Below the pieces are notes generated by a model, which was not told the origin of the DNA, made no database searches, and was given only the letters and a program-made list of their open reading frames with translations. Below are positions 1 to 64,000 of a stretch of DNA of 64,000 nucleotides, piece by piece. The translations under genes and the position numbers were made by a program. Positions within the stretch are counted from its first letter, which is position 1. Each line of letters opens with the position of its first letter. Source of the stretch: a virus (lineage: Duplodnaviria > Heunggongvirae > Uroviricota > Caudoviricetes); the IMG/VR virus record IMGVR_UViG_3300042295_001370, positions 69,673 through 133,672 of that record, one strand, 5' to 3'.

Positions 1-258
1 ACAAGAAGATTGTGACCATTGAATGCCTCAATTACCAAATTGGTATTGAAATCTTCGCTCCATAAGGTATAGTCCCGCAAGCTCACATCAATTGTGCACA
101 TAGGCACTTTCCAATAATGACTCAACATTTTGGCTGTAAGGAGGCCACCCCTAGTAATGCCAACAACAATCGAGGGCTGCCAACCTGACGCCTCTATATT
201 ATCGCAAAGACTGTAGGTAAGAACAGTAATATCATCAAAACTCAAATGTTTTTTATTC
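1..258 (-). CDS. phosphoribosyltransferase-like protein (partial; 3' end lies outside the window)
   Basis: Reverse-strand ATG at 258 opens a frame that runs off the left edge (MNKKHLSFDDITVLTYSLCDNIEASGWQPSIVVGITRGGLLTAKML...). The 'IVGITRGGL' PRPP-binding-loop-like motif and an N-terminal helix resemble type I PRTases such as xanthine/guanine PRT. The ORF track does not list it because it is incomplete. Confidence 0.45.
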
Positions 259-300
259 ATCACTTATTTTGTGGCAAGATTTTAGAGTGTCAAATCTTCT

Positions 301-308
301 CTAAATAA
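301..308 (+). promoter_or_regulatory. T4-late-promoter-like CTAAATAA element 5 nt upstream of the gp25-like start
   Basis: Sequence 'tctCTAAATAAgtattATG'. T4-like late promoters are TATAAATA-type -10 boxes; this is similarity only. Confidence 0.2.
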
Positions 309-313
309 GTATT

Positions 314-709
314 ATGGCAGTAGCACCCCGCACCCGATTGTTCATTGGTTATAGTTCAGTGGACACCAGTATCAAACAAACACAATACACTGATCTTGAT
401 CTTATCAAGAGAGATTTGGTTAATGCGTTTTATACAAGGAAACGCGAAAGAGTCATGCGCCCAGACTTTGGATCAATAATTTGGGACATGTTATTTGAAC
501 CCATGGTGGCTGACAACCTGCAGATGATTATTGACGACTGCTATCAAATAGTGGCAGCTGATGGTCGAGTTCAAATACGAGATATCAAACTTACTGAATA
601 TGACAATGGCCTGCAACTCCAGATGGATCTCTACTACCAACCGTTGGATATTGTGGAAGTTTTCCAAATTGATTTTGATCGCAGAAATGTTGAAACCACT
701 ATTATCTAA
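314..709 (+). CDS. baseplate wedge protein, gp25/GPW-like
   Basis: 131 aa. The size and the R..DL..L....G.R...P.FG pattern are typical of the T4 gp25 / phage GPW family. It sits immediately upstream of a large baseplate-J-like gene, as in T4-like phages. Confidence 0.55.
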   Translation: MAVAPRTRLFIGYSSVDTSIKQTQYTDLDLIKRDLVNAFYTRKRERVMRPDFGSIIWDMLFEPMVADNLQMIIDDCYQIVAADGRVQIRDIKLTEYDNGLQLQMDLYYQPLDIVEVFQIDFDRRNVETTII

Positions 710-777
710 ATCTTAAGTTATATGTGTGGTTAAAACTCGCTTAAATACGCAAGTAGATAAAACAGGGCACATATCGA

Positions 778-3700
778 ATGAGTCAAAGCCTCCGACAAAA
801 TAATTTATTCCTTGGACAAGATTGGCGTGTGCTGTATCAAGCCATGAGTCAGGTAAATTTTAATGCCTATGACTATGATACTATCCGCCAAGCTTTGATT
901 GATTACATCCGCTTGAATTATCCAGAAGATTTCAACGACTGGATTGAAAGCAGCGAATTTGTCGCAATAATTGAACTTTTGGCTTATTTGGCATCCAGTT
1001 TGGCATTCCGTTTGGATCTGAATATTCGGGAAAATTTCATCGATACTGCTACCCGACGTGACAGTATTTTTCGCCTTGCCAGGCTGATTTCCTACAACCC
1101 ACGACGCTGTATTGCTGCACAGGGTTTGGTTAAGTTAACTCAAGTAATCACTGATCAAAATATCTATGACTCCAATGGTTTCAATCTAGCCAATGTGCCT
1201 GTTATTTGGAATGATGCAAACAACCCTGATTGGTTTGAACAATTTATCTTGGTCTTAAATGCCAGCTTCAGCAAGGTCAATCCTTTTGGTCAGCCTGTAA
1301 AAAGCGGGGCAGTTAACGGACTCACTGTTGAGCGATATGACCTAGATAATACAGTGACCCGCACTCTTGCATTTCCCTTCACCGGAGTGGTGAACGGACA
1401 ACAAATGAATTTTGAGTTTGTCAATACTGATTTTGTCAACAGTGTAAGTGGTAGCATCACTGTGGGATCAGCTGGGTATTATAGGGAAAAGACTCCCAAT
1501 TATATACAGCCTTGGAGCGTATTGTATCGCAACGATGGCAATGGCAATGCCAGTCCTGATACAGGATTTTTTGGCTTGTTCAAACAAGGAACCCTATCAT
1601 TTACAGATTTTGTTCTGTCAGAGCCTTTGAGTAATCGTGTTCTTGATTTAACAGCCTTAAATGTAAATGAAAGTGATGTGTGGGTTGAAACAGTTGATGA
1701 CCAGGGCAATACACTGGTTGAATGGACCAAAGTACCTGCCTTGTTTGGCACAAATATAGCTTACAATTCCTTGAATCGATCTACTAGAGATATTTTTCAA
1801 GTTATTACACGCGACATAAGTGGCACAGACAGTATCAGTATCAAATTTAGTGACGGTAATTTTGGTAACATACCAGTTGGCCGGATACGGGTCTACTTCC
1901 GGACCAGTAACAATTTAACCTATACTATCTTACCACAAGATATATCCAGTGTTCCTTTGAGCCTGAGTTATTATCGCGATAACGATGGTACATCGCAAAA
2001 TCTGCTGCAAATGCAATTTGATTTACAAAGCAGTGTAGCCAACAGCCTGAGCAGGGAAAGCAATGCATTTATACGCGAACGTGCTCCAGCAGTGTTTTAT
2101 TCCCAAAACAGAATGGTCAATGGAGAGGATTACAACGTCTACCCTTTGATCAGCAGTCAAGCATTGAAGATCAAGAGTGTAAACCGTGTTTACAGTGGCC
2201 AAAGTCGTTACATTGATATAAATGATCCCACTAGCACTTATCAAAATTCAAAAGTGTTTTCAGACGATGGAATCTTGTTTGAAGAAGAACATGAAACCTA
2301 CATTGAAGTGCCCAACAGTTTAAATGTCAACAACACACAAATCCTTGACACCTACATTCAACCCTTGATTCAAGGCAGTGTTGATTCACGAAAAATCAAC
2401 ACCGATATGCGGGACTTTTATCTAGCCAAATATCCAAAACGCGGTGGTGGCAATATTCAATGGACAAACCAAAACCCCAGTAACACTGTATTTCCCAATG
2501 CTCACTTTTATACTCAAACAGTTGACTTTGTTTTGGCATTACCAGATACAACATATGGGATCCGGAAAGGCAGCTATTTGTTTTTTGCCAACGGAACCAG
2601 CAGCTATCTCGTGGACGAAGGCAACAGTGTCAGCAGTGCTGGTAATGCAATTATCAGTAGCTTTGTGCCCAATGGAACGATGCTAAGCAGTGTAATACCC
2701 AGTTTCAAAGACGTGCTCTTGAGTGCTGAAAAAGACGCAGTCAAAAATGCCTTGGATGAAAAACTTTCCTTCGGCATCAGTTATATCCAACTAACTGGCA
2801 TGTGGCAAATTATTTCCACCAGTAATTTGGCTGTTGACGCAGACTTCTCTCTTGCACAGCAAGGCAACACAGCTAATCAAAATTTAGATGCCAGTTGGCT
2901 TATTCAATTGAAGTATGTGCCTGGCTTTGGCTGGTACATCACCAGTCGTGGCCTGAAATATGTTTTTGAAAGTGTAAATGATGTAAGGTTTTATACAATC
3001 AACACCTCACCTGTAATCAGTAGTAATACAGGGTTAGCCAACCAGGATTTTGTTAAAATATTGCGTGTCAATACCAACTTAGCTACCAATCTCAGCTTTT
3101 CTCAAGACTGGTTTTGGCCTATTGCATCACAGCAATTGTATCCAGATGGCTATATTGAGCCCCGCAGAGTGCAAGTAAGGTTTCAAGACTCTAATTTTGA
3201 TGGCATTGTTGACAATCCTGATGAATTCAAAGTGATTGTAGACCCTGATCGAGAACAACAAATTGACCTTGATACAGGCCTAATAACTGGCAGCAGTTTT
3301 CCCTATGTTTTTTGGAAAACAACAGTAATAAATGGTTTTGATTATTTGACCCCCACAACTGTTGATAAGATATTCACCGATCTCATTTCCATGAGCACCA
3401 AATACCCACCAAACCCACTGAGTTGGAACGATGGCGAGGTAGCGTATGTTAGAGATCAAAAGCTGTTCTTCAAATACCAATTTAGTAACAACAGCTTAAT
3501 TGACGTAACACCGTCATACAAAGCCGCAGTGGGCCGTAATGATCTCAATTATTGTTGGCAACACTTTATAGACAAAGGCAAAAGAGTTGACCCTGCAATC
3601 ATGAACATAATCGACACATATGTTTTGACCAGCAGCTATGATACAGCTATGCGCAATTGGATTGCCAGAGGCAAAACCACAGACCCTATGCCTCAGCCAC

Positions 3701-4158
3701 CAGCACCTGAAGACTTGCGTATTACTTTCGCTGAATTTGACACATACAAAATGATGACTGATCAATTGATTTGGCATCCAGTCAAATACAAGCTGTTGTT
3801 TGGACAAAGTGCTGATCCTGAACTGCGAGTATCATTTAAGGTAGTTAAGAACTCTGGTGTAAGCATTACAGACAGTGAAATAAAAGCCCGGATTATTCGA
3901 GACATTGACAACTATTTCAGTATCGCTAACTGGGATTTTGGTCAAAGCTTCTTTTTCACTGAGCTTGCGGCATACATTCACCAACAAAATCCGGCTATCT
4001 TGAATTCCTTAGTGATTGTTCCACAAAACCAAAACAGTAGTTTTGGTGATTTATTTGAAATAAAATGTCAACCTGATGAAATTTTCATCAGCAGTGCCAG
4101 GGTCACTGACATTTTAATTGTTCCCAGCCTAAATCAAACTGAATTGAGATTGAAATGA
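778..4158 (+). CDS. baseplate wedge / baseplate-J (gp6-like) structural protein
   Basis: 1126 aa. The N-terminal region (DYDTIRQALIDYIRLNYPEDFNDW...SSEFVAIIELLAYLAS) resembles the baseplate-J / gp6 family, and the gene follows the gp25-like gene. Its stop codon overlaps the start of the next gene (ATGA). Confidence 0.4.
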   Translation: MSQSLRQNNLFLGQDWRVLYQAMSQVNFNAYDYDTIRQALIDYIRLNYPEDFNDWIESSEFVAIIELLAYLASSLAFRLDLNIRENFIDTATRRDSIFRLARLISYNPRRCIAAQGLVKLTQVITDQNIYDSNGFNLANVPVIWNDANNPDWFEQFILVLNASFSKVNPFGQPVKSGAVNGLTVERYDLDNTVTRTLAFPFTGVVNGQQMNFEFVNTDFVNSVSGSITVGSAGYYREKTPNYIQPWSVLYRNDGNGNASPDTGFFGLFKQGTLSFTDFVLSEPLSNRVLDLTALNVNESDVWVETVDDQGNTLVEWTKVPALFGTNIAYNSLNRSTRDIFQVITRDISGTDSISIKFSDGNFGNIPVGRIRVYFRTSNNLTYTILPQDISSVPLSLSYYRDNDGTSQNLLQMQFDLQSSVANSLSRESNAFIRERAPAVFYSQNRMVNGEDYNVYPLISSQALKIKSVNRVYSGQSRYIDINDPTSTYQNSKVFSDDGILFEEEHETYIEVPNSLNVNNTQILDTYIQPLIQGSVDSRKINTDMRDFYLAKYPKRGGGNIQWTNQNPSNTVFPNAHFYTQTVDFVLALPDTTYGIRKGSYLFFANGTSSYLVDEGNSVSSAGNAIISSFVPNGTMLSSVIPSFKDVLLSAEKDAVKNALDEKLSFGISYIQLTGMWQIISTSNLAVDADFSLAQQGNTANQNLDASWLIQLKYVPGFGWYITSRGLKYVFESVNDVRFYTINTSPVISSNTGLANQDFVKILRVNTNLATNLSFSQDWFWPIASQQLYPDGYIEPRRVQVRFQDSNFDGIVDNPDEFKVIVDPDREQQIDLDTGLITGSSFPYVFWKTTVINGFDYLTPTTVDKIFTDLISMSTKYPPNPLSWNDGEVAYVRDQKLFFKYQFSNNSLIDVTPSYKAAVGRNDLNYCWQHFIDKGKRVDPAIMNIIDTYVLTSSYDTAMRNWIARGKTTDPMPQPPAPEDLRITFAEFDTYKMMTDQLIWHPVKYKLLFGQSADPELRVSFKVVKNSGVSITDSEIKARIIRDIDNYFSIANWDFGQSFFFTELAAYIHQQNPAILNSLVIVPQNQNSSFGDLFEIKCQPDEIFISSARVTDILIVPSLNQTELRLK

Positions 4159-7100
4159 GCGATACAAAACGTAGAATAAGCGATCTGCTACCCGAGGTAT
4201 TACAAACCGATATCCTTCGTAAATTTTTCGCAGCCACAGCTGACCATTTGTTTCAACCTGAAAAAGTTGAATATTTGAACAACTATATTGGTCGAATGCC
4301 CAGTTGGTATAATCCCAAAAAGGATTTTTATGTCGTAGAGACCTCTAAATCCCGCCAAGATTATCAAGTTGAGGCAACAGCAATAAGCCGCAGCCAAGGC
4401 AGTGACACAGTTTCGCACATTTTGTTTTATGAAGATTTGTTGAACAAGTTGCGCAGTCAAGGTGCGTTGGTTAACGATCATAATCGCTTGTTTGAACAAG
4501 AATACTACAGCTTTGGTTTACCATGTGATGTGGACATGTGGTTGAATTTTCAAGAATATGTTTGGTTAAGTGATGGACCAGATACTATTACGCTATTGGA
4601 CATAACAGACCTAAGCTCTGTTAGTAATGAATCAGCATATGTATATGCTGGCACATACGCAATTGCCAATAATCCTTCATCTATAATAAATGGCGCCACA
4701 CACCCCCTTGTGTTTTCCACTGGGCTAAAAATCAAACCTACTCTTGACTTGGATATAGCTCTTAGAGATCGTGAGTTGATTATTGAAGGCGTGGGCAGAA
4801 AAATTTACTTTGTTGACGACACAGACAGCAGTATCAAGATACGCTGGGACAATCCCAAAGAATACGACAGCACTCCTTGGGACGGCGTTGATAAGTTGGT
4901 TACACCTGCGTATGTTGTTATGCATCGCGGCAGCAGTAACCAAAATCCCTGGAGTATCAGAAACCGTTGGTTCCATAGAGATGTATTGGTGCAAAGCCAA
5001 ACACTCTTGCAAGATGTTAACGCGCTAGTTGCCAAGTATCCTATCATATGTTTTGACAAAACCACTAAACTCTGGAATTTTGGCACTATTGGTAGAGGTA
5101 GGGTTACAGTAGTTGATAGCTTCACCACTGACTTAGGCAGTTTGATTGGACGAAGCCAAAGCAACAGCAATCCCTTATTGGTCGACGGCATAAGTCTTGA
5201 CGATGGCATGACAATTTTGTTCACCAACTTAGTAGACGGTCAAGCCAATAATCGAATTTATCGAGTTAGCGGATTGCGCAGCGATAACAAGCTGACCTTA
5301 CAATTATTGCCAAACCAGAGTGATGTTACAGGTGCGCCCAAAAACAATGACAGTCTGTATGTGGCCAGCGGAAATCCTCTTAACAGATTTTTTGACACTT
5401 ATTTGAGATTTCAAAGCAGCACGAACAGTTGGGTAAGTGCACAAAGCTGGAAACAAACTGTGGACAGTCAAAGTCCCTTATTTGAATTATTTGACATTGA
5501 CGGCAACAGTTTGAGTGATCCCAGCATTTATCCGCTCAGCAGCTTTAGTGGATCATCATTGTTCTCTTATGATCCAAGTCAACTGGCTGCAATAAACCAA
5601 GGCTCTTTGCTGGTTTCAGCAAATGAATTAACATTTGAAAACACATTGAGTCAAAACACTTGGACATACCAACCCAATAATTTAAGAGTAGACATCAGCG
5701 GATTCAAGTTTTGGCAAACTGTTGATCCTGTTACTACTCAACCAGTGTATCAAAACAATTGGTTCAAAAGCCCTGTGTTGAGTAGACAATATGTGGTGAA
5801 TCAATTTTATACACAAGAAAGTCAAAAAACATTCACATTGGATCAAGCACCTGGGACAGGTGCTCCTGGTCCTAGTGCAATAAATGTTGAAGTAAGCGGT
5901 GTATTGTTGACTCCTGATCAATACACTGTAAGTGGCAAAGTTTTGACTCTAGCAAACAGTGTGCAGCCCAATTCCAATGTAGTGGTAAAAACATGGCAAA
6001 ACATTACCAACATAGCAACAACTGGCTATTTTGAAATTCCTAAAAATCTTGAAGCCAATCCCAATAACCTTGAGGTCTCTACGATCACAAGGCAAAATAT
6101 CATCAATCATTTGATTACTGTTATTGGTAACCAATCAAATATTATTGGCAATATAATTGGTGCAAATAATTGGCGTGATACTGCACAAAACCAAAGTCTT
6201 GGAACCGTAATACTTCAACATCGTGCACCTTTGTTGAAAACCATGATTTTGAACAGCATAGCACAAACATCTGCTTTGACCAGCAGTAATGCATTGTTGG
6301 ATCCCATTGGTGTTATGCAATGGTCACAAAAAGAATATCTCCGCTTTTACAACAAATACATCAACAGTTTAGTTAACTTATTCAACAGTGGAGGCCTGAC
6401 TTTGGCCAATCCCATTAGTGAATGGCTAGATAAGGCATTGAAATCCATAAATGTCGGCAAAACACTTAGCAGTCCTTGGGCAATGAGCGGCTTTGACGGC
6501 GTTCCTGGCCGATATTGCAGTGAAAAGTCAATAACACCCACATTTGTCCCAGCAAGCGCAGCCCGGCTGGGAGTCACCCCCAGTTTTGTGCCAACAGCAT
6601 TTTTTGATGTCACCCAGCCCAACAGTCCCTTGAGTCTCCGATGCCACAATGGTGCAGTTGTTGTATTACAAGATTTTAACGGTGCTGACTTGGGAACAAT
6701 AGCTGACCAGCAATCAAGCACCGTTGATCCTCAACTGTTGACGCATCCTGTGGCTAGAGCTTGGATGCAATTGGAAGTAAATTTGTTCAACTCTCTGCCA
6801 GCCAGCTACAGAAATCCTGACAGTGTGCAAAAGCTTGATATCAAAACGATATTTTCTGGCAAGTGGAGAACCACAAACTACTCTTACAAAGATCAGTTAA
6901 CAATGTTGTATCCAGTTTTTGAACGTTGGTTAACAACAAATCAGTTGGATGCATTTAAGAACACAACCTACAAAATAGATGATCCCTTTAGTTGGAATTA
7001 CAGCAGTTGCACTGATCAAGAAAACAACCCAGTGCCTGGTCATTGGCGCGGTATCTATTTTCTCTTTTTTGATACTGATCGCCCCAACTCTTGCCCTTGG

Positions 7101-10100
7101 GAAATGTTGGGCTTCAGTCAGCAACCACTTTGGTGGAATGCAGAATATGGTGCCGCACCTTACACCAGTGGCAACACCCAATTGTGGTATGATTTAAGAG
7201 ATGGCAGGATACGCCAAGGACAACGACAGGGAATTGATCCGGCGTATGCTCGTCCTGGGTTGATGCAATATTTGCCAGTGGACGAATTTGGGCAACTGTT
7301 GCCTCCTGGTCCAGCTCGCATAGTCACCACATTGCCTAGCGAAATTGAAGCCCGGGCCGATTGGAAATTTGGGGACCGCGGTCCTTTGGAAAATGTCTGG
7401 CTTACAGCAGTTGACAGTGACCAAATTTGGGCGCAGATAGGATATCTGGCCAAGCCAGCGCAATTTATTGAATACCTCTGGGACGGCCCACGGGCCCAAC
7501 AGATTTTTGCCACACAAACCAACAGTCAATGGGTTTGGAAGGATTACAGGAAAAGAATCAGCAACAGTGACATTTTTGTTCATCGTGAAGATCCACAAAA
7601 TGTAACAACCTTAAGCAGTGACTTAAGCTATTATGGATCATGCGGCATTCAACACTGGATAAGTGAGTATTTGATAAATGACAGTCGTTCCGTCACAGAA
7701 TATTTTGGTAATGTTATCCGCAACAGTGATGTAACTCTAGGATACAGAGCTGGAGGATTTATTGATGGCACAAGTGTTAAGCTTTTGGTTGACAGCTTTG
7801 GTCTAAGCTCCAACGACAGTTTGTTGATCCCCCAAGAAGATGTGACCAACAATCTCATACGCAGTGCCAGCTTAAAAGAGTTCTTCTATAGCGGCGTAAT
7901 TGTGGAATATAGAGGATCTGAGGGTTACCGAGTCATTGGATACGACAGCTATGATCCCAACTTTTATGTAATTCCCAGTAACCTTACTGGTCCAAAAACA
8001 ACAGTGATTGTAGACAAAATCAAGGTTATTGAATACAAGCTGGGGTTGCCATCTGTTAAAAAAGTGCCGTATGGTACCATTTTGCCTACACAGCAAGATG
8101 TATTTGACTTTTTGGTAAGCTTGGGGCGTTGGCAAGTCAGCCAAGGTTGGATTTTTGATGAATATTCCAGCACCACTGGCCAATTGCAAGATTGGAGCCT
8201 GAGCGGCCGAGAGTTCTTGTTCTGGAGTCAAGGACCTTGGGCAGCAGGCAATTACATTGCCTTGAGTCCTTTGGCACTCAAAACAAAATTTGTCACAAGT
8301 TTTGGAACTATTCAAAACATCGGCGGCATAGTAAATGGCAGCTACACGATTTTAGATCGTGGCGGACGACCAATTCAAGTCCAAAATATAGATTTCTTGC
8401 GCATTGATGATCAAGTTTCAGTAAGACCTTTGAATGATCAAGGCATTTTTGGCATTAGACTCTACACTACTGGCCTTGAACATGCACTCCTGTTCCAAAA
8501 CAAAACAATTTTTGGCGATATTGTGTATGACCCACTGTTTGACGTAAGACAAAGCCGATTCAAGATACAGACTTACAAGAGCATGGACTGGGCAGGCCGT
8601 CTTGAGGCGCCTGGTTATCTAGTAACACAAACCACATCTACCATTGGTGATCGGATAATTGTCAATAACCAGATCTTAGCTAACTTTGAAAAAACTGTTG
8701 ACGATATTCGCAAGTTATACAACATAGATGTGCCAACTCCCTACAATTACAGCGACAGCACAGGGATGCATACAAATGCCACCAGCGCACTGTCGCAAGC
8801 CTTGCCTAAAAGATATAACATGTTGGCTACTCACTTAGTGGGCTATCAACAACGCGAATATTTGACCAATCTCCTTGTGGATGAAACCACACAGTTTCAA
8901 TTTTATCAAGGCATGATCAAACAAAAAGGCACAAAAGGCACTATTGATAGTTTGTTGCGAAACACTCAACTGGTTGATGCCAATGAAAGCTTTAGCTACT
9001 ACGAAGAGTACGCTTTCCGTTTGGGTACTTATGGCAGCAACGAACTTATTCACGGCATTGACGTGCTGCTACTGCAAACTGAAGTGAGAAGTAATCCGCA
9101 GTTGGTTGAGTTTTTCTCTGGCTCTATTGAAGATTTGGCTTATGACGACACAATTACAATAACCCCCAAAGACAGTAGAGTCTTGTATAAAAGTGAGGCA
9201 ACGCCAAACTTCTCATTGAGAAGCCACTACGGTTCAGCCCCAGGGGATTTGCCAAACAGCGGATACGTGTTATTTTCCGAGGCCACTTATTATGTCAAAG
9301 ATCAAGCAGAGTTGTTTAGTCTCTCTCAAACTCTTGAAACTAAAAATACTCCCTTGCAGGCACATGACAGAGTTTGGCAATTTATTGACACTGCTATTGG
9401 ATGGAACATTTACAAAGTATGCCGGCCAGCCTGGCAAATTCAACAAACTACTCCTGTAACATTGAATCAAACAACAATATCAACCAGCTTGCCTCACAAT
9501 CTGCAAAATGGCAACATCCTTGTATTGAGCGGAGTTACAGGGGTAAATGGTAGACTGGATGGTACTTTTTCAGTTTTCAATGTCACTAGGAATACTTTTG
9601 ATGTGCAGGCAACCACCTCTGCTACTGGTGCCAATGGACAAGTGTTACAATACTGGAGTATAAGATTTCCCACATATGCTGCATTCAATAACGCAACCCC
9701 TCCTGGTGGTTGGACACAAAGAGATTTTGCCTATGTTGATGGTAATCAAGATGAACCTTGGAAAGTCTATCAAAAATATGGTGTCTGGTTTGAATATCGC
9801 AGAGAAGACAAGAAAGTTGACACCAGCCTATTATTGACCAGCACACTTTATAACAAAACAACATTACAAACACTAGCTCATTTGAATATTTGGGACCCCA
9901 GCAAAGGTGCATTGCCAGGGCTTGTAAATGAGGAAGTAACATATCGCACACACTGGGATCCAGCGAGCTATAATGCTGGAGATTCAAGATTGTATCAAGT
10001 TGACCCCTCTACAGCGTGGGGCCCAAACCAAGTGGGGCAAACTTGGTGGGATTTAAGCACAACAAGGTTTATTGATTATGAAATTGGAACAGACAGCTAC

Positions 10101-13100
10101 CGCCGGAGACATTGGGGACAAATTGCTCCAGGAATCAGCATTGACATTTATGAATGGATACGAAGCCTTGTGCCTCCTTCATCTTGGGCAGGCGCTGTTA
10201 CAGCGGGCAACTCAGCAGCCACAGGGGGAGATCAAACCCCTACAGGATCAGTAAAAGGTGCTGATTATCCCTACGTGTTGGCAAGTGAGCGTAATGAAAG
10301 CGGCCAATACACAAATGCCTATTACTTTTGGGTAAAAAACAAAACCACAGTGCCCAACGTGCCAGATCGCAAGATAAGTGTTGCATCTTTGAGTCAAATT
10401 GTTGAAAGTCCACAAACACAAAACCAAAGCTGGTGGGCCGCAATCAGCAGCACAGGCGCATTGTTAGCAAACATTGGCAGTTTCTTGGATGAAAACAACA
10501 CTGTCTGGCAAGTGAATTATACAAGTAGAGAAAATGTAGATAAAATCTACAAAGAGTGGACATTGTTGAGACCCAACGATCCTTTGAGCACACCTACACT
10601 AGATTTGTGGAGCAAAATGTGTGATAGTCTTGTGGAATTCAACAACGTAGGCAACAGTGTTCCCAATTTGCGACTGCCTGAAATGAGCAAGTATGGCATG
10701 CTGACACGACCTTCACAAAGTTGGTTCAAGGATGGTATTACTGCTAGGAGAGCTTTTGTTAAAAAAATCAACAGCCTCCTTAGCAGCAGCAGTGTGCCGC
10801 CATTGGATGACCCTGACAGGCTTGGCTGGTTACAGTATTTTCAGAGCGTAGAGCCACAGCCTCTCCAAAAAAATACCAAAGCCAATGCTCGAGTGGCAAC
10901 CACAACTGCTCTAGACACTGTTTACTATCCTGGGGAAAATGGCAAGGGTGCTACCTTAACCTATAATGGCTCATCTTATAGTGCATTGGTTGTTGATGGT
11001 ATAACAGTAAATTTGGGAGACCGAATAATTGTTAAAAATCAAAATCCAGTTACTCTTACCAGCTCTATTGTCACACAAACACCTAATCAAAATGGAATTT
11101 ATGATGTAGTGGACATTGGCTCGCTCAACAATCCATGGATCTTGATGAGGTCTGCAGATTTTGACAGCATAGATGACAACCTAATAGATGCACAAGTGTT
11201 GGTTTTGGAAGGTGCATCACAGCTATTGCCAACAACCTATATTCAAAACAACAAGAACATTTTGAAATTGGGAATTGATCCCCTAGAGTGGCAAATTGTA
11301 CGGCCAGTAAAAGGCATATTGCCCTGCAATTGGGATTATTACGTAGCTACTTTGGCGGCAAGAGATGCTTTGATTCCCAGCCTAATACCTGGTAACAAAG
11401 TTTTGGTAGATGTAAGTGCTGCCACCAACAACCGCTGGACCATTTGGCTTTATCAAGGACAAAACCAGTTTTCATTAGAGCGTATGCAAGCATGGGACAC
11501 TAACCAAGTTTGGTACTTGGTAGATTGGTATGCCAGCGGCATCAGTGCCGACACCCTGATTGGGGCTACTGTTGCCACTTTGGCTGACCGTGACACTCTT
11601 GTGGTTGACTCTGGAACTTTGGTCAAAGTGTTGAATACAGGCAATGGCCGTTGGAATCTTTTTGAATACACGCCTGATTCTGAAACCTTATGGACCGTAG
11701 TAGGTGTACAAAACGGCAATCTACAACTCAGTGACAATCTCTATGACTACGAAAAGTACAGCATGGGCTTCAGTGGAGGAAGTTATGCAGTTGATTATCA
11801 AGGTTGGGAGTATGATACACGCCTAGAATTGAGCTATATTTTGCAGGGATTGTGGCCTGAAAACAACAAAGCTGTGGGACTTTTGAAAGTTGACAGTGAT
11901 GTAAATGAACGTAACATGGTATTTTTTGAGCTAGTGAGCCATGTGCTGGCTGAACAAAATTTCGTAGATTGGTGTTTCAAAACAAGCTTTATCAATTTGA
12001 AAGGTTTCAGCCAACAACTCTTGAGTTCAGCCTATTATGACCCAAGTAAAATAGACAGCTTGGAAAAATATATTCAAGAGGTTAAACCCTACCACGTTGT
12101 CATACGCCAATTTGTGGATTACAGAGTGGTCTCGGACTATTGGGAAAGCAACAGCAGCGATTTGGATAACCCTCCCTATATTGACCTGAACAATAATGTT
12201 TCAATCTTGAATGTCAGTAACCCAGTTGATCTTGCGATTTTGTCCGGAGATACCATATACAAGCCGTGGTACGACAACTACAAAGCCAGCAGTGGTGCAT
12301 TGATTGAAACAGTGACCTTAACTGGTAACGGATCAACCAAATCTCTTCAACTAAGCACTAGCACCAAACCTGAAAATGTTTTGGTATACTGGAATAGCAA
12401 GCTTTCTCAAGCTTGGAATTTGCGTCCTGGAGACAACTCAATAATTGATTTGGTCTTTGTGCCTAACACTAACGATGTTGTGCAGGCGTATGTATACGCA
12501 TCTAGCTATCTTGAGCGTAAGACATTTATTGGTGACGGCATTTCTCAAATAGTAAGCATGACAAATCCCATAACTTGGCAATTTACACAAGTTCGATGGA
12601 ACAACTTATTAACTAATGATTATGAGATAAATTTAGACGACAGCACTCTCGTTGAACTCAACTTCACACCAGGTGTTGGAGATATTGTTACTGTGACTGT
12701 ATTTGATATAGCAAACCTCAGTGTACGCAGCACAAGGACAAAAATTGTGTTGGACCGACTGGCGTGTGTGCCCGCAGAAGACTATTACAGTCCTGGATAC
12801 AGCGAGAATACTGTGCCAAATAGGTTTATTGACACTATCGAAGAAATGAAAGCTCTGACAAACTTGCCTAATGGAGAAATAATCAAAGTAATTTACGACA
12901 ACATTGGGCTTTGGAGTTTGTTTGTGTTCAATCAAGGCATATTTGAATTGGTTGGATATCAACTGGATAACGGAGCAGCAGACAGAATTCAACAGTTGTA
13001 TCAGCCCACTCCTAGCATGCCTCCTCCAAATGATCCCTTACTGATCAGTGGATGTGCTCCCAAAGGAACAGTGTTGGATGGTTTGGATTTCAATCTAAAT

Positions 13101-16100
13101 GGTCGTTGGGGCGAGCCAGTGTGGGATGGCGTATTGGGCTGGGACAACACTAGCCAAGAAGTTGATCGGTTATTTGATCAATACATAAATGGTGGAGCAA
13201 GGCCACAATATTGGGTATTCAAAGGGGACGGGCTGCAAACAAAGTTTGCCCTGCCTCAGGCCCCACAAGCTCCAAATGACTTGCGTGTTTGGGTAAATGG
13301 TAATCTTCAAAACACTCCTCTCAATTGGACAGTCAAAAACTGGATAACTGCTGTGGATGTTGCTAATCAAGGATTAGGATATAGTGTAAATGATATACTC
13401 TCTGTATCTGGAGGCACTTATACTATTCCTGCTCAGCTGAAAGTAGTCAACACAAGTTTGACAGGTGCAATTTTGAAAATTGAGGTGGTCTTTCCAGGGG
13501 CATACACACTGACTCCCAGTGGAACAGCAGTGCAAGCCTCTGGCGGTTCAGGCGTAAATGCCACCTTTGTCCTACGTTGGGGCGGCACAAGTCTTGAATT
13601 TGCACTGGCGCCACTTAGTGCTGTAGCCAAACCCAACATTTGGGTAGCAGAAGCAGGCAGCACATTTGAAAGTGCCCTAGGAGGCACGCTTGATGCTGTA
13701 TATGATGGACAGGGGTTGAGTCGACCACATGTGGAAGGCAATCATCCTGAAGAGTTGTTCCCGCTTCAAGGAAAAGAAACCTTGATAATAGATGTTGCCA
13801 ATCAACCCACAGTGGGCTTTGGGAATGTGTTGTCTGAAAGTTGGCTTGGCGACAGCATTACTGATAGATTTTATATTGGCCAACCAGTGTTCAGTGCTGC
13901 TGACATTATTGTCAGTGTAGGCGGAATTTTGAAAACTCTAGGACCAACCTCTGATTATGTATATGATCCCAGCAGCAATAGCATTGTTTTTGTTTTCCCG
14001 CCAGTGGGATCAGTTGTAATTACCAGCTTTGGTTTTGGTGGAGCAACCCCTGGTCTCGGAAATTGGAGCATAGTAAATCAAGGAATTGATTACAACTTGA
14101 ACGATACTATCGTGTTAAGTGATACATCACAGAGCTACACATCTACAACAGTGTTAGTCACTGCAATACGTGCAACTGCTGTAAATGTAAATCAGCCAGG
14201 ATCTGGCTACAAGGTAGGAGATCTCTTGTATTTCAAATACGGGAGCGGAACGCAAACTTTGGTAATCAAGGTTGACAGCACTACTGCTTTTGGTGGTGTA
14301 GCTGGACAAATTACTGCTGTGAGTATTGTAAATCAAGGCTATTATACTCAGCCCAGCATAAGTCAAAATGAATGGTATACAAATGGAACAGGTATAGGAG
14401 GGTTGATTACTCCACAATGGGGAGTAGCCAGCATCTTGCCGTTGACTCGTGGTAGTTATTTGAATAAGAATGTTGGCCTCCAACAAGTGGGTGTAACCAT
14501 AAGTGGTGGAGCACCTGGTACTGGCACAGGGTTCAGCATTGCTAACTATTCCAGCCATATTCAAGAAACTAAAACTGTTGTTTTTGACATCACAAGTTTT
14601 GTGATCACAATGGATCAACCCATAGGCGCTAACACTATTCTGATGACTTGGAATGGAGTGCCTACAGTGAGTTTTGGTGTAAACCCTGCCGACAATCGTC
14701 AAATTGGACTGGGATTTACACCTTTGCCTGGCGACACTATTGTAATTTTGGTATACAGCAGTCAATATCAAAGTCTACAAAAATTACAGAGTTTGGTAGT
14801 AACCTTGCCATTGCTCACGTATCCGCTGAATTTGAATACACCAAATAATCCCTTGAGCGGATTCAATCCTGCACAAAGTAACAATGCACTGGTCTACAGT
14901 AACGGCAAGCGATTGAAGCCACCCTACCTTTTGAGTGCAATTGGTGACAACAACACAACAGCATATAATTTGGCTATTTTCCCAGATCCTGGGTCATTTA
15001 TTCAAGTTTGGTTAAATGCCTCAGTATTGCCTAACACAGAATATACATTGGCTGGAAATCAAATAATATTCACTACAGCGCCATCAGATAAAAGTTTCAT
15101 TTACATTGAAGTGGCTGATCCAGTCGCCCAAAACTATGATTATCAAATCCAAGGAACAAACCTACTTTTGGCAAGTTGGGCGGTGGTTGACGGCGATACT
15201 ATTGTTGTAAGAACTTGGGGTGAAGACAGCGCAAGTGCCTTTTATAACGATGTCTGGACAGGTGATTCCAGCAACCAATACCTATTCACCAATACTCCGT
15301 TGGAGTTCCAAAGTGTGCAAGTATGGCTCAACGGCAGTAGCTTAAGCTGGATTTTAGACTATACCATAGTCAAAACCGGAAACAGTTGGTACCTAAAGTT
15401 AGGAAATCATTACACTTTGACAGCAGCTGATGAGATTCAAGCCTATTATCCCACAGCGTTGCCCAGCAAAGATGGTGTTGCATTCCGTGCTGTGACAAAT
15501 GTGTATAACGACACACAATACCTACGCCTTGGGAATCAGGACAGGACCGTTCTTACTCAGGTGTTGAACTGGAATGATCAGGAAATTTTTGTAGCAAATG
15601 GCGACACTCTTCTTGAACCTGATGACAAACGACCTGGGGTTATTTGGATTGAGGGTGAAAGAATTGAATATTTTGACAAAGCTCCTGCGGCCTCAACTGC
15701 ATTTCCTAACCAAGCTGTTTTGAGAAAAATCAATCGTGGCACACTGGGAACACCTGGCGGCATTAGTGATAAATTTGTGGCACAGTATTGGAGTAGCACA
15801 GGCAACAGTGATTTGTATCCTGTAACTATTACAAACGCAGGAGAATGGCAAGCAGGAATGGTAAATGCGTATGTTATTGTGGATGGCAAGCTCCAAAACG
15901 ATTGGATGCTAGTAAGCAACCCCTCAAATGCAGCCCCTGGATTTTATCTGCAATTCCCCTCTCAGACATTGGCTCCAATTTTTGAACCACCTCCTGCAGG
16001 CAATAAAAATATTGGACTTATAATCTTCAAACAAGACTGGAAAACAACAGCTATGTCTCACCCAACTACCAGCGTAGTGCGAGATGGTAGTGTGCGGCAA

Positions 16101-16208
16101 GTTATCCCAGGTGGGTATCAGTGGCCTTATGGTGGACTAGGGCTACAATATAGCAGCACTTACCAAGCTCAATTTTTGTTGTCACAACCTGGGTCGATAC
16201 CAGCATAA
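4155..16208 (+). CDS. giant (4017 aa) virion structural protein (baseplate/fibre-associated, function unassigned)
   Basis: One uninterrupted 12-kb ORF translationally coupled to the gp6-like gene. The composition is Asn/Thr/Ser/Gly-rich and beta-rich, with internally repeated Ig-like segments (for example VTAVDVANQGLGYSVNDILSV... and VTAIRATAVNVNQPGSGYKVGDLLYF...). No catalytic motif was seen. Its position matches the very large gp7-like proteins of some T4-like phages. Confidence 0.6.
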   Translation: MSDTKRRISDLLPEVLQTDILRKFFAATADHLFQPEKVEYLNNYIGRMPSWYNPKKDFYVVETSKSRQDYQVEATAISRSQGSDTVSHILFYEDLLNKLRSQGALVNDHNRLFEQEYYSFGLPCDVDMWLNFQEYVWLSDGPDTITLLDITDLSSVSNESAYVYAGTYAIANNPSSIINGATHPLVFSTGLKIKPTLDLDIALRDRELIIEGVGRKIYFVDDTDSSIKIRWDNPKEYDSTPWDGVDKLVTPAYVVMHRGSSNQNPWSIRNRWFHRDVLVQSQTLLQDVNALVAKYPIICFDKTTKLWNFGTIGRGRVTVVDSFTTDLGSLIGRSQSNSNPLLVDGISLDDGMTILFTNLVDGQANNRIYRVSGLRSDNKLTLQLLPNQSDVTGAPKNNDSLYVASGNPLNRFFDTYLRFQSSTNSWVSAQSWKQTVDSQSPLFELFDIDGNSLSDPSIYPLSSFSGSSLFSYDPSQLAAINQGSLLVSANELTFENTLSQNTWTYQPNNLRVDISGFKFWQTVDPVTTQPVYQNNWFKSPVLSRQYVVNQFYTQESQKTFTLDQAPGTGAPGPSAINVEVSGVLLTPDQYTVSGKVLTLANSVQPNSNVVVKTWQNITNIATTGYFEIPKNLEANPNNLEVSTITRQNIINHLITVIGNQSNIIGNIIGANNWRDTAQNQSLGTVILQHRAPLLKTMILNSIAQTSALTSSNALLDPIGVMQWSQKEYLRFYNKYINSLVNLFNSGGLTLANPISEWLDKALKSINVGKTLSSPWAMSGFDGVPGRYCSEKSITPTFVPASAARLGVTPSFVPTAFFDVTQPNSPLSLRCHNGAVVVLQDFNGADLGTIADQQSSTVDPQLLTHPVARAWMQLEVNLFNSLPASYRNPDSVQKLDIKTIFSGKWRTTNYSYKDQLTMLYPVFERWLTTNQLDAFKNTTYKIDDPFSWNYSSCTDQENNPVPGHWRGIYFLFFDTDRPNSCPWEMLGFSQQPLWWNAEYGAAPYTSGNTQLWYDLRDGRIRQGQRQGIDPAYARPGLMQYLPVDEFGQLLPPGPARIVTTLPSEIEARADWKFGDRGPLENVWLTAVDSDQIWAQIGYLAKPAQFIEYLWDGPRAQQIFATQTNSQWVWKDYRKRISNSDIFVHREDPQNVTTLSSDLSYYGSCGIQHWISEYLINDSRSVTEYFGNVIRNSDVTLGYRAGGFIDGTSVKLLVDSFGLSSNDSLLIPQEDVTNNLIRSASLKEFFYSGVIVEYRGSEGYRVIGYDSYDPNFYVIPSNLTGPKTTVIVDKIKVIEYKLGLPSVKKVPYGTILPTQQDVFDFLVSLGRWQVSQGWIFDEYSSTTGQLQDWSLSGREFLFWSQGPWAAGNYIALSPLALKTKFVTSFGTIQNIGGIVNGSYTILDRGGRPIQVQNIDFLRIDDQVSVRPLNDQGIFGIRLYTTGLEHALLFQNKTIFGDIVYDPLFDVRQSRFKIQTYKSMDWAGRLEAPGYLVTQTTSTIGDRIIVNNQILANFEKTVDDIRKLYNIDVPTPYNYSDSTGMHTNATSALSQALPKRYNMLATHLVGYQQREYLTNLLVDETTQFQFYQGMIKQKGTKGTIDSLLRNTQLVDANESFSYYEEYAFRLGTYGSNELIHGIDVLLLQTEVRSNPQLVEFFSGSIEDLAYDDTITITPKDSRVLYKSEATPNFSLRSHYGSAPGDLPNSGYVLFSEATYYVKDQAELFSLSQTLETKNTPLQAHDRVWQFIDTAIGWNIYKVCRPAWQIQQTTPVTLNQTTISTSLPHNLQNGNILVLSGVTGVNGRLDGTFSVFNVTRNTFDVQATTSATGANGQVLQYWSIRFPTYAAFNNATPPGGWTQRDFAYVDGNQDEPWKVYQKYGVWFEYRREDKKVDTSLLLTSTLYNKTTLQTLAHLNIWDPSKGALPGLVNEEVTYRTHWDPASYNAGDSRLYQVDPSTAWGPNQVGQTWWDLSTTRFIDYEIGTDSYRRRHWGQIAPGISIDIYEWIRSLVPPSSWAGAVTAGNSAATGGDQTPTGSVKGADYPYVLASERNESGQYTNAYYFWVKNKTTVPNVPDRKISVASLSQIVESPQTQNQSWWAAISSTGALLANIGSFLDENNTVWQVNYTSRENVDKIYKEWTLLRPNDPLSTPTLDLWSKMCDSLVEFNNVGNSVPNLRLPEMSKYGMLTRPSQSWFKDGITARRAFVKKINSLLSSSSVPPLDDPDRLGWLQYFQSVEPQPLQKNTKANARVATTTALDTVYYPGENGKGATLTYNGSSYSALVVDGITVNLGDRIIVKNQNPVTLTSSIVTQTPNQNGIYDVVDIGSLNNPWILMRSADFDSIDDNLIDAQVLVLEGASQLLPTTYIQNNKNILKLGIDPLEWQIVRPVKGILPCNWDYYVATLAARDALIPSLIPGNKVLVDVSAATNNRWTIWLYQGQNQFSLERMQAWDTNQVWYLVDWYASGISADTLIGATVATLADRDTLVVDSGTLVKVLNTGNGRWNLFEYTPDSETLWTVVGVQNGNLQLSDNLYDYEKYSMGFSGGSYAVDYQGWEYDTRLELSYILQGLWPENNKAVGLLKVDSDVNERNMVFFELVSHVLAEQNFVDWCFKTSFINLKGFSQQLLSSAYYDPSKIDSLEKYIQEVKPYHVVIRQFVDYRVVSDYWESNSSDLDNPPYIDLNNNVSILNVSNPVDLAILSGDTIYKPWYDNYKASSGALIETVTLTGNGSTKSLQLSTSTKPENVLVYWNSKLSQAWNLRPGDNSIIDLVFVPNTNDVVQAYVYASSYLERKTFIGDGISQIVSMTNPITWQFTQVRWNNLLTNDYEINLDDSTLVELNFTPGVGDIVTVTVFDIANLSVRSTRTKIVLDRLACVPAEDYYSPGYSENTVPNRFIDTIEEMKALTNLPNGEIIKVIYDNIGLWSLFVFNQGIFELVGYQLDNGAADRIQQLYQPTPSMPPPNDPLLISGCAPKGTVLDGLDFNLNGRWGEPVWDGVLGWDNTSQEVDRLFDQYINGGARPQYWVFKGDGLQTKFALPQAPQAPNDLRVWVNGNLQNTPLNWTVKNWITAVDVANQGLGYSVNDILSVSGGTYTIPAQLKVVNTSLTGAILKIEVVFPGAYTLTPSGTAVQASGGSGVNATFVLRWGGTSLEFALAPLSAVAKPNIWVAEAGSTFESALGGTLDAVYDGQGLSRPHVEGNHPEELFPLQGKETLIIDVANQPTVGFGNVLSESWLGDSITDRFYIGQPVFSAADIIVSVGGILKTLGPTSDYVYDPSSNSIVFVFPPVGSVVITSFGFGGATPGLGNWSIVNQGIDYNLNDTIVLSDTSQSYTSTTVLVTAIRATAVNVNQPGSGYKVGDLLYFKYGSGTQTLVIKVDSTTAFGGVAGQITAVSIVNQGYYTQPSISQNEWYTNGTGIGGLITPQWGVASILPLTRGSYLNKNVGLQQVGVTISGGAPGTGTGFSIANYSSHIQETKTVVFDITSFVITMDQPIGANTILMTWNGVPTVSFGVNPADNRQIGLGFTPLPGDTIVILVYSSQYQSLQKLQSLVVTLPLLTYPLNLNTPNNPLSGFNPAQSNNALVYSNGKRLKPPYLLSAIGDNNTTAYNLAIFPDPGSFIQVWLNASVLPNTEYTLAGNQIIFTTAPSDKSFIYIEVADPVAQNYDYQIQGTNLLLASWAVVDGDTIVVRTWGEDSASAFYNDVWTGDSSNQYLFTNTPLEFQSVQVWLNGSSLSWILDYTIVKTGNSWYLKLGNHYTLTAADEIQAYYPTALPSKDGVAFRAVTNVYNDTQYLRLGNQDRTVLTQVLNWNDQEIFVANGDTLLEPDDKRPGVIWIEGERIEYFDKAPAASTAFPNQAVLRKINRGTLGTPGGISDKFVAQYWSSTGNSDLYPVTITNAGEWQAGMVNAYVIVDGKLQNDWMLVSNPSNAAPGFYLQFPSQTLAPIFEPPPAGNKNIGLIIFKQDWKTTAMSHPTTSVVRDGSVRQVIPGGYQWPYGGLGLQYSSTYQAQFLLSQPGSIPA

Positions 16209-16252
16209 ATATAGCCATGGAACAGCAGACAGAAAAAATAGTTGATACAAAA

Positions 16253-16292
16253 GTAGATGACTGTCAAAAATTAGTAGTAAGCAGTCATCTAC
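16253..16292. other. hairpin: 11-bp perfect inverted repeat GTAGATGACTG / CAGTCATCTAC with an 18-nt loop
   Basis: Read directly from the intergenic sequence after the giant ORF. No T-run follows, so it is not a canonical intrinsic terminator. Confidence 0.3.
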
Positions 16293-16347
16293 TGATAAAA
16301 GATTTAAACTCAAACAAAATAATCCTAGACAAAAGGCTCTCCTAAAA

Positions 16348-16932
16348 ATGGAAACTCCCTTGAATAATATTACAGGACACGTTTTGATCCGCGACTTTCA
16401 TACCAAGGAAGTTTTGGTAGACAAATACAATGCCATCAATTTTGAGAATTTCAGCATTGCATTGGCACAAGGGTTGGCTTATCGCCCCGAAGGTTATATT
16501 CAAGAAATGGTGTTCGGCAATGGTGCTGCTGTTGTTTCTGGTGTAGGAACAGTAATTTATCTCCCACCCAATGTACAGGGCCTTGATGCACAACTATACA
16601 ACGAAACATATTACAAAGTTGTAAATGATCTCAGTCCAGACAACAGTGACCCCACTCGTAACTTTATCAAAGTTATTCACAGACCTGGTACAGTATATAC
16701 TGATGTGAAAATCACATGTGTTTTGGGCTTGGGTGAACCAGCTGGCCAAGATGCATTTGATACAGCAACAGATGTGTCAAGTCCTTACGTGTTCAATGAG
16801 TTGGGCTTGAAAACCAAAAAAGCAGTTGCAGATACAGGATTGTTGATAAGCCATGTAGTATTTTCACCAGTTCAAAAATCTTTGAATCGCGAAATTGAAG
16901 TGGTTTATACTATCCGTATTCAAACAGCCTAA
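16348..16932 (+). CDS. hypothetical structural protein
   Basis: 194-aa ORF lying between the giant structural gene and the tail-fibre gene. No recognisable motif. Confidence 0.45.
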   Translation: METPLNNITGHVLIRDFHTKEVLVDKYNAINFENFSIALAQGLAYRPEGYIQEMVFGNGAAVVSGVGTVIYLPPNVQGLDAQLYNETYYKVVNDLSPDNSDPTRNFIKVIHRPGTVYTDVKITCVLGLGEPAGQDAFDTATDVSSPYVFNELGLKTKKAVADTGLLISHVVFSPVQKSLNREIEVVYTIRIQTA

Positions 16933-16963
16933 GCTTTTTGTGGCTAGCAAGGTCATTTGCTGC

Positions 16964-16970
16964 ATAAATA
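16964..16970 (+). promoter_or_regulatory. late-promoter-like ATAAATA box 25 nt upstream of the tail-fibre ATG
   Basis: Sequence 'tgcATAAATAtcagaaatactctgaggcaagcaatATG'. This motif lies inside the ORF-track's extended ORF, which argues that the true start is the ATG at 16996. Confidence 0.25.
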
Positions 16971-16995
16971 TCAGAAATACTCTGAGGCAAGCAAT

Positions 16996-18768
16996 ATGAC
17001 ATATGTGATCAACAGTTACAGCGGAACTCCGATTGCATCCATTCCTGACAAGACAATCAACACAACCGCAACTTCGTTGCGGTTGCCTGGGCGTAATTAT
17101 CCCAATTACGGTGAGCCTGTTGTTGAAAACTTAGTATGGATGTTGGAAAACTTTGCTGGGGCACCATTATCTGGGCCCAGTAATCCAAGAGTTGGTCAAT
17201 TATGGTATGACGTTGCCAACGCTCAATTGAAAGTATATGACGGCACTGCCTGGAAAAGTGCAGCCCCGGTACAAACTACACCCAACATACCTCCACCCAC
17301 ACCACCTGGTCCTACTCCTCCAGGCCCTCCCTCTCCTCCTGGCCCTGTAAATCCTGTTGACGGAGAGCTGTTGTATGATCAAACTAAAAAACAACTTTTT
17401 GTGTATGGTTCATCACAGTGGAACTTAGTTGGTCCGCTGGGTGCCGCTGACGGCAACGATGCAAATAGTCCCAGCATACCAGTCTATACAAATGTTGATG
17501 CACTGTTGGTAACAGACACCTTAAATGCAATCCATAAGGTATTGAGATTGACTGTAGGTGGACAACTGGTTGCAGTAGTAAGTAATGATGCAACTTTCGC
17601 TCCAGCAGCAACACCAACCAATCCATTACAAGGGTTCACAAGTGTCTATCCAGGAATAACCTTAAATCCCACATTGCCCAATGCCAAATTTTATGGCGAA
17701 AGCACAAGCACTTTGTTGGCCCAAAACAGCGTTTTCCTTGGTGGCATACCATCAGGAAGCTACATGCGTCGCGACCAAACAAATCTACCAATAAATGACA
17801 ACTTATACAACCTTGGTAGTACCAGCTTCAAATACAATACTATCTACGCCACAAATTTTGATGGCAAAGCCACAAGCGCCTTAAATGCTGATACCCTTGG
17901 GACGCCTCCCGTCAGTCCCACAATTTTCATGCGGAAAGATGCTACAAATATTCCTACTGTGGATGCCGTATTTGACCTTGGTAGCTTGAACACAAAATTG
18001 TGGACAGTGTTTTCTCACAAATTCTGTGCTGGCTCCCCTTCTGAATCTGATGGCCCTATGAAATATGTTTTCAAAGGTGATTTACAAACAGGACTAGGCC
18101 AAGTGGCGTCAAATCAGCTAAGCTGTTTCATATCTGGTGTTGAGACTGCCCGGTTTGTAAACCGTGGTTTGAGGTTGGGTGACGTAACAATTGCAGCAAA
18201 TGCCACTGCCTCCCCAGCGTTCAATGATTCATTTCTTACTATCAATATGAATCAAGCCAACACCGATGGTATCAACATCAGGTCAACCGTAAGTCAGCCC
18301 TTCAACCCTCAGCCAAATACTATGATAAATCTTTGGGGCAGTTATCCAATAACACCTGCGGTCCAAAAAGGTATATCATTCAAAATCAATACAACATCAA
18401 TCCTAAACGCATATGAGTCAGGAAGTATACTTTTCGATGATGCCGGCACCTATTACAACAGCCTATCTGATTATCGACGCAAAACAAACATTGCTCCGTT
18501 AAGCCAAGCCCTGGATTTAGTAGGCAAAGTTCATGCCAAAACCTATAACTGGGTTGACTCAATGCGGACTGAAAGGTCTAGTGGCTTCTTAGCTCATGAA
18601 CTTCAAGCTGTGGTACCACAAGCTGTTAAGGGCCAGAAAGATGAAGTTGATGAAAACGGCCATCCAGTCTATCAGTCAGTAGACAACAGCAAGTTAGTAC
18701 CTATATTATGGGCAGCAGTGCAAGAACTAAGTCAAAAACTTGCAGCCCTAGAAGCGAAGCTGGCCTAA
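16996..18768 (+). CDS. tail fibre protein with collagen-like Pro-rich stretch and C-terminal intramolecular chaperone (peptidase S74) domain
   Basis: Contains PPPTPPGPTPPGPPSPPGP. The C-terminus (YRRKTNIAPLSQALDLVGKVHAKTYNWVD...GFLAHELQAVVPQAV...LVPILWAAVQELSQKLAALEAKLA) matches the auto-cleaving chaperone domain of endosialidase-type tail fibres. Start chosen at MTYVIN; the ORF track extends it to 16957. Confidence 0.65.
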   Translation: MTYVINSYSGTPIASIPDKTINTTATSLRLPGRNYPNYGEPVVENLVWMLENFAGAPLSGPSNPRVGQLWYDVANAQLKVYDGTAWKSAAPVQTTPNIPPPTPPGPTPPGPPSPPGPVNPVDGELLYDQTKKQLFVYGSSQWNLVGPLGAADGNDANSPSIPVYTNVDALLVTDTLNAIHKVLRLTVGGQLVAVVSNDATFAPAATPTNPLQGFTSVYPGITLNPTLPNAKFYGESTSTLLAQNSVFLGGIPSGSYMRRDQTNLPINDNLYNLGSTSFKYNTIYATNFDGKATSALNADTLGTPPVSPTIFMRKDATNIPTVDAVFDLGSLNTKLWTVFSHKFCAGSPSESDGPMKYVFKGDLQTGLGQVASNQLSCFISGVETARFVNRGLRLGDVTIAANATASPAFNDSFLTINMNQANTDGINIRSTVSQPFNPQPNTMINLWGSYPITPAVQKGISFKINTTSILNAYESGSILFDDAGTYYNSLSDYRRKTNIAPLSQALDLVGKVHAKTYNWVDSMRTERSSGFLAHELQAVVPQAVKGQKDEVDENGHPVYQSVDNSKLVPILWAAVQELSQKLAALEAKLA

Positions 18769-18780
18769 AGGGCCAGCTTC
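18756..18780. terminator. GC-rich 10-bp stem / 5-nt loop hairpin at a convergent gene junction
   Basis: GAAGCTGGCC-taaag-GGCCAGCTTC. The stop codons of the tail-fibre gene (plus) and thyX (minus) both lie in or next to the loop. There is no T-tract, so the call rests on the structure alone. Confidence 0.4.
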
Positions 18781-19709
18781 CACTGCTTCTCAAATTCTGC
18801 CAACTCACGTTTGCTCATTCCAAACTGTGTTTGCAGTTGTGATTTGCTACCTGCGGTTTGGATCATAGTCTCATAACTGTCTGCAAAACTCACGCTCTGT
18901 ACGTTACTGAAGTTGATAAGCTCCTGCAATAGGTTTTTTTCAAGCCTACTCACAGTTGTGGCTTGCTGCCAATAGTCTTCAAACGCTTCCCATGCAATTG
19001 GACAAATGCGTTTCACATGCTCTGCAATAGGTAAGGCCAACTGTTGGATCTCATATTGCGCGTGAGAATCAATTCTGAGATTGAGATAGTGAAACAGGTT
19101 TTTGAGGTCAATTTTCCAATACAATTCAGTGTAGTTGTTTACTGGCAGCACCATACGTGCCAGCTCGCGTGCCAGGCCCTGACGCTCACCAAATTTATAG
19201 TCTCGTCCATTGGGGTCATTTATGAGGCTGAGATAGTCTAGATAGTTTTCAGCACTTACTCGCTGGATTGTGTTGAGTGCTATTTCCAGTTCTTGCTTTG
19301 CAAGTTGTCCGGCACTGCCCTGTTTGTTGTCACTGCTTTGCGCTTGAATTCGAGTTGGTTCAGGAATATAAAACTCATCCGTCATAACACTATAACGACC
19401 ACTGTATTCGTTGATTGAGGCCATTCGGTGTCGCACATGTTGACGCATTACAAAGATTGGCATTTTGAGATGAAACTTGAATTCCACCATCTCAAATGGA
19501 GTCGAGTGCATGTGCCTCATGAGATAGCGGATCAAACCGCGATCCTCATTTACAGATTTTGTGCCCTCGCCATAGCTGACTCGAGCAGCTTGCACAATGG
19601 CTTGATCACTGCCCATGTGGTCAATCAAGCCCACAAAGCCCTTGTCAAGTACCTTTGTGTATCTGCTGTCGTCAGCCACCTGTTCCCAAGTTGTCATCTC
19701 AATCTCCAA
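18765..19709 (-). CDS. thyX: flavin-dependent thymidylate synthase ThyX
   Basis: The conserved segments LDKGFVGLIDHMGSDQAIVQAARVSY...LMRHMHSTPFEMVEFKFHLKMPIFVMRQHVRHRMASINEYSGRY match ThyX along its length, including the RHR-(x7)-S signature. Confidence 0.85.
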   Translation of the reverse strand: MEIEMTTWEQVADDSRYTKVLDKGFVGLIDHMGSDQAIVQAARVSYGEGTKSVNEDRGLIRYLMRHMHSTPFEMVEFKFHLKMPIFVMRQHVRHRMASINEYSGRYSVMTDEFYIPEPTRIQAQSSDNKQGSAGQLAKQELEIALNTIQRVSAENYLDYLSLINDPNGRDYKFGERQGLARELARMVLPVNNYTELYWKIDLKNLFHYLNLRIDSHAQYEIQQLALPIAEHVKRICPIAWEAFEDYWQQATTVSRLEKNLLQELINFSNVQSVSFADSYETMIQTAGSKSQLQTQFGMSKRELAEFEKQWKLAL

Positions 19710-19774
19710 TACCTATACTGCTATTTTGTCCTAGGATACTGGGTTAAATCAAGTTGAACAGCTGGGAAATAAAA

Positions 19775-20140
19775 TTAACTTTGTTTCTGCTGAGATAAGA
19801 GTTTGCGTAACTTAGCTGCTTGACTTGTTTGTGCACGACTTTTTTTGTAACGACTGCTGGCCTTCTTGAGCACACTGTTGGCAAAACGTGAGATATCTTG
19901 CTTGAGTCGATCAAAGTCCAAGGTTACCTTGCAGCTTTCAATAAGCGCATCTTCAGGATCCATCATACGCTCTTGTTCCATTACAGAAACAAATTCTTTG
20001 CCTGATAATTTGATGCGCTTTCCGTATCTCGTGCGTACTACAGCATCTTTTATATATTTGGCGGGAGGTTCAGTATTAAAAGAGATACTGTTGAATATAG
20101 ACTCCCATTCCAAGTCTTCAGTTGTTTTCTTCTTTGCCAT
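19775..20140 (-). CDS. hypothetical basic protein
   Basis: 121-aa ORF with a Lys/Arg-rich C-terminus. No motif recognised. Confidence 0.4.
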   Translation of the reverse strand: MAKKKTTEDLEWESIFNSISFNTEPPAKYIKDAVVRTRYGKRIKLSGKEFVSVMEQERMMDPEDALIESCKVTLDFDRLKQDISRFANSVLKKASSRYKKSRAQTSQAAKLRKLLSQQKQS

Positions 20141-20201
20141 AGCTACCTCAAGAACTGGAGTTCCTTTATTTATCAGTTTGTCCAGCTCTTGAGATTTTTA
20201 C

Positions 20202-20918
20202 TTAGGCAGCTCGCTTAGCCTTACTTGGTTTCTTAAGAGTAGGCACAACCGGAAGAGGGTCAGCTGCTATCTCCACAGGTGCTGCTATCTCCACAGGTGC
20301 TGCTGTTGCGGCTGGTTGATTACGTTTTGCGGGCCTAAGACTGGGATCAATCCGGTATGCTTGTTCTCTTTTGCTATGTGCATCTGTTTCCAACATGCGT
20401 GCCATTTCCAAGAGATTGGCAGCCTGTGCTTTTATCTGCCCGGTGTTGTCATTTTCTGAGTTCACAGCATGAACATTGAACTTCCTGAGATCGGCAGCCA
20501 CCATAGCCTTTGTTTCAGGGTCTAGGTCATTAAAGCCTTGTGGAACAGTTTCCTGTGATGCCATTGCTGCAATTACATCAGAGAGAGGCCAACGAACTCC
20601 GCGGCGAGGAACCATTGTGACATTAGATACAGGTGTTTTTTGCAGTCTATTGCTTTGGTGAAACTTAGCTAGCATGTTACTGGAACTGCCATCTGGGCTG
20701 GGACGACGGGCCAAAACGTCAGCAAGATTCTTGGCTTGCTGTCCTTCAGTGCTTTCGACAACCTTCCTGAGAGCCTCATTATACATGTCAGGCAATGCAT
20801 CTGTGTCAATTACTAATGCATGTGCAGGATCTTCTGGCAGTTGCATGAATACAACTACTACATTTTTGCCAGTGTTGTTTAGCTGGCCTGTGTGTCGGTA
20901 CATATTGTCAAACATCAT
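20202..20918 (-). CDS. hypothetical protein with C-terminal (A)APVEIA tandem repeats
   Basis: 238-aa ORF. The repeats are encoded by the 18-bp tandem DNA repeat at 20264-20317. Confidence 0.5.
   Translation of the reverse strand: MMFDNMYRHTGQLNNTGKNVVVVFMQLPEDPAHALVIDTDALPDMYNEALRKVVESTEGQQAKNLADVLARRPSPDGSSSNMLAKFHQSNRLQKTPVSNVTMVPRRGVRWPLSDVIAAMASQETVPQGFNDLDPETKAMVAADLRKFNVHAVNSENDNTGQIKAQAANLLEMARMLETDAHSKREQAYRIDPSLRPAKRNQPAATAAPVEIAAPVEIAADPLPVVPTLKKPSKAKRAA
20264..20317. repeat. 18-bp tandem repeat (gctgctatctccacaggt), about 3 copies
   Basis: Seen directly in the sequence. It is in frame within the CDS and encodes APVEIA units. Confidence 0.6.
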
Positions 20919-20926
20919 TGTGCTCC

Positions 20927-21178
20927 TTAAATGCCGGTTGGTTTAGTGTTTTTGCCTTCTTCAGCCACACCAACAAAGCCTTGAATCTTGTCGTATAAAG
21001 CTGCAACAGAACTCAATTCAGGTCCTCGAAAAGCACCTCGTTGGGTGCACAAATCAATAAGGACTAAAACATTTTTTAAATCAGTAATGGTTATTTCTGC
21101 TGCTCCAGAGGCAGATGTGGGAGGCATTGTTGCCTCTGTTGTTTCACTCATTGGTATTCTCCTATAGGGGTGTATCAC
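20927..21178 (-). CDS. small hypothetical protein
   Basis: 83-aa ORF abutting the HNH gene. Confidence 0.3.
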   Translation of the reverse strand: MIHPYRRIPMSETTEATMPPTSASGAAEITITDLKNVLVLIDLCTQRGAFRGPELSSVAALYDKIQGFVGVAEEGKNTKPTGI

Positions 21179-21759
21179 TATGTGTGTTTTGATGCAACCG
21201 TGTCAATATTTTTGTAAGGCTCTCGTACTGAAACCAAACTGGGTGTCCACCCAATGTAAGGCAGCCAGTTGCTGTTGGGCACAACAACTGGCTGTCTTTT
21301 AACTTTGCTTATAATTTCACCAATACTGGGTCTGTAAGGTAAGATTTGTGGATGTATATCTAATCGATGTCCTTTTCGGGTGTTGCATCTAGAACAAGCC
21401 ATTGAAACGTTAGTCCAGGTTGTTTTGCCTCCACAGCATCGTGGAATAACGTGCTCAATAGTAAGGCTTTTCAGCTCAAATATTTGATTACAATACTGAC
21501 AAGTATAGTTGTCTCGTATACACAAATTTTGTTTATTGAACTTCACAGTCCTACTGCTCTTAACATAGGTTTTTGAAACAACAACACTGGGCACTTGCAT
21601 AGTTACGCTGGGGCTATGAACAAACCAATCGTCATACTGCTCTATTACATTAACTTGAGAAAGATAAATCAGCTTGATAGCTTCTTTCCAATTGAGTGTG
21701 CTCAACGGAGCTACACCTAAAGGACTGTAATCAGCATTGAGTACCAGAGTGGCATTCAT
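21178..21759 (-). CDS. HNH endonuclease
   Basis: CQYCNQ...EHVIPRCCGGKTTWTNVSMACSRCNTRKG is a classic HNH/Zn-finger core. Confidence 0.75.
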   Translation of the reverse strand: MNATLVLNADYSPLGVAPLSTLNWKEAIKLIYLSQVNVIEQYDDWFVHSPSVTMQVPSVVVSKTYVKSSRTVKFNKQNLCIRDNYTCQYCNQIFELKSLTIEHVIPRCCGGKTTWTNVSMACSRCNTRKGHRLDIHPQILPYRPSIGEIISKVKRQPVVVPNSNWLPYIGWTPSLVSVREPYKNIDTVASKHT

Positions 21760-21787
21760 AACACACCTTTTTTAACTGCTATGATAT

Positions 21788-23020
21788 TTAAGTGTCAAAA
21801 TAGTAAGGCAAAACTTCTTTGCTATGTTGATCAACAAAAAGTGCACCCAAACGACCGCCTTTGCTGCTACCACAATCTGTAACAAATGCCCGGCCGCCAC
21901 AAGAATTTGCTTTTTCCACAACGTTGTAACTGACACGATCAAGCCAATCATGCCCTACAACAACAGTATGATCAGCAGGTATGTTTTGAACCCAATTCCA
22001 GATACGGTTTGGATATCCATCATTCTTGGTCGGTGAAACAGTGTCTACCTCACCAAAATAGGCCATATTTGCACAAACACCTTGCAATCTGCGATCCTTG
22101 TTGGCCCACATGGCAGGTGTTGCTGCACCATGAGTAAACAAAAATTTTCCCACTGTTAGGTGGTTAAAACTCCAGTTTCTTAGTGCTGTCCAAGCTGCAA
22201 GAAACTTCTTTTTCCGCAAGTCATTCAAACTGTTGATTTCTCTTATAGTAGATAGATTTGACTCGCTAAGTTTGCCATTAAAGGTTTCACCCAAGTCGCT
22301 CCTAATCCAGCGATCAATTTTTCTTTCGTGATTTCCCCAAATCATAAGTGCTTGCCCGTCTCGAACAGTGTCATATGCAAGTTTCAAACATTTGAGATTA
22401 TTGGCGCCATAGTCCACAATATCTCCCAGCCACACTAGCTTTGCGTGTAACTGTTGTGCCATTTGCACTGCCTGCTGCATAGCTGGAAAATTGCCATGAA
22501 CATCGCCTACTGCTAAAATCCTTGCACTCTGCAATTCATTTGGAAATCCAACAGTGGTTTCGTCACCACACAGCACAACAGCTCGTTTATTATCGCCCTG
22601 TAACACCTGTGTGCGAGCATTTTTCCATATACTATAGCTTTTTCTCAAAGAGTCAAAGTCATAACAAGAACCAGAGTTTTGCTGTATTGTGCCCCATTCA
22701 AGGTCAAAAGGTTTGTAATAGACTTCCACACCATACTTTTCGGCAATATCAAGAAAAGTAAATCTGTCCTTGTCTTTTAGATTAGTGGAATCAACTACTG
22801 CACGTTGCCCGTTGGCGATACGAATATCAACTCTACGATAGAGTTCGTGCCAAATATTTGGCAAAATATCCACTGTTGAATTGTTGCCTGTCAACTCTTT
22901 CTTGATTGAAGAAAGGCTTATGATTTCATCAGCGTCAAACTGGTTTTGGGCCCATGTGCTTTTGCCACTCTTAGTGGGACCAATCAAAACTACTATACTA
23001 TGTAAGGATAACTTTTTCAT
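21788..23020 (-). CDS. polynucleotide kinase-phosphatase-like protein (P-loop kinase + calcineurin-like metallophosphoesterase)
   Basis: N-terminal Walker A (IGPTKSGKST). C-terminal metallophosphatase motifs GDVHGN / GDIVDYG / GNHE. This is the domain pair of bacterial Pnkp-type RNA end-healing enzymes. Confidence 0.55.
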   Translation of the reverse strand: MKKLSLHSIVVLIGPTKSGKSTWAQNQFDADEIISLSSIKKELTGNNSTVDILPNIWHELYRRVDIRIANGQRAVVDSTNLKDKDRFTFLDIAEKYGVEVYYKPFDLEWGTIQQNSGSCYDFDSLRKSYSIWKNARTQVLQGDNKRAVVLCGDETTVGFPNELQSARILAVGDVHGNFPAMQQAVQMAQQLHAKLVWLGDIVDYGANNLKCLKLAYDTVRDGQALMIWGNHERKIDRWIRSDLGETFNGKLSESNLSTIREINSLNDLRKKKFLAAWTALRNWSFNHLTVGKFLFTHGAATPAMWANKDRRLQGVCANMAYFGEVDTVSPTKNDGYPNRIWNWVQNIPADHTVVVGHDWLDRVSYNVVEKANSCGGRAFVTDCGSSKGGRLGALFVDQHSKEVLPYYFDT

Positions 23021-23049
23021 GCTTAACTATAGCATGAAACTTTTGGCTG

Positions 23050-23256
23050 TCAACGGAACCAGTCGGAGAAGTCAAACAAGTTTGTAATTACACCAGCAAA
23101 TCCAGTTACAATAGCCAAAAAACTGACCCCAAACACACCGCTTGAGGTCCATATACATCCATTTAACTGATATGCCCAGCTGGCAAGAAAACCACTAGCA
23201 GCAAAGGCGCACAACGCGCCTACATATGAAAGAAATATTACTGCTATTGTTTTCAT
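23050..23256 (-). CDS. small membrane protein (2 predicted TM helices)
   Basis: Hydrophobic 68-aa core (MKTIAVIFLSYVGALCAFAASGFLASWAY...). The ORF-track version (to 23373) would overlap the AAA gene. Confidence 0.3.
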   Translation of the reverse strand: MKTIAVIFLSYVGALCAFAASGFLASWAYQLNGCIWTSSGVFGVSFLAIVTGFAGVITNLFDFSDWFR

Positions 23257-23302
23257 TGCCTGCCTTGGTAATAGTTCCTTATTTATAGATTTCCTATGAT
23301 TT

Positions 23303-24403
23303 TCAAACCCGGAAACCAAATCCCATTGTAGGCGTAACTTCTGCTGTGGCAATATCGCGATTGAAAACTTCACTTAGTGTCCAATGCTCCTTACCTTTCC
23401 AGTTTTGCTGGGGTTCACCAGCAGACTCAGCAGCAAGGGCAGCCTCATTTGGACTCATGTTGCGGAACTCCACTGCACTGTAGCAACGCCCCTTGCGTAG
23501 CAAAGCTGGGTCCACCTTGTTTAGTTGGCTAATATTGGTAGTGAACACCATCTTCTTGCTGGCCACCTTCACAATGCCATCACTGACATTCAAGAACTTG
23601 CTCATGATCTTGTTCTGTTCACTTTCTCGATTGCTCAGCAGCAGGTCAGCATCCTCGATGATCATGATGTTGTGCTCATCATCAGCCAAAAAGTCAATGA
23701 AAAAGCGATCATCACGCAGGATGTCTTCATCGTAGCTGACGATCGCATTCATGCGCCGGCTACAAATGAGATGCTTGAGAAAGCTGGTTTTGCCAGTTCC
23801 AGGTGGCCCATAGAGGAGTAGCACTGTGCCTGTGCTAGTCAGGTAATCTTCAATGAAGGCATCAACACCTTGTGTGAACCAAGGATAAAAGCTGTTTTGA
23901 ATCTGGTTGTCCTGATCAACGTAGAGGCTGCGATAGTCCACCGAAGAACCATCCTTGTAATACCACGTGATTTTGGTAAAAGTGCGATCTTGGAACGTGT
24001 CTTCCACAGCAGTCAGCAGCTGGTTAACCCGGTCTGGAGTTCCATATGCCTCGATGCTGGCACGGTTCACACGAACGCTGCCTTCATCATACCCCCAACT
24101 GCGTCGGCTGTTTGCACTGCGCTGCTCACCAATAATGAACATACTGCTATTCTGGATCATCCAGTAGTCAGGATCTACTTGCACAAACTGCCAAGTGCCC
24201 TCTGCCTCAGGAAAAGTCTTGTTTAGGAGGCTTTCCATACCAGTGAACACGTCTACGATGTTGCGGCGCATTTCCAGCTTCACAGCTCGACACACTACCA
24301 TTGTCGCGCCGGTTTGCTGGCTGAGAAACTCCAACCGCATCCGGCTACACAGCCCATGGCCAAAATGATCTTCTCGAATGCCAAAATCTACATTTTCAAA
24401 CAT
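23303..24403 (-). CDS. AAA+ ATPase (classic AAA clade, BCS1-like architecture)
   Basis: Walker A LLYGPPGTGKTS, Walker B IIEDAD, and a second region of homology ALLRKGRC, after an approximately 190-aa N-terminal domain. Confidence 0.7.
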   Translation of the reverse strand: MFENVDFGIREDHFGHGLCSRMRLEFLSQQTGATMVVCRAVKLEMRRNIVDVFTGMESLLNKTFPEAEGTWQFVQVDPDYWMIQNSSMFIIGEQRSANSRRSWGYDEGSVRVNRASIEAYGTPDRVNQLLTAVEDTFQDRTFTKITWYYKDGSSVDYRSLYVDQDNQIQNSFYPWFTQGVDAFIEDYLTSTGTVLLLYGPPGTGKTSFLKHLICSRRMNAIVSYDEDILRDDRFFIDFLADDEHNIMIIEDADLLLSNRESEQNKIMSKFLNVSDGIVKVASKKMVFTTNISQLNKVDPALLRKGRCYSAVEFRNMSPNEAALAAESAGEPQQNWKGKEHWTLSEVFNRDIATAEVTPTMGFGFRV

Positions 24404-24431
24404 GATGCTTCCTGAGTGCAGTGTTGTCTTG

Positions 24432-24668
24432 TTATACGCGAATTGTTTTTTCAGTCAAGCTTTTGATCAACAGACGCAAACTTTCATAGCGTTGATACTC
24501 GTCCTTGAGATCACTGTGCTGGCTGCGCAGGAAGGTTTCCTGCCACAGCTCGTGCAAAGTCAGTGCCACCTCAGAGAAGTTGTCAATAGGCAGTTTAACG
24601 TTTATTACGCCAGTAGACTTGTCAGCCTCAGCTTCTCGTACATCATATGTGTCGTAAAACCAAATCAT
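24432..24668 (-). CDS. hypothetical protein
   Basis: Short ORF trimmed to an internal Met to avoid overlapping the aldolase gene. Confidence 0.25.
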   Translation of the reverse strand: MIWFYDTYDVREAEADKSTGVINVKLPIDNFSEVALTLHELWQETFLRSQHSDLKDEYQRYESLRLLIKSLTEKTIRV

Positions 24669-24711
24669 GGCCTCGTGGATTTGACCAAGGGGTAGTGAGT
24701 TGAGGTCATGC

Positions 24712-25368
24712 TCAACGGGTTTGGTCACGCATTCCTCCAGCAGCCAACACAATCTCACACACATGGTTCAATCTCTCGATGTGACCATAGGCTGACCAAG
24801 GATCCACATCCACTGCTACTACGCCATGCATGTGCAACCCAATTATGTGGCTATTGATGCCTCCATCAGGTTGCACATCAAAAGCTTGGGCAACAGCTGA
24901 GCCAAGATCTGTGCTTTGCGCTTGTACTTTGCCCACAGTTGGGCCTACAGTTGTGTGGTTCTCAAGCTCAGGAAAATCACGTACAATCTGTTGTAGATCC
25001 ATACCAGCATACATTGCAGCCACAATGTGAGTGGGATGAAGATGCAACACAACACGATTTGAAGTAGGCGTGTTAACTTGTAGCCAATAGTGGAAGGGCA
25101 GTTCACCACTGGGACGCAAGCCAATGATTCGCTGTTGGTAAAGGTCATCAGCACGAGTCATCCTGCTCCATGCATCTGAACTCATCCGGTCTTCAGGAAA
25201 ATACAGCTTGATCATGCTCTCGCTGGTGAGAACCTGTTTGCGAACTCCTGTTGGTGTAATATACATGCAGTTTTGTACTGCTCGTCGCATGCTTACATTT
25301 CCGTCTCTTGTGGTGATCCAACCTCTCTCGTAGGCTGTGCGCATCACATCTGCCATAGTATCTAACAT
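24712..25368 (-). CDS. class II aldolase/adducin-family protein
   Basis: Motifs RDGNVSMR, ITPTGV, HLHPTHIVA and HMHGVVAVD match the FucA/AraD/MtnB fold. Confidence 0.6.
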   Translation of the reverse strand: MLDTMADVMRTAYERGWITTRDGNVSMRRAVQNCMYITPTGVRKQVLTSESMIKLYFPEDRMSSDAWSRMTRADDLYQQRIIGLRPSGELPFHYWLQVNTPTSNRVVLHLHPTHIVAAMYAGMDLQQIVRDFPELENHTTVGPTVGKVQAQSTDLGSAVAQAFDVQPDGGINSHIIGLHMHGVVAVDVDPWSAYGHIERLNHVCEIVLAAGGMRDQTR

Positions 25369-25383
25369 AATTTTCCTTTCAAT

Positions 25384-25680
25384 TTAAATTTTTGAGAACA
25401 CCAAATAGGTCTCAAATGCATCATCTCTGTTGGTGAACCAGTATTCCTGATACACATAGGTGCAGATGCTGCCTCGTTTCCAAAGGCTGTTGGGCGTCTC
25501 TCTCTTCTGGTTGAAGATTTTTGTCCAATATTCGTGATCGTCGATGCCAAATCTCTCAATTAGCCAATTGACTACTTGGGGTTCGTGGCCGTTGGTGCTG
25601 TTGGGCAACCGCACTACCCAGCTGGTAACACCTCCCATAGGAAATTCAAAAATACAGCAGGTATTAAGGTCGTTTGGCAA
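25384..25680 (-). CDS. Trp-rich small protein, divergent LTW-family-like
   Basis: The C-terminal ...YWFTNRDDAFETYLVF resembles ...WFTNKDDLIWFGLVWES of the ORF at 47508..47708. Confidence 0.3.
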   Translation of the reverse strand: MPNDLNTCCIFEFPMGGVTSWVVRLPNSTNGHEPQVVNWLIERFGIDDHEYWTKIFNQKRETPNSLWKRGSICTYVYQEYWFTNRDDAFETYLVFSKI

Positions 25681-25942
25681 AGACAGGCCTGTTGGTCAAA
25701 CGGTCACGCACTTTCTGGGCAACTTTGTCTGCGCCTGTTGCTTCACTACACCTGCGCCATGTTTCCACAACCCAAGGTTCAAAAGGCGCACTCCAATTGG
25801 TTTTCCTACTTGCATAGTCTTCAGCATGACGATCTCTGTCCTTGCTTGTGAGAAACACCTGCTGACCCGGCATGAAATCACAGTTACAGGGTATTTGGCC
25901 CGATAGACAAACCTTTGTGCAGTTATCAAACCAACCCATCAA
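25664..25942 (-). CDS. hypothetical protein
   Basis: 92-aa ORF. Confidence 0.3.
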   Translation of the reverse strand: MMGWFDNCTKVCLSGQIPCNCDFMPGQQVFLTSKDRDRHAEDYASRKTNWSAPFEPWVVETWRRCSEATGADKVAQKVRDRLTNRPVFAKRP

Positions 25943-26262
25943 CTTAACTTCCTGTAAAACACCTCATATACCTCATATTCAAAACCAGGATTACTCTGTT
26001 GCACACGAGACAAGGTCAGCATTGCATCCTCTATTGTGCCACGATGCACTTCACTGTGCAAGTGATAGATGCAGAGATTGTTGGGCTCTTGAGTATCCCA
26101 AGGACGTGCAATCACATAATTGATGACTTCGTCACTCATGGTCGTAATCATGGCACTCGCCAATTGGGCTACCAAAATATTCAGTGCTCTGTGTATCTCG
26201 CCAGAGACGAGCGAACTCTGTTGCATCTTGCTCATTGCTGAATCCCGAATAGGGATCAACAA
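25939..26262 (-). CDS. hypothetical protein
   Basis: 107-aa ORF. Confidence 0.3.
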   Translation of the reverse strand: MLIPIRDSAMSKMQQSSLVSGEIHRALNILVAQLASAMITTMSDEVINYVIARPWDTQEPNNLCIYHLHSEVHRGTIEDAMLTLSRVQQSNPGFEYEVYEVFYRKLS

Positions 26263-26503
26263 GAGTGTGTATAGCCATTGTCTTTCCCACAGTCACAGCC
26301 CAATAGCGAAACTTGGACTCACCAGTTTGGTTCAGTGTGATTTCAACACTGGTGATCTCCTTGTGCCGGGCACTGATCTCAAGAGTTTCTTCTCGCCGAG
26401 AATACTCCTTGCACTCATGCGTGATGGTGACCAGCTCGCTTCGACGGAGCACACGCGGGCTCCAGAAACGGTAGCCTGGCTTGAATGGCACCTGAATTCG
26501 CAT
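26132..26503 (-). CDS. hypothetical protein
   Basis: 123-aa ORF preceded by a promoter-like element and an AAGGAG Shine-Dalgarno sequence. Confidence 0.4.
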   Translation of the reverse strand: MRIQVPFKPGYRFWSPRVLRRSELVTITHECKEYSRREETLEISARHKEITSVEITLNQTGESKFRYWAVTVGKTMAIHTLVDPYSGFSNEQDATEFARLWRDTQSTEYFGSPIGECHDYDHE

Positions 26504-26522
26504 AGTAGTCTCCTTTTGTAAT

Positions 26523-26553
26523 ATTATAGTAACGGATTGTTGTTGTGTGTCAA
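26523..26553 (-). promoter_or_regulatory. sigma70-like promoter (GTTGACA ... TATAAT) with AAGGAG ribosome-binding site
   Basis: Reverse complement reads cGTTGACAcacaacaacaatccgttacTATAATattacaaaaggagactactATG. Confidence 0.4.
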
Positions 26554-26792
26554 CGTTGCTGACGCTTGTTCTTGATCACATACGGAAAGCGCCACAGTGC
26601 CATAAGCCCCACATGAGATAGAGGAACATAGGAGTGCCTGAGAAAAGTATAACCCAATAGATGTCCCGGGCGAATGCAACCGCTTGGGGCGTGAGAAACA
26701 ACAGGAACTTTGTAGGGGTGCACGTAATGTCCACTTAAGCTATCATACCATTGATTTTGTTGATAAATTTTCTGCAAAACCATACGAATCAC
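26550..26792 (-). CDS. hypothetical protein
   Basis: 80-aa ORF. Confidence 0.25.
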   Translation of the reverse strand: MIRMVLQKIYQQNQWYDSLSGHYVHPYKVPVVSHAPSGCIRPGHLLGYTFLRHSYVPLSHVGLMALWRFPYVIKNKRQQR

Positions 26793-26817
26793 CTGTTCCT
26801 TCCTTCTTGTGAAACGT

Positions 26818-27084
26818 TCAACACCATGTGAGTTGAAACTGTGTCAATTGCTCCTGACTAGAGAAACAGTACCAATACACCTGCCGGTGGTTATCATATG
26901 TGTGAGTCCAATCTACCAACCAGCAGCCAATGTTTTGCTTGCACCAGTTGGTTCGAAGCCACAAATCCACCACTGTGACCTTGCATGCGACTGCGTAGGG
27001 AAACCCCATCACATCATCTGCCCAGTCAACTGGTTGGTGATTCAACAAATGTGCCTCCCTAGTCTGCGCAGCCTGCTGACTCAT
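26818..27084 (-). CDS. LTW-family small protein (paralog)
   Basis: Ends ...LTQFQLTWC. Confidence 0.4.
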   Translation of the reverse strand: MSQQAAQTREAHLLNHQPVDWADDVMGFPYAVACKVTVVDLWLRTNWCKQNIGCWLVDWTHTYDNHRQVYWYCFSSQEQLTQFQLTWC

Positions 27085-27368
27085 GGATACCTATCGATGC
27101 TGTAGAAGGGCAGTCCCTGCAAAATCCTCTCCACATCTTTGCCACGACGCAGCAATTCCTGTGCTACTGCGTCAAGATAGATATGGTAACAGGTGAGATG
27201 ATGCCGAGCTGTAAAACTGTAGCGTAGCAGTGCCACCATCTCTACTTCTGTTTGAAGTGTAGGCTGCATATTGCTCAAGATGCTGTCTATCTCTGTGAAA
27301 CTCTCCTCGCCCATCAGCCGGAAAATTTCCGATGCAAGAGTTTTCAAATGCTGATATTCACTGCTCAT
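27081..27368 (-). CDS. hypothetical protein
   Basis: 95-aa ORF. Confidence 0.3.
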   Translation of the reverse strand: MSSEYQHLKTLASEIFRLMGEESFTEIDSILSNMQPTLQTEVEMVALLRYSFTARHHLTCYHIYLDAVAQELLRRGKDVERILQGLPFYSIDRYP

Positions 27369-27372
27369 TGGC

Positions 27373-27681
27373 TTACTCCCAGGTTAGTTGCCATTGCGTG
27401 ACACGCTCTTCGCCACGTATCACAAGTGTGAGTTGAGCTTGCCCAGTGAGCTTTTGCCACCATGTTTCACCAACCTCTGGCGGACCCCATGCGTTTTGGC
27501 ACCACTCCAGCATTGTGGCATTATCTCGGCTTTTGTAGAAGTCAAGGTAATAGCAGTCTTCGGTGGTGGCGATTTTGTGAATCAGTGCAATGTAGCTTTG
27601 TTGCATCACCCACTTTCCAGACCTCTTTGTGACCCGCATGTAGTGCCCAATGCGGCTATTAGGAAAAGCTATGTCAATCAA
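27373..27681 (-). CDS. LTW-family small protein (paralog)
   Basis: Ends ...TQWQLTWE. Confidence 0.4.
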   Translation of the reverse strand: MIDIAFPNSRIGHYMRVTKRSGKWVMQQSYIALIHKIATTEDCYYLDFYKSRDNATMLEWCQNAWGPPEVGETWWQKLTGQAQLTLVIRGEERVTQWQLTWE

Positions 27682-28106
27682 GTCTCAAGCTCCAAATACT
27701 GGCGCCAAGGCAAAGGAAAACTGCAATTTACTGCGCCACGGAACAATGGTGCAATGTCGTGGTCTTGGTAACCAGCTAGGCCACAGCCCACTCGGGTGAC
27801 CCAATAACCACTATTCATAACAAACGGGCTTTGTGTGAGTCGCACAAATTCATCAATATAGAGTTTGATCTCATCCAAAGCTAGGGTGTGGATTCGACGG
27901 TCCTTGGTGGGAATGGCATAGCTTTGATTGAGAGGTTGCCAGCCATGGCCGCAACCATACAGGGCACCAAATTTAGCGGCAGCCTCCCGGGCCGCTCCGG
28001 CACCGTGAATGCCAGCGAGATTGCTGCCAAAAACAAATACACGCGAGCCAGGAACTGGGCTGGTTCCATCCTCGTGCCAAACAGTTTTGGGATTATTGGT
28101 GTTCAT
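27678..28106 (-). CDS. hypothetical protein with Gly-rich Rossmann-like loop
   Basis: VFVFGSNLAGIHGAGAAREAAAKFGA loosely resembles the strand-GS-x3-G-x3-A loops of DprA/LOG-type (SLOG) Rossmann folds. Family not assigned. Confidence 0.35.
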   Translation of the reverse strand: MNTNNPKTVWHEDGTSPVPGSRVFVFGSNLAGIHGAGAAREAAAKFGALYGCGHGWQPLNQSYAIPTKDRRIHTLALDEIKLYIDEFVRLTQSPFVMNSGYWVTRVGCGLAGYQDHDIAPLFRGAVNCSFPLPWRQYLELET

Positions 28107-28267
28107 TTTTTGTTTTCCACTGCCTACAAAACAATTGAGATTGTGCTGCCCAATTCACCAAAAAATCAGGGCAAGAAGATAGATTGGTATGTTGTAAACA
28201 TCCTTGCTGATAGCGTGCCAGCAGAATCTCACAACACCATATATCTGAGTCGTATTTCATACTGCAA

Positions 28268-28525
28268 CTATACGCTTGTTGGGTGCCAAGTCAAGCGGAA
28301 AAACTCTGCTGTGCAAGGATCTCGAAACCTAAAACAGTGAACGGTATCTCCCCACCATCCATGAGTCCAAGCCCAATCCTCGTTTTCTCGGCCACCATGC
28401 TGTCTTAGCCAGGCTCGAAGTATTTCAGCCTCAGAGACTTCCATGTTGTCAAACACAACCGGATAAGGGTAGAGAGGATCCTTCTCCTTTTCCAAAAAGC
28501 GGGCCACTCTACGTGTTATGACCAA
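28268..28525 (-). CDS. LTW-family small protein (paralog)
   Basis: Ends ...AEFFRLTWHPTSV. Confidence 0.4.
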   Translation of the reverse strand: MVITRRVARFLEKEKDPLYPYPVVFDNMEVSEAEILRAWLRQHGGRENEDWAWTHGWWGDTVHCFRFRDPCTAEFFRLTWHPTSV

Positions 28526-28743
28526 GAGACCACAAACGCTGTGAGATCACTTTCGTTACTGAACAGTATTGTTCCCCTAAAACTGAAAAAATGTGCTCCC
28601 TCAGTGTGTTCTCTTACCCAACGTCGAATGGGTCTGTCTAACCATTGGTCATTTTCATCAATTGGTGGCCATTCACTATCGTCCAGCATGACTTCGGCAT
28701 ACCATCCACCGCCGGGCAAGCACTTGGTAACAATCATGTCCAC
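28516..28743 (-). CDS. LTW-family small protein (divergent paralog)
   Basis: Ends ...LTAFVVSWS. Confidence 0.3.
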   Translation of the reverse strand: MDMIVTKCLPGGGWYAEVMLDDSEWPPIDENDQWLDRPIRRWVREHTEGAHFFSFRGTILFSNESDLTAFVVSWS

Positions 28744-28946
28744 GTTAACATAAACTGCATGAGACCTTCTTGATGCTTGAAATCAATACCCAAGGGGTCA
28801 TGCGACCAATCGCTCAAAGGAAGATTTTTCCAGCACCATATGATCATTTGTGTGCGAGATTCTCCATAGTTCATAACTCTCGGGTCTTCGGGCAGATCCC
28901 GATATTCCACACGATGCAGGAAACTGAACTTGGGTATTATGTCCAT
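28734..28946 (-). CDS. LTW-family small protein (paralog)
   Basis: Ends ...GLMQFMLTWT. Confidence 0.4.
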   Translation of the reverse strand: MDIIPKFSFLHRVEYRDLPEDPRVMNYGESRTQMIIWCWKNLPLSDWSHDPLGIDFKHQEGLMQFMLTWT

Positions 28947-29272
28947 GTGAGCTCAAACTCCACAGCCATCTCTTTGTCCCGGAACATGCAACCACCAGTG
29001 AAGAGATAGTAACCACCATCTGGGTAATGTTCCAAGAGCCATGGCGTCACTGCGCCTTTTGTCCAGACGCTGTGAGCAGTGAGGGGTACAAGATACCATC
29101 CTTGGACTCGATATATTTCGGCTAAAATTTCACTGTTGATCTCTTCCTGGATAAGTTGCTCGATCTCATCGCTCACAGTGTGTTTCAATGTTTGTGGTTT
29201 TTCCATTGTCCAAGTTGCGCTCAACTTACGCACAGGGGCAAGGACAGTTTGTTTGGTGATTTTTATTTCCAT
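28937..29272 (-). CDS. LTW-family small protein (paralog)
   Basis: Ends ...EMAVEFELTWT. Confidence 0.4.
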   Translation of the reverse strand: MEIKITKQTVLAPVRKLSATWTMEKPQTLKHTVSDEIEQLIQEEINSEILAEIYRVQGWYLVPLTAHSVWTKGAVTPWLLEHYPDGGYYLFTGGCMFRDKEMAVEFELTWT

Positions 29273-29273
29273 G

Positions 29274-29525
29274 CTATCCCCACGTCAAGGTAAACAACAG
29301 GGCATCTTCTTGGCGTTTGAAGTCCCATGTGTTGTAGCGAAACTGCTCACATTTGCCAGAGGTGTTTTCTGCCAGCCAGTCGTCAATCTTTGACACAGTT
29401 GATGGCATGCCCGTCAGTAACTCACGCCAAGGATTGGGTACATTGGGCAACACCACGCGGTGCCATCCTCGGCGGGGTTTGATCCGTTGTGGCGTCTTAT
29501 TTCTGCGTGCCATCTGCACCTGCAT
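29274..29525 (-). CDS. LTW-family small protein (paralog)
   Basis: Ends ...EDALLFTLTWG. Confidence 0.4.
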   Translation of the reverse strand: MQVQMARRNKTPQRIKPRRGWHRVVLPNVPNPWRELLTGMPSTVSKIDDWLAENTSGKCEQFRYNTWDFKRQEDALLFTLTWG

Positions 29526-29772
29526 ACTGCTGCATCAACTGGCGCCAGTTATCTCCTTCCAATCGTATGACTGAGTAATCTCGGAGAAGGGTCAGTTCCA
29601 GCTCGTGATCTTCTGCCAACTCTTTGCGCAATTCAGTTTCGTCAATGTCCGAGACTGGTTCAGGATACCCCTCAGCATGCACCACATGGTTACCAAAAAT
29701 CACAGCCGCACCACAGGGAAATTGACGGAAAAATTCTTCCCAATCCCAATCGTCGTCCAAGTCTTGGCTCAT
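29497..29772 (-). CDS. acidic hypothetical protein
   Basis: 91-aa ORF starting MSQDLDDDWDWEEFF... Confidence 0.35.
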   Translation of the reverse strand: MSQDLDDDWDWEEFFRQFPCGAAVIFGNHVVHAEGYPEPVSDIDETELRKELAEDHELELTLLRDYSVIRLEGDNWRQLMQQYAGADGTQK

Positions 29773-29885
29773 TTCTTCAATCCTTGTGCTATGGGAATAA
29801 TGTGGTCAACACAACCAAGCTGGCAAACAACATGCTCAGCAGAAGGAACAACAAACTTTCCCAATTCATAATACGGCTACCATGT

Positions 29886-30092
29886 CTATTTGTTCTTTTG
29901 TTTGACTACAGTATCTCCAGATACAATGCGCCAATTCATACCGTATCCGGGTTTGGAGATCATCGTATCATAGGCTTGAACTGCATCAGCTAGCCTGTCA
30001 TAGGTTTTGTGCAAGGTCCATTGCTTGAATGGAGCACCACGCAAGCTGTTTTTGCGGAAGAAACTGCTGAGCCGTTTTTCAATCCTAAACAT
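29886..30092 (-). CDS. hypothetical protein
   Basis: Trimmed to the Met that follows an AAGGTG ribosome-binding site. A GTTGACA-N17-TACTGT promoter-like element at 30120-30148 lies inside the ORF-track's extended ORF. Confidence 0.3.
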   Translation of the reverse strand: MFRIEKRLSSFFRKNSLRGAPFKQWTLHKTYDRLADAVQAYDTMISKPGYGMNWRIVSGDTVVKQKNK

Positions 30093-30143
30093 TGAACACA
30101 CCTTATTGTGCAGCTTGCACAGTAGCACATGTCTGTCACTATG

Positions 30144-30422
30144 TCAACTGTAGTTGAAATGCAGCTGAGCAGAAAACTCACGCATGCAATGAGGATCCTC
30201 TAGATTTGTGAGTGCCAATGGTGTGAGCAGATACTTGCATGCCACATGCTCACGATTGACACCTTCAAAAGTTTCTGCACCCTGCACCCAAAAACTGCCA
30301 TTGGGCACAGCCTGCTGAAACTTTTCTCGGGCATCCTGGGGGTCTCTAGCAACGCCAATCCACAGGCTCAAGGTATGTCCCTCGCCTGTGGCAAAATAAC
30401 TCACAGCTACGGTATAGAGCAC
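30144..30422 (-). CDS. hypothetical protein
   Basis: 92-aa ORF. Confidence 0.3.
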   Translation of the reverse strand: MLYTVAVSYFATGEGHTLSLWIGVARDPQDAREKFQQAVPNGSFWVQGAETFEGVNREHVACKYLLTPLALTNLEDPHCMREFSAQLHFNYS

Positions 30423-30634
30423 TAGCTGGGTCCTTTCCAGGTGAGTTGGGCATATGCACGATCAAAGTTACACTTTTGCAAATGCACGGCTTGTTCGTAG
30501 AGATCAAGATCAATCACTATCCATCGCAGCTTGTCGGGAGTTTGATCCCAAATCTCCCGATCAAACCAACTGTCAATAGCCTGGGTGATTTCTTCATCAC
30601 TGAGATTCAACAGCCAGGTGCGCATCAAGTGCAT
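30422..30634 (-). CDS. LTW-family small protein (paralog)
   Basis: Ends ...AYAQLTWKGPS. Confidence 0.35.
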   Translation of the reverse strand: MHLMRTWLLNLSDEEITQAIDSWFDREIWDQTPDKLRWIVIDLDLYEQAVHLQKCNFDRAYAQLTWKGPS

Positions 30635-30637
30635 AAG

Positions 30638-30946
30638 TCACACTGCCTCTGCCGCTGGGGTGGTAAGCTCCCGCAGCCTCTCCAAGGCCTCTTCTTGCGT
30701 GGTATAGAATTCAAACATGGTGTGGCCAAACCGCTCTTCCAATCCCCTCTGCCAGTTGATGACATTTTGGCCCAGCGTGCGGAACCCTGGCACGCCCCGG
30801 TAGACGCTGTAGCCCCAGATGATGGGCCCAAACTCGGGATGGGGGACAATCTTGCAGCAGATAATTTCAGGAAAGCTTTCAAACCCATACACACACCACA
30901 ATGTTTGATTGTGATGGTGTGGGTGGGCTGGGTTATAGCACAGCAT
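30638..30946 (-). CDS. Trp-rich small protein, LTW-family-like
   Basis: W..W....FEF.T.EEA C-terminal pattern, similar to the family's 'EEQAAEFALIWT' endings. Confidence 0.3.
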   Translation of the reverse strand: MLCYNPAHPHHHNQTLWCVYGFESFPEIICCKIVPHPEFGPIIWGYSVYRGVPGFRTLGQNVINWQRGLEERFGHTMFEFYTTQEEALERLRELTTPAAEAV

Positions 30947-30951
30947 GTTGG

Positions 30952-31221
30952 TTATTCCCGGATACCAAAATAGTGTTTCAATACGTCTCCGGTGACGACC
31001 TTGGTCCCGTCCAGTCGCTGGAAGTATTCATTGCGACCCTCATCCATCCGGTCCACAATGTCAGCACATTCTCTCACAATCAGTTCAGCAAACTTATTCC
31101 TGAACGCTTGCTCGTAGTATTCGGGCAGCACTTGAAGACCACGCTGGCGTAGACTGCCAACATAGTCACTGGCATGCTCATCAGCTTGATCTGTGAGGCG
31201 ATTGATAATATCTGATTTCAT
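30952..31221 (-). CDS. hypothetical protein
   Basis: 89-aa ORF. Confidence 0.35.
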   Translation of the reverse strand: MKSDIINRLTDQADEHASDYVGSLRQRGLQVLPEYYEQAFRNKFAELIVRECADIVDRMDEGRNEYFQRLDGTKVVTGDVLKHYFGIRE

Positions 31222-31490
31222 CAGGGCAATCCCAACCTTTTTTGTAGGAGATTATTCAAAAATCCAAACAGCATGGCAACTGGTATTATGCTTGAGATCA
31301 CTATCCGATCAAACATGGTTTCCGGGCCATCCTTGTCCTTGACTGCCCAGGTTCGGAAAAACCAGCCGATGCTGAACAGTATCCATAGGATCATAAACAC
31401 ACCAACCCACAATGACAGATACAAGCTGACCAGATAGCATAGTCCTGTGACCAGTGCGATGGTGAGTAGGAGTGCTGTCACTTGCTCCAC
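31221..31490 (-). CDS. small membrane protein (2-3 TM helices)
   Basis: Strongly hydrophobic 89-aa ORF. Confidence 0.4.
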   Translation of the reverse strand: MEQVTALLLTIALVTGLCYLVSLYLSLWVGVFMILWILFSIGWFFRTWAVKDKDGPETMFDRIVISSIIPVAMLFGFLNNLLQKRLGLP

Positions 31491-31732
31491 TCTTTGTGGG
31501 GCTCAGGACAGATTTCCTGCACAGGACAGCTATCGCAATACCATTCTTCTTGCTGAGAGTGGATACAACCCCAGGGCTTGGCTTCCTCGTCCTTGCTCCA
31601 TCCCCACTTCACAGGCATAGTGTCCGCAATCCTGGTGCAGAGTTTCTGAAGCTTGGCTCTACTCAGCTTGAGTTCATGCTCCTGTCGAGCTCGGAGTGCG
31701 TCATACTCTTCTTGGGTGAGCAGGTATTGCAT
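31478..31732 (-). CDS. hypothetical Cys-containing protein
   Basis: 84-aa ORF. Confidence 0.35.
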   Translation of the reverse strand: MQYLLTQEEYDALRARQEHELKLSRAKLQKLCTRIADTMPVKWGWSKDEEAKPWGCIHSQQEEWYCDSCPVQEICPEPHKEWSK

Positions 31733-31741
31733 GGATTTACC

Positions 31742-31954
31742 TCATGTATTGTTTTGTAGGATAGCACAGAGGTTGGGTTGCGTCAACAGCCTTTCTGCCA
31801 TGTGCTTATACCATGGCCATCCATCCACGTGATCATGATACCAGTCCGCATCAGCATCCAGGGGAGGTTCCGGAAAAGGCTCAAAGCCACGGTATTCATC
31901 ATCAGCTCGAGCCAAGGCCAGTGCTATATGCCGAGTTTTGAGATCCTGGTTCAT
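31742..31954 (-). CDS. hypothetical protein
   Basis: Trimmed to an internal Met so that it abuts the upstream gene. Confidence 0.3.
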   Translation of the reverse strand: MNQDLKTRHIALALARADDEYRGFEPFPEPPLDADADWYHDHVDGWPWYKHMAERLLTQPNLCAILQNNT

Positions 31955-32334
31955 TCTTTTCCCTTCTTTGAGAACGTTTGAACAATCACCAACTTCTCCT
32001 CTTCCTTGACGTCTAGTTCGTAGGCCTCGCTCATCCAAGGAATGGATTCGGGTTCACCATGCTTGCCGCCACCATACCAGTAGGTCCAGCCTACCCAGGA
32101 ACCATCTGCCATCTGGGCAGCCACGCTCTGGCTTTCGTAGTGCCGGGAATATTCGCAGGGAATACCAGTTTCAACTTCGCCTTGGCGAAAGTCACACTCA
32201 ATGTCCCAGGCATCTTGCTCCTCGTAAAGCTCGTCCACATTGTCTGATGTGATAGCAGCAGGGTCAATGCTGAGTGAACCCTGGTTAACAAGATCGAGAA
32301 GGATTCGCTGTTTGATTTTCTGTGCCGGGGTCAT
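31951..32334 (-). CDS. hypothetical acidic protein
   Basis: 127-aa ORF. Confidence 0.35.
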   Translation of the reverse strand: MTPAQKIKQRILLDLVNQGSLSIDPAAITSDNVDELYEEQDAWDIECDFRQGEVETGIPCEYSRHYESQSVAAQMADGSWVGWTYWYGGGKHGEPESIPWMSEAYELDVKEEEKLVIVQTFSKKGKE

Positions 32335-32346
32335 CGTTTGTTGTCC

Positions 32347-32535
32347 TTATTCACTTTGAGGATACCTTGTGTAATTCTGGGGCGGCTCTACCAAATGTGC
32401 CCATGTCAACAGGAACATAGCATGATCTTCCCTGCGTGTCAACCACCAACTGCAACGCCACGCAGTGATGCCACCTGCTCTAAAAAAAAGTTGTAGGTAG
32501 TGGCCATCCGCTGTCCCATACTGTCCCGCACTCAC
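32347..32535 (-). CDS. LTW-family small protein ('FLLTW-HLV' subfamily)
   Basis: Ends ...HAMFLLTWAHLVEPPQ... Confidence 0.4.
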   Translation of the reverse strand: MSAGQYGTADGHYLQLFFRAGGITAWRCSWWLTRREDHAMFLLTWAHLVEPPQNYTRYPQSE

Positions 32536-32615
32536 CTGGCCACAACTGTTGGCACCATAGATTCACAGCTTCGAGTTCTCCCTTTGTGTGGGCACTCAAT
32601 GTTATCTTGAACTTG

Positions 32616-32870
32616 TCATTCACAACTTTCTGCCTCTTGGCTAGAGTCAACCAAATGACCCCAAGTCAGTAAAAACATGATGAGATCATCCTTGTGTTGA
32701 AAAGCCCAATCGCAAACATATACTCCACGCAAAAGATCTGAATTAGCCCAACCCATACACCAAGTCTGATACAAGCTTGTATCGCCCCACATGCGGCAGC
32801 ACCAGTTGTAAACTGGGATAAATTCTTCAAGTGAGTAAGCCATCACTGTCACAACATATGCATCACTCAT
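32616..32870 (-). CDS. LTW-family small protein ('FLLTW-HLV' subfamily)
   Basis: NWCCRMWGDT ... DDLIMFLLTWGHLV. Confidence 0.45.
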   Translation of the reverse strand: MSDAYVVTVMAYSLEEFIPVYNWCCRMWGDTSLYQTWCMGWANSDLLRGVYVCDWAFQHKDDLIMFLLTWGHLVDSSQEAESCE

Positions 32871-33168
32871 GGCTGTCCACCAAATGACTCCAGGTCAGCA
32901 GGAACATGGTGAGATCTTCTCGAAACTGAAAACTCCAGGTGCATTTGAATTCAAACCTTGCAAATACTTGCATTGTCATATTATCTTGATACCATGTGGC
33001 TCGATGAGTACAAGGCCACATTTGTAGGCACCATTCCTGAACTTGGTCAAGCTCCCGGAGTTTGGGTGCTACCAATGTGGCTGTGTAGGGCAGTATAGCC
33101 ATCACTATCGCCTGTTTATCTAGATTCAACCAGGTGCGCCCATGTGAGCAGGAACATGGTGAGATCAT
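32863..33168 (-). CDS. LTW-family small protein ('FLLTW-HLV' subfamily)
   Basis: ...EDLTMFLLTWSHLVDSHE. Confidence 0.45.
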   Translation of the reverse strand: MISPCSCSHGRTWLNLDKQAIVMAILPYTATLVAPKLRELDQVQEWCLQMWPCTHRATWYQDNMTMQVFARFEFKCTWSFQFREDLTMFLLTWSHLVDSHE

Positions 33169-33412
33169 CTTGGTGCCAGAAACTGCAAGTGATTTGCCAC
33201 CCCTTGCCTCTAGTTGTTAATCCAGCCCAGTGTATATGCCAGCGCCGCTCCTTACACGGCCATTGTTGCATGCACCAATCACACACTTGATCAAAATCAT
33301 CGCACATAGGCGCTACCAAAGTTACAAGGTAAGAGTCACTCATCAGCCTTGACTTGCCGAACAAGGATCCTTGTGGTCTCAATCCTATCCACTGCGGCCC
33401 AGGCCACACCAT
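33116..33412 (-). CDS. LTW-family small protein ('FLLTW-HLV' subfamily)
   Basis: DWCMQQWP ... DDLTMFLLTWAHLVESR. Confidence 0.45.
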   Translation of the reverse strand: MVWPGPQWIGLRPQGSLFGKSRLMSDSYLVTLVAPMCDDFDQVCDWCMQQWPCKERRWHIHWAGLTTRGKGWQITCSFWHQDDLTMFLLTWAHLVESR

Positions 33413-33530
33413 AGGTGTCCACCAGAGTTTTGATCTCTTGCTCAGCCTCTTCCAGCGTGGAGACTGTGCGCCAAGTGCCGTTGGGACTGCTCACTCGAAA
33501 CTTCACCGTGTCACCTTTGTAGGCCATCAT
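33336..33530 (-). CDS. hypothetical protein
   Basis: Start codon overlaps the ligase stop codon (ATGA). Confidence 0.35.
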   Translation of the reverse strand: MMAYKGDTVKFRVSSPNGTWRTVSTLEEAEQEIKTLVDTYGVAWAAVDRIETTRILVRQVKADE

Positions 33531-34744
33531 TCGTCTCCCACACTTTGCTGGCTCCACCGCGGCGCACGGAACAGTGAGCGTGCCTCGTCCACCCGGGTCT
33601 GCGTGCCAGTGCATTTGCGGATCACATCGCACACCAGCTCACGCCAGTCCACGTGGCCCTCACGGGCCCAGACCTTGAACACAGCACTACGCAGGTTGGG
33701 CTCAAGACCCGGTGCTGCCTCCAGTGCAAACCGCTTTCTATCGTCACCAAACTGCCGCCGGAGCTTGACATACTGGTCCTTCCATATGTAGGCAGTTTGC
33801 CCCACACCCGTCCAGAAGGCGTTCTCGTAGGCGTCGATGCGAGCCAGGTCCTCCACAGGCAGAAAGCTCTTGACGTCGTCCAGCTTTTCCGCCAGCATGA
33901 GGTCGATGAGGTTCTTCTCCTGCGTGAGAGCATCCTTGGCACGGTGGATACGCACATACCAGGCCGATTTCAACTTGGCCATATGTCCATCATCCCACCG
34001 GATGATCCACCCCTCCTCGCCTTCCAGCTCATGCGTCTCCCGAACGAGCTGCTCCATGCTAGCCACAGTACCAGGATAGGCCTTGACTAGATCCAGCTCA
34101 TACTCGGCCGCCAGTTCCTGCATCTGAGAGTAGGTGAGATACTCACCCGAGTTGATGTGACGCACAGCAGTCAGCACCAGTCGATCAACTGGATAATCAC
34201 ACACAATCTTTTGTTGACGAGTACACCACTCGAAACAGGCAGTGTATCCCTGCTCCAGTGTGTCTCGGATAAATCGGTCATAGTTGTCTCGAGTTGCCAC
34301 GAACGGCTCAACCTGTGCTGCTACAGCAGTGGGCCCCATCTTGGTTGCAAGACAGTAGCCCTTACCTAGAGGTAGAGCACGAATCATACTTCCATCCAAC
34401 TTCTCAAGGATGATGTGTGGCTGAGTGAGATCGATGTTTTCAATCAAAGTCTCGCGCCGTTCGCCCACGTTCCAAAACTTCTGAAATGCGCGGCTCACCA
34501 ACTTTCCATCAAGGCTGAACAGCAGCCCCCTACACTCCCGGCGGATAGCCTTGAGTCGAGTCTGCCGCTCGCGCATGCTGGCGCTGCCTCCAGCAGTATG
34601 GACCTCGGGGAACATGTCCGGGCCCATCTGAATGTAGTTGACCACAGTGCCCCAGGGCCGCTGGGCTACAATGAAGCCTTCCACACCCTGGACAGCTTCC
34701 AGCACTTGATCCAGGTGCGTGATCTCGGGAAACGTGTAGTGCAT
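33527..34744 (-). CDS. RNA ligase, Rnl1-like (nucleotidyltransferase KxDG family)
   Basis: Motif I 'IILEKLDGSMIRA' closely resembles T4 Rnl1 'TKEDGSLVS'. Size 405 aa. A GTTGACA-N16-TATACT promoter lies immediately upstream. Confidence 0.6.
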   Translation of the reverse strand: MHYTFPEITHLDQVLEAVQGVEGFIVAQRPWGTVVNYIQMGPDMFPEVHTAGGSASMRERQTRLKAIRRECRGLLFSLDGKLVSRAFQKFWNVGERRETLIENIDLTQPHIILEKLDGSMIRALPLGKGYCLATKMGPTAVAAQVEPFVATRDNYDRFIRDTLEQGYTACFEWCTRQQKIVCDYPVDRLVLTAVRHINSGEYLTYSQMQELAAEYELDLVKAYPGTVASMEQLVRETHELEGEEGWIIRWDDGHMAKLKSAWYVRIHRAKDALTQEKNLIDLMLAEKLDDVKSFLPVEDLARIDAYENAFWTGVGQTAYIWKDQYVKLRRQFGDDRKRFALEAAPGLEPNLRSAVFKVWAREGHVDWRELVCDVIRKCTGTQTRVDEARSLFRAPRWSQQSVGDE

Positions 34745-34772
34745 GTTCAGCGCCTTTCCAGCTACTGTGGGC

Positions 34773-34800
34773 AGTATAGCACGATTTTCAGGGCTGTCAA
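34773..34800 (-). promoter_or_regulatory. sigma70-like promoter TTGACA-N16-TATACT
   Basis: Reverse complement reads TTGACAgccctgaaaatcgtgcTATACT...ggaaaggcgctgaacATG. Confidence 0.5.
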
Positions 34801-34812
34801 CCCGTTTTTTGG

Positions 34813-35715
34813 CTAGATGTGGCAGTCAACAATGGTGATCAGTGTGTCCTCGGGCAGTCCGTTGATCATCTCATTCATCCGAGCATACCACTCACTCTTG
34901 GGCATGTCGTCTGTGCTCATGCCCCACCAGCCCATGCTGCCGCGCTCCATCCACGCACCGTCCTTGACAAATGCAAAGGTCATGCCAGCACTGTCTCGAG
35001 CAGTTTGCACATACTCTTCACGGCCGACCAGCACCGAGTCCTCACACCAAAACAAGTCTTTGGCTTGGTGCAGGGCCTGCCTGCCCGTTTGGTTATGATA
35101 GAAATTTCGAGCACCGTCAGTGTCCCTGGGGAAGCGTGAAATCACACTGTCCCAGCTTTCCCAAACATTTGGAGCAAGTGCCCGCACCCGATCCCAATAG
35201 ACTCCGGCCTTCTCGCCTGCCTCGTCACGCATGCCTGCCCAGTCGATGTCTCCCATCCTCGCCTGGTCAGCATACCCTTGTTTTGCTCCTTGGGTTCCCA
35301 GTCCAGGGCGGCCTTGCACACCCTTTGCACCAGGCTTGAGCTTGAGCGTGCCAGTCCATCGCCCACCAACCTCGTACCAGTCCCACTGCTTGTTGGGGTT
35401 GGTGCGCTTCACAGCCCGGACGAGCTCACCGTCCCGGACCACCACAAATCCAAACTTGTGCTCACCCTCTCGATCAACTTCGCTCTCATCTTCAACTACC
35501 TGGTCTTCAAAACCGTAATATTCCAGCGCATAGTCAAGGGCAGATTGGTCTTCCTCTGCATGTTCCTCCGCATCTTTCATATCGGCAAGGAACTTGTCAG
35601 TGACGTCCACATCCACCACATACTGGTCTGCCACACCAGTGCATTCAAACTCGTGGTAGGGAGCAAGCTGGGCTTCATGGTCAGGCCCAATAACCATAAC
35701 GGTGAAGTGACTCAT
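34813..35715 (-). CDS. hypothetical protein (300 aa)
   Basis: Confident ORF with its own promoter and ribosome-binding site. No motif recognised. Confidence 0.55.
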   Translation of the reverse strand: MSHFTVMVIGPDHEAQLAPYHEFECTGVADQYVVDVDVTDKFLADMKDAEEHAEEDQSALDYALEYYGFEDQVVEDESEVDREGEHKFGFVVVRDGELVRAVKRTNPNKQWDWYEVGGRWTGTLKLKPGAKGVQGRPGLGTQGAKQGYADQARMGDIDWAGMRDEAGEKAGVYWDRVRALAPNVWESWDSVISRFPRDTDGARNFYHNQTGRQALHQAKDLFWCEDSVLVGREEYVQTARDSAGMTFAFVKDGAWMERGSMGWWGMSTDDMPKSEWYARMNEMINGLPEDTLITIVDCHI

Positions 35716-35742
35716 TGCTGTATCCTCTGTTGCGTTGCGTGA

Positions 35743-35770
35743 GTTATAGCAGGTTTTGCAAGGTTGTCAA
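35743..35770 (-). promoter_or_regulatory. sigma70-like promoter TTGACA-N16-TATAAC
   Basis: Reverse complement reads TTGACAaccttgcaaaacctgcTATAAC...agaggatacagcaATG. Confidence 0.5.
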
Positions 35771-35814
35771 CTGGTTTGTTTTCGGATGATTGATGTGCTG
35801 GCTGCAGGCACACT

Positions 35815-36108
35815 TTACCTACAAAAACGTTCCACAACGGCACGACCATAAACATCATATCCCACTAGCCTATCAGTGCAAATGGGCTCTGGTGCAGGAG
35901 CATAGATGTTTGGTGCAATGATAGCGCCCAACACTGCACCGCCAACAATGCCCCCTACAAGAGGGGCTACCCAGTTTCCGCCACCGTGGTTATGGTGATG
36001 GTGGCGGTAGTGAGGCGCAGGAGTATAGCCATAGGGGCGGTAGTGGTATCCTTGCGCCCAACAGGGACTGGAGGACAGCAACATGAATGCAACAAGGAAC
36101 CTTTTCAT
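35815..36108 (-). CDS. small secreted/membrane His- and Gly-rich protein
   Basis: Signal-peptide-like N-terminus MKRFLVAFMLLSSSPCWA, then an HYRHHHHNHGGG stretch and a Gly-zipper-like hydrophobic segment. Confidence 0.45.
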   Translation of the reverse strand: MKRFLVAFMLLSSSPCWAQGYHYRPYGYTPAPHYRHHHHNHGGGNWVAPLVGGIVGGAVLGAIIAPNIYAPAPEPICTDRLVGYDVYGRAVVERFCR

Positions 36109-36116
36109 AACCTTAT

Positions 36117-36842
36117 TTAAGCGGCTGCTTGCAGTGTGTCAACACTCTGCTTGTTACGCATACGCTCGTAGATGCGCCAGGGCCGACTGTCCACTTCAAA
36201 AGGGTTGCTGACCTTTTGTGAGAGGGCTTGCAGTGCCAGTTGACGGTCAACTTCGCGACGCATCCTCTTGGCTCGTTGGAAACCAGCCAGCTGCAATCCT
36301 GGCAGCATGTCTGAGTATTGGGCTTCCAGTGACTTGCACTGTTCGCGTCGCGTTTGAGTAGCAGTGGCTTGCACCTCGTGGTTGCGCACCAAATGAGTCA
36401 ACTGCTTGATGCGCTTGTTCTGCTCAGCAGCCTCTCGGCGCATCTTACGTTCAAAAGCCAGTGAGCGAAAGCTGCCAGTCTCAGGCGCGGGCCGACTCAT
36501 TTCCATAGCCTGCAGGAAATCTTCCCAGGGCGTGTTGCCTCGACGGTTGTTGCATCGGCCACACGCCACAGCCAAGTTGGTGATGTGGTCAGTGCCACCA
36601 CAACTGCGAGGAGTGATGTGCTCAATGGTGGCACTGTTCTTGAAGCCTTGTTCGCCACGCATCTCGCAGTGACACCAGCAGCAGCGCCAACGCTGCACCT
36701 CAGCTAGCCGTGTGCGATCATACGCCTTGCGAGCCAGTGCTCGAGCCCGGCGAGCTTGATCCTGATTGGGATATACCTCCAGCCAATAGGGCAAGGTTCT
36801 CATCTGGGGATCATTTACGATGCTGGGCACATCAATTCGCAT
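36117..36842 (-). CDS. HNH endonuclease
   Basis: CCWCHCEMRGEQ...IEHITPRSCGGTDHITNLAVACGRCNNRRGN. Start moved to MRIDVPS because a GTTGACA-N17-TATGTT promoter and an AAGGAGA ribosome-binding site lie inside the ORF-track's extended ORF. Confidence 0.7.
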   Translation of the reverse strand: MRIDVPSIVNDPQMRTLPYWLEVYPNQDQARRARALARKAYDRTRLAEVQRWRCCWCHCEMRGEQGFKNSATIEHITPRSCGGTDHITNLAVACGRCNNRRGNTPWEDFLQAMEMSRPAPETGSFRSLAFERKMRREAAEQNKRIKQLTHLVRNHEVQATATQTRREQCKSLEAQYSDMLPGLQLAGFQRAKRMRREVDRQLALQALSQKVSNPFEVDSRPWRIYERMRNKQSVDTLQAAA

Positions 36843-36891
36843 ATCCGTCTCCTTTGCAACACCCACAACATACAGAGTCTGCACATCCGTG

Positions 36892-37200
36892 TCAACCACT
36901 ATGTCCTGTGTTGTTTTGCCAAACCAGCTGAAAATGCGTCACCAGTTCCCTAGTGGGGAAAGCGATATACTGGTATCCAAAAAGCTGTGTATATGCCCAA
37001 ACGCACTCACCTTGTGGTGGATCACCAATTCCAGTGTCACCAGGTCCTTGTTGGCGTAGCCAATCCAAGATTTCGTATTGTTGGCGGTAGTATTCCTCGC
37101 CAAGTGTAACAGAGCAGCAGAAAAGATCTTTGGGAAACAAAAGCAGCGCATTGTGGAAGACTCTGTCTTCTGTCACTTGGCTATCACAGTGAAATTCCAT
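36892..37200 (-). CDS. Trp-rich small protein, LTW-family-like
   Basis: Ends ...LVTHFQLVWQNNTGHSG. Confidence 0.3.
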   Translation of the reverse strand: MEFHCDSQVTEDRVFHNALLLFPKDLFCCSVTLGEEYYRQQYEILDWLRQQGPGDTGIGDPPQGECVWAYTQLFGYQYIAFPTRELVTHFQLVWQNNTGHSG

Positions 37201-37514
37201 CCATGGTATTGGATTTCCATGTGTTCACTTTCCAACCAAACTAGGAACTCTTGCCATAACTTGTGGTCTCGATGGCACACAAAACGTGGAGGGTGTTCAG
37301 GATTTTGAGGGTCAGTCCAGTTATTTCCAGGAGTAAACATGAGCATGGGCCGATTTTCCAAAACACAACTGATGATCTGGCTTTTAAAGCGTTCCAGATC
37401 ATAGTGCTGGTCATGCACACGTTCTCGCTCACGTTGCACTGCCAACAACGTGGTTCTCAACAGCTCTTGATCCAACAGCATTTGGCGTTGGTGTAGGTGT
37501 TGTCCCAATTTCAC
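37173..37514 (-). CDS. hypothetical protein
   Basis: 113-aa ORF. Confidence 0.3.
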   Translation of the reverse strand: MKLGQHLHQRQMLLDQELLRTTLLAVQRERERVHDQHYDLERFKSQIISCVLENRPMLMFTPGNNWTDPQNPEHPPRFVCHRDHKLWQEFLVWLESEHMEIQYHGWNFTVIAK

Positions 37515-37696
37515 CGACGCGCCCTGCGATACTCGCGTTCAGCCCATGTACTCAGCTTGTCAGCTTCATCAGCATAGCGTGCCCGGCTGATCTCCCCTCG
37601 CATATAACGCTCGTCCAGGCGATCTGTTGCACGTTCCACGGTACGCTCAATCTGATCTTCGGTCATGTGTGGATAGCTCACTTGGTTTATCAACAT
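37511..37696 (-). CDS. small hypothetical protein
   Basis: 61-aa basic ORF. Confidence 0.25.
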   Translation of the reverse strand: MLINQVSYPHMTEDQIERTVERATDRLDERYMRGEISRARYADEADKLSTWAEREYRRARR

Positions 37697-37764
37697 CTGT
37701 AATTTAGCGGGTTTGACACTTTTGTCAAGGAGAAAGGTGAGCTTTCACCCACCTTTCTGTTTGA

Positions 37765-38685
37765 TTACTTCACATGCACAAAGGGCAGTGCTGCACCTGG
37801 GACCATAGTGGTAGGGAGCTTACCGTCCCATCGCTCTGCAGCCGTAAGTGTGACTAGCTCTGCGTTCGCGCGAAGTGCATCGCCTCGGGCCCGGATGGCC
37901 TTGGCTTCAGCTTCGCCGCGCAGTTGGATAGCTTCAGCTTCAGCTCCAGCTCGTGCCTTGACTGCATCAGCTTCGGCCTGCGCTTTGGTTACAACAATTT
38001 CAGCCTGCACCTTCTCTCGGATCGCATCCTGTCGATCTCTTTCAACAGCCACCTCCGCGAGCATTCGCTGTTCGATGGATTTTTCGTAAGCGTCACTGAA
38101 ATCAATGTTTTCAATAGCCAGATTCTCGATCACAAACGGCCCTTTGATGTTGGCCACAATGGCCGCCTTGACATCTGTGCCCAGTCGGGTGCGATCCTGA
38201 ATCGCTGTGACTGCGTTGTAGCGACCCATTACGTTCTTGAGCTCGTCACGCACACCCGGCAGGATCACACGGTCTTGAACTCCTCGGAGCCCGCCAAACT
38301 CCTTGTAGACATCGTCCACATTGTCTTCGCTCACACGCCAGCTCACCGAGAAGGTGATAGTTGCAGGTTGCTGGTCTCGGCTGTAGACCGCTTCCTTGTC
38401 CAGTCGCAGCAGGACGGTCTCGGTGCTCATGAGCACCACATTGTCGATGAAGGGGATTTTGAATCCCAGCCCTGGCTGCACCACGCTCACCAGCTTGCCG
38501 TTGCGGAGCAGCACACCGCGCTGACGCTCATCAACTGTGTACCAGCTGCCGAGGATCACTGTGAGTGCCAGCAGAGCAGCCATTGCGCCACCTACCATGG
38601 TAGCGATGAATCGAGCGTTCACTCGGGGAGTCTCCTGTAGAGGGTTGATTCGAGGATTGGAGTCACGCGGAGGTTGATTCCACAT
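37765..38685 (-). CDS. SPFH/band-7 (prohibitin/HflC-like) membrane protein
   Basis: N-terminal TM helix, then an SPFH core (VLLRNGKLVSVVQPGLGFKIPFIDNVVLMSTE...), then an Ala/Glu-rich coiled-coil tail. Confidence 0.7.
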   Translation of the reverse strand: MWNQPPRDSNPRINPLQETPRVNARFIATMVGGAMAALLALTVILGSWYTVDERQRGVLLRNGKLVSVVQPGLGFKIPFIDNVVLMSTETVLLRLDKEAVYSRDQQPATITFSVSWRVSEDNVDDVYKEFGGLRGVQDRVILPGVRDELKNVMGRYNAVTAIQDRTRLGTDVKAAIVANIKGPFVIENLAIENIDFSDAYEKSIEQRMLAEVAVERDRQDAIREKVQAEIVVTKAQAEADAVKARAGAEAEAIQLRGEAEAKAIRARGDALRANAELVTLTAAERWDGKLPTTMVPGAALPFVHVK

Positions 38686-38833
38686 ATCAGTTGGGGTCCT
38701 TGCGGTCGGGAGGGGTTCGGTTGCGATCGTAGAAACTTTCGATCAGTTTGCTGGCACCATAGGCACATACGCCAATGAGCACCAGAGCACCGATGAGTTC
38801 AATCAGCAATAGCACAGGCAGTGTCCTTTGTTG

Positions 38834-39316
38834 TTAGGGATAGAGTTTGAGATGGCCTAGAATGTCTGAAACTTCGGGCTTGTTGCGATCCACAAGGCAC
38901 CAAATGCAAGTGGTCTCTTGGCGAGTCATCAGCACACGCCCATCATCCATGGTTTTGATGACAGCTGCCTTGCCATTAGCTGCAACAAGATCAGCTACCT
39001 CTTGATTTTCCACAAAAAATGGGTAGCTGGGGTCGACGACTGACCCCTTGACAGTGAGGTGGTATTCCCAACCATAAGTGCATCTCAGACCATGAAGCTG
39101 GTCCATTGTGGCACCCAGCACAATTGTGGTGTTGAAGTAGTAGGCACCTTGTGAGACACCGTCGGCAACATACTGTTGAACTAGTGGATGATCTGCAAAT
39201 AGGCTCATCATCTGGGTTCCAGCATGATGTACTTGTGCAGCCAGCTTTCCTGGGTTCATACTGGGCAGATCAGTTCGGGCCAGCACGTAGACAGCTAGAT
39301 CAGGCGTGGCTTCCAT
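38834..39316 (-). CDS. peptidyl-tRNA hydrolase, PTH2 family
   Basis: LARTDLPSMNPGKLAAQVHHAG... and the C-terminal ...ILGHLKLYP correspond to the PTH2 signatures (VRTDLxMxKGKxAAQxxHA ... GHLKLY). Start moved downstream of its promoter. Confidence 0.7.
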   Translation of the reverse strand: MEATPDLAVYVLARTDLPSMNPGKLAAQVHHAGTQMMSLFADHPLVQQYVADGVSQGAYYFNTTIVLGATMDQLHGLRCTYGWEYHLTVKGSVVDPSYPFFVENQEVADLVAANGKAAVIKTMDDGRVLMTRQETTCIWCLVDRNKPEVSDILGHLKLYP

Positions 39317-39340
39317 TTGTTGTTCTCCTTGTGTAGCTTC

Positions 39341-39368
39341 AATATACAGCACAGACAGACTGTGTCAA
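39341..39368 (-). promoter_or_regulatory. sigma70-like promoter GTTGACA-N16-TATATT with AAGGAG ribosome-binding site
   Basis: Reverse complement reads gGTTGACAcagtctgtctgtgctgTATATTgaagctacacaaggagaacaacaaATG. Confidence 0.5.
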
Positions 39369-39437
39369 CCTTTTTATCTCCGTCCATAGAGAGGGTGTTG
39401 GTACATTGTATCACACGCAACAGACTCACAGATGCCG

Positions 39438-39500
39438 TCAACTCCATGTGAGCAAACATTGCAGATAAGTTTCTTGGTTGGGAAACTCCATGCAGGACTT
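39438..39500 (-). pseudogene. 3' remnant of an LTW-family gene (...ETYLQCLLTWS*) truncated at the edge of the GC-rich island
   Basis: Reverse-strand frame reads ...WKSCMEFPNQETYLQCLLTWS-stop. This matches the family C-terminal pattern W..E....(E/D)..ahhF.LTW. The upstream part is replaced by GC-rich DNA. Confidence 0.4.
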
Positions 39501-40800
39501 CCAGCGTCATGCGCCCAGGTTCTTGGCGACCGTGGTCGCGGCAGGCTGGCTCATGGCGTGGCGGTCCTCGCTGCGGCGGCTGGGCGGATGAGGACATAAG
39601 TAGGTGAAAAATGCACTTCTGAGAACACGCACAGGCCGATGCGCCGGGATGCGGTAACTCATCCGCCGTAGCCGCGCGGATGGGCTTCGCGCCAGGCCAG
39701 GGCGGTGGCGACGATGTCATCCAGTGCTGCGAGGCGCGGCTGCCAGCCGGTTTCGCGCATGATCCGCGCCGGGCTGGCAACAAGGCGGGCGGGGTCGCCA
39801 GGGCGGCGTGGGGCGAAGCGGTGCGGCACCGGGCGGCGGCTGACGCGCTCCACGCTCTGGATCACCTCCAGCACCGAATGCCCGGCGGCGGTGCCGAGGT
39901 TGTAGGTGACGCTGGCGTGGTCCAGCCGCTCCAGCGCCGCGAGGTGGGCGGCGGCGAGGTCGGTGACATGGATGTAGTCGCGGATGCAGGTGCCGTCCGG
40001 CGTGTCGTAATCGGTGCCAAACACGGCGAGTTCGGCGCGACGGCCGAGCATGGCGTCGATGGCCAACGGGATCAGATGGGTTTCCGGCGTGTGGTCCTCG
40101 CCCAGGCGGCCCTGCGGGTCGGCGCCGGCGGCGTTGAAGTAGCGCAGGCAGGCGGAGCGCATGCCGTGGATGCGTTCGGCCCAGCCCAGCGCGCGCTCCA
40201 TCATCCATTTGCTTTCGCCGTAGGGTGAGCCGGGGTCGATCGCGGTTTCCTCGTCGATCGGCATGCGGTCTGGCGTGCCGAACAGGGCGGCGGTGGAGGA
40301 GAACACGAAGCGGGGCACGCCGTGCTTCACGCAGGCCTCCAACAGGCGCAGGCCGTTGCCGACATTGGCCGAGAGATAGCCGATCGGGTCGCGCATGGAA
40401 TCGCCCACCAGCGACAGCGCGGCGAAGTGGAACACCGCATGCCACGGCCCCTGCGCCAGCACGGACGCGATCGCATCGGGGTCCTCCAGCGCGCCGGTGA
40501 CCAGCGTGGCGCCGGGGAGCACGGCTTCGCGATGGCCGGTGCGCAGGTTGTCGAACACCACCACCTCCGCGCCTTGGTCCAGCAGGGCGGCGACGAGATG
40601 GCTGCCGACGAAGCCGGCACCTCCGGTAACGAGAAAGCGGCGTGACATGGCGGCATCCTGAAATGGCCAGCCGGCTAGCCAGCGGGGTCGCGTCCGAGAA
40701 TGACCGGCTCCTGGGTTGCGATCCAGTGCAGCAGCCCTGTGGGGTCGTATGGGTTGGGGAAGGCACGGCGCGGGCACGCCAGAGCAGGCAGCAGTTCGCA
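39490..40800. other. about 1.3-kb GC-rich (~68 % GC) island of foreign composition carrying galE
   Basis: There is an abrupt composition shift against the roughly 42 % GC background. Alternative frames here yield only Arg/Pro/Ala-rich artefact ORFs. Confidence 0.7.
39659..40648 (-). CDS. galE: UDP-glucose 4-epimerase
   Basis: MSRRFLVTGGAGFVGSHL... includes the Rossmann GxxGxxG motif and the SSTAALFG...YGESK (YxxxK) catalytic motif, with full-length collinearity to GalE (329 aa). Start set at MSRRF; the ORF track extends it to 40801. Confidence 0.85.
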   Translation of the reverse strand: MSRRFLVTGGAGFVGSHLVAALLDQGAEVVVFDNLRTGHREAVLPGATLVTGALEDPDAIASVLAQGPWHAVFHFAALSLVGDSMRDPIGYLSANVGNGLRLLEACVKHGVPRFVFSSTAALFGTPDRMPIDEETAIDPGSPYGESKWMMERALGWAERIHGMRSACLRYFNAAGADPQGRLGEDHTPETHLIPLAIDAMLGRRAELAVFGTDYDTPDGTCIRDYIHVTDLAAAHLAALERLDHASVTYNLGTAAGHSVLEVIQSVERVSRRPVPHRFAPRRPGDPARLVASPARIMRETGWQPRLAALDDIVATALAWREAHPRGYGG

Positions 40801-40953
40801 TATGATTTGTTTTTGTTCGGGAGTGTCCTGTTGGTGCATGGCGCTGGCACCCAACTCCATGTACTGTTTAATCAAACCTTGCGCCACAGGGTTGTCAGCT
40901 ACCCGATAGCCCTTGAGTGTGCCCCATTTCAAGAGAATATAGTTTTCGGTCAT
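40675..40953 (-). CDS. possible chimeric ORF: AT-rich phage-like 5' half fused to GC-rich 3' half
   Basis: The N-terminal 50 codons (MTENYILLKWGTLKGY...) have phage composition and the remainder is GC-rich. It may be the 5' part of the LTW-family gene that was disrupted by the island. Confidence 0.25.
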   Translation of the reverse strand: MTENYILLKWGTLKGYRVADNPVAQGLIKQYMELGASAMHQQDTPEQKQIICELLPALACPRRAFPNPYDPTGLLHWIATQEPVILGRDPAG

Positions 40954-40961
40954 CGTGGCCC

Positions 40962-41045
40962 CGACTCAGTTGAACTCTGTTGTTTCACCGTTCTTCACCC
41001 GTCGGAGAAGATATGACGGAGAGAGGAACTTGCAGATTTTCCTGC
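40962..41045 (-). pseudogene. diverged duplicate of the 3' end (last ~25 codons + stop) of the Rnl2-like gene
   Basis: Reverse-strand reading RKICKFLSPSYLLRRVKNGETTEFN* compares with GRKICKFISPAYLLRRVKNGEATEFN* at 41470-41545. Identity is about 80 % at the nucleotide level. Confidence 0.5.
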
Positions 41046-41059
41046 TATGCAGTCGATAC

Positions 41060-41332
41060 TCACTTGGCCCGCGTGGTAGCTTTCGTGTGAGCCCGCACTT
41101 GCTTGGTGTACGCGCTCAGGTCACGGATGAAGCAATGCCAGGGGTCAACATCAGCCATCCACATCTGATACACATCCAGGTTTTGTTCCAGCCAACCAGG
41201 CATTTTGACCAGCGCGCGGAGCACAGTATCAGCACGATCACGACTGAGATTGCTAGTGTCTAGACCCAACGCGGCAGCAGCCACATACGCGCGGCCAACG
41301 TTAGCAAACATAGGCTTGGGGAGATCGCTCAT
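41060..41332 (-). CDS. hypothetical protein
   Basis: 90-aa ORF with an upstream TTGACA-N17-TAATAT promoter. Confidence 0.45.
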   Translation of the reverse strand: MSDLPKPMFANVGRAYVAAAALGLDTSNLSRDRADTVLRALVKMPGWLEQNLDVYQMWMADVDPWHCFIRDLSAYTKQVRAHTKATTRAK

Positions 41333-41359
41333 TTGTTAGTCCTTTATGTATTATACGTC

Positions 41360-41388
41360 ATATTAGCACAGTTCCGGACATTGTCAAC
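41360..41388 (-). promoter_or_regulatory. sigma70-like promoter GTTGACA-N17-TAATAT
   Basis: Reverse complement reads gGTTGACAatgtccggaactgtgcTAATATgacg... Confidence 0.45.
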
Positions 41389-41469
41389 CAGAAAGTTTCT
41401 GTTTCTGGGATCAATATGTCTAGGGACTTGGGCATAGGCAGCAGTAGACCTCCAGTAGATCGTAGCGCA

Positions 41470-42681
41470 TCAGTTGAACTCCGTTGCCTCGCCGTTCTTC
41501 ACTCGGCGGAGCAGATACGCCGGAGAGATGAATTTGCAGATTTTCCTACCGTGCAGGGGATGCTCGGTGGGAACCAGGCTGCGCACCACCACACCTTCCC
41601 GCACATTGGTGCCACCCACCGTTGTGACACCGTCTCTCACAGCCTCAATGGCAGTTTGGTCAAAGGGGCCAGTGTAGAGGGTAGGTACACAGGGCAGGTC
41701 CTTTGCCCAGTAGGCCACGGCATCGGGACTTAGCCACTCCCGCCCGATCCGCATGTCGAACACCCGGAACGTGGGCTTAGTGGTGCCGTAGTCGAGGTCC
41801 TGCACGCCCTTGCCGAAAACTTCTCCCAGGATAGCCACCGGATGAGCACCGCCGTCCACCTTGCTCATCCTGTGGAGGAGCCCGGCGAGGTCATGGTCGG
41901 CTAGCAGTGTGCCAAGTGCCCGCACATAGAGGTTGTTGGCGTTGGCTTCGTTGTTCTTGAACACCAAACCCTGACCGCCTAGTCCCTTGCTGCTGACAGT
42001 GATGCTGCGGTAGCCTGCATGGTCGGGGAACATCTCGGGATGGTCCATGCCTGGGAAGTACTGGATGATGGTACAAGATCCATGAATTTTTTCTTGGGCC
42101 ACCACCACCTCACCAGGTTCGAAGATGTCAGGCACGCTCTCCCAACGCTGAAAATCGTAGGTAAGAGCAGCCTCAGCAACACTGGCAACTTCACCAGACA
42201 TCGCAGCGGGAATGGGCGGCTCCCACCTGGTGATGCCCAAGATTGCAGCAGCATCCTCGCCTAGCTTGACTGGATATTCAAGACTGTCTTTGCCTACTAC
42301 ATGTACATCCGTCGCCGACCCAAAATCAGCAGAAAGGCAATCGTCATCACCATATGCAATGAGCCCATACAGCACACCTTCGCTGAAAATACCACGCAGC
42401 TTGAGTGGCTTCACACGGTTGCCATCACTGCCTGCCAGCACACCCTTACCAGCGTCTTCGTTCCAAAATCCCATGTCCTTGAGCAGCCATTCAGGCAGCA
42501 CCGAGGCTGAGGGAATGTATACGACCCAGTCACCGGGCTTGTAGCGCGGGCTACCATCCTCTAGTTTGTTTGCGATGCAGAGATAACCGAGGCCTTCAAG
42601 GCGCACAAGAGAAAGGCGATCCGCATTCGGATGTTCTTCGACTGCGGCCACACGCACCACAGGGCAACTGAACTTGCTCAT
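41470..42681 (-). CDS. RNA ligase, Rnl2-like nucleotidyltransferase with N-terminal tRNA-binding (Myf/EMAP-like OB) domain
   Basis: N-terminus VVRVAAVEEHPNADRLSLVRLEGLGY matches the 'HPNADKL' tRNA-binding OB-fold signature. Motif I 'VVAQEKIHGSCTI' matches T4 Rnl2 'EKIHGTN'. Confidence 0.6.
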   Translation of the reverse strand: MSKFSCPVVRVAAVEEHPNADRLSLVRLEGLGYLCIANKLEDGSPRYKPGDWVVYIPSASVLPEWLLKDMGFWNEDAGKGVLAGSDGNRVKPLKLRGIFSEGVLYGLIAYGDDDCLSADFGSATDVHVVGKDSLEYPVKLGEDAAAILGITRWEPPIPAAMSGEVASVAEAALTYDFQRWESVPDIFEPGEVVVAQEKIHGSCTIIQYFPGMDHPEMFPDHAGYRSITVSSKGLGGQGLVFKNNEANANNLYVRALGTLLADHDLAGLLHRMSKVDGGAHPVAILGEVFGKGVQDLDYGTTKPTFRVFDMRIGREWLSPDAVAYWAKDLPCVPTLYTGPFDQTAIEAVRDGVTTVGGTNVREGVVVRSLVPTEHPLHGRKICKFISPAYLLRRVKNGEATEFN

Positions 42682-42712
42682 CTCGTCCTCACAAAAACTG
42701 TCTTATCAACGC

Positions 42713-42741
42713 ACATTAGACTAGGTGTAGCTATGTGTCAA
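42713..42741 (-). promoter_or_regulatory. sigma70-like promoter GTTGACA-N17-TAATGT
   Basis: Reverse complement reads gGTTGACAcatagctacacctagtcTAATGT...gtgaggacgagATG. Confidence 0.4.
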
Positions 42742-42750
42742 CCAAAAACT

Positions 42751-43047
42751 TTATGCCATTTCCTCAACCACCCACTCATCCACCACCACAGCCCTCACAC
42801 AGTAATGTGTTCCAGGAGCCATGTCTGTCACAGAATTGAACAAGTGAGTGTAGTATCTTTGGCCAATTTGCTTGATGGTAGGCAGTTTGAGATAGGTCTT
42901 ACCAGTTTTGCTGAGATTGCTCTTTACTGCAATCGTGCCGCTGCCATAATAGCTGGGTAGGTCTGCGAGCTTGACTCGCACTTCCCTGCTGGGGCAAAAA
43001 TACATGCTAGTAGGCACATGCAGGATCCGATAAACAGCAGCCATCAA
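42751..43047 (-). CDS. hypothetical protein
   Basis: 98-aa ORF. Confidence 0.3.
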   Translation of the reverse strand: MMAAVYRILHVPTSMYFCPSREVRVKLADLPSYYGSGTIAVKSNLSKTGKTYLKLPTIKQIGQRYYTHLFNSVTDMAPGTHYCVRAVVVDEWVVEEMA

Positions 43048-43631
43048 ACCAGGCCCATTTCCTGTCGGATGAAGCGGAGCAGGCCAGCCATGCTGTCCAC
43101 ATTGCCGTTAGCACCAATCACTGCCCGCAGTGCCCGGCTCCGAACGTCTCGAGAGATGTTCATCTGCAGGCTTGTGTTGATCCAGTCAATCTTCTCGTTC
43201 ACCTTGGCCATTGTCATCCGGTTGGGGTTGAACTTGGCGTTCCAGTTGCTGCCCATGCCATCACTGCTGGGATCGCGCTTGCTGTTCACATTGCGCACAC
43301 CAACGTTTGTAAGACCCTCCTGGATCAGCTGATCCGCCACCTGTTCCTTGTGTTCAGCAGCACGGATCATGTTGGGAAACTCGCCCTCCACGTCCTGTGT
43401 TTCCCAACCCTCATATTGGGTGTTGACAAAAGCCAGCATCAGCCCACCAGTGAGAACGCGATCGTTCTTGTAGTTGCCTACCAAGCCCTGTTCATATGCA
43501 TAACGGCTCTTGCCTGCAATACCCTGCCAAGTGGTGTTAGCAGCCTTGCTGTCAACATTGTGAATGCTCACATGAAACAACCGCTTGGCGGCGTGCTTGT
43601 GAACAACGATCTTCTGAGGCTTGTTGGTCAT
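43044..43631 (-). CDS. hypothetical protein
   Basis: 195-aa ORF with a TTGACA-N16-TATGTT promoter at 43651-43684. Confidence 0.5.
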   Translation of the reverse strand: MTNKPQKIVVHKHAAKRLFHVSIHNVDSKAANTTWQGIAGKSRYAYEQGLVGNYKNDRVLTGGLMLAFVNTQYEGWETQDVEGEFPNMIRAAEHKEQVADQLIQEGLTNVGVRNVNSKRDPSSDGMGSNWNAKFNPNRMTMAKVNEKIDWINTSLQMNISRDVRSRALRAVIGANGNVDSMAGLLRFIRQEMGLV

Positions 43632-43695
43632 GTCATGTACTCCATTTACCAGCGCAACATAGCAGGATATTGAGTGTTGTCAACCAAAGATGTGC

Positions 43696-44067
43696 CTAAA
43701 AGGGCGTAATTGTGCTGGCAAAAGCCTCCACAACGTCCTTGGCCTCTTTCAGGCCCAGAGCCGTTTCAGTTCGCAGCTCTTTGATGGCATTGATCTTCAT
43801 GCCAGCACGAACATAGTCTTCCACAGACTTGCTGATGGTGACCCCATACATGGTGGGACGTTCAGTATTTGTGAGGCGTCGCATAGCTTCCCGACTGGTT
43901 TCGTCCAGGATCAAGATGTCGCGTGCATCTCGTGACAGTGCGTAGATGTCGTGTGCCCGAGCTTGCCCTTCTCGAGCACCTTCGTGGCTTAGGTGGATGA
44001 TCTCGTTCACCAGGTGCACTAGGCGCTTGAAGTCATTGTCAGAAAGGTTTCCGAGATCATCGGTCAT
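43696..44067 (-). CDS. protein with ribosomal protein bL12 (L7/L12) C-terminal-domain-like segment
   Basis: C-terminal '[25 protein letters not shown]' compares with E. coli bL12 '[25 protein letters not shown]'. Length is 123 aa against 121 aa for bL12. The last ~25 residues of a canonical CTD are absent. Confidence 0.5.
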   Translation of the reverse strand: [123 protein letters not shown]

Positions 44068-44078
44068 AACCGGTTTTC

Positions 44079-44318
44079 CTATTTCTCAAACACGTGAAGA
44101 CGAGTGCTGCCAAACGAGGTCTTTACCTTGCGCACACGGTAGCCATGCCGCGCAAGGATCATGCTGGCCTCGCTGTAGAGGCGTTCATCCCACCCCCATA
44201 CCTTGATGCTGCGACCATTTTGAATGCGGTCGCTGAACAGGATTCGAGGTGTACCCAGCAGGGTGATGAGGCTGCGCACAAGACGGGCGGGAGTGGGTTT
44301 GGGTTTGTTGTTCATGTG
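44079..44318 (-). CDS. small basic hypothetical protein
   Basis: Trimmed to MNNKPKPTP because a GTTGACA-N17-TACTTT element lies directly upstream. Confidence 0.3.
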   Translation of the reverse strand, partial: HMNNKPKPTPARLVRSLITLLGTPRILFSDRIQNGRSIKVWGWDERLYSEASMILARHGYRVRKVKTSFGSTRLHVFEK

Positions 44319-44358
44319 CCTAAAGTAGCAGGGGGTTACGGGGTTGTCAACAGTGGTT

Positions 44359-44664
44359 TTAGCGTTTCCAGCCCAGTTCTTCACCCTTGCGATATGCGCC
44401 CATGATCCAACCCAGTGCCTCAGGATATTCCTGCACATCGTCAAGGATAATGTCAGTAATGGCATCATCCAGTTCAGGATCCGGATCCTGCTGGACCCCC
44501 ATAAGTCGTTCAAGAGCCTCTTCGCGCTGAGCAGCAATGATGCTAGCCTCCAAGAGTGCTTGCATGATCCGAGCCATTTCTGGGTCATCTTTCCATTCCG
44601 GTGGAAAATTCCCACCAATAATGGTCCACTTACCAAATGGGTTTGGTTGGTCTTTGGGTTCCAC
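44359..44664 (-). CDS. acidic hypothetical protein
   Basis: 101-aa Asp/Glu-rich ORF. Confidence 0.4.
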   Translation of the reverse strand: MEPKDQPNPFGKWTIIGGNFPPEWKDDPEMARIMQALLEASIIAAQREEALERLMGVQQDPDPELDDAITDIILDDVQEYPEALGWIMGAYRKGEELGWKR

Positions 44665-44724
44665 AGCGTTGTTCCTCTATATGCCCAACAGTTGTAACAG
44701 GGCGTTTCACTAATGCAAGATTTT

Positions 44725-45783
44725 TTAGAGAGTTTTCAGGATAAGATGGTTGCTGTTTAGTTTGCCAGAGAGTGCCCACTTTTTGCCCTTGAGGCTGGTC
44801 ATCAACACTTCTGCACGTCGAACTGTGGTAATGCTGGTAAATCGTGGCAGCCAACTGTCGGGCTCACGCAAAGCTCGCCCTTGACTCAAGGCAGGGTCAA
44901 AATTGGTGATGCGAGCCCCTTGCACACTGAGCTTTTGCTCTCCACTGGCTCGATACACTTCCACGTGATGAGTTTTGGTGTTGTAGACTACGGCCAGTTC
45001 AGCACCAACCACATTAGTGGGATCCACTGACGTGATACCCAAATCAGTGTCTGTTGACTTCACTTTGATACGAGTGGCAGCAGCTTCTCCTTGGCGATCT
45101 CTAGTGTCAACAGTGCTGCTCATCAACCTAGCCCGTGCAGTTCGCTTGCCTTGTTTGATGCTGCCACGATTGCTGTTAAGTAGTGTGAGGGTTTCAACCA
45201 CTGTTCGTAACACAGGCACCCAATTGCTGACAGTGGGGTCACTTTGGGCTTCATGCAAACAGTCTTTGTAATGAGTCAATAACTGACGATGAACTCCGCT
45301 GTTGCTGGGTGCATACGCTGATACAATGTCTCGCACACCTGCTGCCACCTCACGTATTGTTCGAGTGCCTTGTAACGTTTGTGTTTTGAGGTTGTCAATT
45401 CGACTGTAACAGTTAACATACTGATCCCGCTGCCGTGTTTGGCTAGTAATGGGCAAATTTTGCCATGTGGGAGTAGCTCGCTCAGTTTGCTCTGCCAGGC
45501 GGTCCAGCAGCAACACCACTCGGGTGAGACTGCTTGCGTTCAACTCAGCACCATGGTTCAAACAAAATGCAATCTTGCCTTCGAGGCCAACAACACTGCT
45601 GCTCAAATCCAGCACACTGTTTTCTTTGCCTAAGGAAGCTGCATAAGTGGCCAGCTGCTTCTTCAACTCGCGTTGGTCCAGTTCAACGTTGATTTGATTC
45701 AATAAATCAGCGTATTTTGCTTCAAAATCTGCATCAGTGCAACGCAAATTGGCCGCCAGTAGTTTGAGAGTTTCCATTGTCAT
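44725..45783 (-). CDS. hypothetical protein (352 aa)
   Basis: Start set at MTMETL, downstream of a TTGACA...TAAATT promoter and a GGAG ribosome-binding site. Confidence 0.5.
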   Translation of the reverse strand: MTMETLKLLAANLRCTDADFEAKYADLLNQINVELDQRELKKQLATYAASLGKENSVLDLSSSVVGLEGKIAFCLNHGAELNASSLTRVVLLLDRLAEQTERATPTWQNLPITSQTRQRDQYVNCYSRIDNLKTQTLQGTRTIREVAAGVRDIVSAYAPSNSGVHRQLLTHYKDCLHEAQSDPTVSNWVPVLRTVVETLTLLNSNRGSIKQGKRTARARLMSSTVDTRDRQGEAAATRIKVKSTDTDLGITSVDPTNVVGAELAVVYNTKTHHVEVYRASGEQKLSVQGARITNFDPALSQGRALREPDSWLPRFTSITTVRRAEVLMTSLKGKKWALSGKLNSNHLILKTL

Positions 45784-45869
45784 ACTCCAATTTATGCAGG
45801 CCAATTTGGTTTGTGTCAACTGACGGTCAGCAGCCAAAACAGGTAGCTATCGCTGCTGTCAAATTTTGT

Positions 45870-46067
45870 TCATGTCCAAATCAACGCAAACTCAGCAGCT
45901 TGCTCCTCTGAAGGAAACAACCAGCGACCTTGCCCAATATACATCCATTTGATGGGTTGGTCACCAAAGTTGTTGTTGCACCAGATGCTGATCTTCAACA
46001 GATTGTGAACTGAGTTGATGGGCAAGGTAACTTCATAAGGCAAGTGGCTCCACGGTGTAGGGCCCAT
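45870..46067 (-). CDS. LTW-family small protein (paralog)
   Basis: IWCNNNFGD ... EEQAAEFALIWT. Confidence 0.45.
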   Translation of the reverse strand: MGPTPWSHLPYEVTLPINSVHNLLKISIWCNNNFGDQPIKWMYIGQGRWLFPSEEQAAEFALIWT

Positions 46068-46255
46068 TTATAGCCAACTTAATGCGAACACAGCCTCATC
46101 TTCTTGGGAGATAAAAAACAAGTTCAACCTCAACACCCAAATAGACTTTATCAACGTTATAGGTTGTACATACCCACTGTTTGAAGCTCGCCCAATTATA
46201 ATCATCTATGTGAGATTTTGTTTGGTAATAGGCTATAATTTTGTCCCACGTTGGT

Positions 46256-46468
46256 TCACTTATCTTCATTGGCAGCGACATCCCAAACCAAGGTGAAAAG
46301 AACAACATCCGCTTGATACCAAAAACTCCATTTGAGATAGCATTCTTCCTCACATTGCCCAAACTGGGGGTGAACCATCCACCCAGTGTAGCCAAAACTT
46401 TGGTTGCACCAGCGTGACATTTCCTGACGTCTGGGCTCATCCAACGTGGTTGCTGCCCAATACTTCAT
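46256..46468 (-). CDS. LTW-family small protein (paralog)
   Basis: RWCNQSFGY ... VVLFTLVWDV. Start trimmed so that it abuts the upstream paralog. Confidence 0.4.
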   Translation of the reverse strand: MKYWAATTLDEPRRQEMSRWCNQSFGYTGWMVHPQFGQCEEECYLKWSFWYQADVVLFTLVWDVAANEDK

Positions 46469-46650
46469 GTCCAAATCAAACTGAATCGCATAGCATCTTC
46501 TTTGTGCGAAAAATACACAACATTGGCTGCTGCAAAGAACCAAGCAGTGCAGTCCACGTTCCGCTCAAGCCAACCACGCATGCCAGCTTGATCACTGCCC
46601 CCCAGAGTTTCAACTCTGTGGGGCCAAAGTTCTGCACCCAGGTTCTGCAT
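46465..46650 (-). CDS. LTW-family small protein (paralog)
   Basis: Ends ...EDAMRFSLIWT. Confidence 0.45.
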   Translation of the reverse strand: MQNLGAELWPHRVETLGGSDQAGMRGWLERNVDCTAWFFAAANVVYFSHKEDAMRFSLIWT

Positions 46651-46655
46651 GCTTG

Positions 46656-47171
46656 TTACCCTGTGGTCCTTGCTAATTCTTCAAAATTATTCACTTGATA
46701 TTGAATAAGTTTGGGAATTACCATTGTGTTACGATTATACGTGAAAAAGATCCGTCCCATACCAGTTGTGGGATGCCGATTGATATTTTGTGTCCAAAAC
46801 TCTTTGGGTAAGTAAAAATACAAGATATTGTTTTCGCAAGGGTTATAAACTACACACCGTAATGCTCCCTGCTTGACAACACCAGCACTGGTTTGTACAC
46901 CTGAGATTTCACCTTTATGAGATGCTGTACCAGCTTTAACCGGTTCTGATCGAATACTTGCAGTTTTACAATCACTTCCATCACTGAAATCTTGATGATC
47001 CCCTCTGACCAAGTTGTAAGGACCCCATGCCGCCAGACATTCTTCAATCAGCATTTCCACCTTGAAAATCTCTGGCCGCAACATGCCGATCTCACGAAGT
47101 TGAGTGCTGTCAGCGAATTGCGGGTGATAATTTACAATTACCTCCTGCATTAACACAGTTTCTTTGTTCAT
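46656..47171 (-). CDS. hypothetical protein
   Basis: 171-aa ORF. Confidence 0.45.
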   Translation of the reverse strand: MNKETVLMQEVIVNYHPQFADSTQLREIGMLRPEIFKVEMLIEECLAAWGPYNLVRGDHQDFSDGSDCKTASIRSEPVKAGTASHKGEISGVQTSAGVVKQGALRCVVYNPCENNILYFYLPKEFWTQNINRHPTTGMGRIFFTYNRNTMVIPKLIQYQVNNFEELARTTG

Positions 47172-47464
47172 GCAGCTTGTTCCAGTGTTGTAGCTGCATA
47201 AGGATATGCTGTATTCACCAGATCAAAACGGATGTAATGCGTCCGTTCAAACATCATGTCGCAAGCCAGCTGCCTCATTGTACGCAGTTGCACTTTGATC
47301 ACCGGATCATATGGCCGGCCGCGAGTTTGGCTTTTGAGTTCACGAATAGCCTTCACCACAACCACATATTGTTGACGCCATTTATCCCTACGAGCAATAG
47401 CTCGAGAATTTTCCCGACGCTGAGACTCAGAAACGCGAGTGTTCATTTTTCCTACTCCATACAC
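47168..47464 (-). CDS. hypothetical basic protein
   Basis: 98-aa ORF. Confidence 0.4.
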   Translation of the reverse strand: MYGVGKMNTRVSESQRRENSRAIARRDKWRQQYVVVVKAIRELKSQTRGRPYDPVIKVQLRTMRQLACDMMFERTHYIRFDLVNTAYPYAATTLEQAA

Positions 47465-47507
47465 GAGTGTTTCAACAATCTGAAACTTAACACACCCTGT
47501 TGTTCAG

Positions 47508-47708
47508 TCAACTTTCCCAAACAAGGCCAAACCAAATTAAATCATCCTTATTTGTAAACCACCATTCATAACGACTTCTGTCGTGGCATCGCACAGTCCA
47601 CTTGATATCCCGGTCACCAAAATTATCAGCACACCAACAGATACGACTGTTGGCTTCTTGAATACTCATCCTGATTAGCCGTGTGTTGTAACAATGAGAA
47701 AGTGTCAT
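47508..47708 (-). CDS. LTW-family small protein (paralog)
   Basis: CWCADNFGD ... WFTNKDDLIWFGLVWES. Confidence 0.45.
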   Translation of the reverse strand: MTLSHCYNTRLIRMSIQEANSRICWCADNFGDRDIKWTVRCHDRSRYEWWFTNKDDLIWFGLVWES

Positions 47709-47752
47709 GCCAGTGTAATCACACTACCAAATAGCTGCTTACGATGTCAAGG

Positions 47753-47781
47753 AAAAAGCCCGGAATACACCGGGCTTTTTG
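47753..47781. terminator. rho-independent (bidirectional) terminator AAAAAGCCCGG-aatacac-CCGGGCTTTTT
   Basis: 6-bp GC stem, 7-nt loop, flanked by an A-run and a T-run. It lies just downstream of the minus gene 47807..48013. Confidence 0.7.
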
Positions 47782-47806
47782 CACTATCTTAGATGTGGGC
47801 TAGCAC

Positions 47807-48013
47807 TCAGCCAGCAAAGTTGCCCTTGCCTGTGCACATGAAGTAGTCATATGCTTCTGGAGCATTTTCCTTGTACTCTGCGCGGAAATAATTGGCTAGT
47901 TCAGTGTTGCTGGACCAACGCAGGTTCATGTTGCTGTTGTGGGTTGAAACGTCGCCAAAAATAGCGCGGATAAGTGTAGTAAACATTGCTTTCTCTCTTT
48001 CTCTATGTTGCAC
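47807..48013 (-). CDS. small hypothetical protein
   Basis: 68-aa ORF followed by an intrinsic terminator. Confidence 0.4.
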   Translation of the reverse strand: MQHREREKAMFTTLIRAIFGDVSTHNSNMNLRWSSNTELANYFRAEYKENAPEAYDYFMCTGKGNFAG

Positions 48014-48093
48014 TGCAATATTTACACTAGATTTATGCGATCAACAAGTTGCATAGCTACCAGACAGGCATGCTCAAAACACATACCTCAATC

Positions 48094-48390
48094 TCAATTT
48101 GTGGAGCGTTCAGTATTTTTGATGAGTTGAGACATGTCTATTCCATTAACAGACAGCAGACTATCAAACCTCAGACTGCGCCAATTTCCCTTATCTAGAT
48201 CCCAGAGGACCACTAGATTCAAGTTTTGCCCCTTTGACTTTCTATTGGTTGATACTTGCGTCGTGGATACTTGCGGCACAAGTTGTTCAGATAATGTGGC
48301 CTTCATTTTTCGGTGAGAGCCATCTCGTTTCTCAAACACTAGGTTGACTTCACCAGACAACAGTTTTTCAACAAATTGATCTCGTGTCAT
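48094..48390 (-). CDS. hypothetical protein
   Basis: 98-aa ORF. Confidence 0.4.
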   Translation of the reverse strand: MTRDQFVEKLLSGEVNLVFEKRDGSHRKMKATLSEQLVPQVSTTQVSTNRKSKGQNLNLVVLWDLDKGNWRSLRFDSLLSVNGIDMSQLIKNTERSTN

Positions 48391-48812
48391 TAAATTTCCT
48401 TCTCTACTTTTTTCAATACTTTTTGCATATCTGGATTGACTAAGTTTGCAGCTTCTTGCCAGGTGACTACTTTAAATTGATCCAATTCTTTGACATCACG
48501 ACCTTTGGAGTCTTTAAACGTGCTCTTGCAGACTAGGGAAGTGGGGTCTGGCATTTGTTCGACCTTCCAAAGATACAGCACTAGATCCTTTTTTGGCTTA
48601 TATAGGAACACGCCCAGAGGCGTAAGGGCTGAGGTGTCTTCCACTACCAAACCAGTTTCTTCATTTAGTTCCCTCAGTGCAGCTTCAAGAAAGCTTTCTC
48701 CAGGGTTCATGCCTCCTTTAGGTAGGTCCCACCATTTACCACGTGTTACATGCCCAACAACCAACTTGTTCCCGTCAGTTATCACCACACCACAACTTGT
48801 TGATTTACCCAT
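48390..48812 (-). CDS. Nudix hydrolase
   Basis: Nudix box GGMNPGESFLEAALRELNEETGL (Gx5Ex7REUxEExGU). Start set at MGKSTS, downstream of its promoter. Confidence 0.7.
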   Translation of the reverse strand: MGKSTSCGVVITDGNKLVVGHVTRGKWWDLPKGGMNPGESFLEAALRELNEETGLVVEDTSALTPLGVFLYKPKKDLVLYLWKVEQMPDPTSLVCKSTFKDSKGRDVKELDQFKVVTWQEAANLVNPDMQKVLKKVEKEI

Positions 48813-48835
48813 TGTAAGATTCTCCATATCCTTCC

Positions 48836-48864
48836 AGTGTAGGACAGACGACATCTTTGTCAAC
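48836..48864 (-). promoter_or_regulatory. sigma70-like promoter GTTGACA-N17-TACACT
   Basis: Reverse complement reads GTTGACAaagatgtcgtctgtccTACACTggaaggatatggagaatcttacaATG. Confidence 0.45.
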
Positions 48865-48905
48865 AAGTTATTTGTGATTTTCCACAACGTCAACTACTAT
48901 GGATT

Positions 48906-49634
48906 ATGATTCCCACGATCTATTGCCTAACTTTTCGCAATCTCAGCAAAGCAGAACGCATGCGACACCGGTTTGAGCAAGTGGGGCTAGACATCTCTCT
49001 TGTGGAGAGTGTTGCTGCATCGCACCCCACACTGGCACCAGATAACTGGCAAAAAGAAAGGATCAAAAAAGAAAACAAATGGAGCGAGCTGGCTTGGAGT
49101 TGCATGGCTGGTCACATGAAGATTCTCAAAAAGTTTATCTATTCAGGTGACGAAATTTGTATAGTAGTGGAGGATGATGTTATGATCCGCCGAGACTTTG
49201 CTGAAGAATTGCCTTGTGTGGTAGCCAATTTCCAGAAGCTTGATTTGGATATATTGATGCTGGGATACCTAAGGCCTGAAACCATCTCTAGAGTAGAGGC
49301 CACTATGCCAATTATCAGTCAGCCCTACACGTATCACAGCTTTGAATTCAATGTTTATGGTACTCAAATGTATATGATACGCCGACGTCATGCTCAATGG
49401 GCTGTAGACACATTTGAGGACCCAGTTCACCAATGGAAAACTTTGATTGATCCTCATTATAGCATTTCAAACAATGCTGACTGGACTATCACCAAAAGCG
49501 GCCGCAGGGCCCTTATCTACCCAATGTTAGCTGTAGAAGAGAAGGGTGGTGGCAAAGCTTATAGAGATGACACTCAAACTCAGTGGCATGATCTCTGTCA
49601 CAATGCCAACTACAACCCTGATGTTCACATCTGA
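48906..49634 (+). CDS. glycosyltransferase family 25 (LPS/LOS beta-1,4-galactosyltransferase-like)
   Basis: N-terminus MIPTIYCLTFRNLSKAERMRH... is typical of GT25 (Lic2A/LgtB). It has a DD acidic pair (VVEDDVMI) and is about 240 aa. It is the only plus-strand gene in this block. Confidence 0.65.
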   Translation: MIPTIYCLTFRNLSKAERMRHRFEQVGLDISLVESVAASHPTLAPDNWQKERIKKENKWSELAWSCMAGHMKILKKFIYSGDEICIVVEDDVMIRRDFAEELPCVVANFQKLDLDILMLGYLRPETISRVEATMPIISQPYTYHSFEFNVYGTQMYMIRRRHAQWAVDTFEDPVHQWKTLIDPHYSISNNADWTITKSGRRALIYPMLAVEEKGGGKAYRDDTQTQWHDLCHNANYNPDVHI

Positions 49635-49906
49635 AACAGCGGCTCCACCAAGAGACTGTCACATTTGATACCGCTTATAACGCTCGTGGAGAGATACTCA
49701 GCACAGGCGTTGGCTTCCTCTTTTGTGAGGAATCTCATGGCTTCCACCTGGTGATTACTCCAAAAACCCTGTGCTGTATCAGCAGGATACAAACCTGATG
49801 GATGCTGCAAGATCCAATAGCCCATAGTATTCCGCTGATACAGCACTTTTCGTTCAGAACTCATCGTGAACCATTTCATCAGCTTCCAGTTGAGAAGCCT
49901 CAGCAT
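49625..49906 (-). CDS. hypothetical protein
   Basis: 93-aa ORF. Confidence 0.3.
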   Translation of the reverse strand: MLRLLNWKLMKWFTMSSERKVLYQRNTMGYWILQHPSGLYPADTAQGFWSNHQVEAMRFLTKEEANACAEYLSTSVISGIKCDSLLVEPLFQM

Positions 49907-50229
49907 CTGCGTCAGGCTCAGTTGAGCTTTTCAATGTAATGCGGCTGCCCTGGCTGGTAACAGCAAAGTAGCACCGAGTGGCAGGGTCCCAGTCTAGATA
50001 CAAAACTCGCATGTGCAGTTTTCCTATTCTTTCATCAAAGCTTGATGAACAGCTTCGCTCTTGGCTAGTTCTTGGAGTGCCACCCATTGGTCCTGAGAGA
50101 TCAGTTCCAACCCCACAGCTCGCATTGCTGCATGACGGAAACTCACATCAAAATGCTTGCTCAGCTCACTCAGCACCATTGTGATATGGTTGAGGGTGTT
50201 TTCATCGCAGCCCGCTTGCAGAGAGTGGC

Positions 50230-50610
50230 TCATGCAGCCACCACTTTACGGGGTCGACCACGCTTGCGAGGCGCCACACTGTCTTGGGACAGTGTTGGCT
50301 TGGCAGCCTTGGGCTCCTTCTTGCTCATAACCCGGGTCATGCGAGCACGACGCGTGCGTCGAGGAATACTCTCGCGAGGCACCAGCATATCAGGCATTTC
50401 AAGCTTGCCCATCATCACAGCCGCAGCAGACTTCACCACCAGTTGGTCCTCTACAGGAAACTCGCGCAGTTGCGGCGCAAAAATTCTGTCCAGCTCAGTA
50501 AGTGCTTGTCCTACTCGTGCCCACTTGTTGAAGGTCACATCGCACTTAAAATTACTAGCACTCTGCATCATAAACTGACCCAGCTTAACTAGTGCTCGCT
50601 TGTTGCTCAT
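50230..50610 (-). CDS. hypothetical protein with C-terminal AT-hook (KRGRPRK)
   Basis: 127-aa ORF. An AT-hook-like GRP motif sits at the C-terminus. Preceded by a TTGACA-N16-TATACT promoter. Confidence 0.45.
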   Translation of the reverse strand: MSNKRALVKLGQFMMQSASNFKCDVTFNKWARVGQALTELDRIFAPQLREFPVEDQLVVKSAAAVMMGKLEMPDMLVPRESIPRRTRRARMTRVMSKKEPKAAKPTLSQDSVAPRKRGRPRKVVAA

Positions 50611-50637
50611 CAACTTGTCCTCTTTCCTTGTGTGGTG

Positions 50638-50665
50638 AGTATAGCAGATTTAGGCAGGGTGTCAA
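50638..50665 (-). promoter_or_regulatory. sigma70-like promoter GTTGACA-N16-TATACT
   Basis: Reverse complement reads gggTTGACAccctgcctaaatctgcTATACTcacc...aggaaagaggacaagttgATG. Confidence 0.5.
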
Positions 50666-50787
50666 CCCTTGTTTGACAGCAAACAAGGCTTTATGCACGA
50701 TGGAAACAGCTGATCACTATCACGTCTTTGAATGGCAACAGGGAGCAAAAGCGTGCCATGCTCTGACACTTTGCCGGCTTGCATCCC

Positions 50788-51018
50788 TCAACACCATGTG
50801 AGCTTGAACAAGAGCATGTCTTCTTCCCTCTCAAACCAAATGTTACCAGCTCGTGTCCAATAATACCGTTCCCCAGGTGCTGCGTCAAGCCAACTAAACA
50901 TCTTGTCTCCGTTAACGGCGGAGAAATTCACTTGGCAGAGATGCCATTGGTCCAGCATGCTGTAGTCACGTCTCTGGTTGTGACCTTTGGCGAGATAGTC
51001 GTTGTCGATATCGTGCAC
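50788..51018 (-). CDS. LTW-family small protein ('EREEDM' subfamily)
   Basis: ...YYWTRAGNIWFEREEDMLLFKLTWC. Confidence 0.45.
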   Translation of the reverse strand: MHDIDNDYLAKGHNQRRDYSMLDQWHLCQVNFSAVNGDKMFSWLDAAPGERYYWTRAGNIWFEREEDMLLFKLTWC

Positions 51019-51021
51019 GGG

Positions 51022-51243
51022 CTATGACCACGTGAGCGTGAACAAGATCATGTCTTCTTCTCTCTCAAACCATACTCGAGTTCCGCCCTCCCAAAAGCGG
51101 CCACCATCTGTTGTTTTGAGCCACTGGAGGATGGTATGTCGATCAGGCCCAACAAATTGGCGAATAGAACAGCTATGCCATTCCTGGATTTTAGTGTGGT
51201 TAGTGTGGTAGTCGCTGGGGTATTGTTGATCAATATCGATCAT
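51022..51243 (-). CDS. LTW-family small protein ('EREEDM' subfamily)
   Basis: ...RFWEGGTRVWFEREEDMILFTLTWS. Confidence 0.45.
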   Translation of the reverse strand: MIDIDQQYPSDYHTNHTKIQEWHSCSIRQFVGPDRHTILQWLKTTDGGRFWEGGTRVWFEREEDMILFTLTWS

Positions 51244-51259
51244 TTATTCTTCCTACCAA

Positions 51260-51469
51260 TCAACACCATGTGAGCTGGAACAGGATCATGTCTTCTTCTC
51301 GTTCAAAATAAATGGAGATGACACCAACCCAATAGCGTCCGCCATCTGTAGTGTTGAGCCAGTTGTAAACGGATTTTTGATCAGGCAACGGACTGCTCAG
51401 TCGACAACTGTGCCAGCCTTTGAGGATATCAAACCCAAGGTTGATTAGTTCTCTTTCAACGTCTGTCAT
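51260..51469 (-). CDS. LTW-family small protein ('EREEDM' subfamily)
   Basis: ...RYWVGVISIYFEREEDMILFQLTWC. Confidence 0.45.
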   Translation of the reverse strand: MTDVERELINLGFDILKGWHSCRLSSPLPDQKSVYNWLNTTDGGRYWVGVISIYFEREEDMILFQLTWC

Positions 51470-51475
51470 GTTGCC

Positions 51476-51733
51476 CTAGCACCAAGTGAGAGAGAACAGC
51501 ACCATGTCATCTTCATGCCGGAACCAAATCCACATCTCCTGCTCTCCAGCAGTGCTTGTTTCAATCTGACATGCCCACAATGCGTCTTTGTGGAGTCTAC
51601 TTGGTGAGCCCCAACGCTGTTTAGTCCAGCTGCAAATTTCCGTGTAGTGCGAAAAATTACTCACGTTGACGACTCGCACAAAGTAGGGAAATTGCCGGCG
51701 GTTCACCGCAGTATCTGGAGTGAGCTTCCTCAC
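51476..51733 (-). CDS. LTW-family small protein ('EREEDM' subfamily)
   Basis: ...MWIWFRHEDDMVLFSLTWC. Confidence 0.45.
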   Translation of the reverse strand: MRKLTPDTAVNRRQFPYFVRVVNVSNFSHYTEICSWTKQRWGSPSRLHKDALWACQIETSTAGEQEMWIWFRHEDDMVLFSLTWC

Positions 51734-51736
51734 CGG

Positions 51737-52270
51737 TTATCCCCGAAGGACGTTCGCCAAACGCTGCCAAAATCCAGGCTTTTTGGGGATGGTTTCACCA
51801 GCTACATCTGGACCTGTAGGCCTCGTGTTGTTCTTGTTCTTGCTGTTCATCTCCGCTAAATAATCGTCCACTCGACCATTCCACCATGCCAAACCACTTG
51901 CACTACCGTGCACCTTCACGCGCATGTCCAAGCCGCTGTTCAAGGTTTTGTCTCGGCATCGCAGGTGCAAGATCTCAATCTTCAAGCCACCACTCTGGGC
52001 GTCCTTCCAGATGGTTTCCATGAAGCTGTGCTGCCAACGAGCAGAGATCTTGAGACTGACTTCCATGCTGTGGCTGTAGTTGGGTTCCCGATACACCACA
52101 CGTTCACGCACCACCTCCCGCACCTGTGGCTGCGAGGCAGCACCCAACAGCTTGTCCAAGCTGCTGGCCCCAACCATGCGACGTGCTGCACGGAAAGCCG
52201 AGTCCCACTCGCCCTCCATGGTGCTGGGATGCAGCGCTCGTTCCAGTATCTTGCGAAACTTGTCATCCAT
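51737..52270 (-). CDS. hypothetical protein
   Basis: 177-aa ORF. Confidence 0.45.
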   Translation of the reverse strand: MDDKFRKILERALHPSTMEGEWDSAFRAARRMVGASSLDKLLGAASQPQVREVVRERVVYREPNYSHSMEVSLKISARWQHSFMETIWKDAQSGGLKIEILHLRCRDKTLNSGLDMRVKVHGSASGLAWWNGRVDDYLAEMNSKNKNNTRPTGPDVAGETIPKKPGFWQRLANVLRG

Positions 52271-52273
52271 GGC

Positions 52274-52483
52274 TCAACTCAACATGACTAGAGTGAATAG
52301 ACAAAACAGGCCCGCTGCCAACGGCAACCACTCAACCACTGCCCAAAAGGCCAAGAAGCTGAAAAACCCACATAGCAGAGCCAAGCTTGCTGACGCTTTG
52401 AACCCCTGCCTCATGGTCCACAGAAGGTAGCCTGTGTACCAAAAGCCAGCTGCAATCACCAGCATGGCAACGTCAAGGATCAT
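52274..52483 (-). CDS. small membrane protein (2 TM helices)
   Basis: Hydrophobic 69-aa ORF. Confidence 0.4.
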   Translation of the reverse strand: MILDVAMLVIAAGFWYTGYLLWTMRQGFKASASLALLCGFFSFLAFWAVVEWLPLAAGLFCLFTLVMLS

Positions 52484-52824
52484 GGCACGTCGTAAGTGAT
52501 GCTGAACTGACCGGTGAGGCTCGTCAGCATCACGTTGGCACGATTGACTCCAAAATCAATCTCCAGTTGGCGATACAGTCGGCTCGCTGCCACACATGTG
52601 CTGGTGATGATGGCTGTGATGAACTCCTCATCAAGTAGTGCAGCATCACTTACATTGATCTGCATGCTAGCGGAGATTTCGGCGGCTAGATCGCCTGGGA
52701 AATGGTGCTGGCTCACCAGCTGGTGATACACTCGTTTCATCACCTGGTAATTAGCTACTGTGCTGAAGTCCACAGTGCGCAAAAGTTCGGTTTGCTCCAT
52801 CATACGCTTACGGAGGTAACTCAT
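52480..52824 (-). CDS. hypothetical protein
   Basis: 114-aa ORF with a consensus promoter and an AAGGAG ribosome-binding site upstream. Confidence 0.45.
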   Translation of the reverse strand: MSYLRKRMMEQTELLRTVDFSTVANYQVMKRVYHQLVSQHHFPGDLAAEISASMQINVSDAALLDEEFITAIITSTCVAASRLYRQLEIDFGVNRANVMLTSLTGQFSITYDVP

Positions 52825-52848
52825 GTGTGGCTCCTTTTTTGTGTAGGG

Positions 52849-52876
52849 AATATAGCACGGTTGACGATCTTGTCAA
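52849..52876 (-). promoter_or_regulatory. sigma70-like promoter TTGACA-N16-TATATT
   Basis: Reverse complement reads ggTTGACAagatcgtcaaccgtgcTATATTccctacacaaaaaaggagccacacATG. Confidence 0.5.
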
Positions 52877-52884
52877 CCTAGACC

Positions 52885-53772
52885 TTATCGATATCTATCC
52901 AGCACAGTTTGCAGCTCATTTACCAGTTGATCAACACCAGTTTCTCGCTTGACACCGGTGGTGAGAGGGCCATAGTGCATTGACAAACAGTCAAGAAGTA
53001 GATGTTTGATCCTCTTCTCATCTGGCTTATCTCGCAACGTGCTGTTGGCATGTAGTGTCTCTAGAGATTTTTCCTTGACATCAAACCAACTGTCCAGCTG
53101 CTCTAGTGTCCACTCACCTCGCCGAATGCTCTTGAGCACCTCGCTGTTGCGCTCAATGTCAAGGTCATGCTCTACCAGGATCTGCTCGCATTGCAGCATG
53201 AGCCTCACTACATGCACTCCAAACTTCAGATCCCATCCGTGTTCAGCAATAGTGGCAGCTCTTTTGGGATTGCTGCTGTTGGTTTTGTTGCGAATTTTTG
53301 AAATTTGTGAAAATGCGTATCCCCGAAGTTTTCCCATAGCTCCTTTGTGGAGGAACTCTTTCCTATGCTCTCTCACATGCTCTGCGATTTTGGTGCTGTG
53401 GAGAATGCAGCGGCGGGGAAGAAAGAGAACGTCCAAAACATTTGGATTATTTTCCATCGCCAGTTGCATAAAATCAACGATATTATAAATAGAAAAGTCC
53501 AACTCTTTCCGTTGATCCGGCAGCTGAATGTGATGCTCGCTCCACACTCGAAACCGCTGTTCCTGTGTGCCAAAGCCATACACCCTGCCGCCGTCGGTGA
53601 AGGGGAACACAATCTCACGGGGCGGGATGCAGAAGCCAAAGCAGTCCATGTCACTCGTGTCGTTGCTGACACCATAGGCAGCACTACCAGCATAGCCCAG
53701 AAATTGAGTGTTGTCGGGCAACCACTTGGGCGGGTGTATGAGTTTTCGGTCAACTAATGTGTGCAGCAGCAT
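52885..53772 (-). CDS. Pol-beta superfamily nucleotidyltransferase (RlaP-like)
   Basis: N-terminal hG[GS]...[DE]h[DE]h nucleotidyltransferase signature (LGYAGSAAYGVSNDTSDMDCFGF). About 290 aa with an alpha-helical C-terminal half, like the RNA-ligase-associated Polbeta nucleotidyltransferases (RlaP) predicted in RNA-repair operons (Burroughs & Aravind). Confidence 0.55.
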   Translation of the reverse strand: MLLHTLVDRKLIHPPKWLPDNTQFLGYAGSAAYGVSNDTSDMDCFGFCIPPREIVFPFTDGGRVYGFGTQEQRFRVWSEHHIQLPDQRKELDFSIYNIVDFMQLAMENNPNVLDVLFLPRRCILHSTKIAEHVREHRKEFLHKGAMGKLRGYAFSQISKIRNKTNSSNPKRAATIAEHGWDLKFGVHVVRLMLQCEQILVEHDLDIERNSEVLKSIRRGEWTLEQLDSWFDVKEKSLETLHANSTLRDKPDEKRIKHLLLDCLSMHYGPLTTGVKRETGVDQLVNELQTVLDRYR

Positions 53773-53784
53773 CCCAGTCTCCTG

Positions 53785-53970
53785 TCAAACAGTTTGCATG
53801 GTTTTGATGGCAGCTTCCAACTGAATCAACAGAGTTTGATGATCCTCATGGCAAGGGCATCGTCCTAGTGTCCTGTGAAGGCATACACATTCTCCATGCC
53901 AATCCTCTGAATCAATTCTCGCTCGTGCTGCCTCGAGTGCAGCTAAAACTTGTTGCTTATGGTCAAACAT
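53785..53970 (-). CDS. small Cys/His-containing hypothetical protein
   Basis: 61 aa with HGECVCLHRTLGRCPCHEDH. Its 5' UTR contains a (GTTACT)x3 / GTTACTGT-tact-ACAGTAAC hairpin at 53984-54009. Confidence 0.35.
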   Translation of the reverse strand: MFDHKQQVLAALEAARARIDSEDWHGECVCLHRTLGRCPCHEDHQTLLIQLEAAIKTMQTV

Positions 53971-54030
53971 GTGAAATGTTCCTGTTACTGTTACTGTTAC
54001 TACAGTAACAAAGTTTACACTAGAGTCAAC

Positions 54031-54630
54031 CTAAAATTTGATGTTTGGGTCTCGGGCTCGAAGGATGCTTTTGATTTTCTGAGCTGTTGATTTGGCCCAC
54101 ATTCCGCGCCTTACCTGTAAATCAATCACTCTCGGATCAGCTAAAAGTAGCTCGCGCGGAGCGTATGCATGAATGTCTATTATTTTGAAACATTTGGGGT
54201 TGAGTGCAATATAGCTTTTGCTGCGTGGACTTTCAATTCGGTTGTAGTACCAAAGATAGTCAATGCCTAGGCTTTTGAACATATCAGGAAGCTTTTCTGC
54301 CAGCTCATGATAAGGAGCATCTTTTGATATGTTGGTTTGTATTTCCGTTGGCATGCGATCCCAGTTGTAGGCAATGTGATCCCAGGGATCACCATAATCA
54401 GGATCGTCCTTGATTCTAATGCCTCGCTCACAGGCATCTATGTTGACTTGATACATGTAGGTTTTTGGGCCCAGATCGGCCATGAGCATGTCGGTATAAA
54501 AATCTTTTTGCAACGCACGTTCAACAGCAGCAGCCCAGGTTCCAAGATGTGTTAAAAACCTAAACTCTTGAATATCAGGAACATGGCTGCTGTGCCAAAC
54601 TATGCGTTGTGTGATCTCATTTATCTTCAT
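54031..54630 (-). CDS. hypothetical protein
   Basis: 199-aa ORF. Confidence 0.45.
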   Translation of the reverse strand: MKINEITQRIVWHSSHVPDIQEFRFLTHLGTWAAAVERALQKDFYTDMLMADLGPKTYMYQVNIDACERGIRIKDDPDYGDPWDHIAYNWDRMPTEIQTNISKDAPYHELAEKLPDMFKSLGIDYLWYYNRIESPRSKSYIALNPKCFKIIDIHAYAPRELLLADPRVIDLQVRRGMWAKSTAQKIKSILRARDPNIKF

Positions 54631-54642
54631 GAGATATTTAAG

Positions 54643-54939
54643 CTATTCCTCAGTCAATGCTCGATAGGTTTTGGCACTCCTGCTACCTTTGAGCACAACG
54701 CTGTTTTTGTTGATTTTGAACTTGCTTTTTGTGACGTCTACAATCACCATCCAGATTACGGCCGGCCATACGAACAAGCATACCATCATTGCCCCAACGA
54801 GATCAAAGAGATCGCATAGCAGTACATCATCGCCTTGCCGCCATTTTTCCCAAATTGAAACAGCTCCACCTATCACTCCAACTAAGAAACCTGTTCCAAA
54901 ATACATTACTATCCAAAAAATAACTGCGTCCATGTTCAA
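54643..54939 (-). CDS. small membrane protein, paralog A (C-terminal GSRSAKTYRAL)
   Basis: Two to three hydrophobic helices, then ...VVLKGSRSAKTYRALTEE. Confidence 0.45.
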   Translation of the reverse strand: MNMDAVIFWIVMYFGTGFLVGVIGGAVSIWEKWRQGDDVLLCDLFDLVGAMMVCLFVWPAVIWMVIVDVTKSKFKINKNSVVLKGSRSAKTYRALTEE

Positions 54940-55295
54940 GAATCCTCACTTGAGCTAAGCAATGCTCGCATTGTTTTGGCACTCCGGCTGCCTGGCAGCA
55001 TAAGGGTTTGAGAGCCAACTGGCTCGTAAATGCTGTTGGGTTGATATTGGCCCAACAATTCCACACTGTCTGGTGGAAATTTCCACAAGATAAGCGCCAA
55101 CAATACCAACCCAAGTCCGGTGGCGCCCATTGCAGAGAACAAAATCAACAGTTTGAAAAACTGTTCATATGTGAGATCGTTGCCCTTGCGCCACTCATAC
55201 CAAATTATCAGGGGAAGCATGAGGCCCACACAAATGGCCATTATAGCCACTTGTGACCAAAAGAACACTGACAAAAATAAGGCCACTATATTCAA
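54936..55295 (-). CDS. small membrane protein, paralog B (C-terminal GSRSAKTMRAL)
   Basis: Hydrophobic helices, then ...LMLPGSRSAKTMRALLSSSEDS. Tandem with paralog A. Confidence 0.45.
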   Translation of the reverse strand: MNIVALFLSVFFWSQVAIMAICVGLMLPLIIWYEWRKGNDLTYEQFFKLLILFSAMGATGLGLVLLALILWKFPPDSVELLGQYQPNSIYEPVGSQTLMLPGSRSAKTMRALLSSSEDS

Positions 55296-55653
55296 TTGGA
55301 GTCCTTTCTCATTGACTCAACAATATAACACTCTCCTACCAAGTCAACAGAAAAGTTGGTGATTTTGATAGCATGAATGCGCCTTGGAGCTTAACATATG
55401 AGCAACAGCAGTATTGATATGGCGGTAAATGGCATCCGCTGGCGGAAGGGACAGGTGACCTGTCAGGAACGCAAACAAGTCGGTGGAACTCTGCCCACCG
55501 GACCGGGAAGCACCGCTGTCTGTTATGCAAAGAAACTCTCCAGCGCGAACCCGGAATAACAAGCCCAGTCACAGAATAGGCTCAAATCATCTTCGCAGTG
55601 TGAGGCACTGTGTTCAAATGGATCGCTCTGTCTGTGCATTGACAACGATCAGG

Positions 55654-55689
55654 AAAACTGGAGGTTGATTGGGTCTCCTCCAGTTTTTT
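55654..55689. terminator. strong bidirectional intrinsic terminator AAAACTGGAGG-(12 nt)-CCTCCAGTTTTTT
   Basis: Perfect 11-bp stem (7-bp GC-rich core) with a T-run on the plus strand and an A-run/T-run on the minus strand. It lies in a gene-poor, hairpin-rich region. Confidence 0.6.
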
Positions 55690-55889
55690 GCCGCTACTGA
55701 ACAATTTTTGTTCGAGATAGGATGTGGATCCCCAAGGATCAAGAAGTACCGAGTAACCACTTCTGTAGACATACAGCATCAAAACCCAGTCTCTGCGTAC
55801 TGCCGGGAAAGCTTTTATCTCCCTGACTTGCTCAGGGAGAGTATGTTCTCTGAGCCAACCAGGAAATACCCAATTGTATAATCAGGTGT

Positions 55890-56204
55890 TTATAGTATAT
55901 CTACAAACTCTATTCGATTCCTGAATGCACTGTTGAAATAGAGTGCATCATCAAAATAGATTGCCAATATAAAACTCACATTGGGATAGATCCCTCTGTA
56001 ATACAAACTCAAGTGTTCCTCATTACTGTTCAACATCAGCCAGGTGTAGAGATCAGGCCAATGTGTCTGGAAAAACCGCATTCTCTCAGTTTCATCTTTA
56101 GTAACTTGTGTTGTTTCATTCTCATCAAGATCATCAGAGAGAGTATAGAAAAAACCATTGGCAAAACGCCGAGTGGCACGAATGGGATCAAGCTGCCTCA
56201 TCAT
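55890..56204 (-). CDS. small protein, 'FPDLYTW' paralog family member
   Basis: MMRQLD... ...FFQTHWPDLYTWLMLNSNEEHLSLYY. Confidence 0.4.
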   Translation of the reverse strand: MMRQLDPIRATRRFANGFFYTLSDDLDENETTQVTKDETERMRFFQTHWPDLYTWLMLNSNEEHLSLYYRGIYPNVSFILAIYFDDALYFNSAFRNRIEFVDIL

Positions 56205-56520
56205 CTTCTCCCCAAGCAGCTTGAAATCTCTCAAAGGCCCTTTCTCCCAACAGCAGCTCAAATTGCCAATTGGTGCTTGTGTCCCAGGCAGTCACTAAGT
56301 CCCACTCTTCACCATCTAAATTCAAGATACACCAGGTATAGAGATCAGGGAAATTTTCTTGAAACAACAGAAGTCTTGAGTGTGCGTTCCTTGTAGCCAG
56401 GACTTTTTCATGTTTGGTGAGATTGTTAGCCAATGGATACACAAACACACCATCTCCTCGACTATAAGGGGGGTTGTAGTCAAACGGTGTCAAGGATCTG
56501 ATCCTCCCAGGCAGCTTCAA
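56188..56520 (-). CDS. small protein, 'FPDLYTW' paralog family member
   Basis: ...LLFQENFPDLYTWCILNLDGEEWDLVTAWD. Confidence 0.4.
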   Translation of the reverse strand: MKLPGRIRSLTPFDYNPPYSRGDGVFVYPLANNLTKHEKVLATRNAHSRLLLFQENFPDLYTWCILNLDGEEWDLVTAWDTSTNWQFELLLGERAFERFQAAWGEDDEAA

Positions 56521-56782
56521 ACAGAGGTCTCACATTATAGACCAGCAACAAATCAAGGGTTTCAAAAGGTATCTTGTAGCCTATATCCCACTCATAATGC
56601 GGCACATTCAACTCTAGCCAACACCAAAGTTCAGGAAAATAGTGTTGTAGCCACCCTTTGCGACCACCATACTGGTGGAAAATGTTCTCCAAATGATGGT
56701 TGAGGAAATTGTCGGCTAATGGGTAGCGCCAGTGCCCACCAGCATCAATGCACTGCCATCGGTCAAGCTTTCTCATCATCAC
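56480..56782 (-). CDS. small protein, 'FPDLYTW' paralog family member
   Basis: MMMRKLD... ...LQHYFPELWCWLELNVPHYEWDIGY. Confidence 0.4.
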   Translation of the reverse strand: MMMRKLDRWQCIDAGGHWRYPLADNFLNHHLENIFHQYGGRKGWLQHYFPELWCWLELNVPHYEWDIGYKIPFETLDLLLVYNVRPLFEAAWEDQILDTV

Positions 56783-57341
56783 TTCCCATCAAATCCTTCA
56801 GCATGAGTTTGAAGGTCTCAGCCTGCTCGAGCGAATCTGCAAGAGCGTTGTGAGTGTGCGGCAACTTGCTAAACCAATGTCGTGGCCAATTCCTTTTCAC
56901 ACTCTCACGGTAAGGCAGCCGCAGCATGCACATGGCCATGGTCTTCATGTCTAACACACTGAAACTGAACACACTTTTCCCTGTGAAACGCATGAGATAG
57001 TAATACACCCAAGTGAAGTCAAATCCACTGGGCATGCACACTGCCACTGGACTACCAGGAAAACTTGCCACCCACTGACTGAAATGGGGCATAGCCTCCT
57101 CTGGGCTTTGACACCACACTCGCGTCTCATCATAATATTTTTGATGTTGTGCCCAGAAATCCATTGTTTTGGGGTCTGGTTTGGCCTCAGGCAACAGATT
57201 CAAGTTCACATAGTAGGTGTCAAGATTGTTGCCCTGTTCATCAAAAGCCACACAACCCAAGCTCAACATACTATTGAGTCCTGGACAGGGTCCATCGGTT
57301 TCGATGTCTATGGAAAAATAAGCTGTTGTTTTCTTGCTCAT
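56763..57341 (-). CDS. DEDDh 3'-5' exonuclease (DnaQ/RNase T-like)
   Basis: Exo I motif FSIDIETDG and Exo III motif H..ALADS, with the correct spacing for the DEDDh fold. Confidence 0.7.
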   Translation of the reverse strand: MSKKTTAYFSIDIETDGPCPGLNSMLSLGCVAFDEQGNNLDTYYVNLNLLPEAKPDPKTMDFWAQHQKYYDETRVWCQSPEEAMPHFSQWVASFPGSPVAVCMPSGFDFTWVYYYLMRFTGKSVFSFSVLDMKTMAMCMLRLPYRESVKRNWPRHWFSKLPHTHNALADSLEQAETFKLMLKDLMGSDDEKA

Positions 57342-57593
57342 GGGGCCAAAATAACATGCCAGCCACTTGTGTCAAGGAGGAATTGGTAAATTCCCAATGT
57401 ATTTGGTCACCAACTGAGTTAAACTCTATGGTGACGTCAATGTCATAAATTGTTTCCTGTTTGCGGAAACCTACATTTTCATATGTGTTTGTGATTTGAG
57501 TTTCCAGTACTGCTATTCTTAGCAGTGTCATGGAACAGTCTCGTGGAAATTTGAGACAAACAGTGAGGGGTTGGGTCACACCCCTATTTAAGC

Positions 57594-57863
57594 TCAATCG
57601 TTCCTGATGAACATTTGTGTGAACTGCATTGAATAATCTTCGATATTCTCTCTGAGATGATCAATGCCTTTTGGTGTGTGAAGAGCCTCTGTTCGGAAGA
57701 GAGTGTTGACAACCACTGTAGGCAGTTGGTTTTCAATCATCTCTACGATCTTTTCCCGCTTGCTGGGCTCAAGATCTTTGCTGGCCACATACAGCATTTC
57801 ACTGACTCTGGTGACAATGCCCACAGCCAGTTCTTCAAGTTGGGTTGATATGTTGGTGCTCAT
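57594..57863 (-). CDS. hypothetical protein
   Basis: 89-aa ORF. Confidence 0.4.
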   Translation of the reverse strand: MSTNISTQLEELAVGIVTRVSEMLYVASKDLEPSKREKIVEMIENQLPTVVVNTLFRTEALHTPKGIDHLRENIEDYSMQFTQMFIRND

Positions 57864-57891
57864 AGCAGAGTTTGTACAATTATGTGTGTAC

Positions 57892-57907
57892 GTGTCAAAA
57901 TTGACAC
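57892..57907. promoter_or_regulatory. 16-bp perfect palindrome GTGTCAAAATTGACAC in a divergent intergenic region
   Basis: It contains TTGACA in both orientations, between the minus gene 57594..57863 and the plus-strand homing endonuclease gene. Confidence 0.4.
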
Positions 57908-57978
57908 TAAATACAATTGCGGTCCGCGAGCCTCTAACCTCTCCGACCGCTCTAAACGCTATGAAGGAGCATTCAGCA

Positions 57979-58913
57979 TGAAATTATTGCCTAGGGTATC
58001 TTTGCCTATCAACCATCCGTATTTAGACAACAAATACACTCAATGGTATTACAGTATAATTGAATCAGCAAGAATTCGTCAACTTGTTGGGTATACAGAA
58101 CAACATCACATAGTCCCTGACTCTTTCTTTTTACATCGTAATCGGAAGGGTACAAGAGGATGGATTGAAGGAAATTCAAATGACCCTTCGAATTTAGTTC
58201 GCCTCACAGCAAGAGAACATTTGTTATGTCATCAACTATTGATTTATATAGTATCTACTGACTCAGCGAAAGCTAAAATGATTTATGCACTGAATTATAT
58301 GGTAGGTTATCGAACAAATTCACATTTTGTTACTGCATCTCTATATGAGAAGTGCAGAAAGATGGTATCACAAGTCAGGACAGGCAGAAAACATTCACCA
58401 GAAACCTGCAAGAAGATAGGAGAAAGTAGCAAAGGCAGAACTCCCTCAGAGGAGTCCAATAGAAAAAGATCAGAAGCTTTGAAAGGTAAAAAACAGCCAC
58501 TAGAATTAGTGGCTAAACGCGCAGCTAAATTGAAGGGTCGTATTGTATCCGAGCAAACTAGAGCCTTATTATCCCAAATCAATATGGGCAAGGTCAGTAA
58601 ACTCCGTGGCATTCCGCGCAGCGAAGAAGTAAAAGAAAAATCACGTCAAAAAAACAAGCAGAATTACACCAACGGAATGGTTAACCCGTTCAAAGGAAAG
58701 AAACACAGCGATTTGTCAAAACAGAAAATGAGCGAGATTAAAAAGGGTAAAACTCAATCTGAAGAAACAAAAAGGAAAATCAGCGAAAATAACAAAGGTC
58801 GCAAGCTTTCGGATGAGACAAAAAAGAAAATCAGTGAAAGCAGACAAGGTCTCAAACATTCTGACGAGTCAAAAAGAAAAATGTCTGCAAGTGCTAAAAA
58901 TAGGCGGAAATAA
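57979..58913 (+). mobile_element. HNH homing endonuclease with C-terminal NUMOD3 DNA-binding repeats (free-standing homing endonuclease gene)
   Basis: N-terminal EQHHIVPDSFFLHRN (HNH-3-type). C-terminal tandem G[RK]x(2)SEE[ST]K[RK]K[IM]S repeats (NUMOD3). Opposite strand to its neighbours. A GAAGGAG ribosome-binding site precedes ATG 57979. Confidence 0.7.
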
Positions 58914-58936
58914 CTTCCGCCTATTGAGGCAATTAT

Positions 58937-60199
58937 CTAGCCTGCATCTCCTGTTTCAGCCACCCCTTCTTCTTTTGTGAACCGCACCCAGGTACCAAAC
59001 GGCGGAACGATATTCTTGTTCCAAGGATTGTTGACAAGCCAAACAACGGGACAGAAATTGGGCTCGCCAAACTCACTTGATTCAAGATCTGTGAAGATGA
59101 TCAATACCTTGGGCTCAACATTCATTTCCTTGAGTGATCTAATAACCACAGAAATGTCGGTTCCGCCGCCACCCATGGGCTCATACTCCAGCAGCTCTTC
59201 AATGTTTTCTGGAGTAAACTCCTGGCGATTATAGAGCCGGGTATCAAAGGTGCTGACTGCAAGCCGGAAATTATCATATTGTGAAGTTATCCCCAAAACT
59301 TCACTTAGAAAGTCGCGTGCCATGTCAGCAGAGATGCTGCCGCTTTGGTCAATGCTGACCTCCACATCCACAGTTTCCTCACGCTCCAGGCTGGCAAACA
59401 CCACATCACCACCATGATGGCGACGATTGGGGCGCCGGTAGGTGTAGTCGCTTGTGAGTTGGCTTTGAATAGTCTCGCGAATGAAGTCACGCCAGTTGAT
59501 CTTGGGCTCCACAAGATGGTCCACAAGACGTGCAATGCTGGCTGGAAGATTTCCAGCAGAGGCATTGGCAGCTTGCAGAACCTTGTCTTTGAGCTCAGCT
59601 CGAAGCTGTTTGAGGCTTTCCTCATCAATCTCAACAGGAATGCCTTGGTTGCTTTTTTGCCCATCTGAGTTTTGGGCATCTTTGCCCATCTCAATGTGCA
59701 CGTCGAGAGTAAGCTGTTTCTTCACCTTGCGCTTTACAAGGTCGTCATAGACTTTTTCTGACGTCCAGCCCAGATACTTGCTGTCGTAGAGGCCAACACG
59801 CTGGGTGGATTTGCCATCAGCGTCTTTAACTTCTACCTTTTTTTCTGGCATTTTGCCAATCTTGTCTTGCACAAGTAGGCCGTTTATAACGTAATCATTG
59901 GCCATGTTAAACCACTGCGGATCACGATGGCTGCGTCGACCAAAGTGATCAAAGATACAATGGTAGCACTCGTGCGCAAAAACAAACAGCACTTCATCAA
60001 CTGATAGGTCGTTGATGAAATTTCGGTTGTAGTAGATATATCGACCATCAACCGCAGCAGTCGGGCACCATCCAGCATCAGTTGCGTCCTTAACCGGAAG
60101 GTTCATGACCAATGTTCCGAAAAAAGGATGGGTGAACATCAACTTCAATCGAGCCTTGCGGATCTTGGTCATAGCTGAATCGTCATTGGCGATAGACAT
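58937..60199 (-). CDS. putative zinc metallopeptidase (HExxH) + von Willebrand factor A domain protein (DUF2201-like)
   Basis: FAHECYHCIFDH (HExxH) in the N-terminal half. DQSGSISADM (DxSxS MIDAS) starts the C-terminal vWA-like half. Confidence 0.6.
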   Translation of the reverse strand: MSIANDDSAMTKIRKARLKLMFTHPFFGTLVMNLPVKDATDAGWCPTAAVDGRYIYYNRNFINDLSVDEVLFVFAHECYHCIFDHFGRRSHRDPQWFNMANDYVINGLLVQDKIGKMPEKKVEVKDADGKSTQRVGLYDSKYLGWTSEKVYDDLVKRKVKKQLTLDVHIEMGKDAQNSDGQKSNQGIPVEIDEESLKQLRAELKDKVLQAANASAGNLPASIARLVDHLVEPKINWRDFIRETIQSQLTSDYTYRRPNRRHHGGDVVFASLEREETVDVEVSIDQSGSISADMARDFLSEVLGITSQYDNFRLAVSTFDTRLYNRQEFTPENIEELLEYEPMGGGGTDISVVIRSLKEMNVEPKVLIIFTDLESSEFGEPNFCPVVWLVNNPWNKNIVPPFGTWVRFTKEEGVAETGDAG

Positions 60200-60294
60200 A
60201 ATAAGTGGCCTCCTTGCGTAGTGGCATATTCAGCATAATATACAACCAAAAACTCTTAAGTCACGTGGAAATTTGGGAAAAAATTTTTCCCGAC

Positions 60295-60308
60295 GGTGTC
60301 AGGACACC
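60295..60308. promoter_or_regulatory. 14-bp palindrome GGTGTC-AG-GACACC, adjacent to GGGAAAAAATTTTTCCC, in a divergent intergenic region
   Basis: Seen directly in the sequence. It shares the GTGTC/GACAC half-site with the palindrome at 57892. Confidence 0.3.
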
Positions 60309-60472
60309 TTAAAAAGGTAGAGGCAAAACGGTAATCAACTACCTAGCTCCAAGACCATTCCGTAAATAGGGGTAGCCGAGTTTGATCCAGCAGGGGAGAG
60401 CGAAGATGGTTCAGCCATTTTTGTTGTAGTGCAGGAAAGAACTCTGAAAACGAAAACAAGGTGTAATCCACT

Positions 60473-63400
60473 ATGGCGATAAAAATTTGTGGGAATATAG
60501 TGATTCCCAATAGTACAGGATGCAATACGACTGCACTTAACACAGCCGTGGGTATCAATGCACTTTGTAATCTCAACACAGGTGTTAGCAATACAGCTTT
60601 TGGTGGTGGGGCTCTTCTGGCTGTCTCAACCGGCTCTCTGAACATGGGTCTAGGTGTCTATGCTGGTGGTAGCATCACAACAGGCTGTGCCAACACAGTG
60701 ATTGGGCAGTTGGCTGGTACCCCAGGCCTCGTTGACACTGTGCTGATTGGTGCTGGCACAACTGAGAGATTGCGTGTTGACGCCAATTGTCTAGTTGTCA
60801 ACAATGGCACTGGTGATGTGTGTGCCCGCTGCTTCTTTGGTTGTGGTGCTGGTTTAACTGGCATTTCTGGCGGGGCAGTTTCAGCAGCAACTCCAATTCA
60901 ATTGGGAACTGTGTATGGCCTCACAAGCAACAACTCCAACACTGCAATAGGATACTGTGCAGGCAGCACAACCAGCACAGGCACAGAAAATATTGCTATT
61001 GGTTGTTTGGCGCTCAGCAATAACACAACTGGCGTTCAAAACACTGCCGTGGGGGTAGACGCGCTCAAATCCAATACGATTGGGCAAGAAAATACTGCCC
61101 TTGGCAGCGACGCGTTGTTCTCAAACACAACTGGCAATTGGAACGTGGCTGTAGGGCGGTGTGCACTATATGCCAACACTGTGGGCCAAATGAATGTGGC
61201 TGTTGGGCGGAACAGTCTGTGCACTAATACCACTGGCAGCTTCAATGCCGCATTTGGTGAAGCCACCCTGTTGTGCAACACAACAGGCAGCTACAATACT
61301 GCACTGGGCACAAGCGCCTTGCGTTGCAATACCCAAGGCAACTTGAACATTGCTGTTGGCAACAACAGTTTGTTTAACAACACCAGTGGCAGTCGGAACA
61401 TTGCTGTTGGTGACTGTGCCCTGTTCAATAGTGTGAGTGGATCAGACAACGTAGCTGTTGGCAGCAGTGCCCTGGGAGGACTCACTAACGGCTTATGGAA
61501 CATCGCTGTGGGCTCAAATGCTTTGCGCTGCAACACCACAGGCTGCAACAATATTGCTTTGGGATTCTCCAGCATGTGCAGCAGCTCAGTTGGTTCAGAC
61601 AATGCTGCATTTGGATCGTTTGCCCTCTCTGCCAACACAACAGGAACCTTGAATACAGCTATCGGCCACTACGCATCATGTGCCAACACCATTGGAGCAT
61701 GCAATATTGCTCTTGGCGCATGCTCACTAGCTGCAAACACATCGGGTGGTAGCAACGTTGCTGTTGGGCCATTTGCTTTGGCCAGCAATACAGTAGGAGT
61801 TCGTAACATTGCAATGGGCAGATGTGCTTTGGCCGCTAATACTGGCAACTGCAACATTGGCATTGGTGTTCTTTCGCTACTCAACACAACTACTGGTGCA
61901 TGTAATATAGCAATTGGCAACAGCAGTGGGGGTAATATCACAACCGGAACCAGCAATACTATTATAGGTAATTTATCAGGTTGTGCTGGCCTCACCGCCA
62001 CTGTATTGATTGGCGCAGGGGCTACTGAACGTATCCGTGTTGACGCCAATTGTCTAGTTGTAAACAATGGCACTGGTGATGTGTGTGCTCGCTGCTTCTT
62101 TGGCTGTGGTGCTGGTTTAACTGGCATTAGCGGCGGAAGTGTGTCTGCTGCTACTCCCACAAGTTTGGGGACAGTTTATGCCAACACTCCTGTTGGGTCG
62201 AATGTGCAGTTGGGATATAATGCTGGCAATACTACTGCTACTGGAGCAGATAACATTGCAGTTGGTTGTCTAGCTTTGGTCAACAACGGTTTTGGATGTC
62301 AAAACTTGGCATTTGGCAGCAGCAGCATGTGTGCAAGCACAACTGGGCGCAGTAATATCGCAATAGGCATTGACACCATGATGTTAGGAGGCGGGCCGTG
62401 TGGTAACATTGGTGTTGGTAACGGGGCTCTTTGTTGCGTAAGTGGCACACAGGGAACAGCCAATGTGGCTCTGGGACATTTTGCCTTGAGAAGGACTACA
62501 ACTGGTGGCTACAACACTGCGGTTGGTGAGCAAGTACTTCAAAACAATACAATAGGATGCCAAAACATAGGTTTTGGTGCCTTTGCATTGGGGGCTAATA
62601 CCTCAGGCTTTAACAACATTGGAATTGGGGCTTATGCTGTAGACGCCAATACCACAGGAGTGGAAAATGTTGGTATAGGCACTTGCAGCCTTACAGCTAA
62701 CACAATAGGTTTGTGCAATACTGCGGTTGGCGGGAATAGTCTTAAGTCAAATACTATAGGCTGTTTCAATACAGCACTTGGATTCATGGCCCTGAACTGC
62801 AACACAACTGGTAACAGCAACATTGGTATAGGCGTTTGTGCAGGTTTTTCAATAACAACTGGGTGCAGTAATACAGTAATTGGTAACTTGGCTGGCACAG
62901 CTGATTGTGTGAACACAGTGTTGATAGGCGCTGGAACAAACGAAAGACTAAGAGTTGACGCAAACTGTTTGGTTGTCAACAACGGCACAGGGGACGTGTG
63001 TGCAAGATGTTATTTTGGTTGCGGCGCTGCTTTAACAGGTGTTGCGGCTACTACTGCCAATTTGGACATCTATGCCAGCTATAAGGTTGGTAACGGCCTT
63101 ACAGTCAGTACAGGAACAAACAACTTTGCTTTTGGCCAAGGTGCGCTTTGTTGTAACCGAAATGGTTGTAGCAATACAGCTATCGGTGCGAGTGCTCTAC
63201 GATGCAATACAACTGGTAGCAATAACATTGCAGTTGGTTGTTTGGCACTCCAATTTAATACAAGTGGTAACAATAACATAGGCATGGGCTTTGATGCCCT
63301 TGGCACTAATTTTAATGGCAGTGACAACATTGCATTGGGGGCATGTGCTCTAAGGAACAATATTACCAATTCAAACATAGCAATTGGCGGCGCTGCCCTA

Positions 63401-64000
63401 CAGCAGAATACCAGTGGCACATTTAACATAGCACTGGGTATTGGTGCGCTGACTGCAAACACCGCTGGAATATGTAACATAGCAATTGGCCAACTCGCTG
63501 GAAGTCTGATCACAACTGGGTTCAACAACACAATAATTGGCAATTTGTCACCAGCAGCCGGCAGTGTATGTTGTGTGCTGATTGCTGCTGGCAGTTGTCA
63601 GCGACTGGCTATAGATGTGAATGGATTTGCTATAAACGGCAGCGGTGTGGGCTGTTGCGGATATGCGTGTTTGGACTGCACTAGCAGTTATAAAATAGGC
63701 ACATTCAATACCAGCAGCACTGGGACATTTAACATGGCATTTGGCCAAGGTGCGCTTTGTTGTAACCGAAATGGTTGTAGCAATACAGCTATCGGTGCGT
63801 CTGCTCTACGATGCAATACTAGCGGGTGTCACAATATTGCAGTTGGTTGTTTAGCACTCCAACTTAACCTAACTGGTAACAATAACATAGGCATGGGCTT
63901 TGATGCCCTTGGCACCCTTGGCACTACCTCTGGTGGCAGTGACAACATTGCATTGGGGGCATGTGCTCTAAGGAACAATCAGACCAATTCAAACATAGCA
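60473..64000 (+). CDS. repetitive Cys/Asn/Thr/Gly-rich fibre- or adhesin-like protein (partial; continues beyond the window)
   Basis: The frame is open from ATG 60473 to the edge (>1175 codons). It is absent from the ORF track because it has no in-window stop. It shows an 11-residue periodicity (N-T-[TA]-G-x-x-N-[IVT]-A-[VLIF]-G-x-x-[AS]-L) reminiscent of Hep_Hag/YadA-head-like beta-roll repeats, and three copies of a large module ending ...LIGAGTTERLRVDANCLVVNNGTGDVCARCFFGCGAGLTG. Confidence 0.6.
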   Translation, partial: MAIKICGNIVIPNSTGCNTTALNTAVGINALCNLNTGVSNTAFGGGALLAVSTGSLNMGLGVYAGGSITTGCANTVIGQLAGTPGLVDTVLIGAGTTERLRVDANCLVVNNGTGDVCARCFFGCGAGLTGISGGAVSAATPIQLGTVYGLTSNNSNTAIGYCAGSTTSTGTENIAIGCLALSNNTTGVQNTAVGVDALKSNTIGQENTALGSDALFSNTTGNWNVAVGRCALYANTVGQMNVAVGRNSLCTNTTGSFNAAFGEATLLCNTTGSYNTALGTSALRCNTQGNLNIAVGNNSLFNNTSGSRNIAVGDCALFNSVSGSDNVAVGSSALGGLTNGLWNIAVGSNALRCNTTGCNNIALGFSSMCSSSVGSDNAAFGSFALSANTTGTLNTAIGHYASCANTIGACNIALGACSLAANTSGGSNVAVGPFALASNTVGVRNIAMGRCALAANTGNCNIGIGVLSLLNTTTGACNIAIGNSSGGNITTGTSNTIIGNLSGCAGLTATVLIGAGATERIRVDANCLVVNNGTGDVCARCFFGCGAGLTGISGGSVSAATPTSLGTVYANTPVGSNVQLGYNAGNTTATGADNIAVGCLALVNNGFGCQNLAFGSSSMCASTTGRSNIAIGIDTMMLGGGPCGNIGVGNGALCCVSGTQGTANVALGHFALRRTTTGGYNTAVGEQVLQNNTIGCQNIGFGAFALGANTSGFNNIGIGAYAVDANTTGVENVGIGTCSLTANTIGLCNTAVGGNSLKSNTIGCFNTALGFMALNCNTTGNSNIGIGVCAGFSITTGCSNTVIGNLAGTADCVNTVLIGAGTNERLRVDANCLVVNNGTGDVCARCYFGCGAALTGVAATTANLDIYASYKVGNGLTVSTGTNNFAFGQGALCCNRNGCSNTAIGASALRCNTTGSNNIAVGCLALQFNTSGNNNIGMGFDALGTNFNGSDNIALGACALRNNITNSNIAIGGAALQQNTSGTFNIALGIGALTANTAGICNIAIGQLAGSLITTGFNNTIIGNLSPAAGSVCCVLIAAGSCQRLAIDVNGFAINGSGVGCCGYACLDCTSSYKIGTFNTSSTGTFNMAFGQGALCCNRNGCSNTAIGASALRCNTSGCHNIAVGCLALQLNLTGNNNIGMGFDALGTLGTTSGGSDNIALGACALRNNQTNSNIA
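60773..60866 (+). repeat. intragenic direct repeat, copy 1 of 3 (~94 bp, encodes RVDANCLVVNNGTGDVCARCFFGCGAGLTGI)
   Basis: About 95 % identical to 62046-62138. Copy 3 at 62952-63043 is more diverged. Confidence 0.7.
62046..62138 (+). repeat. intragenic direct repeat, copy 2 of 3
   Basis: See copy 1. Confidence 0.7.
62952..63043 (+). repeat. intragenic direct repeat, copy 3 of 3 (diverged)
   Basis: agagttgacgcaaactgtttggttgtcaacaacggcacaggggacgtgtgtgcaagatgttattttggttgcggcgctgctttaacaggtgtt. Confidence 0.6.
63131..63382 (+). repeat. ~250-bp near-identical intragenic direct repeat, copy 1
   Basis: About 95 % identical to 63741-64000, differing by a 9-nt indel and a few substitutions. Encodes FGQGALCCNRNGCSNTAIGASALRCNT... 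Confidence 0.75.
63741..64000 (+). repeat. ~250-bp near-identical intragenic direct repeat, copy 2 (truncated by the window end)
   Basis: See copy 1. The two copies start about 610 bp apart. Confidence 0.75.

Follow-up and report, generated by a model that had tools for sequence, protein, structure and literature searches.

How did an intact gene of bacterial sugar metabolism, with a base composition unlike that of its surroundings, come to lie within the genome of a tailed phage? We examined a 64,000-nt stretch of DNA (the window) from a phage of ~326 kb, whose viral genes in this stretch include a baseplate wedge, a tail fibre, RNA ligases, HNH endonucleases and a 4,017-aa ORF. An initial, sequence-only reading had claimed a GC-rich island of ~1.3 kb, and a sliding-window plot bears this out, with 66–75% GC in 200-nt windows from 39500 to 40800. 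Comparison with relatives places the captured bacterial fragment (hereafter, the island) at 39494..40789 (1,296 bp; 69.8% GC), with ends fixed to ~2 bp. Positions 39493 and 40790 are the edges of homology with an island-free phage, L015, and the alignment with a bacterial locus, L111, covers exactly 40789–39492 at 89.7% identity. The 2-kb flanks have 52.7% and 54.0% GC and the whole window 46.7%; the background of ~42% GC given in the sequence-only reading fits distant parts of the window, but has to be replaced locally by ~53%.

The island carries galE (39659..40648, minus strand), which encodes a UDP-glucose 4-epimerase of 329 aa. The protein scores 388.3 bits against the TIGR01179 equivalog (cut-off 262.3; residues 5–326 of 329 covered), matches Pfam Epimerase at 4e-57, and can be aligned over its full length with the solved GalE 2c20, GGAGFVG, SST and YGESK being conserved. 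The N-terminal GxxGxxG NAD-binding motif, the catalytic Ser and the YxxxK motif are thus all kept, in line with the claim of a full-length, intact gene, and the island also retains the ribosome-binding site of galE. The remainder of the island is a raw piece of chromosome: the tail of the gene upstream of galE, a co-captured bacterial spacer between galE and a glycosyltransferase gene (39511..39658, minus strand), which contains the conserved low-GC motif GCATTTTTCACCTACTTATGTCCTCATCCG, and, at the right end, the first six codons of a bacterial family-2 glycosyltransferase, GT2 (39493..39510, minus strand; ATG ACG CTG GAA GTC CTG). These six codons match the GT2 gene starts at L017:2063 and L111:2063. 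We also considered that the island might hold an RNA element or a terminator, but abandoned this, because an Rfam search of 39200–41500 returned nothing and the fold of the galE–GT2 spacer was not significant (z = −1.0).

Over its full extent, the island shows collinearity with bacterial loci in which the gene order is unknown gene, galE, GT2, GT4, response regulator and lactamase_B. Its identity to these loci is 83–85% for L016–L018, against the 89.7% (nt) of L111, where synteny is conserved and galE is 92.4% (nt) and 95% (aa) identical to that of the window. L111 is the best copy among the sampled bacteria, the true donor itself being unsampled, and among named genomes an Acetobacterales MAG comes closest (84% aa). 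The proposal that horizontally acquired, high-GC bacterial DNA had brought in an intact galE is therefore upheld, with Acetobacterales loci as the donor type. A search of plasmids matched only a distant Azospirillum galE (~70%), and thus gives no indication that the DNA came by way of a plasmid.

We can read what the fragment displaced from L015, where 327 bp correspond to the 1,296 bp of the island. This relative has two intact genes at the site: gene A (88 aa), from a family of 246 proteins of ~86–88 aa, and gene B (99 aa; L015:2042-2341). In the window, gene A lacks its last third, and gene B its first 81 codons. What is left of gene A forms the 5′ part of a chimeric ORF of 92 aa (40675..40953, minus strand), in which 55 gene A codons (40953–40789) are followed by 7 bacterial codons out of frame, and then by the end of the bacterial gene that precedes galE: its last 30 codons, closed by its native stop, with a C-terminus that reads RRAFPDPFDPAGLLQWIATQEPAILGRDPAG. 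In the region of this ORF, the window has a 10-bp deletion relative to L114, a further phage, and to the bacteria. Gene B is reduced to its last 17 codons and stop (39438..39491, minus strand), encoding MEFPNQETYLQCLLTWS. The sequence-only reading had recognised both scars, the one as a phage 5′ part fused to island DNA and the other, from its LLTWS tail ending at 39438, as the remnant of a real gene, and the intact genes of L015 confirm this. It had also envisaged a clean insertion into one gene, which has to be given up: the island replaced 327 bp across genes A and B, and lies strictly inside gene B only in a second phage lineage (L107–L110). L107 carries, in addition, a second, 73-aa paralogue with the gene B tail.

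The remnant had further been placed in an "LTW family", a label of the same reading and no curated family. We delimited it as proteins of 69–111 aa with the C-terminus F-x-[RK]-x-[ED]-[ED]-x-x-L-F-x-L-T-W-[CSTG]-stop, of which the window holds at least 11 paralogues. The remnant is the C-terminus of a gene, as claimed, but its place in the family would depend on a short C-terminal motif: the remnant and gene B share with the LTW motif only F..x.E.....LTWS-stop, and a profile of the LTW paralogues gives weak scores (8 bits for the remnant, 3.4 for gene B of L015 and 10 for L107 B2).

An abrupt GC step of 17 points would also result if a bacterial galE contig had been misjoined into a phage contig. 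Such a chimera might seem in keeping with the lack of any megablast match between 37500–43000 and GenBank phages, and with one contig (L011) that has 6 mismatches inside galE, near the contig end. However, both junctions recur at 99.4–100% identity in seven independent loci, junction-spanning assemblies come from four sources that differ in pipeline and sample (ENA megahit, Logan, JGI and NCBI MAG), the exact GalE protein is present on 22 contigs (NCBI, JGI, Logan and ENA), and a diverged phage lineage, the L107 type, carries the same right junction. Because both junctions recur in independent assemblies, we take the island to be real; the artefact against which the sequence-only reading had cautioned has a negligible probability. 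It is very improbable, too, that galE was ancestral at this locus and was deleted from the island-free relatives. The related lineage L107–L110 does have galE at the same locus, but the parts of genes A and B that L015 has and the window lacks are exactly the stretch replaced by the island, gene A belongs to a conserved family, the more distant relatives L101–L105 are also without galE, and the island still resembles its donor in GC3 (0.88) and ends on both sides in pieces of bacterial genes. A mobile element (an IS, transposon or integrative cassette) with an 11-bp target-site duplication would account for an insertion in another way, and the exact 11-mer CAACTCCATGT that had been noted on either side (39439..39449 and 40852..40862, plus strand) is indeed there, with zero further copies in the window. 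Shuffles of the 75–150-bp flanks give a common 11-mer in only 0.1–0.4% of cases, and the island occurs in three genomic contexts. The reading of the repeat as a boundary or insertion signature nevertheless fails. Its copies sit beyond the breakpoints, at distances of 45 and 62 bp, in phage DNA collinear with L015, where their minus strand encodes the terminal TWS and stop of gene B and the YMELG of gene A, respectively, and they are older than the island, copy 1 being present at 11/11 and copy 2 at 10/11 in L015. In L107, copy 2 is present at 11/11 in an intact gene A, though the left junction of that lineage lies elsewhere. Two further exact 11-mer pairs occur within the same 2.8 kb. Thus, the 11-mer is real, but it is no target-site duplication. 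The island contains galE and gene fragments only, with no transposase or integrase; no inverted pair links ~39494 with ~40789, no repeat that is single-copy at the empty site abuts the island, and the window contains no tRNA. Both ends cut bacterial genes, and the three phage contexts have three different left junctions. A mobile element is accordingly a most unlikely vehicle, and because transposase, integrase and terminal repeats are absent, we favour capture by illegitimate recombination. Microhomology in the window amounts to at most ~2 bp at the left junction and is ambiguous at the right one; it is clear (6 bp, GCCATT) only at the left junction of L107.

Near-identical copies of galE are found in two further phage contexts (L107 type and L114 type) with different junctions. 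The three phage copies are mutually 96.6–97.8% identical, while any sampled bacterium reaches at most 92.7%, and they have in common a galE leader, GGCCATTTCAGGATGCCGC, that differs from the bacterial copies. The right junction is identical in the window and L107, and the divergence between these two must therefore have arisen in phages. Synonymous changes far exceed replacement changes between the phage copies (19:3, 31:3 and 24:4), with dN/dS of 0.053 for window vs. L107, 0.031 for window vs. L114 and 0.056 for L107 vs. L114. Judged by these substitution patterns, phage GalE is maintained under strong purifying selection, because dN/dS is ~0.05 among the phage copies; strong selection had been offered from the outset as an alternative to recent transfer, and it can be demonstrated here. 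The argument that composition had not ameliorated, and that the transfer was hence recent, holds in part. GC3 is indeed near that of the donor, but it has already reached 0.879 vs. 0.912 in the nearest bacterial copy, and the phage copies differ by dS 0.08–0.13. Phage-specific GC-to-AT changes stand at 13:1 with three bacterial outgroups and 13:2 with five, on too few sites for significance. By its composition, the capture is young, though no longer entirely fresh, since GC3 is slightly lowered (0.88 vs. 0.91).

Could the island be a neutral passenger, with galE intact only because it was captured very recently? Its composition is still close to that of the donor, and the window-type population is almost clonal, with zero SNPs from 38800 to 41500. 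Yet synonymous changes greatly outnumber replacement changes between the phage copies (omega 0.03–0.06), and in two lineages the non-coding and junk parts have been cut back, with galE and its leader surviving every time, which makes a neutral passenger highly unlikely. The three contexts might, on the other hand, go back to separate captures, with galE taken each time from one of several closely related host strains, and not to a single capture followed by spread. L114 and L115 have no other DNA or protein similarity to the window (tblastx of L114 vs. the window gave no credible common genes outside the island), their bacterial fragment is longer on both sides (with 53 codons of the same GT2 gene in L114, compared to six in the window), and a beneficial host gene may plausibly be captured more than once. 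Against this, the window and L107 are not independent captures, because their right junction is identical; the phage copies are closer to each other than to sampled bacteria; all three have the leader that bacterial copies do not; and bacterial content is nested, that of L114 containing that of the window and that of the window containing that of L107. We therefore regard independent captures as possible but doubtful. Equally tentative is the idea that the fragment is circulating cargo, captured once from an Acetobacterales host and passed between different co-infecting jumbo phages, including the L114 type, with retention for the supply of UDP-galactose. Each step may then have trimmed it toward a minimal unit of leader plus galE, and the UDP-galactose may serve phage glycosyltransferases whose targets would be the virion, phage DNA or the cell surface. 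If true, this would provide a traceable, multi-step natural history from host gene to phage gene.

The island lies in an accessory-gene region, between an RNA-ligase gene and PTH2-like and Band-7 genes, and the gene content from the ligase to Band_7 differs in every relative examined. Upstream of the chimeric ORF, and in the same orientation, is a 90-aa phage ORF (41060..41332, minus strand) that is conserved in L015 and L107 and is flanked by a 96-nt duplication of the ligase 3′ end. Gene A, gene B, this ORF and the LTW paralogues returned no Pfam or PHROG family. A sigma-70-like promoter is predicted upstream of the 90-aa ORF (41360..41387, minus strand; TTGACA-16-TAATAT with a TG extension), and from there to galE the predictions show no further promoter-like site and no terminator-like one. 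We infer that galE is probably read through from this predicted phage promoter, together with the 90-aa ORF and A′. Directly downstream of the island, the PTH2-like gene (38834..39352, minus strand; 96% aa identity to L015) has a promoter-like site of its own at 39368–39341. A collection of metagenome contigs scanned with the PTH2-like alignment confirmed no relative, and evidently lacks these phages. Between the window and L107, dS is 0.04–0.12 for gene A, galE and PTH2, vs. 0.37–1.16 for orf90, the ligase and Band_7, a contrast that speaks for exchange of the island and its close neighbours among phage lineages.

With phage genes on both sides in all assemblies, a cellular origin and maintenance by selection, galE most likely acts as an auxiliary metabolic gene, its product interconverting UDP-glucose and UDP-galactose during infection. 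The UDP-sugars could possibly feed glycan synthesis through phage glycosyltransferases, such as the GT25 enzyme encoded in the window at 48906–49634. In L114, the island adjoins a cluster of dehydratase, formyltransferase, GT2 and methyltransferase genes.

The account that we consider very probable is that a random Acetobacterales fragment was joined into a jumbo phage, where galE was selected, and was later exchanged between lineages. A 1.3-kb piece of an Acetobacterales chromosome (Alphaproteobacteria, ~71% GC), comprising the 3′ end of an uncharacterised gene, galE, the intergenic spacer and six glycosyltransferase codons, would have entered the accessory-gene region of a ~326-kb freshwater jumbo phage by illegitimate recombination, with microhomology slight or absent. 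The join would have replaced 327 bp and so destroyed the C-terminus of gene A and all of gene B except 17 codons. Read-through from the putative phage promoter at 41387–41360 would then transcribe galE, and strong purifying selection would keep the enzyme in phage genomes. Finally, homologous recombination would have carried the island and its immediate flanks from one related phage lineage to another, with the junctions re-trimmed in the process.

Sugar-nucleotide genes in phages are well known, and to our knowledge the step of their capture is almost never visible. At this locus, donor synteny, both breakpoints, the two destroyed phage genes, a relative with the empty site and two derived forms are all available, and for this reason it documents capture of a host gene by a phage through what appears to be illegitimate recombination, followed by its spread through homologous recombination, the trimming of its junctions and purifying selection. 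It is an unusually clear example of a known process, not a new kind of system. Among auxiliary metabolic genes for nucleotide sugars and O-antigen (galE, rmlB, rmlD, gmd, manA), galE has been listed in phages of groundwater Patescibacteriota (PMC12911398) and in comparisons of cyanophages (PMC10436341). GalE-like genes gave 293 GenBank phage records and 333 IMG/VR matches in our searches. The window copy resembles these in being a host-derived galE between phage genes and under selection, but it is an independent acquisition, with at most 52% aa identity to the known phage genes and 95% to the Acetobacterales gene. It differs, too, in that both bacterial neighbour-gene fragments and a near-donor GC3 persist, so that the capture can be reconstructed base by base. 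Bacterial GalE proteins (TIGR01179; 2c20, 1udc/1xel and others) are similar in full-length match, Rossmann GxxGxxG and Ser/Tyr/Lys residues, whereas this GalE is virus-encoded. The variable ligase-to-Band_7 stretch is like the hyperplastic or accessory regions of large phages, where small ORFs are gained and lost, although the newcomer here is a cellular metabolic gene with bacterial flanks rather than a small phage ORF. With insertion sequences and transposons that make target-site duplications, the island shares a flanking short direct repeat and occurrence in more than one context; unlike them, it is without transposase or terminal inverted repeats, its repeat is non-abutting and older, and its junctions vary.

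For an uncultured group of jumbo phages from fresh water, the locus suggests an Acetobacterales host, and glycan metabolism as a target. By RNA ligase, the closest cultured relatives of these phages are Caulobacter and Brevundimonas jumbo phages, at only 36–39% aa identity.

The GC content, taken in 200-nt windows, rises from 46–51% (39200–39499) to 66–75% (39500–40800) and returns to 49–56%, bearing out the step reported in a sequence-only reading of this DNA. The island itself (39494–40789) has 69.8% GC, against 52.7% and 54.0% for the adjoining 2 kb on each side and 46.7% for the whole window; the 42% background given in that reading fits other parts of the window rather than the local flanks. 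On the minus strand of the island lies galE (39659–40648), an intact ORF of 329 aa. Its product reaches 388 bits with the galE equivalog model TIGR01179 (cut-off 262), matches Pfam Epimerase (4e-57) and aligns over its full length with the solved GalE 2c20, with the GGAGFVG, SST and YGESK motifs conserved, confirming that the gene is intact as first read.

The closest non-phage GalE proteins are encoded on bacterial contigs of 71–73% GC, in the gene order unknown (688 aa), unknown (353 aa), galE, GT2 (~930 aa), GT4, response regulator and lactamase_B. The island aligns with bacterial loci end to end, beyond galE, at 83–85% identity for L016–L018 and 89.7% for L111–L113, and the latter alignment spans 40789 to 39492, which are the phage breakpoints. 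The L111 galE is 95% identical to that of the window in protein and 92.4% in coding sequence. Among species-representative genomes, a lake MAG of the Acetobacterales gives the best match (84% aa), followed by Acidisphaera, Acidisoma and Elioraea (63–68%). Read in minus-strand order, the island comprises the final ~37 codons of the upstream bacterial gene, a 26-nt spacer with an AGGA ribosome-binding site, galE, a 148-nt spacer with a conserved low-GC motif, and the first six codons of the GT2 gene (ATG ACG CTG GAA GTC CTG). The galE–GT2 spacer had no Rfam match and no significant or stable fold. Its motif, GCATTTTTCACCTACTTATGTCCTCATCCG (39589–39620), is kept in L016, L017, L018, L111 and the phage contig L114 despite 10–17% divergence around it, and may serve the bacterial glycosyltransferase operon as a regulatory site.

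The site without the island is represented by L015, an IMG/VR contig from a related phage whose flanks are 85–87% identical in nucleotides to the window. L015 65–1958 aligns with window 42666–40790 and L015 2286–4013 with window 39493–37765, so that 327 bp of L015 are replaced in the window by 1,296 bp. In L015, the displaced stretch holds the completing parts of two small genes, A and B. For gene A (88 aa, MTENYILLKWGTLKGY...) there are 246 homologues of ~86–88 aa in phages and alphaproteobacterial prophages, among them one in an unrelated temperate phage of high GC that conserves the C-terminal GPIxNDWSGExMSxDxAxxYVLEY. Gene B (99 aa, MARIKPYY...MEFPNQETYLQCLLTWS-stop), which starts at L015 2042, overlaps the end of gene A. 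The window retains codons 1–55 of gene A and the final 17 codons of gene B. Capture of galE is thus upheld, since the island is collinear with bacterial loci and absent from L015. The gene disruption proposed earlier is also real, as the intact genes in L015 show, but it was not an insertion into a single gene, because A and B both lost sequence. More distant relatives (L101–L105) have no galE, and their set of small genes from the ligase to Band_7 differs from lineage to lineage; this accessory interval is plastic, and presence of the island is derived.

Both junctions created chimeric ORFs. As the earlier reading held, phage codons are joined to bacterial DNA in the ORF at 40675–40953 (A', 92 aa), which consists of gene A codons 1–55, seven out-of-frame bacterial codons and the last 30 codons of the bacterial gene with its native stop. 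It re-enters the bacterial frame because, compared with L114 and the bacteria, 10 bp have been deleted between GCGCCG repeats. At the other junction, the bacterial GT2 start codon and leader are joined to phage DNA in a 72-aa ORF (39295–39510, minus strand; MTLEVLHGVSQPRNL...), which overlaps the gene B remnant and the promoter of the neighbouring PTH2-like gene and is probably a meaningless by-product.

An assembly chimera, which the earlier reading had wished to see checked, is excluded. In loci L001–L012, from differing samples and assemblers, one or both junctions are covered at 99.4–100% identity with unchanged gene order. Twenty-two contigs (NCBI, JGI, Logan, ENA; longest 328,603 bp) carry the exact GalE protein, and a 326-kb ENA metagenome contig is identical to the window across 35000–46000. 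Differences between strains are few, lie outside the island region and fall mostly at 35800–36300. This patch, near an HNH endonuclease gene, has 41–61 differences in ~500 bp (L003/L005) with none in the other 9–10 kb compared, and is hypervariable or recombined. L011, a JGI contig ending in galE, has six clustered mismatches close to its end (window 40208–40295), which may be a variant allele or bacterial reads mixed in at the contig end.

How did the fragment enter? Neither a transposase nor an integrase is encoded in the island, no terminal inverted repeats link its ends, there is no tRNA anywhere in the window, and bacterial genes are cut at both ends. On its sequence, the capture looks like that of a random chromosome fragment joined in by illegitimate, end-joining-like recombination. 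The sequence-only reading had taken a flanking 11-bp repeat as the insertion signature. An exact search did find the 11-mer CAACTCCATGT at the two positions reported, 39439–39449 and 40852–40862, and nowhere else in the window, and a shared 11-mer is uncommon by chance (0.1–0.4% in shuffled 75–150-bp flanks), although two further exact 11-mer pairs occur within the same 2.8 kb. The copies lie outside the breakpoints, by 45 bp (39449 to 39494) and 62 bp (40790 to 40852), in DNA collinear with L015. Read on the coding strand (ACATGGAGTTG), the gene A copy gives YMELG and the gene B copy TWS-stop. Both are already there in L015, which lacks the island (11/11 at the gene B tail, 10/11 in gene A), and L107, another phage with a near-identical galE, has the 11-mer (11/11) within an intact gene A despite a left junction elsewhere. 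A target-site duplication is therefore ruled out: the two copies coincide by chance within coding sequence and were there before the island.

The 90%-identity cluster of the window GalE has 54 members, among them copies in two other phage contexts. In L107–L110, a related phage lineage, the order is ligase, nucleotidyltransferase, 90-aa ORF, intact gene A, B(1–26)::galE, B tail, 73-aa B paralogue, PTH2 and Band_7. The fusion product (P0242, 359 aa, MARINPYYRNNLVLTEHDKVVVELPF-QDAA-MSRRF...) joins gene B codons 1–26 to the galE leader. The right junction of L107 is identical to that of the window, and the left lies 20 nt upstream of galE at a 6-bp microhomology (GCCATT). The second context, L114/L115 (P0250, a 177-kb JGI contig), has no DNA similarity and no credible protein similarity to the window outside the island. 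Its bacterial fragment extends further both ways, taking in 53 GT2 codons and a longer part of the upstream gene, and ends at a promoter-like site (GGTTGACA-N17-TATACT) that matches the window's own in type. Bacterial content is thus nested, that of L114 containing the window's and the window's containing that of L107. The three phage galE copies are 96.6–97.8% identical to each other and at most 92.7% to any sampled bacterium.

Because the window and L107 have a common junction, their divergence arose in phage genomes. Nei–Gojobori estimates for galE were dS 0.077, dN 0.0041 and omega 0.053 for window vs L107, 0.131, 0.0041 and 0.031 for window vs L114, and 0.099, 0.0055 and 0.056 for L107 vs L114; such low omega after capture indicates strong purifying selection on GalE as a phage gene. 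Between the window and L107, dS was low in gene A codons 1–55 (0.036) and PTH2 (0.115) and high in the 90-aa ORF (0.37), ligase (0.67) and Band_7 (1.16). By these distances, the island and ~2.5 kb around it are a recently shared mosaic block, swapped between diverged backbones. The GC3 of galE is 0.873–0.879 in the phages, 0.912 in L111, 0.924–0.930 in L016–L018 and 0.855 in the more distant copy L021; adjoining phage genes have 0.46–0.62. Phage-specific galE substitutions are mostly GC to AT (13:1 and 13:2, small counts). The dS pattern, GC3 and spread together place the capture after the split of the phage backbones and of L015, yet early enough for spread, re-trimming and the onset of compositional drift. 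The earlier argument that the gene is unameliorated and hence recent does not hold, given its GC3 below that of L111 and an island that has spread and been re-trimmed.

No promoter-like or terminator-like site was predicted inside the island. Strong sigma-70-like sites were predicted upstream of the 90-aa ORF (41387–41360) and of PTH2 (39368–39341; gene at 38834–39352, minus strand). With no internal sites and a promoter-like site upstream, galE is most likely co-transcribed with the 90-aa ORF and A', and would most likely be translated from its native ribosome-binding site. The enzyme would interconvert UDP-glucose and UDP-galactose. The window encodes a GT25 glycosyltransferase (48906–49634, plus strand; PF01755, 30 bits), and L114 carries a cluster 2 kb from its island (6881–9948; NDP-sugar dehydratase/epimerase, formyltransferase, GT2, FkbM methyltransferase). 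Such phage-encoded glycosyltransferases make it plausible that GalE could supply phage-directed glycosylation. Phages are well known to carry galE and other nucleotide-sugar genes as auxiliary metabolic genes (PMC12911398; PMC10436341). GalE-like genes occur in 293 GenBank phage records and 333 IMG/VR matches, all ≤ 52% identical to the window GalE. The window galE is of the same kind but an independent, new acquisition; the finding is ordinary in kind, and its only unusual aspect is how fully the capture event can be reconstructed.

The window's gene content (baseplate wedge, tail-fibre, thymidylate-synthase-like, nucleotidyltransferase and HNH/homing endonuclease genes, two RNA ligases and a 4,017-aa ORF) and its identity to the 326-kb contig mark it as part of an uncultured jumbo phage. 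With RNA ligase alone as yardstick, the nearest cultured relatives are Caulobacter and Brevundimonas jumbo phages (36–39% aa). The 4,017-aa ORF is single (4155–16208, plus strand) and preceded by a 1,126-aa baseplate-wedge homologue. The promoter-like sites at 39341–39368, 41360–41387 and L114 5264–5296 have in common an extended GGTTGACA −35 and a TATAtT/TATACT −10; the L114 site lies at the right edge of the island in an otherwise unrelated contig. An RNA-repair-like toolkit (21788–23020, 33527–34744, 38834–39352, 41470–42681) is made up of a PF09414-type and a T4 Rnl1-type RNA ligase, a kinase/phosphatase-like protein and the PTH2-like peptidyl-tRNA hydrolase; in relatives, Thg1 and an HD-domain protein join the set.

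Closely following the 90-aa ORF on its downstream side is a second copy of the RNA-ligase 3′ end, which forms a direct repeat of 96 nt (82% identity; 40966–41061 and 41470–41565). The arrangement recurs in L015 and L107, and in L101/L102 gene A directly follows the ligase, with neither the 90-aa ORF nor the duplicate; an earlier cassette insertion, in which the ligase end was duplicated, seems to have brought in the ORF (together with the nucleotidyltransferase in L107). At least 11 small minus-strand ORFs (69–111 aa; 26818–29525, 47508–47705, 50788–51733) end in ...F.[RK].[ED][ED]..LF.LTW[CSTG]-stop. These paralogues make up a multi-copy family that falls into two clusters and matches nothing in Pfam or PHROG; gene B has only the extreme C-terminus in common with them. 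A 111-aa ORF (28937–29272, minus strand) appears to be a capsid-gene fragment reused as a small ORF: its N-terminal 56 aa match PF07068, the family of the T4 major capsid protein Gp23, at residues 134–197 (E 1.3e-6, above cut-off), and are fused to an LTW-type tail.

Follow-up and report, generated by a model that had tools for sequence, protein, structure and literature searches.

Domains of the ribosomal stalk protein bL12 have been described in seven cultivated phages and in many metagenomic ones, where they frequently make up a short part of a larger protein that is otherwise unrelated (Mizuno et al. 2019, PMC6375957). In the Sulfitobacter phage phiCB2047-B, for example, the bL12 domain covers 25% of a protein of 126 residues (AGH07436). 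The authors found that the residues contacting EF-G and EF-Tu are conserved in phage bL12 domains, which were acquired independently. L7/L12 has also been listed among the translation genes of huge phages (Al-Shayeb et al. 2020, PMC7162821). Both reports agree with the statement, made in a preliminary description of the present locus, that phage-encoded bL12 is known from metagenomes. In bL12 itself, helices 4 and 5 of the C-terminal domain (CTD) are reported to bind helix D of EF-Tu (Kothe et al. 2004, as cited in PMC12179292).

The phage protein considered here is encoded at 43696..44067, on the minus strand, of the window, which is the whole 64,000-nucleotide stretch of viral DNA that was analysed. 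The reading frame is complete, with an ATG start, 123 codons and a stop, and its exact translation is the protein of the preliminary description, in which the strand was not given. An AGGA element resembling a Shine-Dalgarno sequence is located ~10 nt upstream of the ATG, and 12 nt separate the start of the gene from the stop of the preceding ORF on the same strand. The identical 123-aa protein is encoded on at least 28 metagenomic contigs, the longest of 328 kb, which confirms that the ORF is a real, conserved gene; the gene calls of four independent assemblies include it. A near-identity DNA search of deposited phages gave no match for the window, and neither further copies of the bL12-like motif nor tRNA genes were found within it. 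A sigma-70-like promoter match (TTGACA-16-TATGTT with an extended TG, 10/12 in a consensus scan; 43656..43683, minus strand) lies in the 64-nt gap directly downstream of the gene and ahead of the next one (43044-43631), in a region where the count of promoter-like sites is not above the shuffled expectation.

We consider it very probable (about 0.9) that this protein is not ribosomal and that a jumbo myovirus of the Rak2/PA5oct type encodes it as a small, acidic accessory protein. Two modules make it up, each conserved independently of the other. The N-terminal one is a helical hairpin with an invariant charged motif, confined to this phage family. The second is a three-helix mini-domain of ~45 residues whose last two helices are homologous to helices 4 and 5 of bL12, and which is a mobile unit also found in tandem pairs, in membrane-anchored forms and in fusions to other phage N-termini.

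The bL12 similarity of the C-terminal stretch is genuine and well beyond chance. The Pfam family of the bL12 CTD, PF00542, matches the 123-aa protein with an E-value of 2.1e-7; the score of 31.6 bits exceeds the curated cut-off (25.9). The same model matches all 17 of the aligned family members. A pairwise BLASTP comparison with E. coli bL12 gives 15 identities over 25 ungapped positions (E 5e-7), while a PDB search with a family profile of the C-terminal 56 residues retrieves bL12 chains only, at E-values from 1e-8 to 1e-4. The CTD-like segment pointed out in the preliminary description is borne out by all three comparisons. Since the Pfam score exceeds the cut-off and genes for a baseplate wedge, for tail fibres and for a giant virion protein lie in the same window, the gene counts as a virus-encoded bL12-domain gene. 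Like the phage proteins of Mizuno et al., it shows a partial PF00542 match in an otherwise unrelated sequence, varied genomic contexts and conserved contact residues. The cultivated examples of those authors are podoviruses with genomes below 80 kb, whereas the family of the window belongs to large or jumbo T4-like myoviruses and has an N-domain of its own, which sets it apart from them as far as the published descriptions go. Literature searches on PF00542 together with phage, and on the names of the bL12 contact residues, returned nothing usable.

The similarity has sharp borders. The PF00542 match spans positions 11-41 of the 67 in the profile, and the PDB matches span positions 22-52 of the 56-residue module, corresponding to helices alpha4 and alpha5 only. 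The homologous core, as delimited by the Pfam positions, the PDB alignments and BLASTP, is a stretch of 25 residues (residues 91-115; 43723..43797, minus strand) equivalent to K65-S89 of E. coli bL12. These helices are the part shared with the bL12 CTD (PDB 1CTF, 1DD3), and a 21-residue stretch of D. radiodurans bL12 differs from the phage protein at only five positions. The complete alpha/beta CTD (beta1-alpha4-alpha5-beta2-alpha6-beta3, 67 Pfam positions) is not found in the phage protein. It ends eight residues past helix 5 and thus lacks the final 25-30 residues of a canonical CTD, so that strand beta2, helix alpha6 and strand beta3 are not possible.

AlphaFold2 (AF2) predictions agree with a division into two modules. 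The N-terminal hairpin (residues 10-66; 43870..44040, minus strand) consists of two helices, 10-32 and 37-66, with pLDDT values of 83-89, and is also marked by its conservation. It carries the near-invariant motif Y42-x3-R46-D47-x-R49-D50-x4-D55-x2-S58-R59. Among 48 full-length members, the conservation is 1.00 for Y42 and R46, 0.94 for D47, 0.85 for D50 (with Glu in a further 0.15), 0.90 for D55, 0.94 for S58 and 0.96 for R59. Because the N-domain is as conserved as the C-terminal motif, it is expected to have a function of its own. The hairpin is followed by a short polar linker of ~7 residues, TNTERPT (residues 66-72; 43852..43872, minus strand), where the pLDDT falls below 50 at residues 65-68 and the columns of the family alignment are variable.

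The C-terminal mini-domain (residues 73-119; 43711..43851, minus strand) was delimited by AF2 of the module alone, by hhalign and by more than 5,200 database matches. It is predicted to contain a tiny beta-hairpin, a pre-helix (80-87) and the equivalents of alpha4 (91-102) and alpha5 (106-119). The module on its own is predicted with a pLDDT of 85.6 and a pTM of 0.69, and the full-length protein with a pTM of 0.42, which suggests that the orientation of the modules to each other is not fixed. This accounts for the outcome of a Foldseek-type search with the full-length model, which returned helical-bundle matches only, none of them significant. The preliminary description was right about the helical N-terminus, the absence of an Ala/Gly hinge and the loss of the last ~25 residues of the CTD. 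Its term 'truncated' holds for the missing end of the CTD, but the module as predicted is a three-helix mini-domain and not a truncated CTD fold.

The C-terminal motif closes every full-length family sequence that was examined. In the same 48 members, its conservation is 0.96 for I92, 0.94 for A94, 0.96 for I95, 0.88 for K96 (with Arg in a further 0.12), 0.98 for R99, 0.98 for L106, 0.81 for E108, 0.94 for A109 and K110, and 0.83 for D111. A word-indexed search gave 25 relatives, which are 100-192 aa long. An exhaustive HMMER search of 1.84 billion representatives with the N-terminal profile gave 47 matches at E<=0.001; ~40 of these are single-stretch matches of the family type, 35 of them 118-136 aa long. 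Other members lie on contigs of 121 kb and 408 kb together with T4-type rIIB, spanin and DnaE-like genes.

The preliminary description proposed that the protein could substitute for the ribosomal stalk. In such a scheme, the N-terminal hairpin would dimerise and bind the C-terminal helix of uL10 as the bL12 N-terminal domain (NTD) does, and the phage protein would replace host bL12. The coarse layout of the two proteins is indeed parallel, with a helical hairpin, a linker and factor-binding helices within 123 aa, and the phage protein resembles bL12 in being acidic, in its overall length and in its retained factor-contact positions. One or more peptides of a phage bL12-domain protein of 418 aa (Salmonella phage FSL SP-076, AGF88397) were also detected by mass spectrometry in purified 70S ribosomes (PMC6375957). 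On the other hand, a tagged phage bL12 protein proved unusable for purifying ribosomes in the same work, and the phage protein of the window differs from bL12 in lacking NTD homology, the Ala/Gly hinge, beta1, beta2, alpha6 and beta3. A 13-sequence profile of the N-terminal 69 residues, searched against the PDB including full-length bL12 (1RQU, 1DD3), retrieves no bL12 chain at E<=10, and Ribosomal_L12_N (PF16320) does not match the 123-aa protein at that threshold. The hairpin has no match in the PDB or Pfam at all. The linker is not the long Ala/Gly/Pro-rich hinge of bL12, and half of the CTD is missing. Three of the four testable bL12 features (NTD, hinge and complete CTD) therefore fail, leaving the contact residues of helices 4 and 5, and we regard a stalk substitute as very improbable. 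The sequence observation of the preliminary description is correct; its interpretation goes too far but is supported in part.

The second module is not restricted to the phage family. In an hhalign comparison with gp3 of the Streptomyces phage EGole, only residues 61-121 are shared (probability 97.7), and the N-terminus of gp3 is a different one. EGole gene 3 (QBP30801; 2953-3393 in locus L005), located close to the left end of the genome, encodes a hypothetical protein and has equivalents in ~40 Streptomyces phages of the BE cluster. The BE-cluster gene lies ~2.5-3.3 kb from the end of the genome and occurs twice in each record, which is consistent with a terminal repeat. Matches to six PHROG families are limited to the motif, and the position of the motif differs in each family profile. 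When the module profile was searched against a database of 5.8 billion proteins, more than 5,224 of the 8,000 candidates scored were significant matches. The best 118 matches outside the family are all 49-106 aa long, and none is a canonical bL12. The module profile scores 63-118 bits against these non-ribosomal mini-domain proteins and 33-37 bits against real bL12 chains.

The proteins of this class, which are commonly annotated as 'ribosomal protein L7/L12' and include EGole gp3, share with the phage family a unit of ~40-45 aa with alanine, glutamate and alanine at positions 68, 75 and 86. They differ in carrying the unit alone, in tandem, beside transmembrane (TM) segments or on other N-termini, and the N-terminal hairpin of the 123-aa family is absent from them. 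The PF00542 coordinates are 5-41 in all those examined and never extend past about profile position 41. Tandem units occur in at least 20 of the top 118 non-family matches, often annotated as DUF6793 (PF20593) plus PF00542, and a TM-like segment occurs in 41 of the 118. Some mini-domain proteins are encoded on bacterial chromosomes, for example in Sphingopyxis, Virgisporangium and Nocardioides. Literature on DUF6793 and on the mini-domain class was sought and none was found, and L12 is not mentioned in a survey of polyvalent proteins.

Two of the architectures can be described separately. Bacterial chromosomal proteins of 85-106 aa (P0114-P0187; loci L009, L011 and L012) combine one mini-domain with an N- or C-terminal TM segment and are annotated as 'ribosomal protein L7/L12' or as hypothetical; they may be membrane-tethered bL12-like hairpins. 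Other proteins of ~100 aa (P0072-P0112), and one of 192 aa (P0025), are tandem two-unit forms with PF20593/DUF6793 and PF00542 matches, in which a low-complexity Ala/Gly/Pro/Ser linker separates the units. This duplication hints at multivalency.

The phage family and the mini-domain class have in common a pre-helix consensus, V-x-x-[LYF]-[IV]-R-A-G, and the unit continues with K-I-x-A-I-K-x-x-R and then G-L-K-E-A-K-D-x-V-E. Both groups have Ala at the position of V68, Glu or Asp at I75 and Ala at L86, where canonical bL12 has Val, Ile/Ala and Leu/Met, respectively; this comparison covers four canonical sequences only, and the pattern with which the units were extracted itself restricts the residue classes at several positions. 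Together with the added pre-helix of the predicted three-helix unit, these substitutions are diagnostic, and V68, I75 and L86 are the only positions that differ consistently from the four canonical sequences. The changes A67 to Asn and A71 to Glu had also been considered, as a buried face turned polar, and were rejected, as the bL12 proteins of D. radiodurans, T. thermophilus and T. maritima have Asn, Glu or Gln there too. Because of the shared pre-helix consensus, the residues A68, E/D75 and A86 and the higher bit scores, the phage module belongs to a large class of mini-domains that derives from the helix 4-5 hairpin of bL12 or has a common ancestor with it, and is not a recent capture of a host rplL gene.

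The module could be a generic interaction or structural module unrelated to translation factors, contacting some other protein or, in the manner of a helix-turn-helix (HTH) or helix-hairpin-helix (HhH) motif, nucleic acid. Its likeness to bL12 would then reflect ancestry and packing, and the activity of the protein would reside in the N-terminal hairpin. The more than 5,200 matches, the non-ribosomal nature and diverse architectures of the top 118 and the higher scores against them than against real bL12 are what such a module would give, and there is no conserved neighbour related to translation. The fold search with the C-module also points this way, as the nearest structures are three-helix bundles of a generic kind, homeodomains and the FtsK gamma domain among them; no match of these is significant (E >1 and probability <=0.2 for the homeodomain and FtsK-gamma matches), and bL12 was not retrieved. 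The G-h-G-x3-A pattern in GLGLKEAKD resembles the HhH consensus, and an HTH-like geometry of the bL12 helices was reportedly described by Rice and Steitz in 1989. However, no HTH or HhH family of Pfam matches the 123-aa protein at E<=10, and the acidic nature of the family (median pI 5.5, net charge -3, with a neutral C-module) would be unusual for a nucleic-acid binder. It is also hard to explain by fold alone that the solvent-facing charges of helix 5 are identical to those of bL12 throughout the class. We see a generic module as a real possibility, at less than even odds.

The mechanism that we prefer, tentatively and also at less than even odds, is that the protein interacts with EF-Tu, EF-G, IF2 or RF3 at a place other than the stalk; this half of the preliminary proposal, a decoy for the factors, stays plausible. 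The protein may do so because the mini-domain keeps the equivalents of the bL12 GTPase-contact residues V66, I69, K70, R73, L80, E82, K84 and D85, the first six of which are published factor-contact positions of bL12. These equivalents are nearly invariant also in 130 units from outside the family. Through them, the module would bind the factors off the ribosomal stalk, and the N-terminal hairpin would provide oligomerisation, and thus avidity for an intrinsically weak contact, or a second, phage-specific partner, or both. The net effect would be that translation factors are sequestered or re-routed during infection. The isolated CTD of bL12 binds the factors weakly, as known from NMR, and an effective decoy would therefore need a high copy number or avidity.

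Several observations can be set beside this off-stalk engagement. The substitutions V68 to Ala, I75 to Glu/Asp and L86 to Ala would fit the loss of the rest of the CTD with the outward surface retained, and the charged face of helix 5 (K81, E82, K84, D85 and E88) is conserved even though it is unable to be core. Multivalency recurs in the class, in the tandem two-unit proteins and the two copies in P0025, and may echo the multi-copy bL12 stalk. Precedents in the literature are the binding of helices 4 and 5 to EF-Tu helix D and the phage bL12-domain peptide or peptides detected in 70S ribosomes. The island around the gene and the rest of the window hold RNA ligases and PTH2-like and Pnkp-like genes, all tied to the translation apparatus. 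Against factor binding, the conservation of I92, I95 and L106 could be purely structural, these residues forming a three-helix core against the pre-helix. In addition, the same residues are kept in thousands of differing architectures, including membrane anchors, for which a single shared partner is not obvious, and the neighbourhoods of family members are not conserved while the bacterial contexts are uninformative.

A more elaborate version of off-stalk engagement, which we consider doubtful, is that the hairpin oligomerises and displays several bL12-type hairpins as an off-ribosome 'pseudo-stalk', concentrating or trapping the EF-Tu ternary complex and EF-G at a site chosen by the phage or away from the host ribosomes. 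On this view, the thousands of mini-domain proteins that bacteria encode in tandem or membrane-anchored form would be translation-factor tethers, of an extra-ribosomal kind that has so far gone unrecognised.

Phage proteins with bL12 domains have been known since 2019, and the existence of this gene will not surprise a specialist. What is added is the delimitation of a jumbo-phage family with its own N-domain, and the connection of its module, predicted to be a three-helix mini-domain, with a vast class of non-ribosomal proteins that widely carry the annotation 'ribosomal protein L7/L12'. The family is a minimal and well-delimited case, with 123 aa, two modules and near-invariant candidate contacts, so that off-ribosome GTPase binding is directly testable and the function of phage bL12-domain proteins gains a compact entry point. 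The same module in gene 3 of the cultured BE-cluster Streptomyces phages offers a tractable experimental system. If the binding is true, phages, and perhaps bacteria, would have a new way to manipulate or localise translation factors. If it is not, a widespread mis-annotation is corrected, as thousands of small bacterial mini-domain proteins are annotated as ribosomal protein L7/L12, probably wrongly.

The window, part of a jumbo myovirus, encodes tail fibres and a baseplate wedge protein that shares 38-42% identity with its counterparts in Sinorhizobium phage Phosso and the Pseudomonas PA5oct group. The bL12-like gene belongs to a long array of minus-strand genes and sits at the margin of an island rich in GC, at ~33.5-44.1 kb. 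Most genes of the island have a GC content of 0.53-0.70 and a GC3 of 0.59-0.84, against 0.40-0.43 and 0.36-0.39 for the structural genes; the GC3 of the bL12-like gene is 0.59. The island contains an Rnl1-like ligase (phrog_562; 33527-34744), a PTH2-like peptidyl-tRNA hydrolase (a fragment match; 38834-39352), whose GC3 of 0.46 is lower than in the rest of the island, and a second RNA ligase with a PHA02142 OB domain (41470-42681), all on the minus strand, in addition to Band7, HNH and epimerase genes. The epimerase/dehydratase gene (39659-40801) has a GC of 0.70 and a GC3 of 0.84, which suggests recent acquisition from a high-GC source. It overlaps ORF 39717-40850 on the minus strand in a different frame; Pfam supports 39659-40801 only, and the second ORF is probably a by-product of the high GC.

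Outside the island, the minus strand of the window encodes a Pnkp-like kinase/phosphatase (21788-23020) and an RlaP nucleotidyltransferase (52885-53772). The island is an accessory region, probably acquired horizontally, with repair of the translation apparatus as its theme. The Pnkp/Rnl1 toolkit of T4 is classically used against anticodon nucleases, and the RNA/tRNA-repair and translation-rescue genes of the window suggest a defence against such host enzymes. In this setting, the protein could be a counter-defence decoy, mimicking the bL12 surface and so intercepting a host abortive-infection or toxin effector aimed at the stalk-factor interface or at EF-Tu, a purpose that can be likened to that of the tRNA-repair genes. 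The GC-rich island with its two RNA ligases, PTH2-like, HNH and Band7 genes, the Pnkp-like and RlaP genes elsewhere in the window, and the small, acidic and fast-evolving nature of a protein encoded in early-type arrays of small genes at all loci seen would agree with this. The case is purely one of context, other members of the family have different neighbours, and this analysis documents no defence system aimed at bL12; we regard such a decoy as unlikely.

For the genes adjacent to the bL12-like gene (products of 195, 98, 101 and 370 aa), scans with Pfam and PHROG gave nothing functional. An RNA ligase and unknowns accompany the gene in the window, an Eco57I-type methyltransferase and ClpP accompany two other family members (loci L006 and L007), and DUF6745 accompanies a further one (L008); as the neighbourhoods differ, synteny names no partner. 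The context of three bacterial mini-domain loci was uninformative. In Woeseiaceae-like contigs (L011 and L012), an EF-G-family gene (1-1092) is located ~4 kb from a membrane-anchored mini-domain gene (5001-5270). This EF-G paralogue is encoded on the other strand, with four genes intervening, and is not seen in the other two bacterial loci, and its proximity is probably a coincidence.

Directly after the baseplate wedge gene of the window, an ORF of 4,017 aa (4155-16208, plus strand) matches the 'virion structural protein' family phrog_10938 with 1,397 bits and, weakly, a head-decoration family too. It is a giant virion or fibre protein of the type found in Rak2-like jumbo phages.
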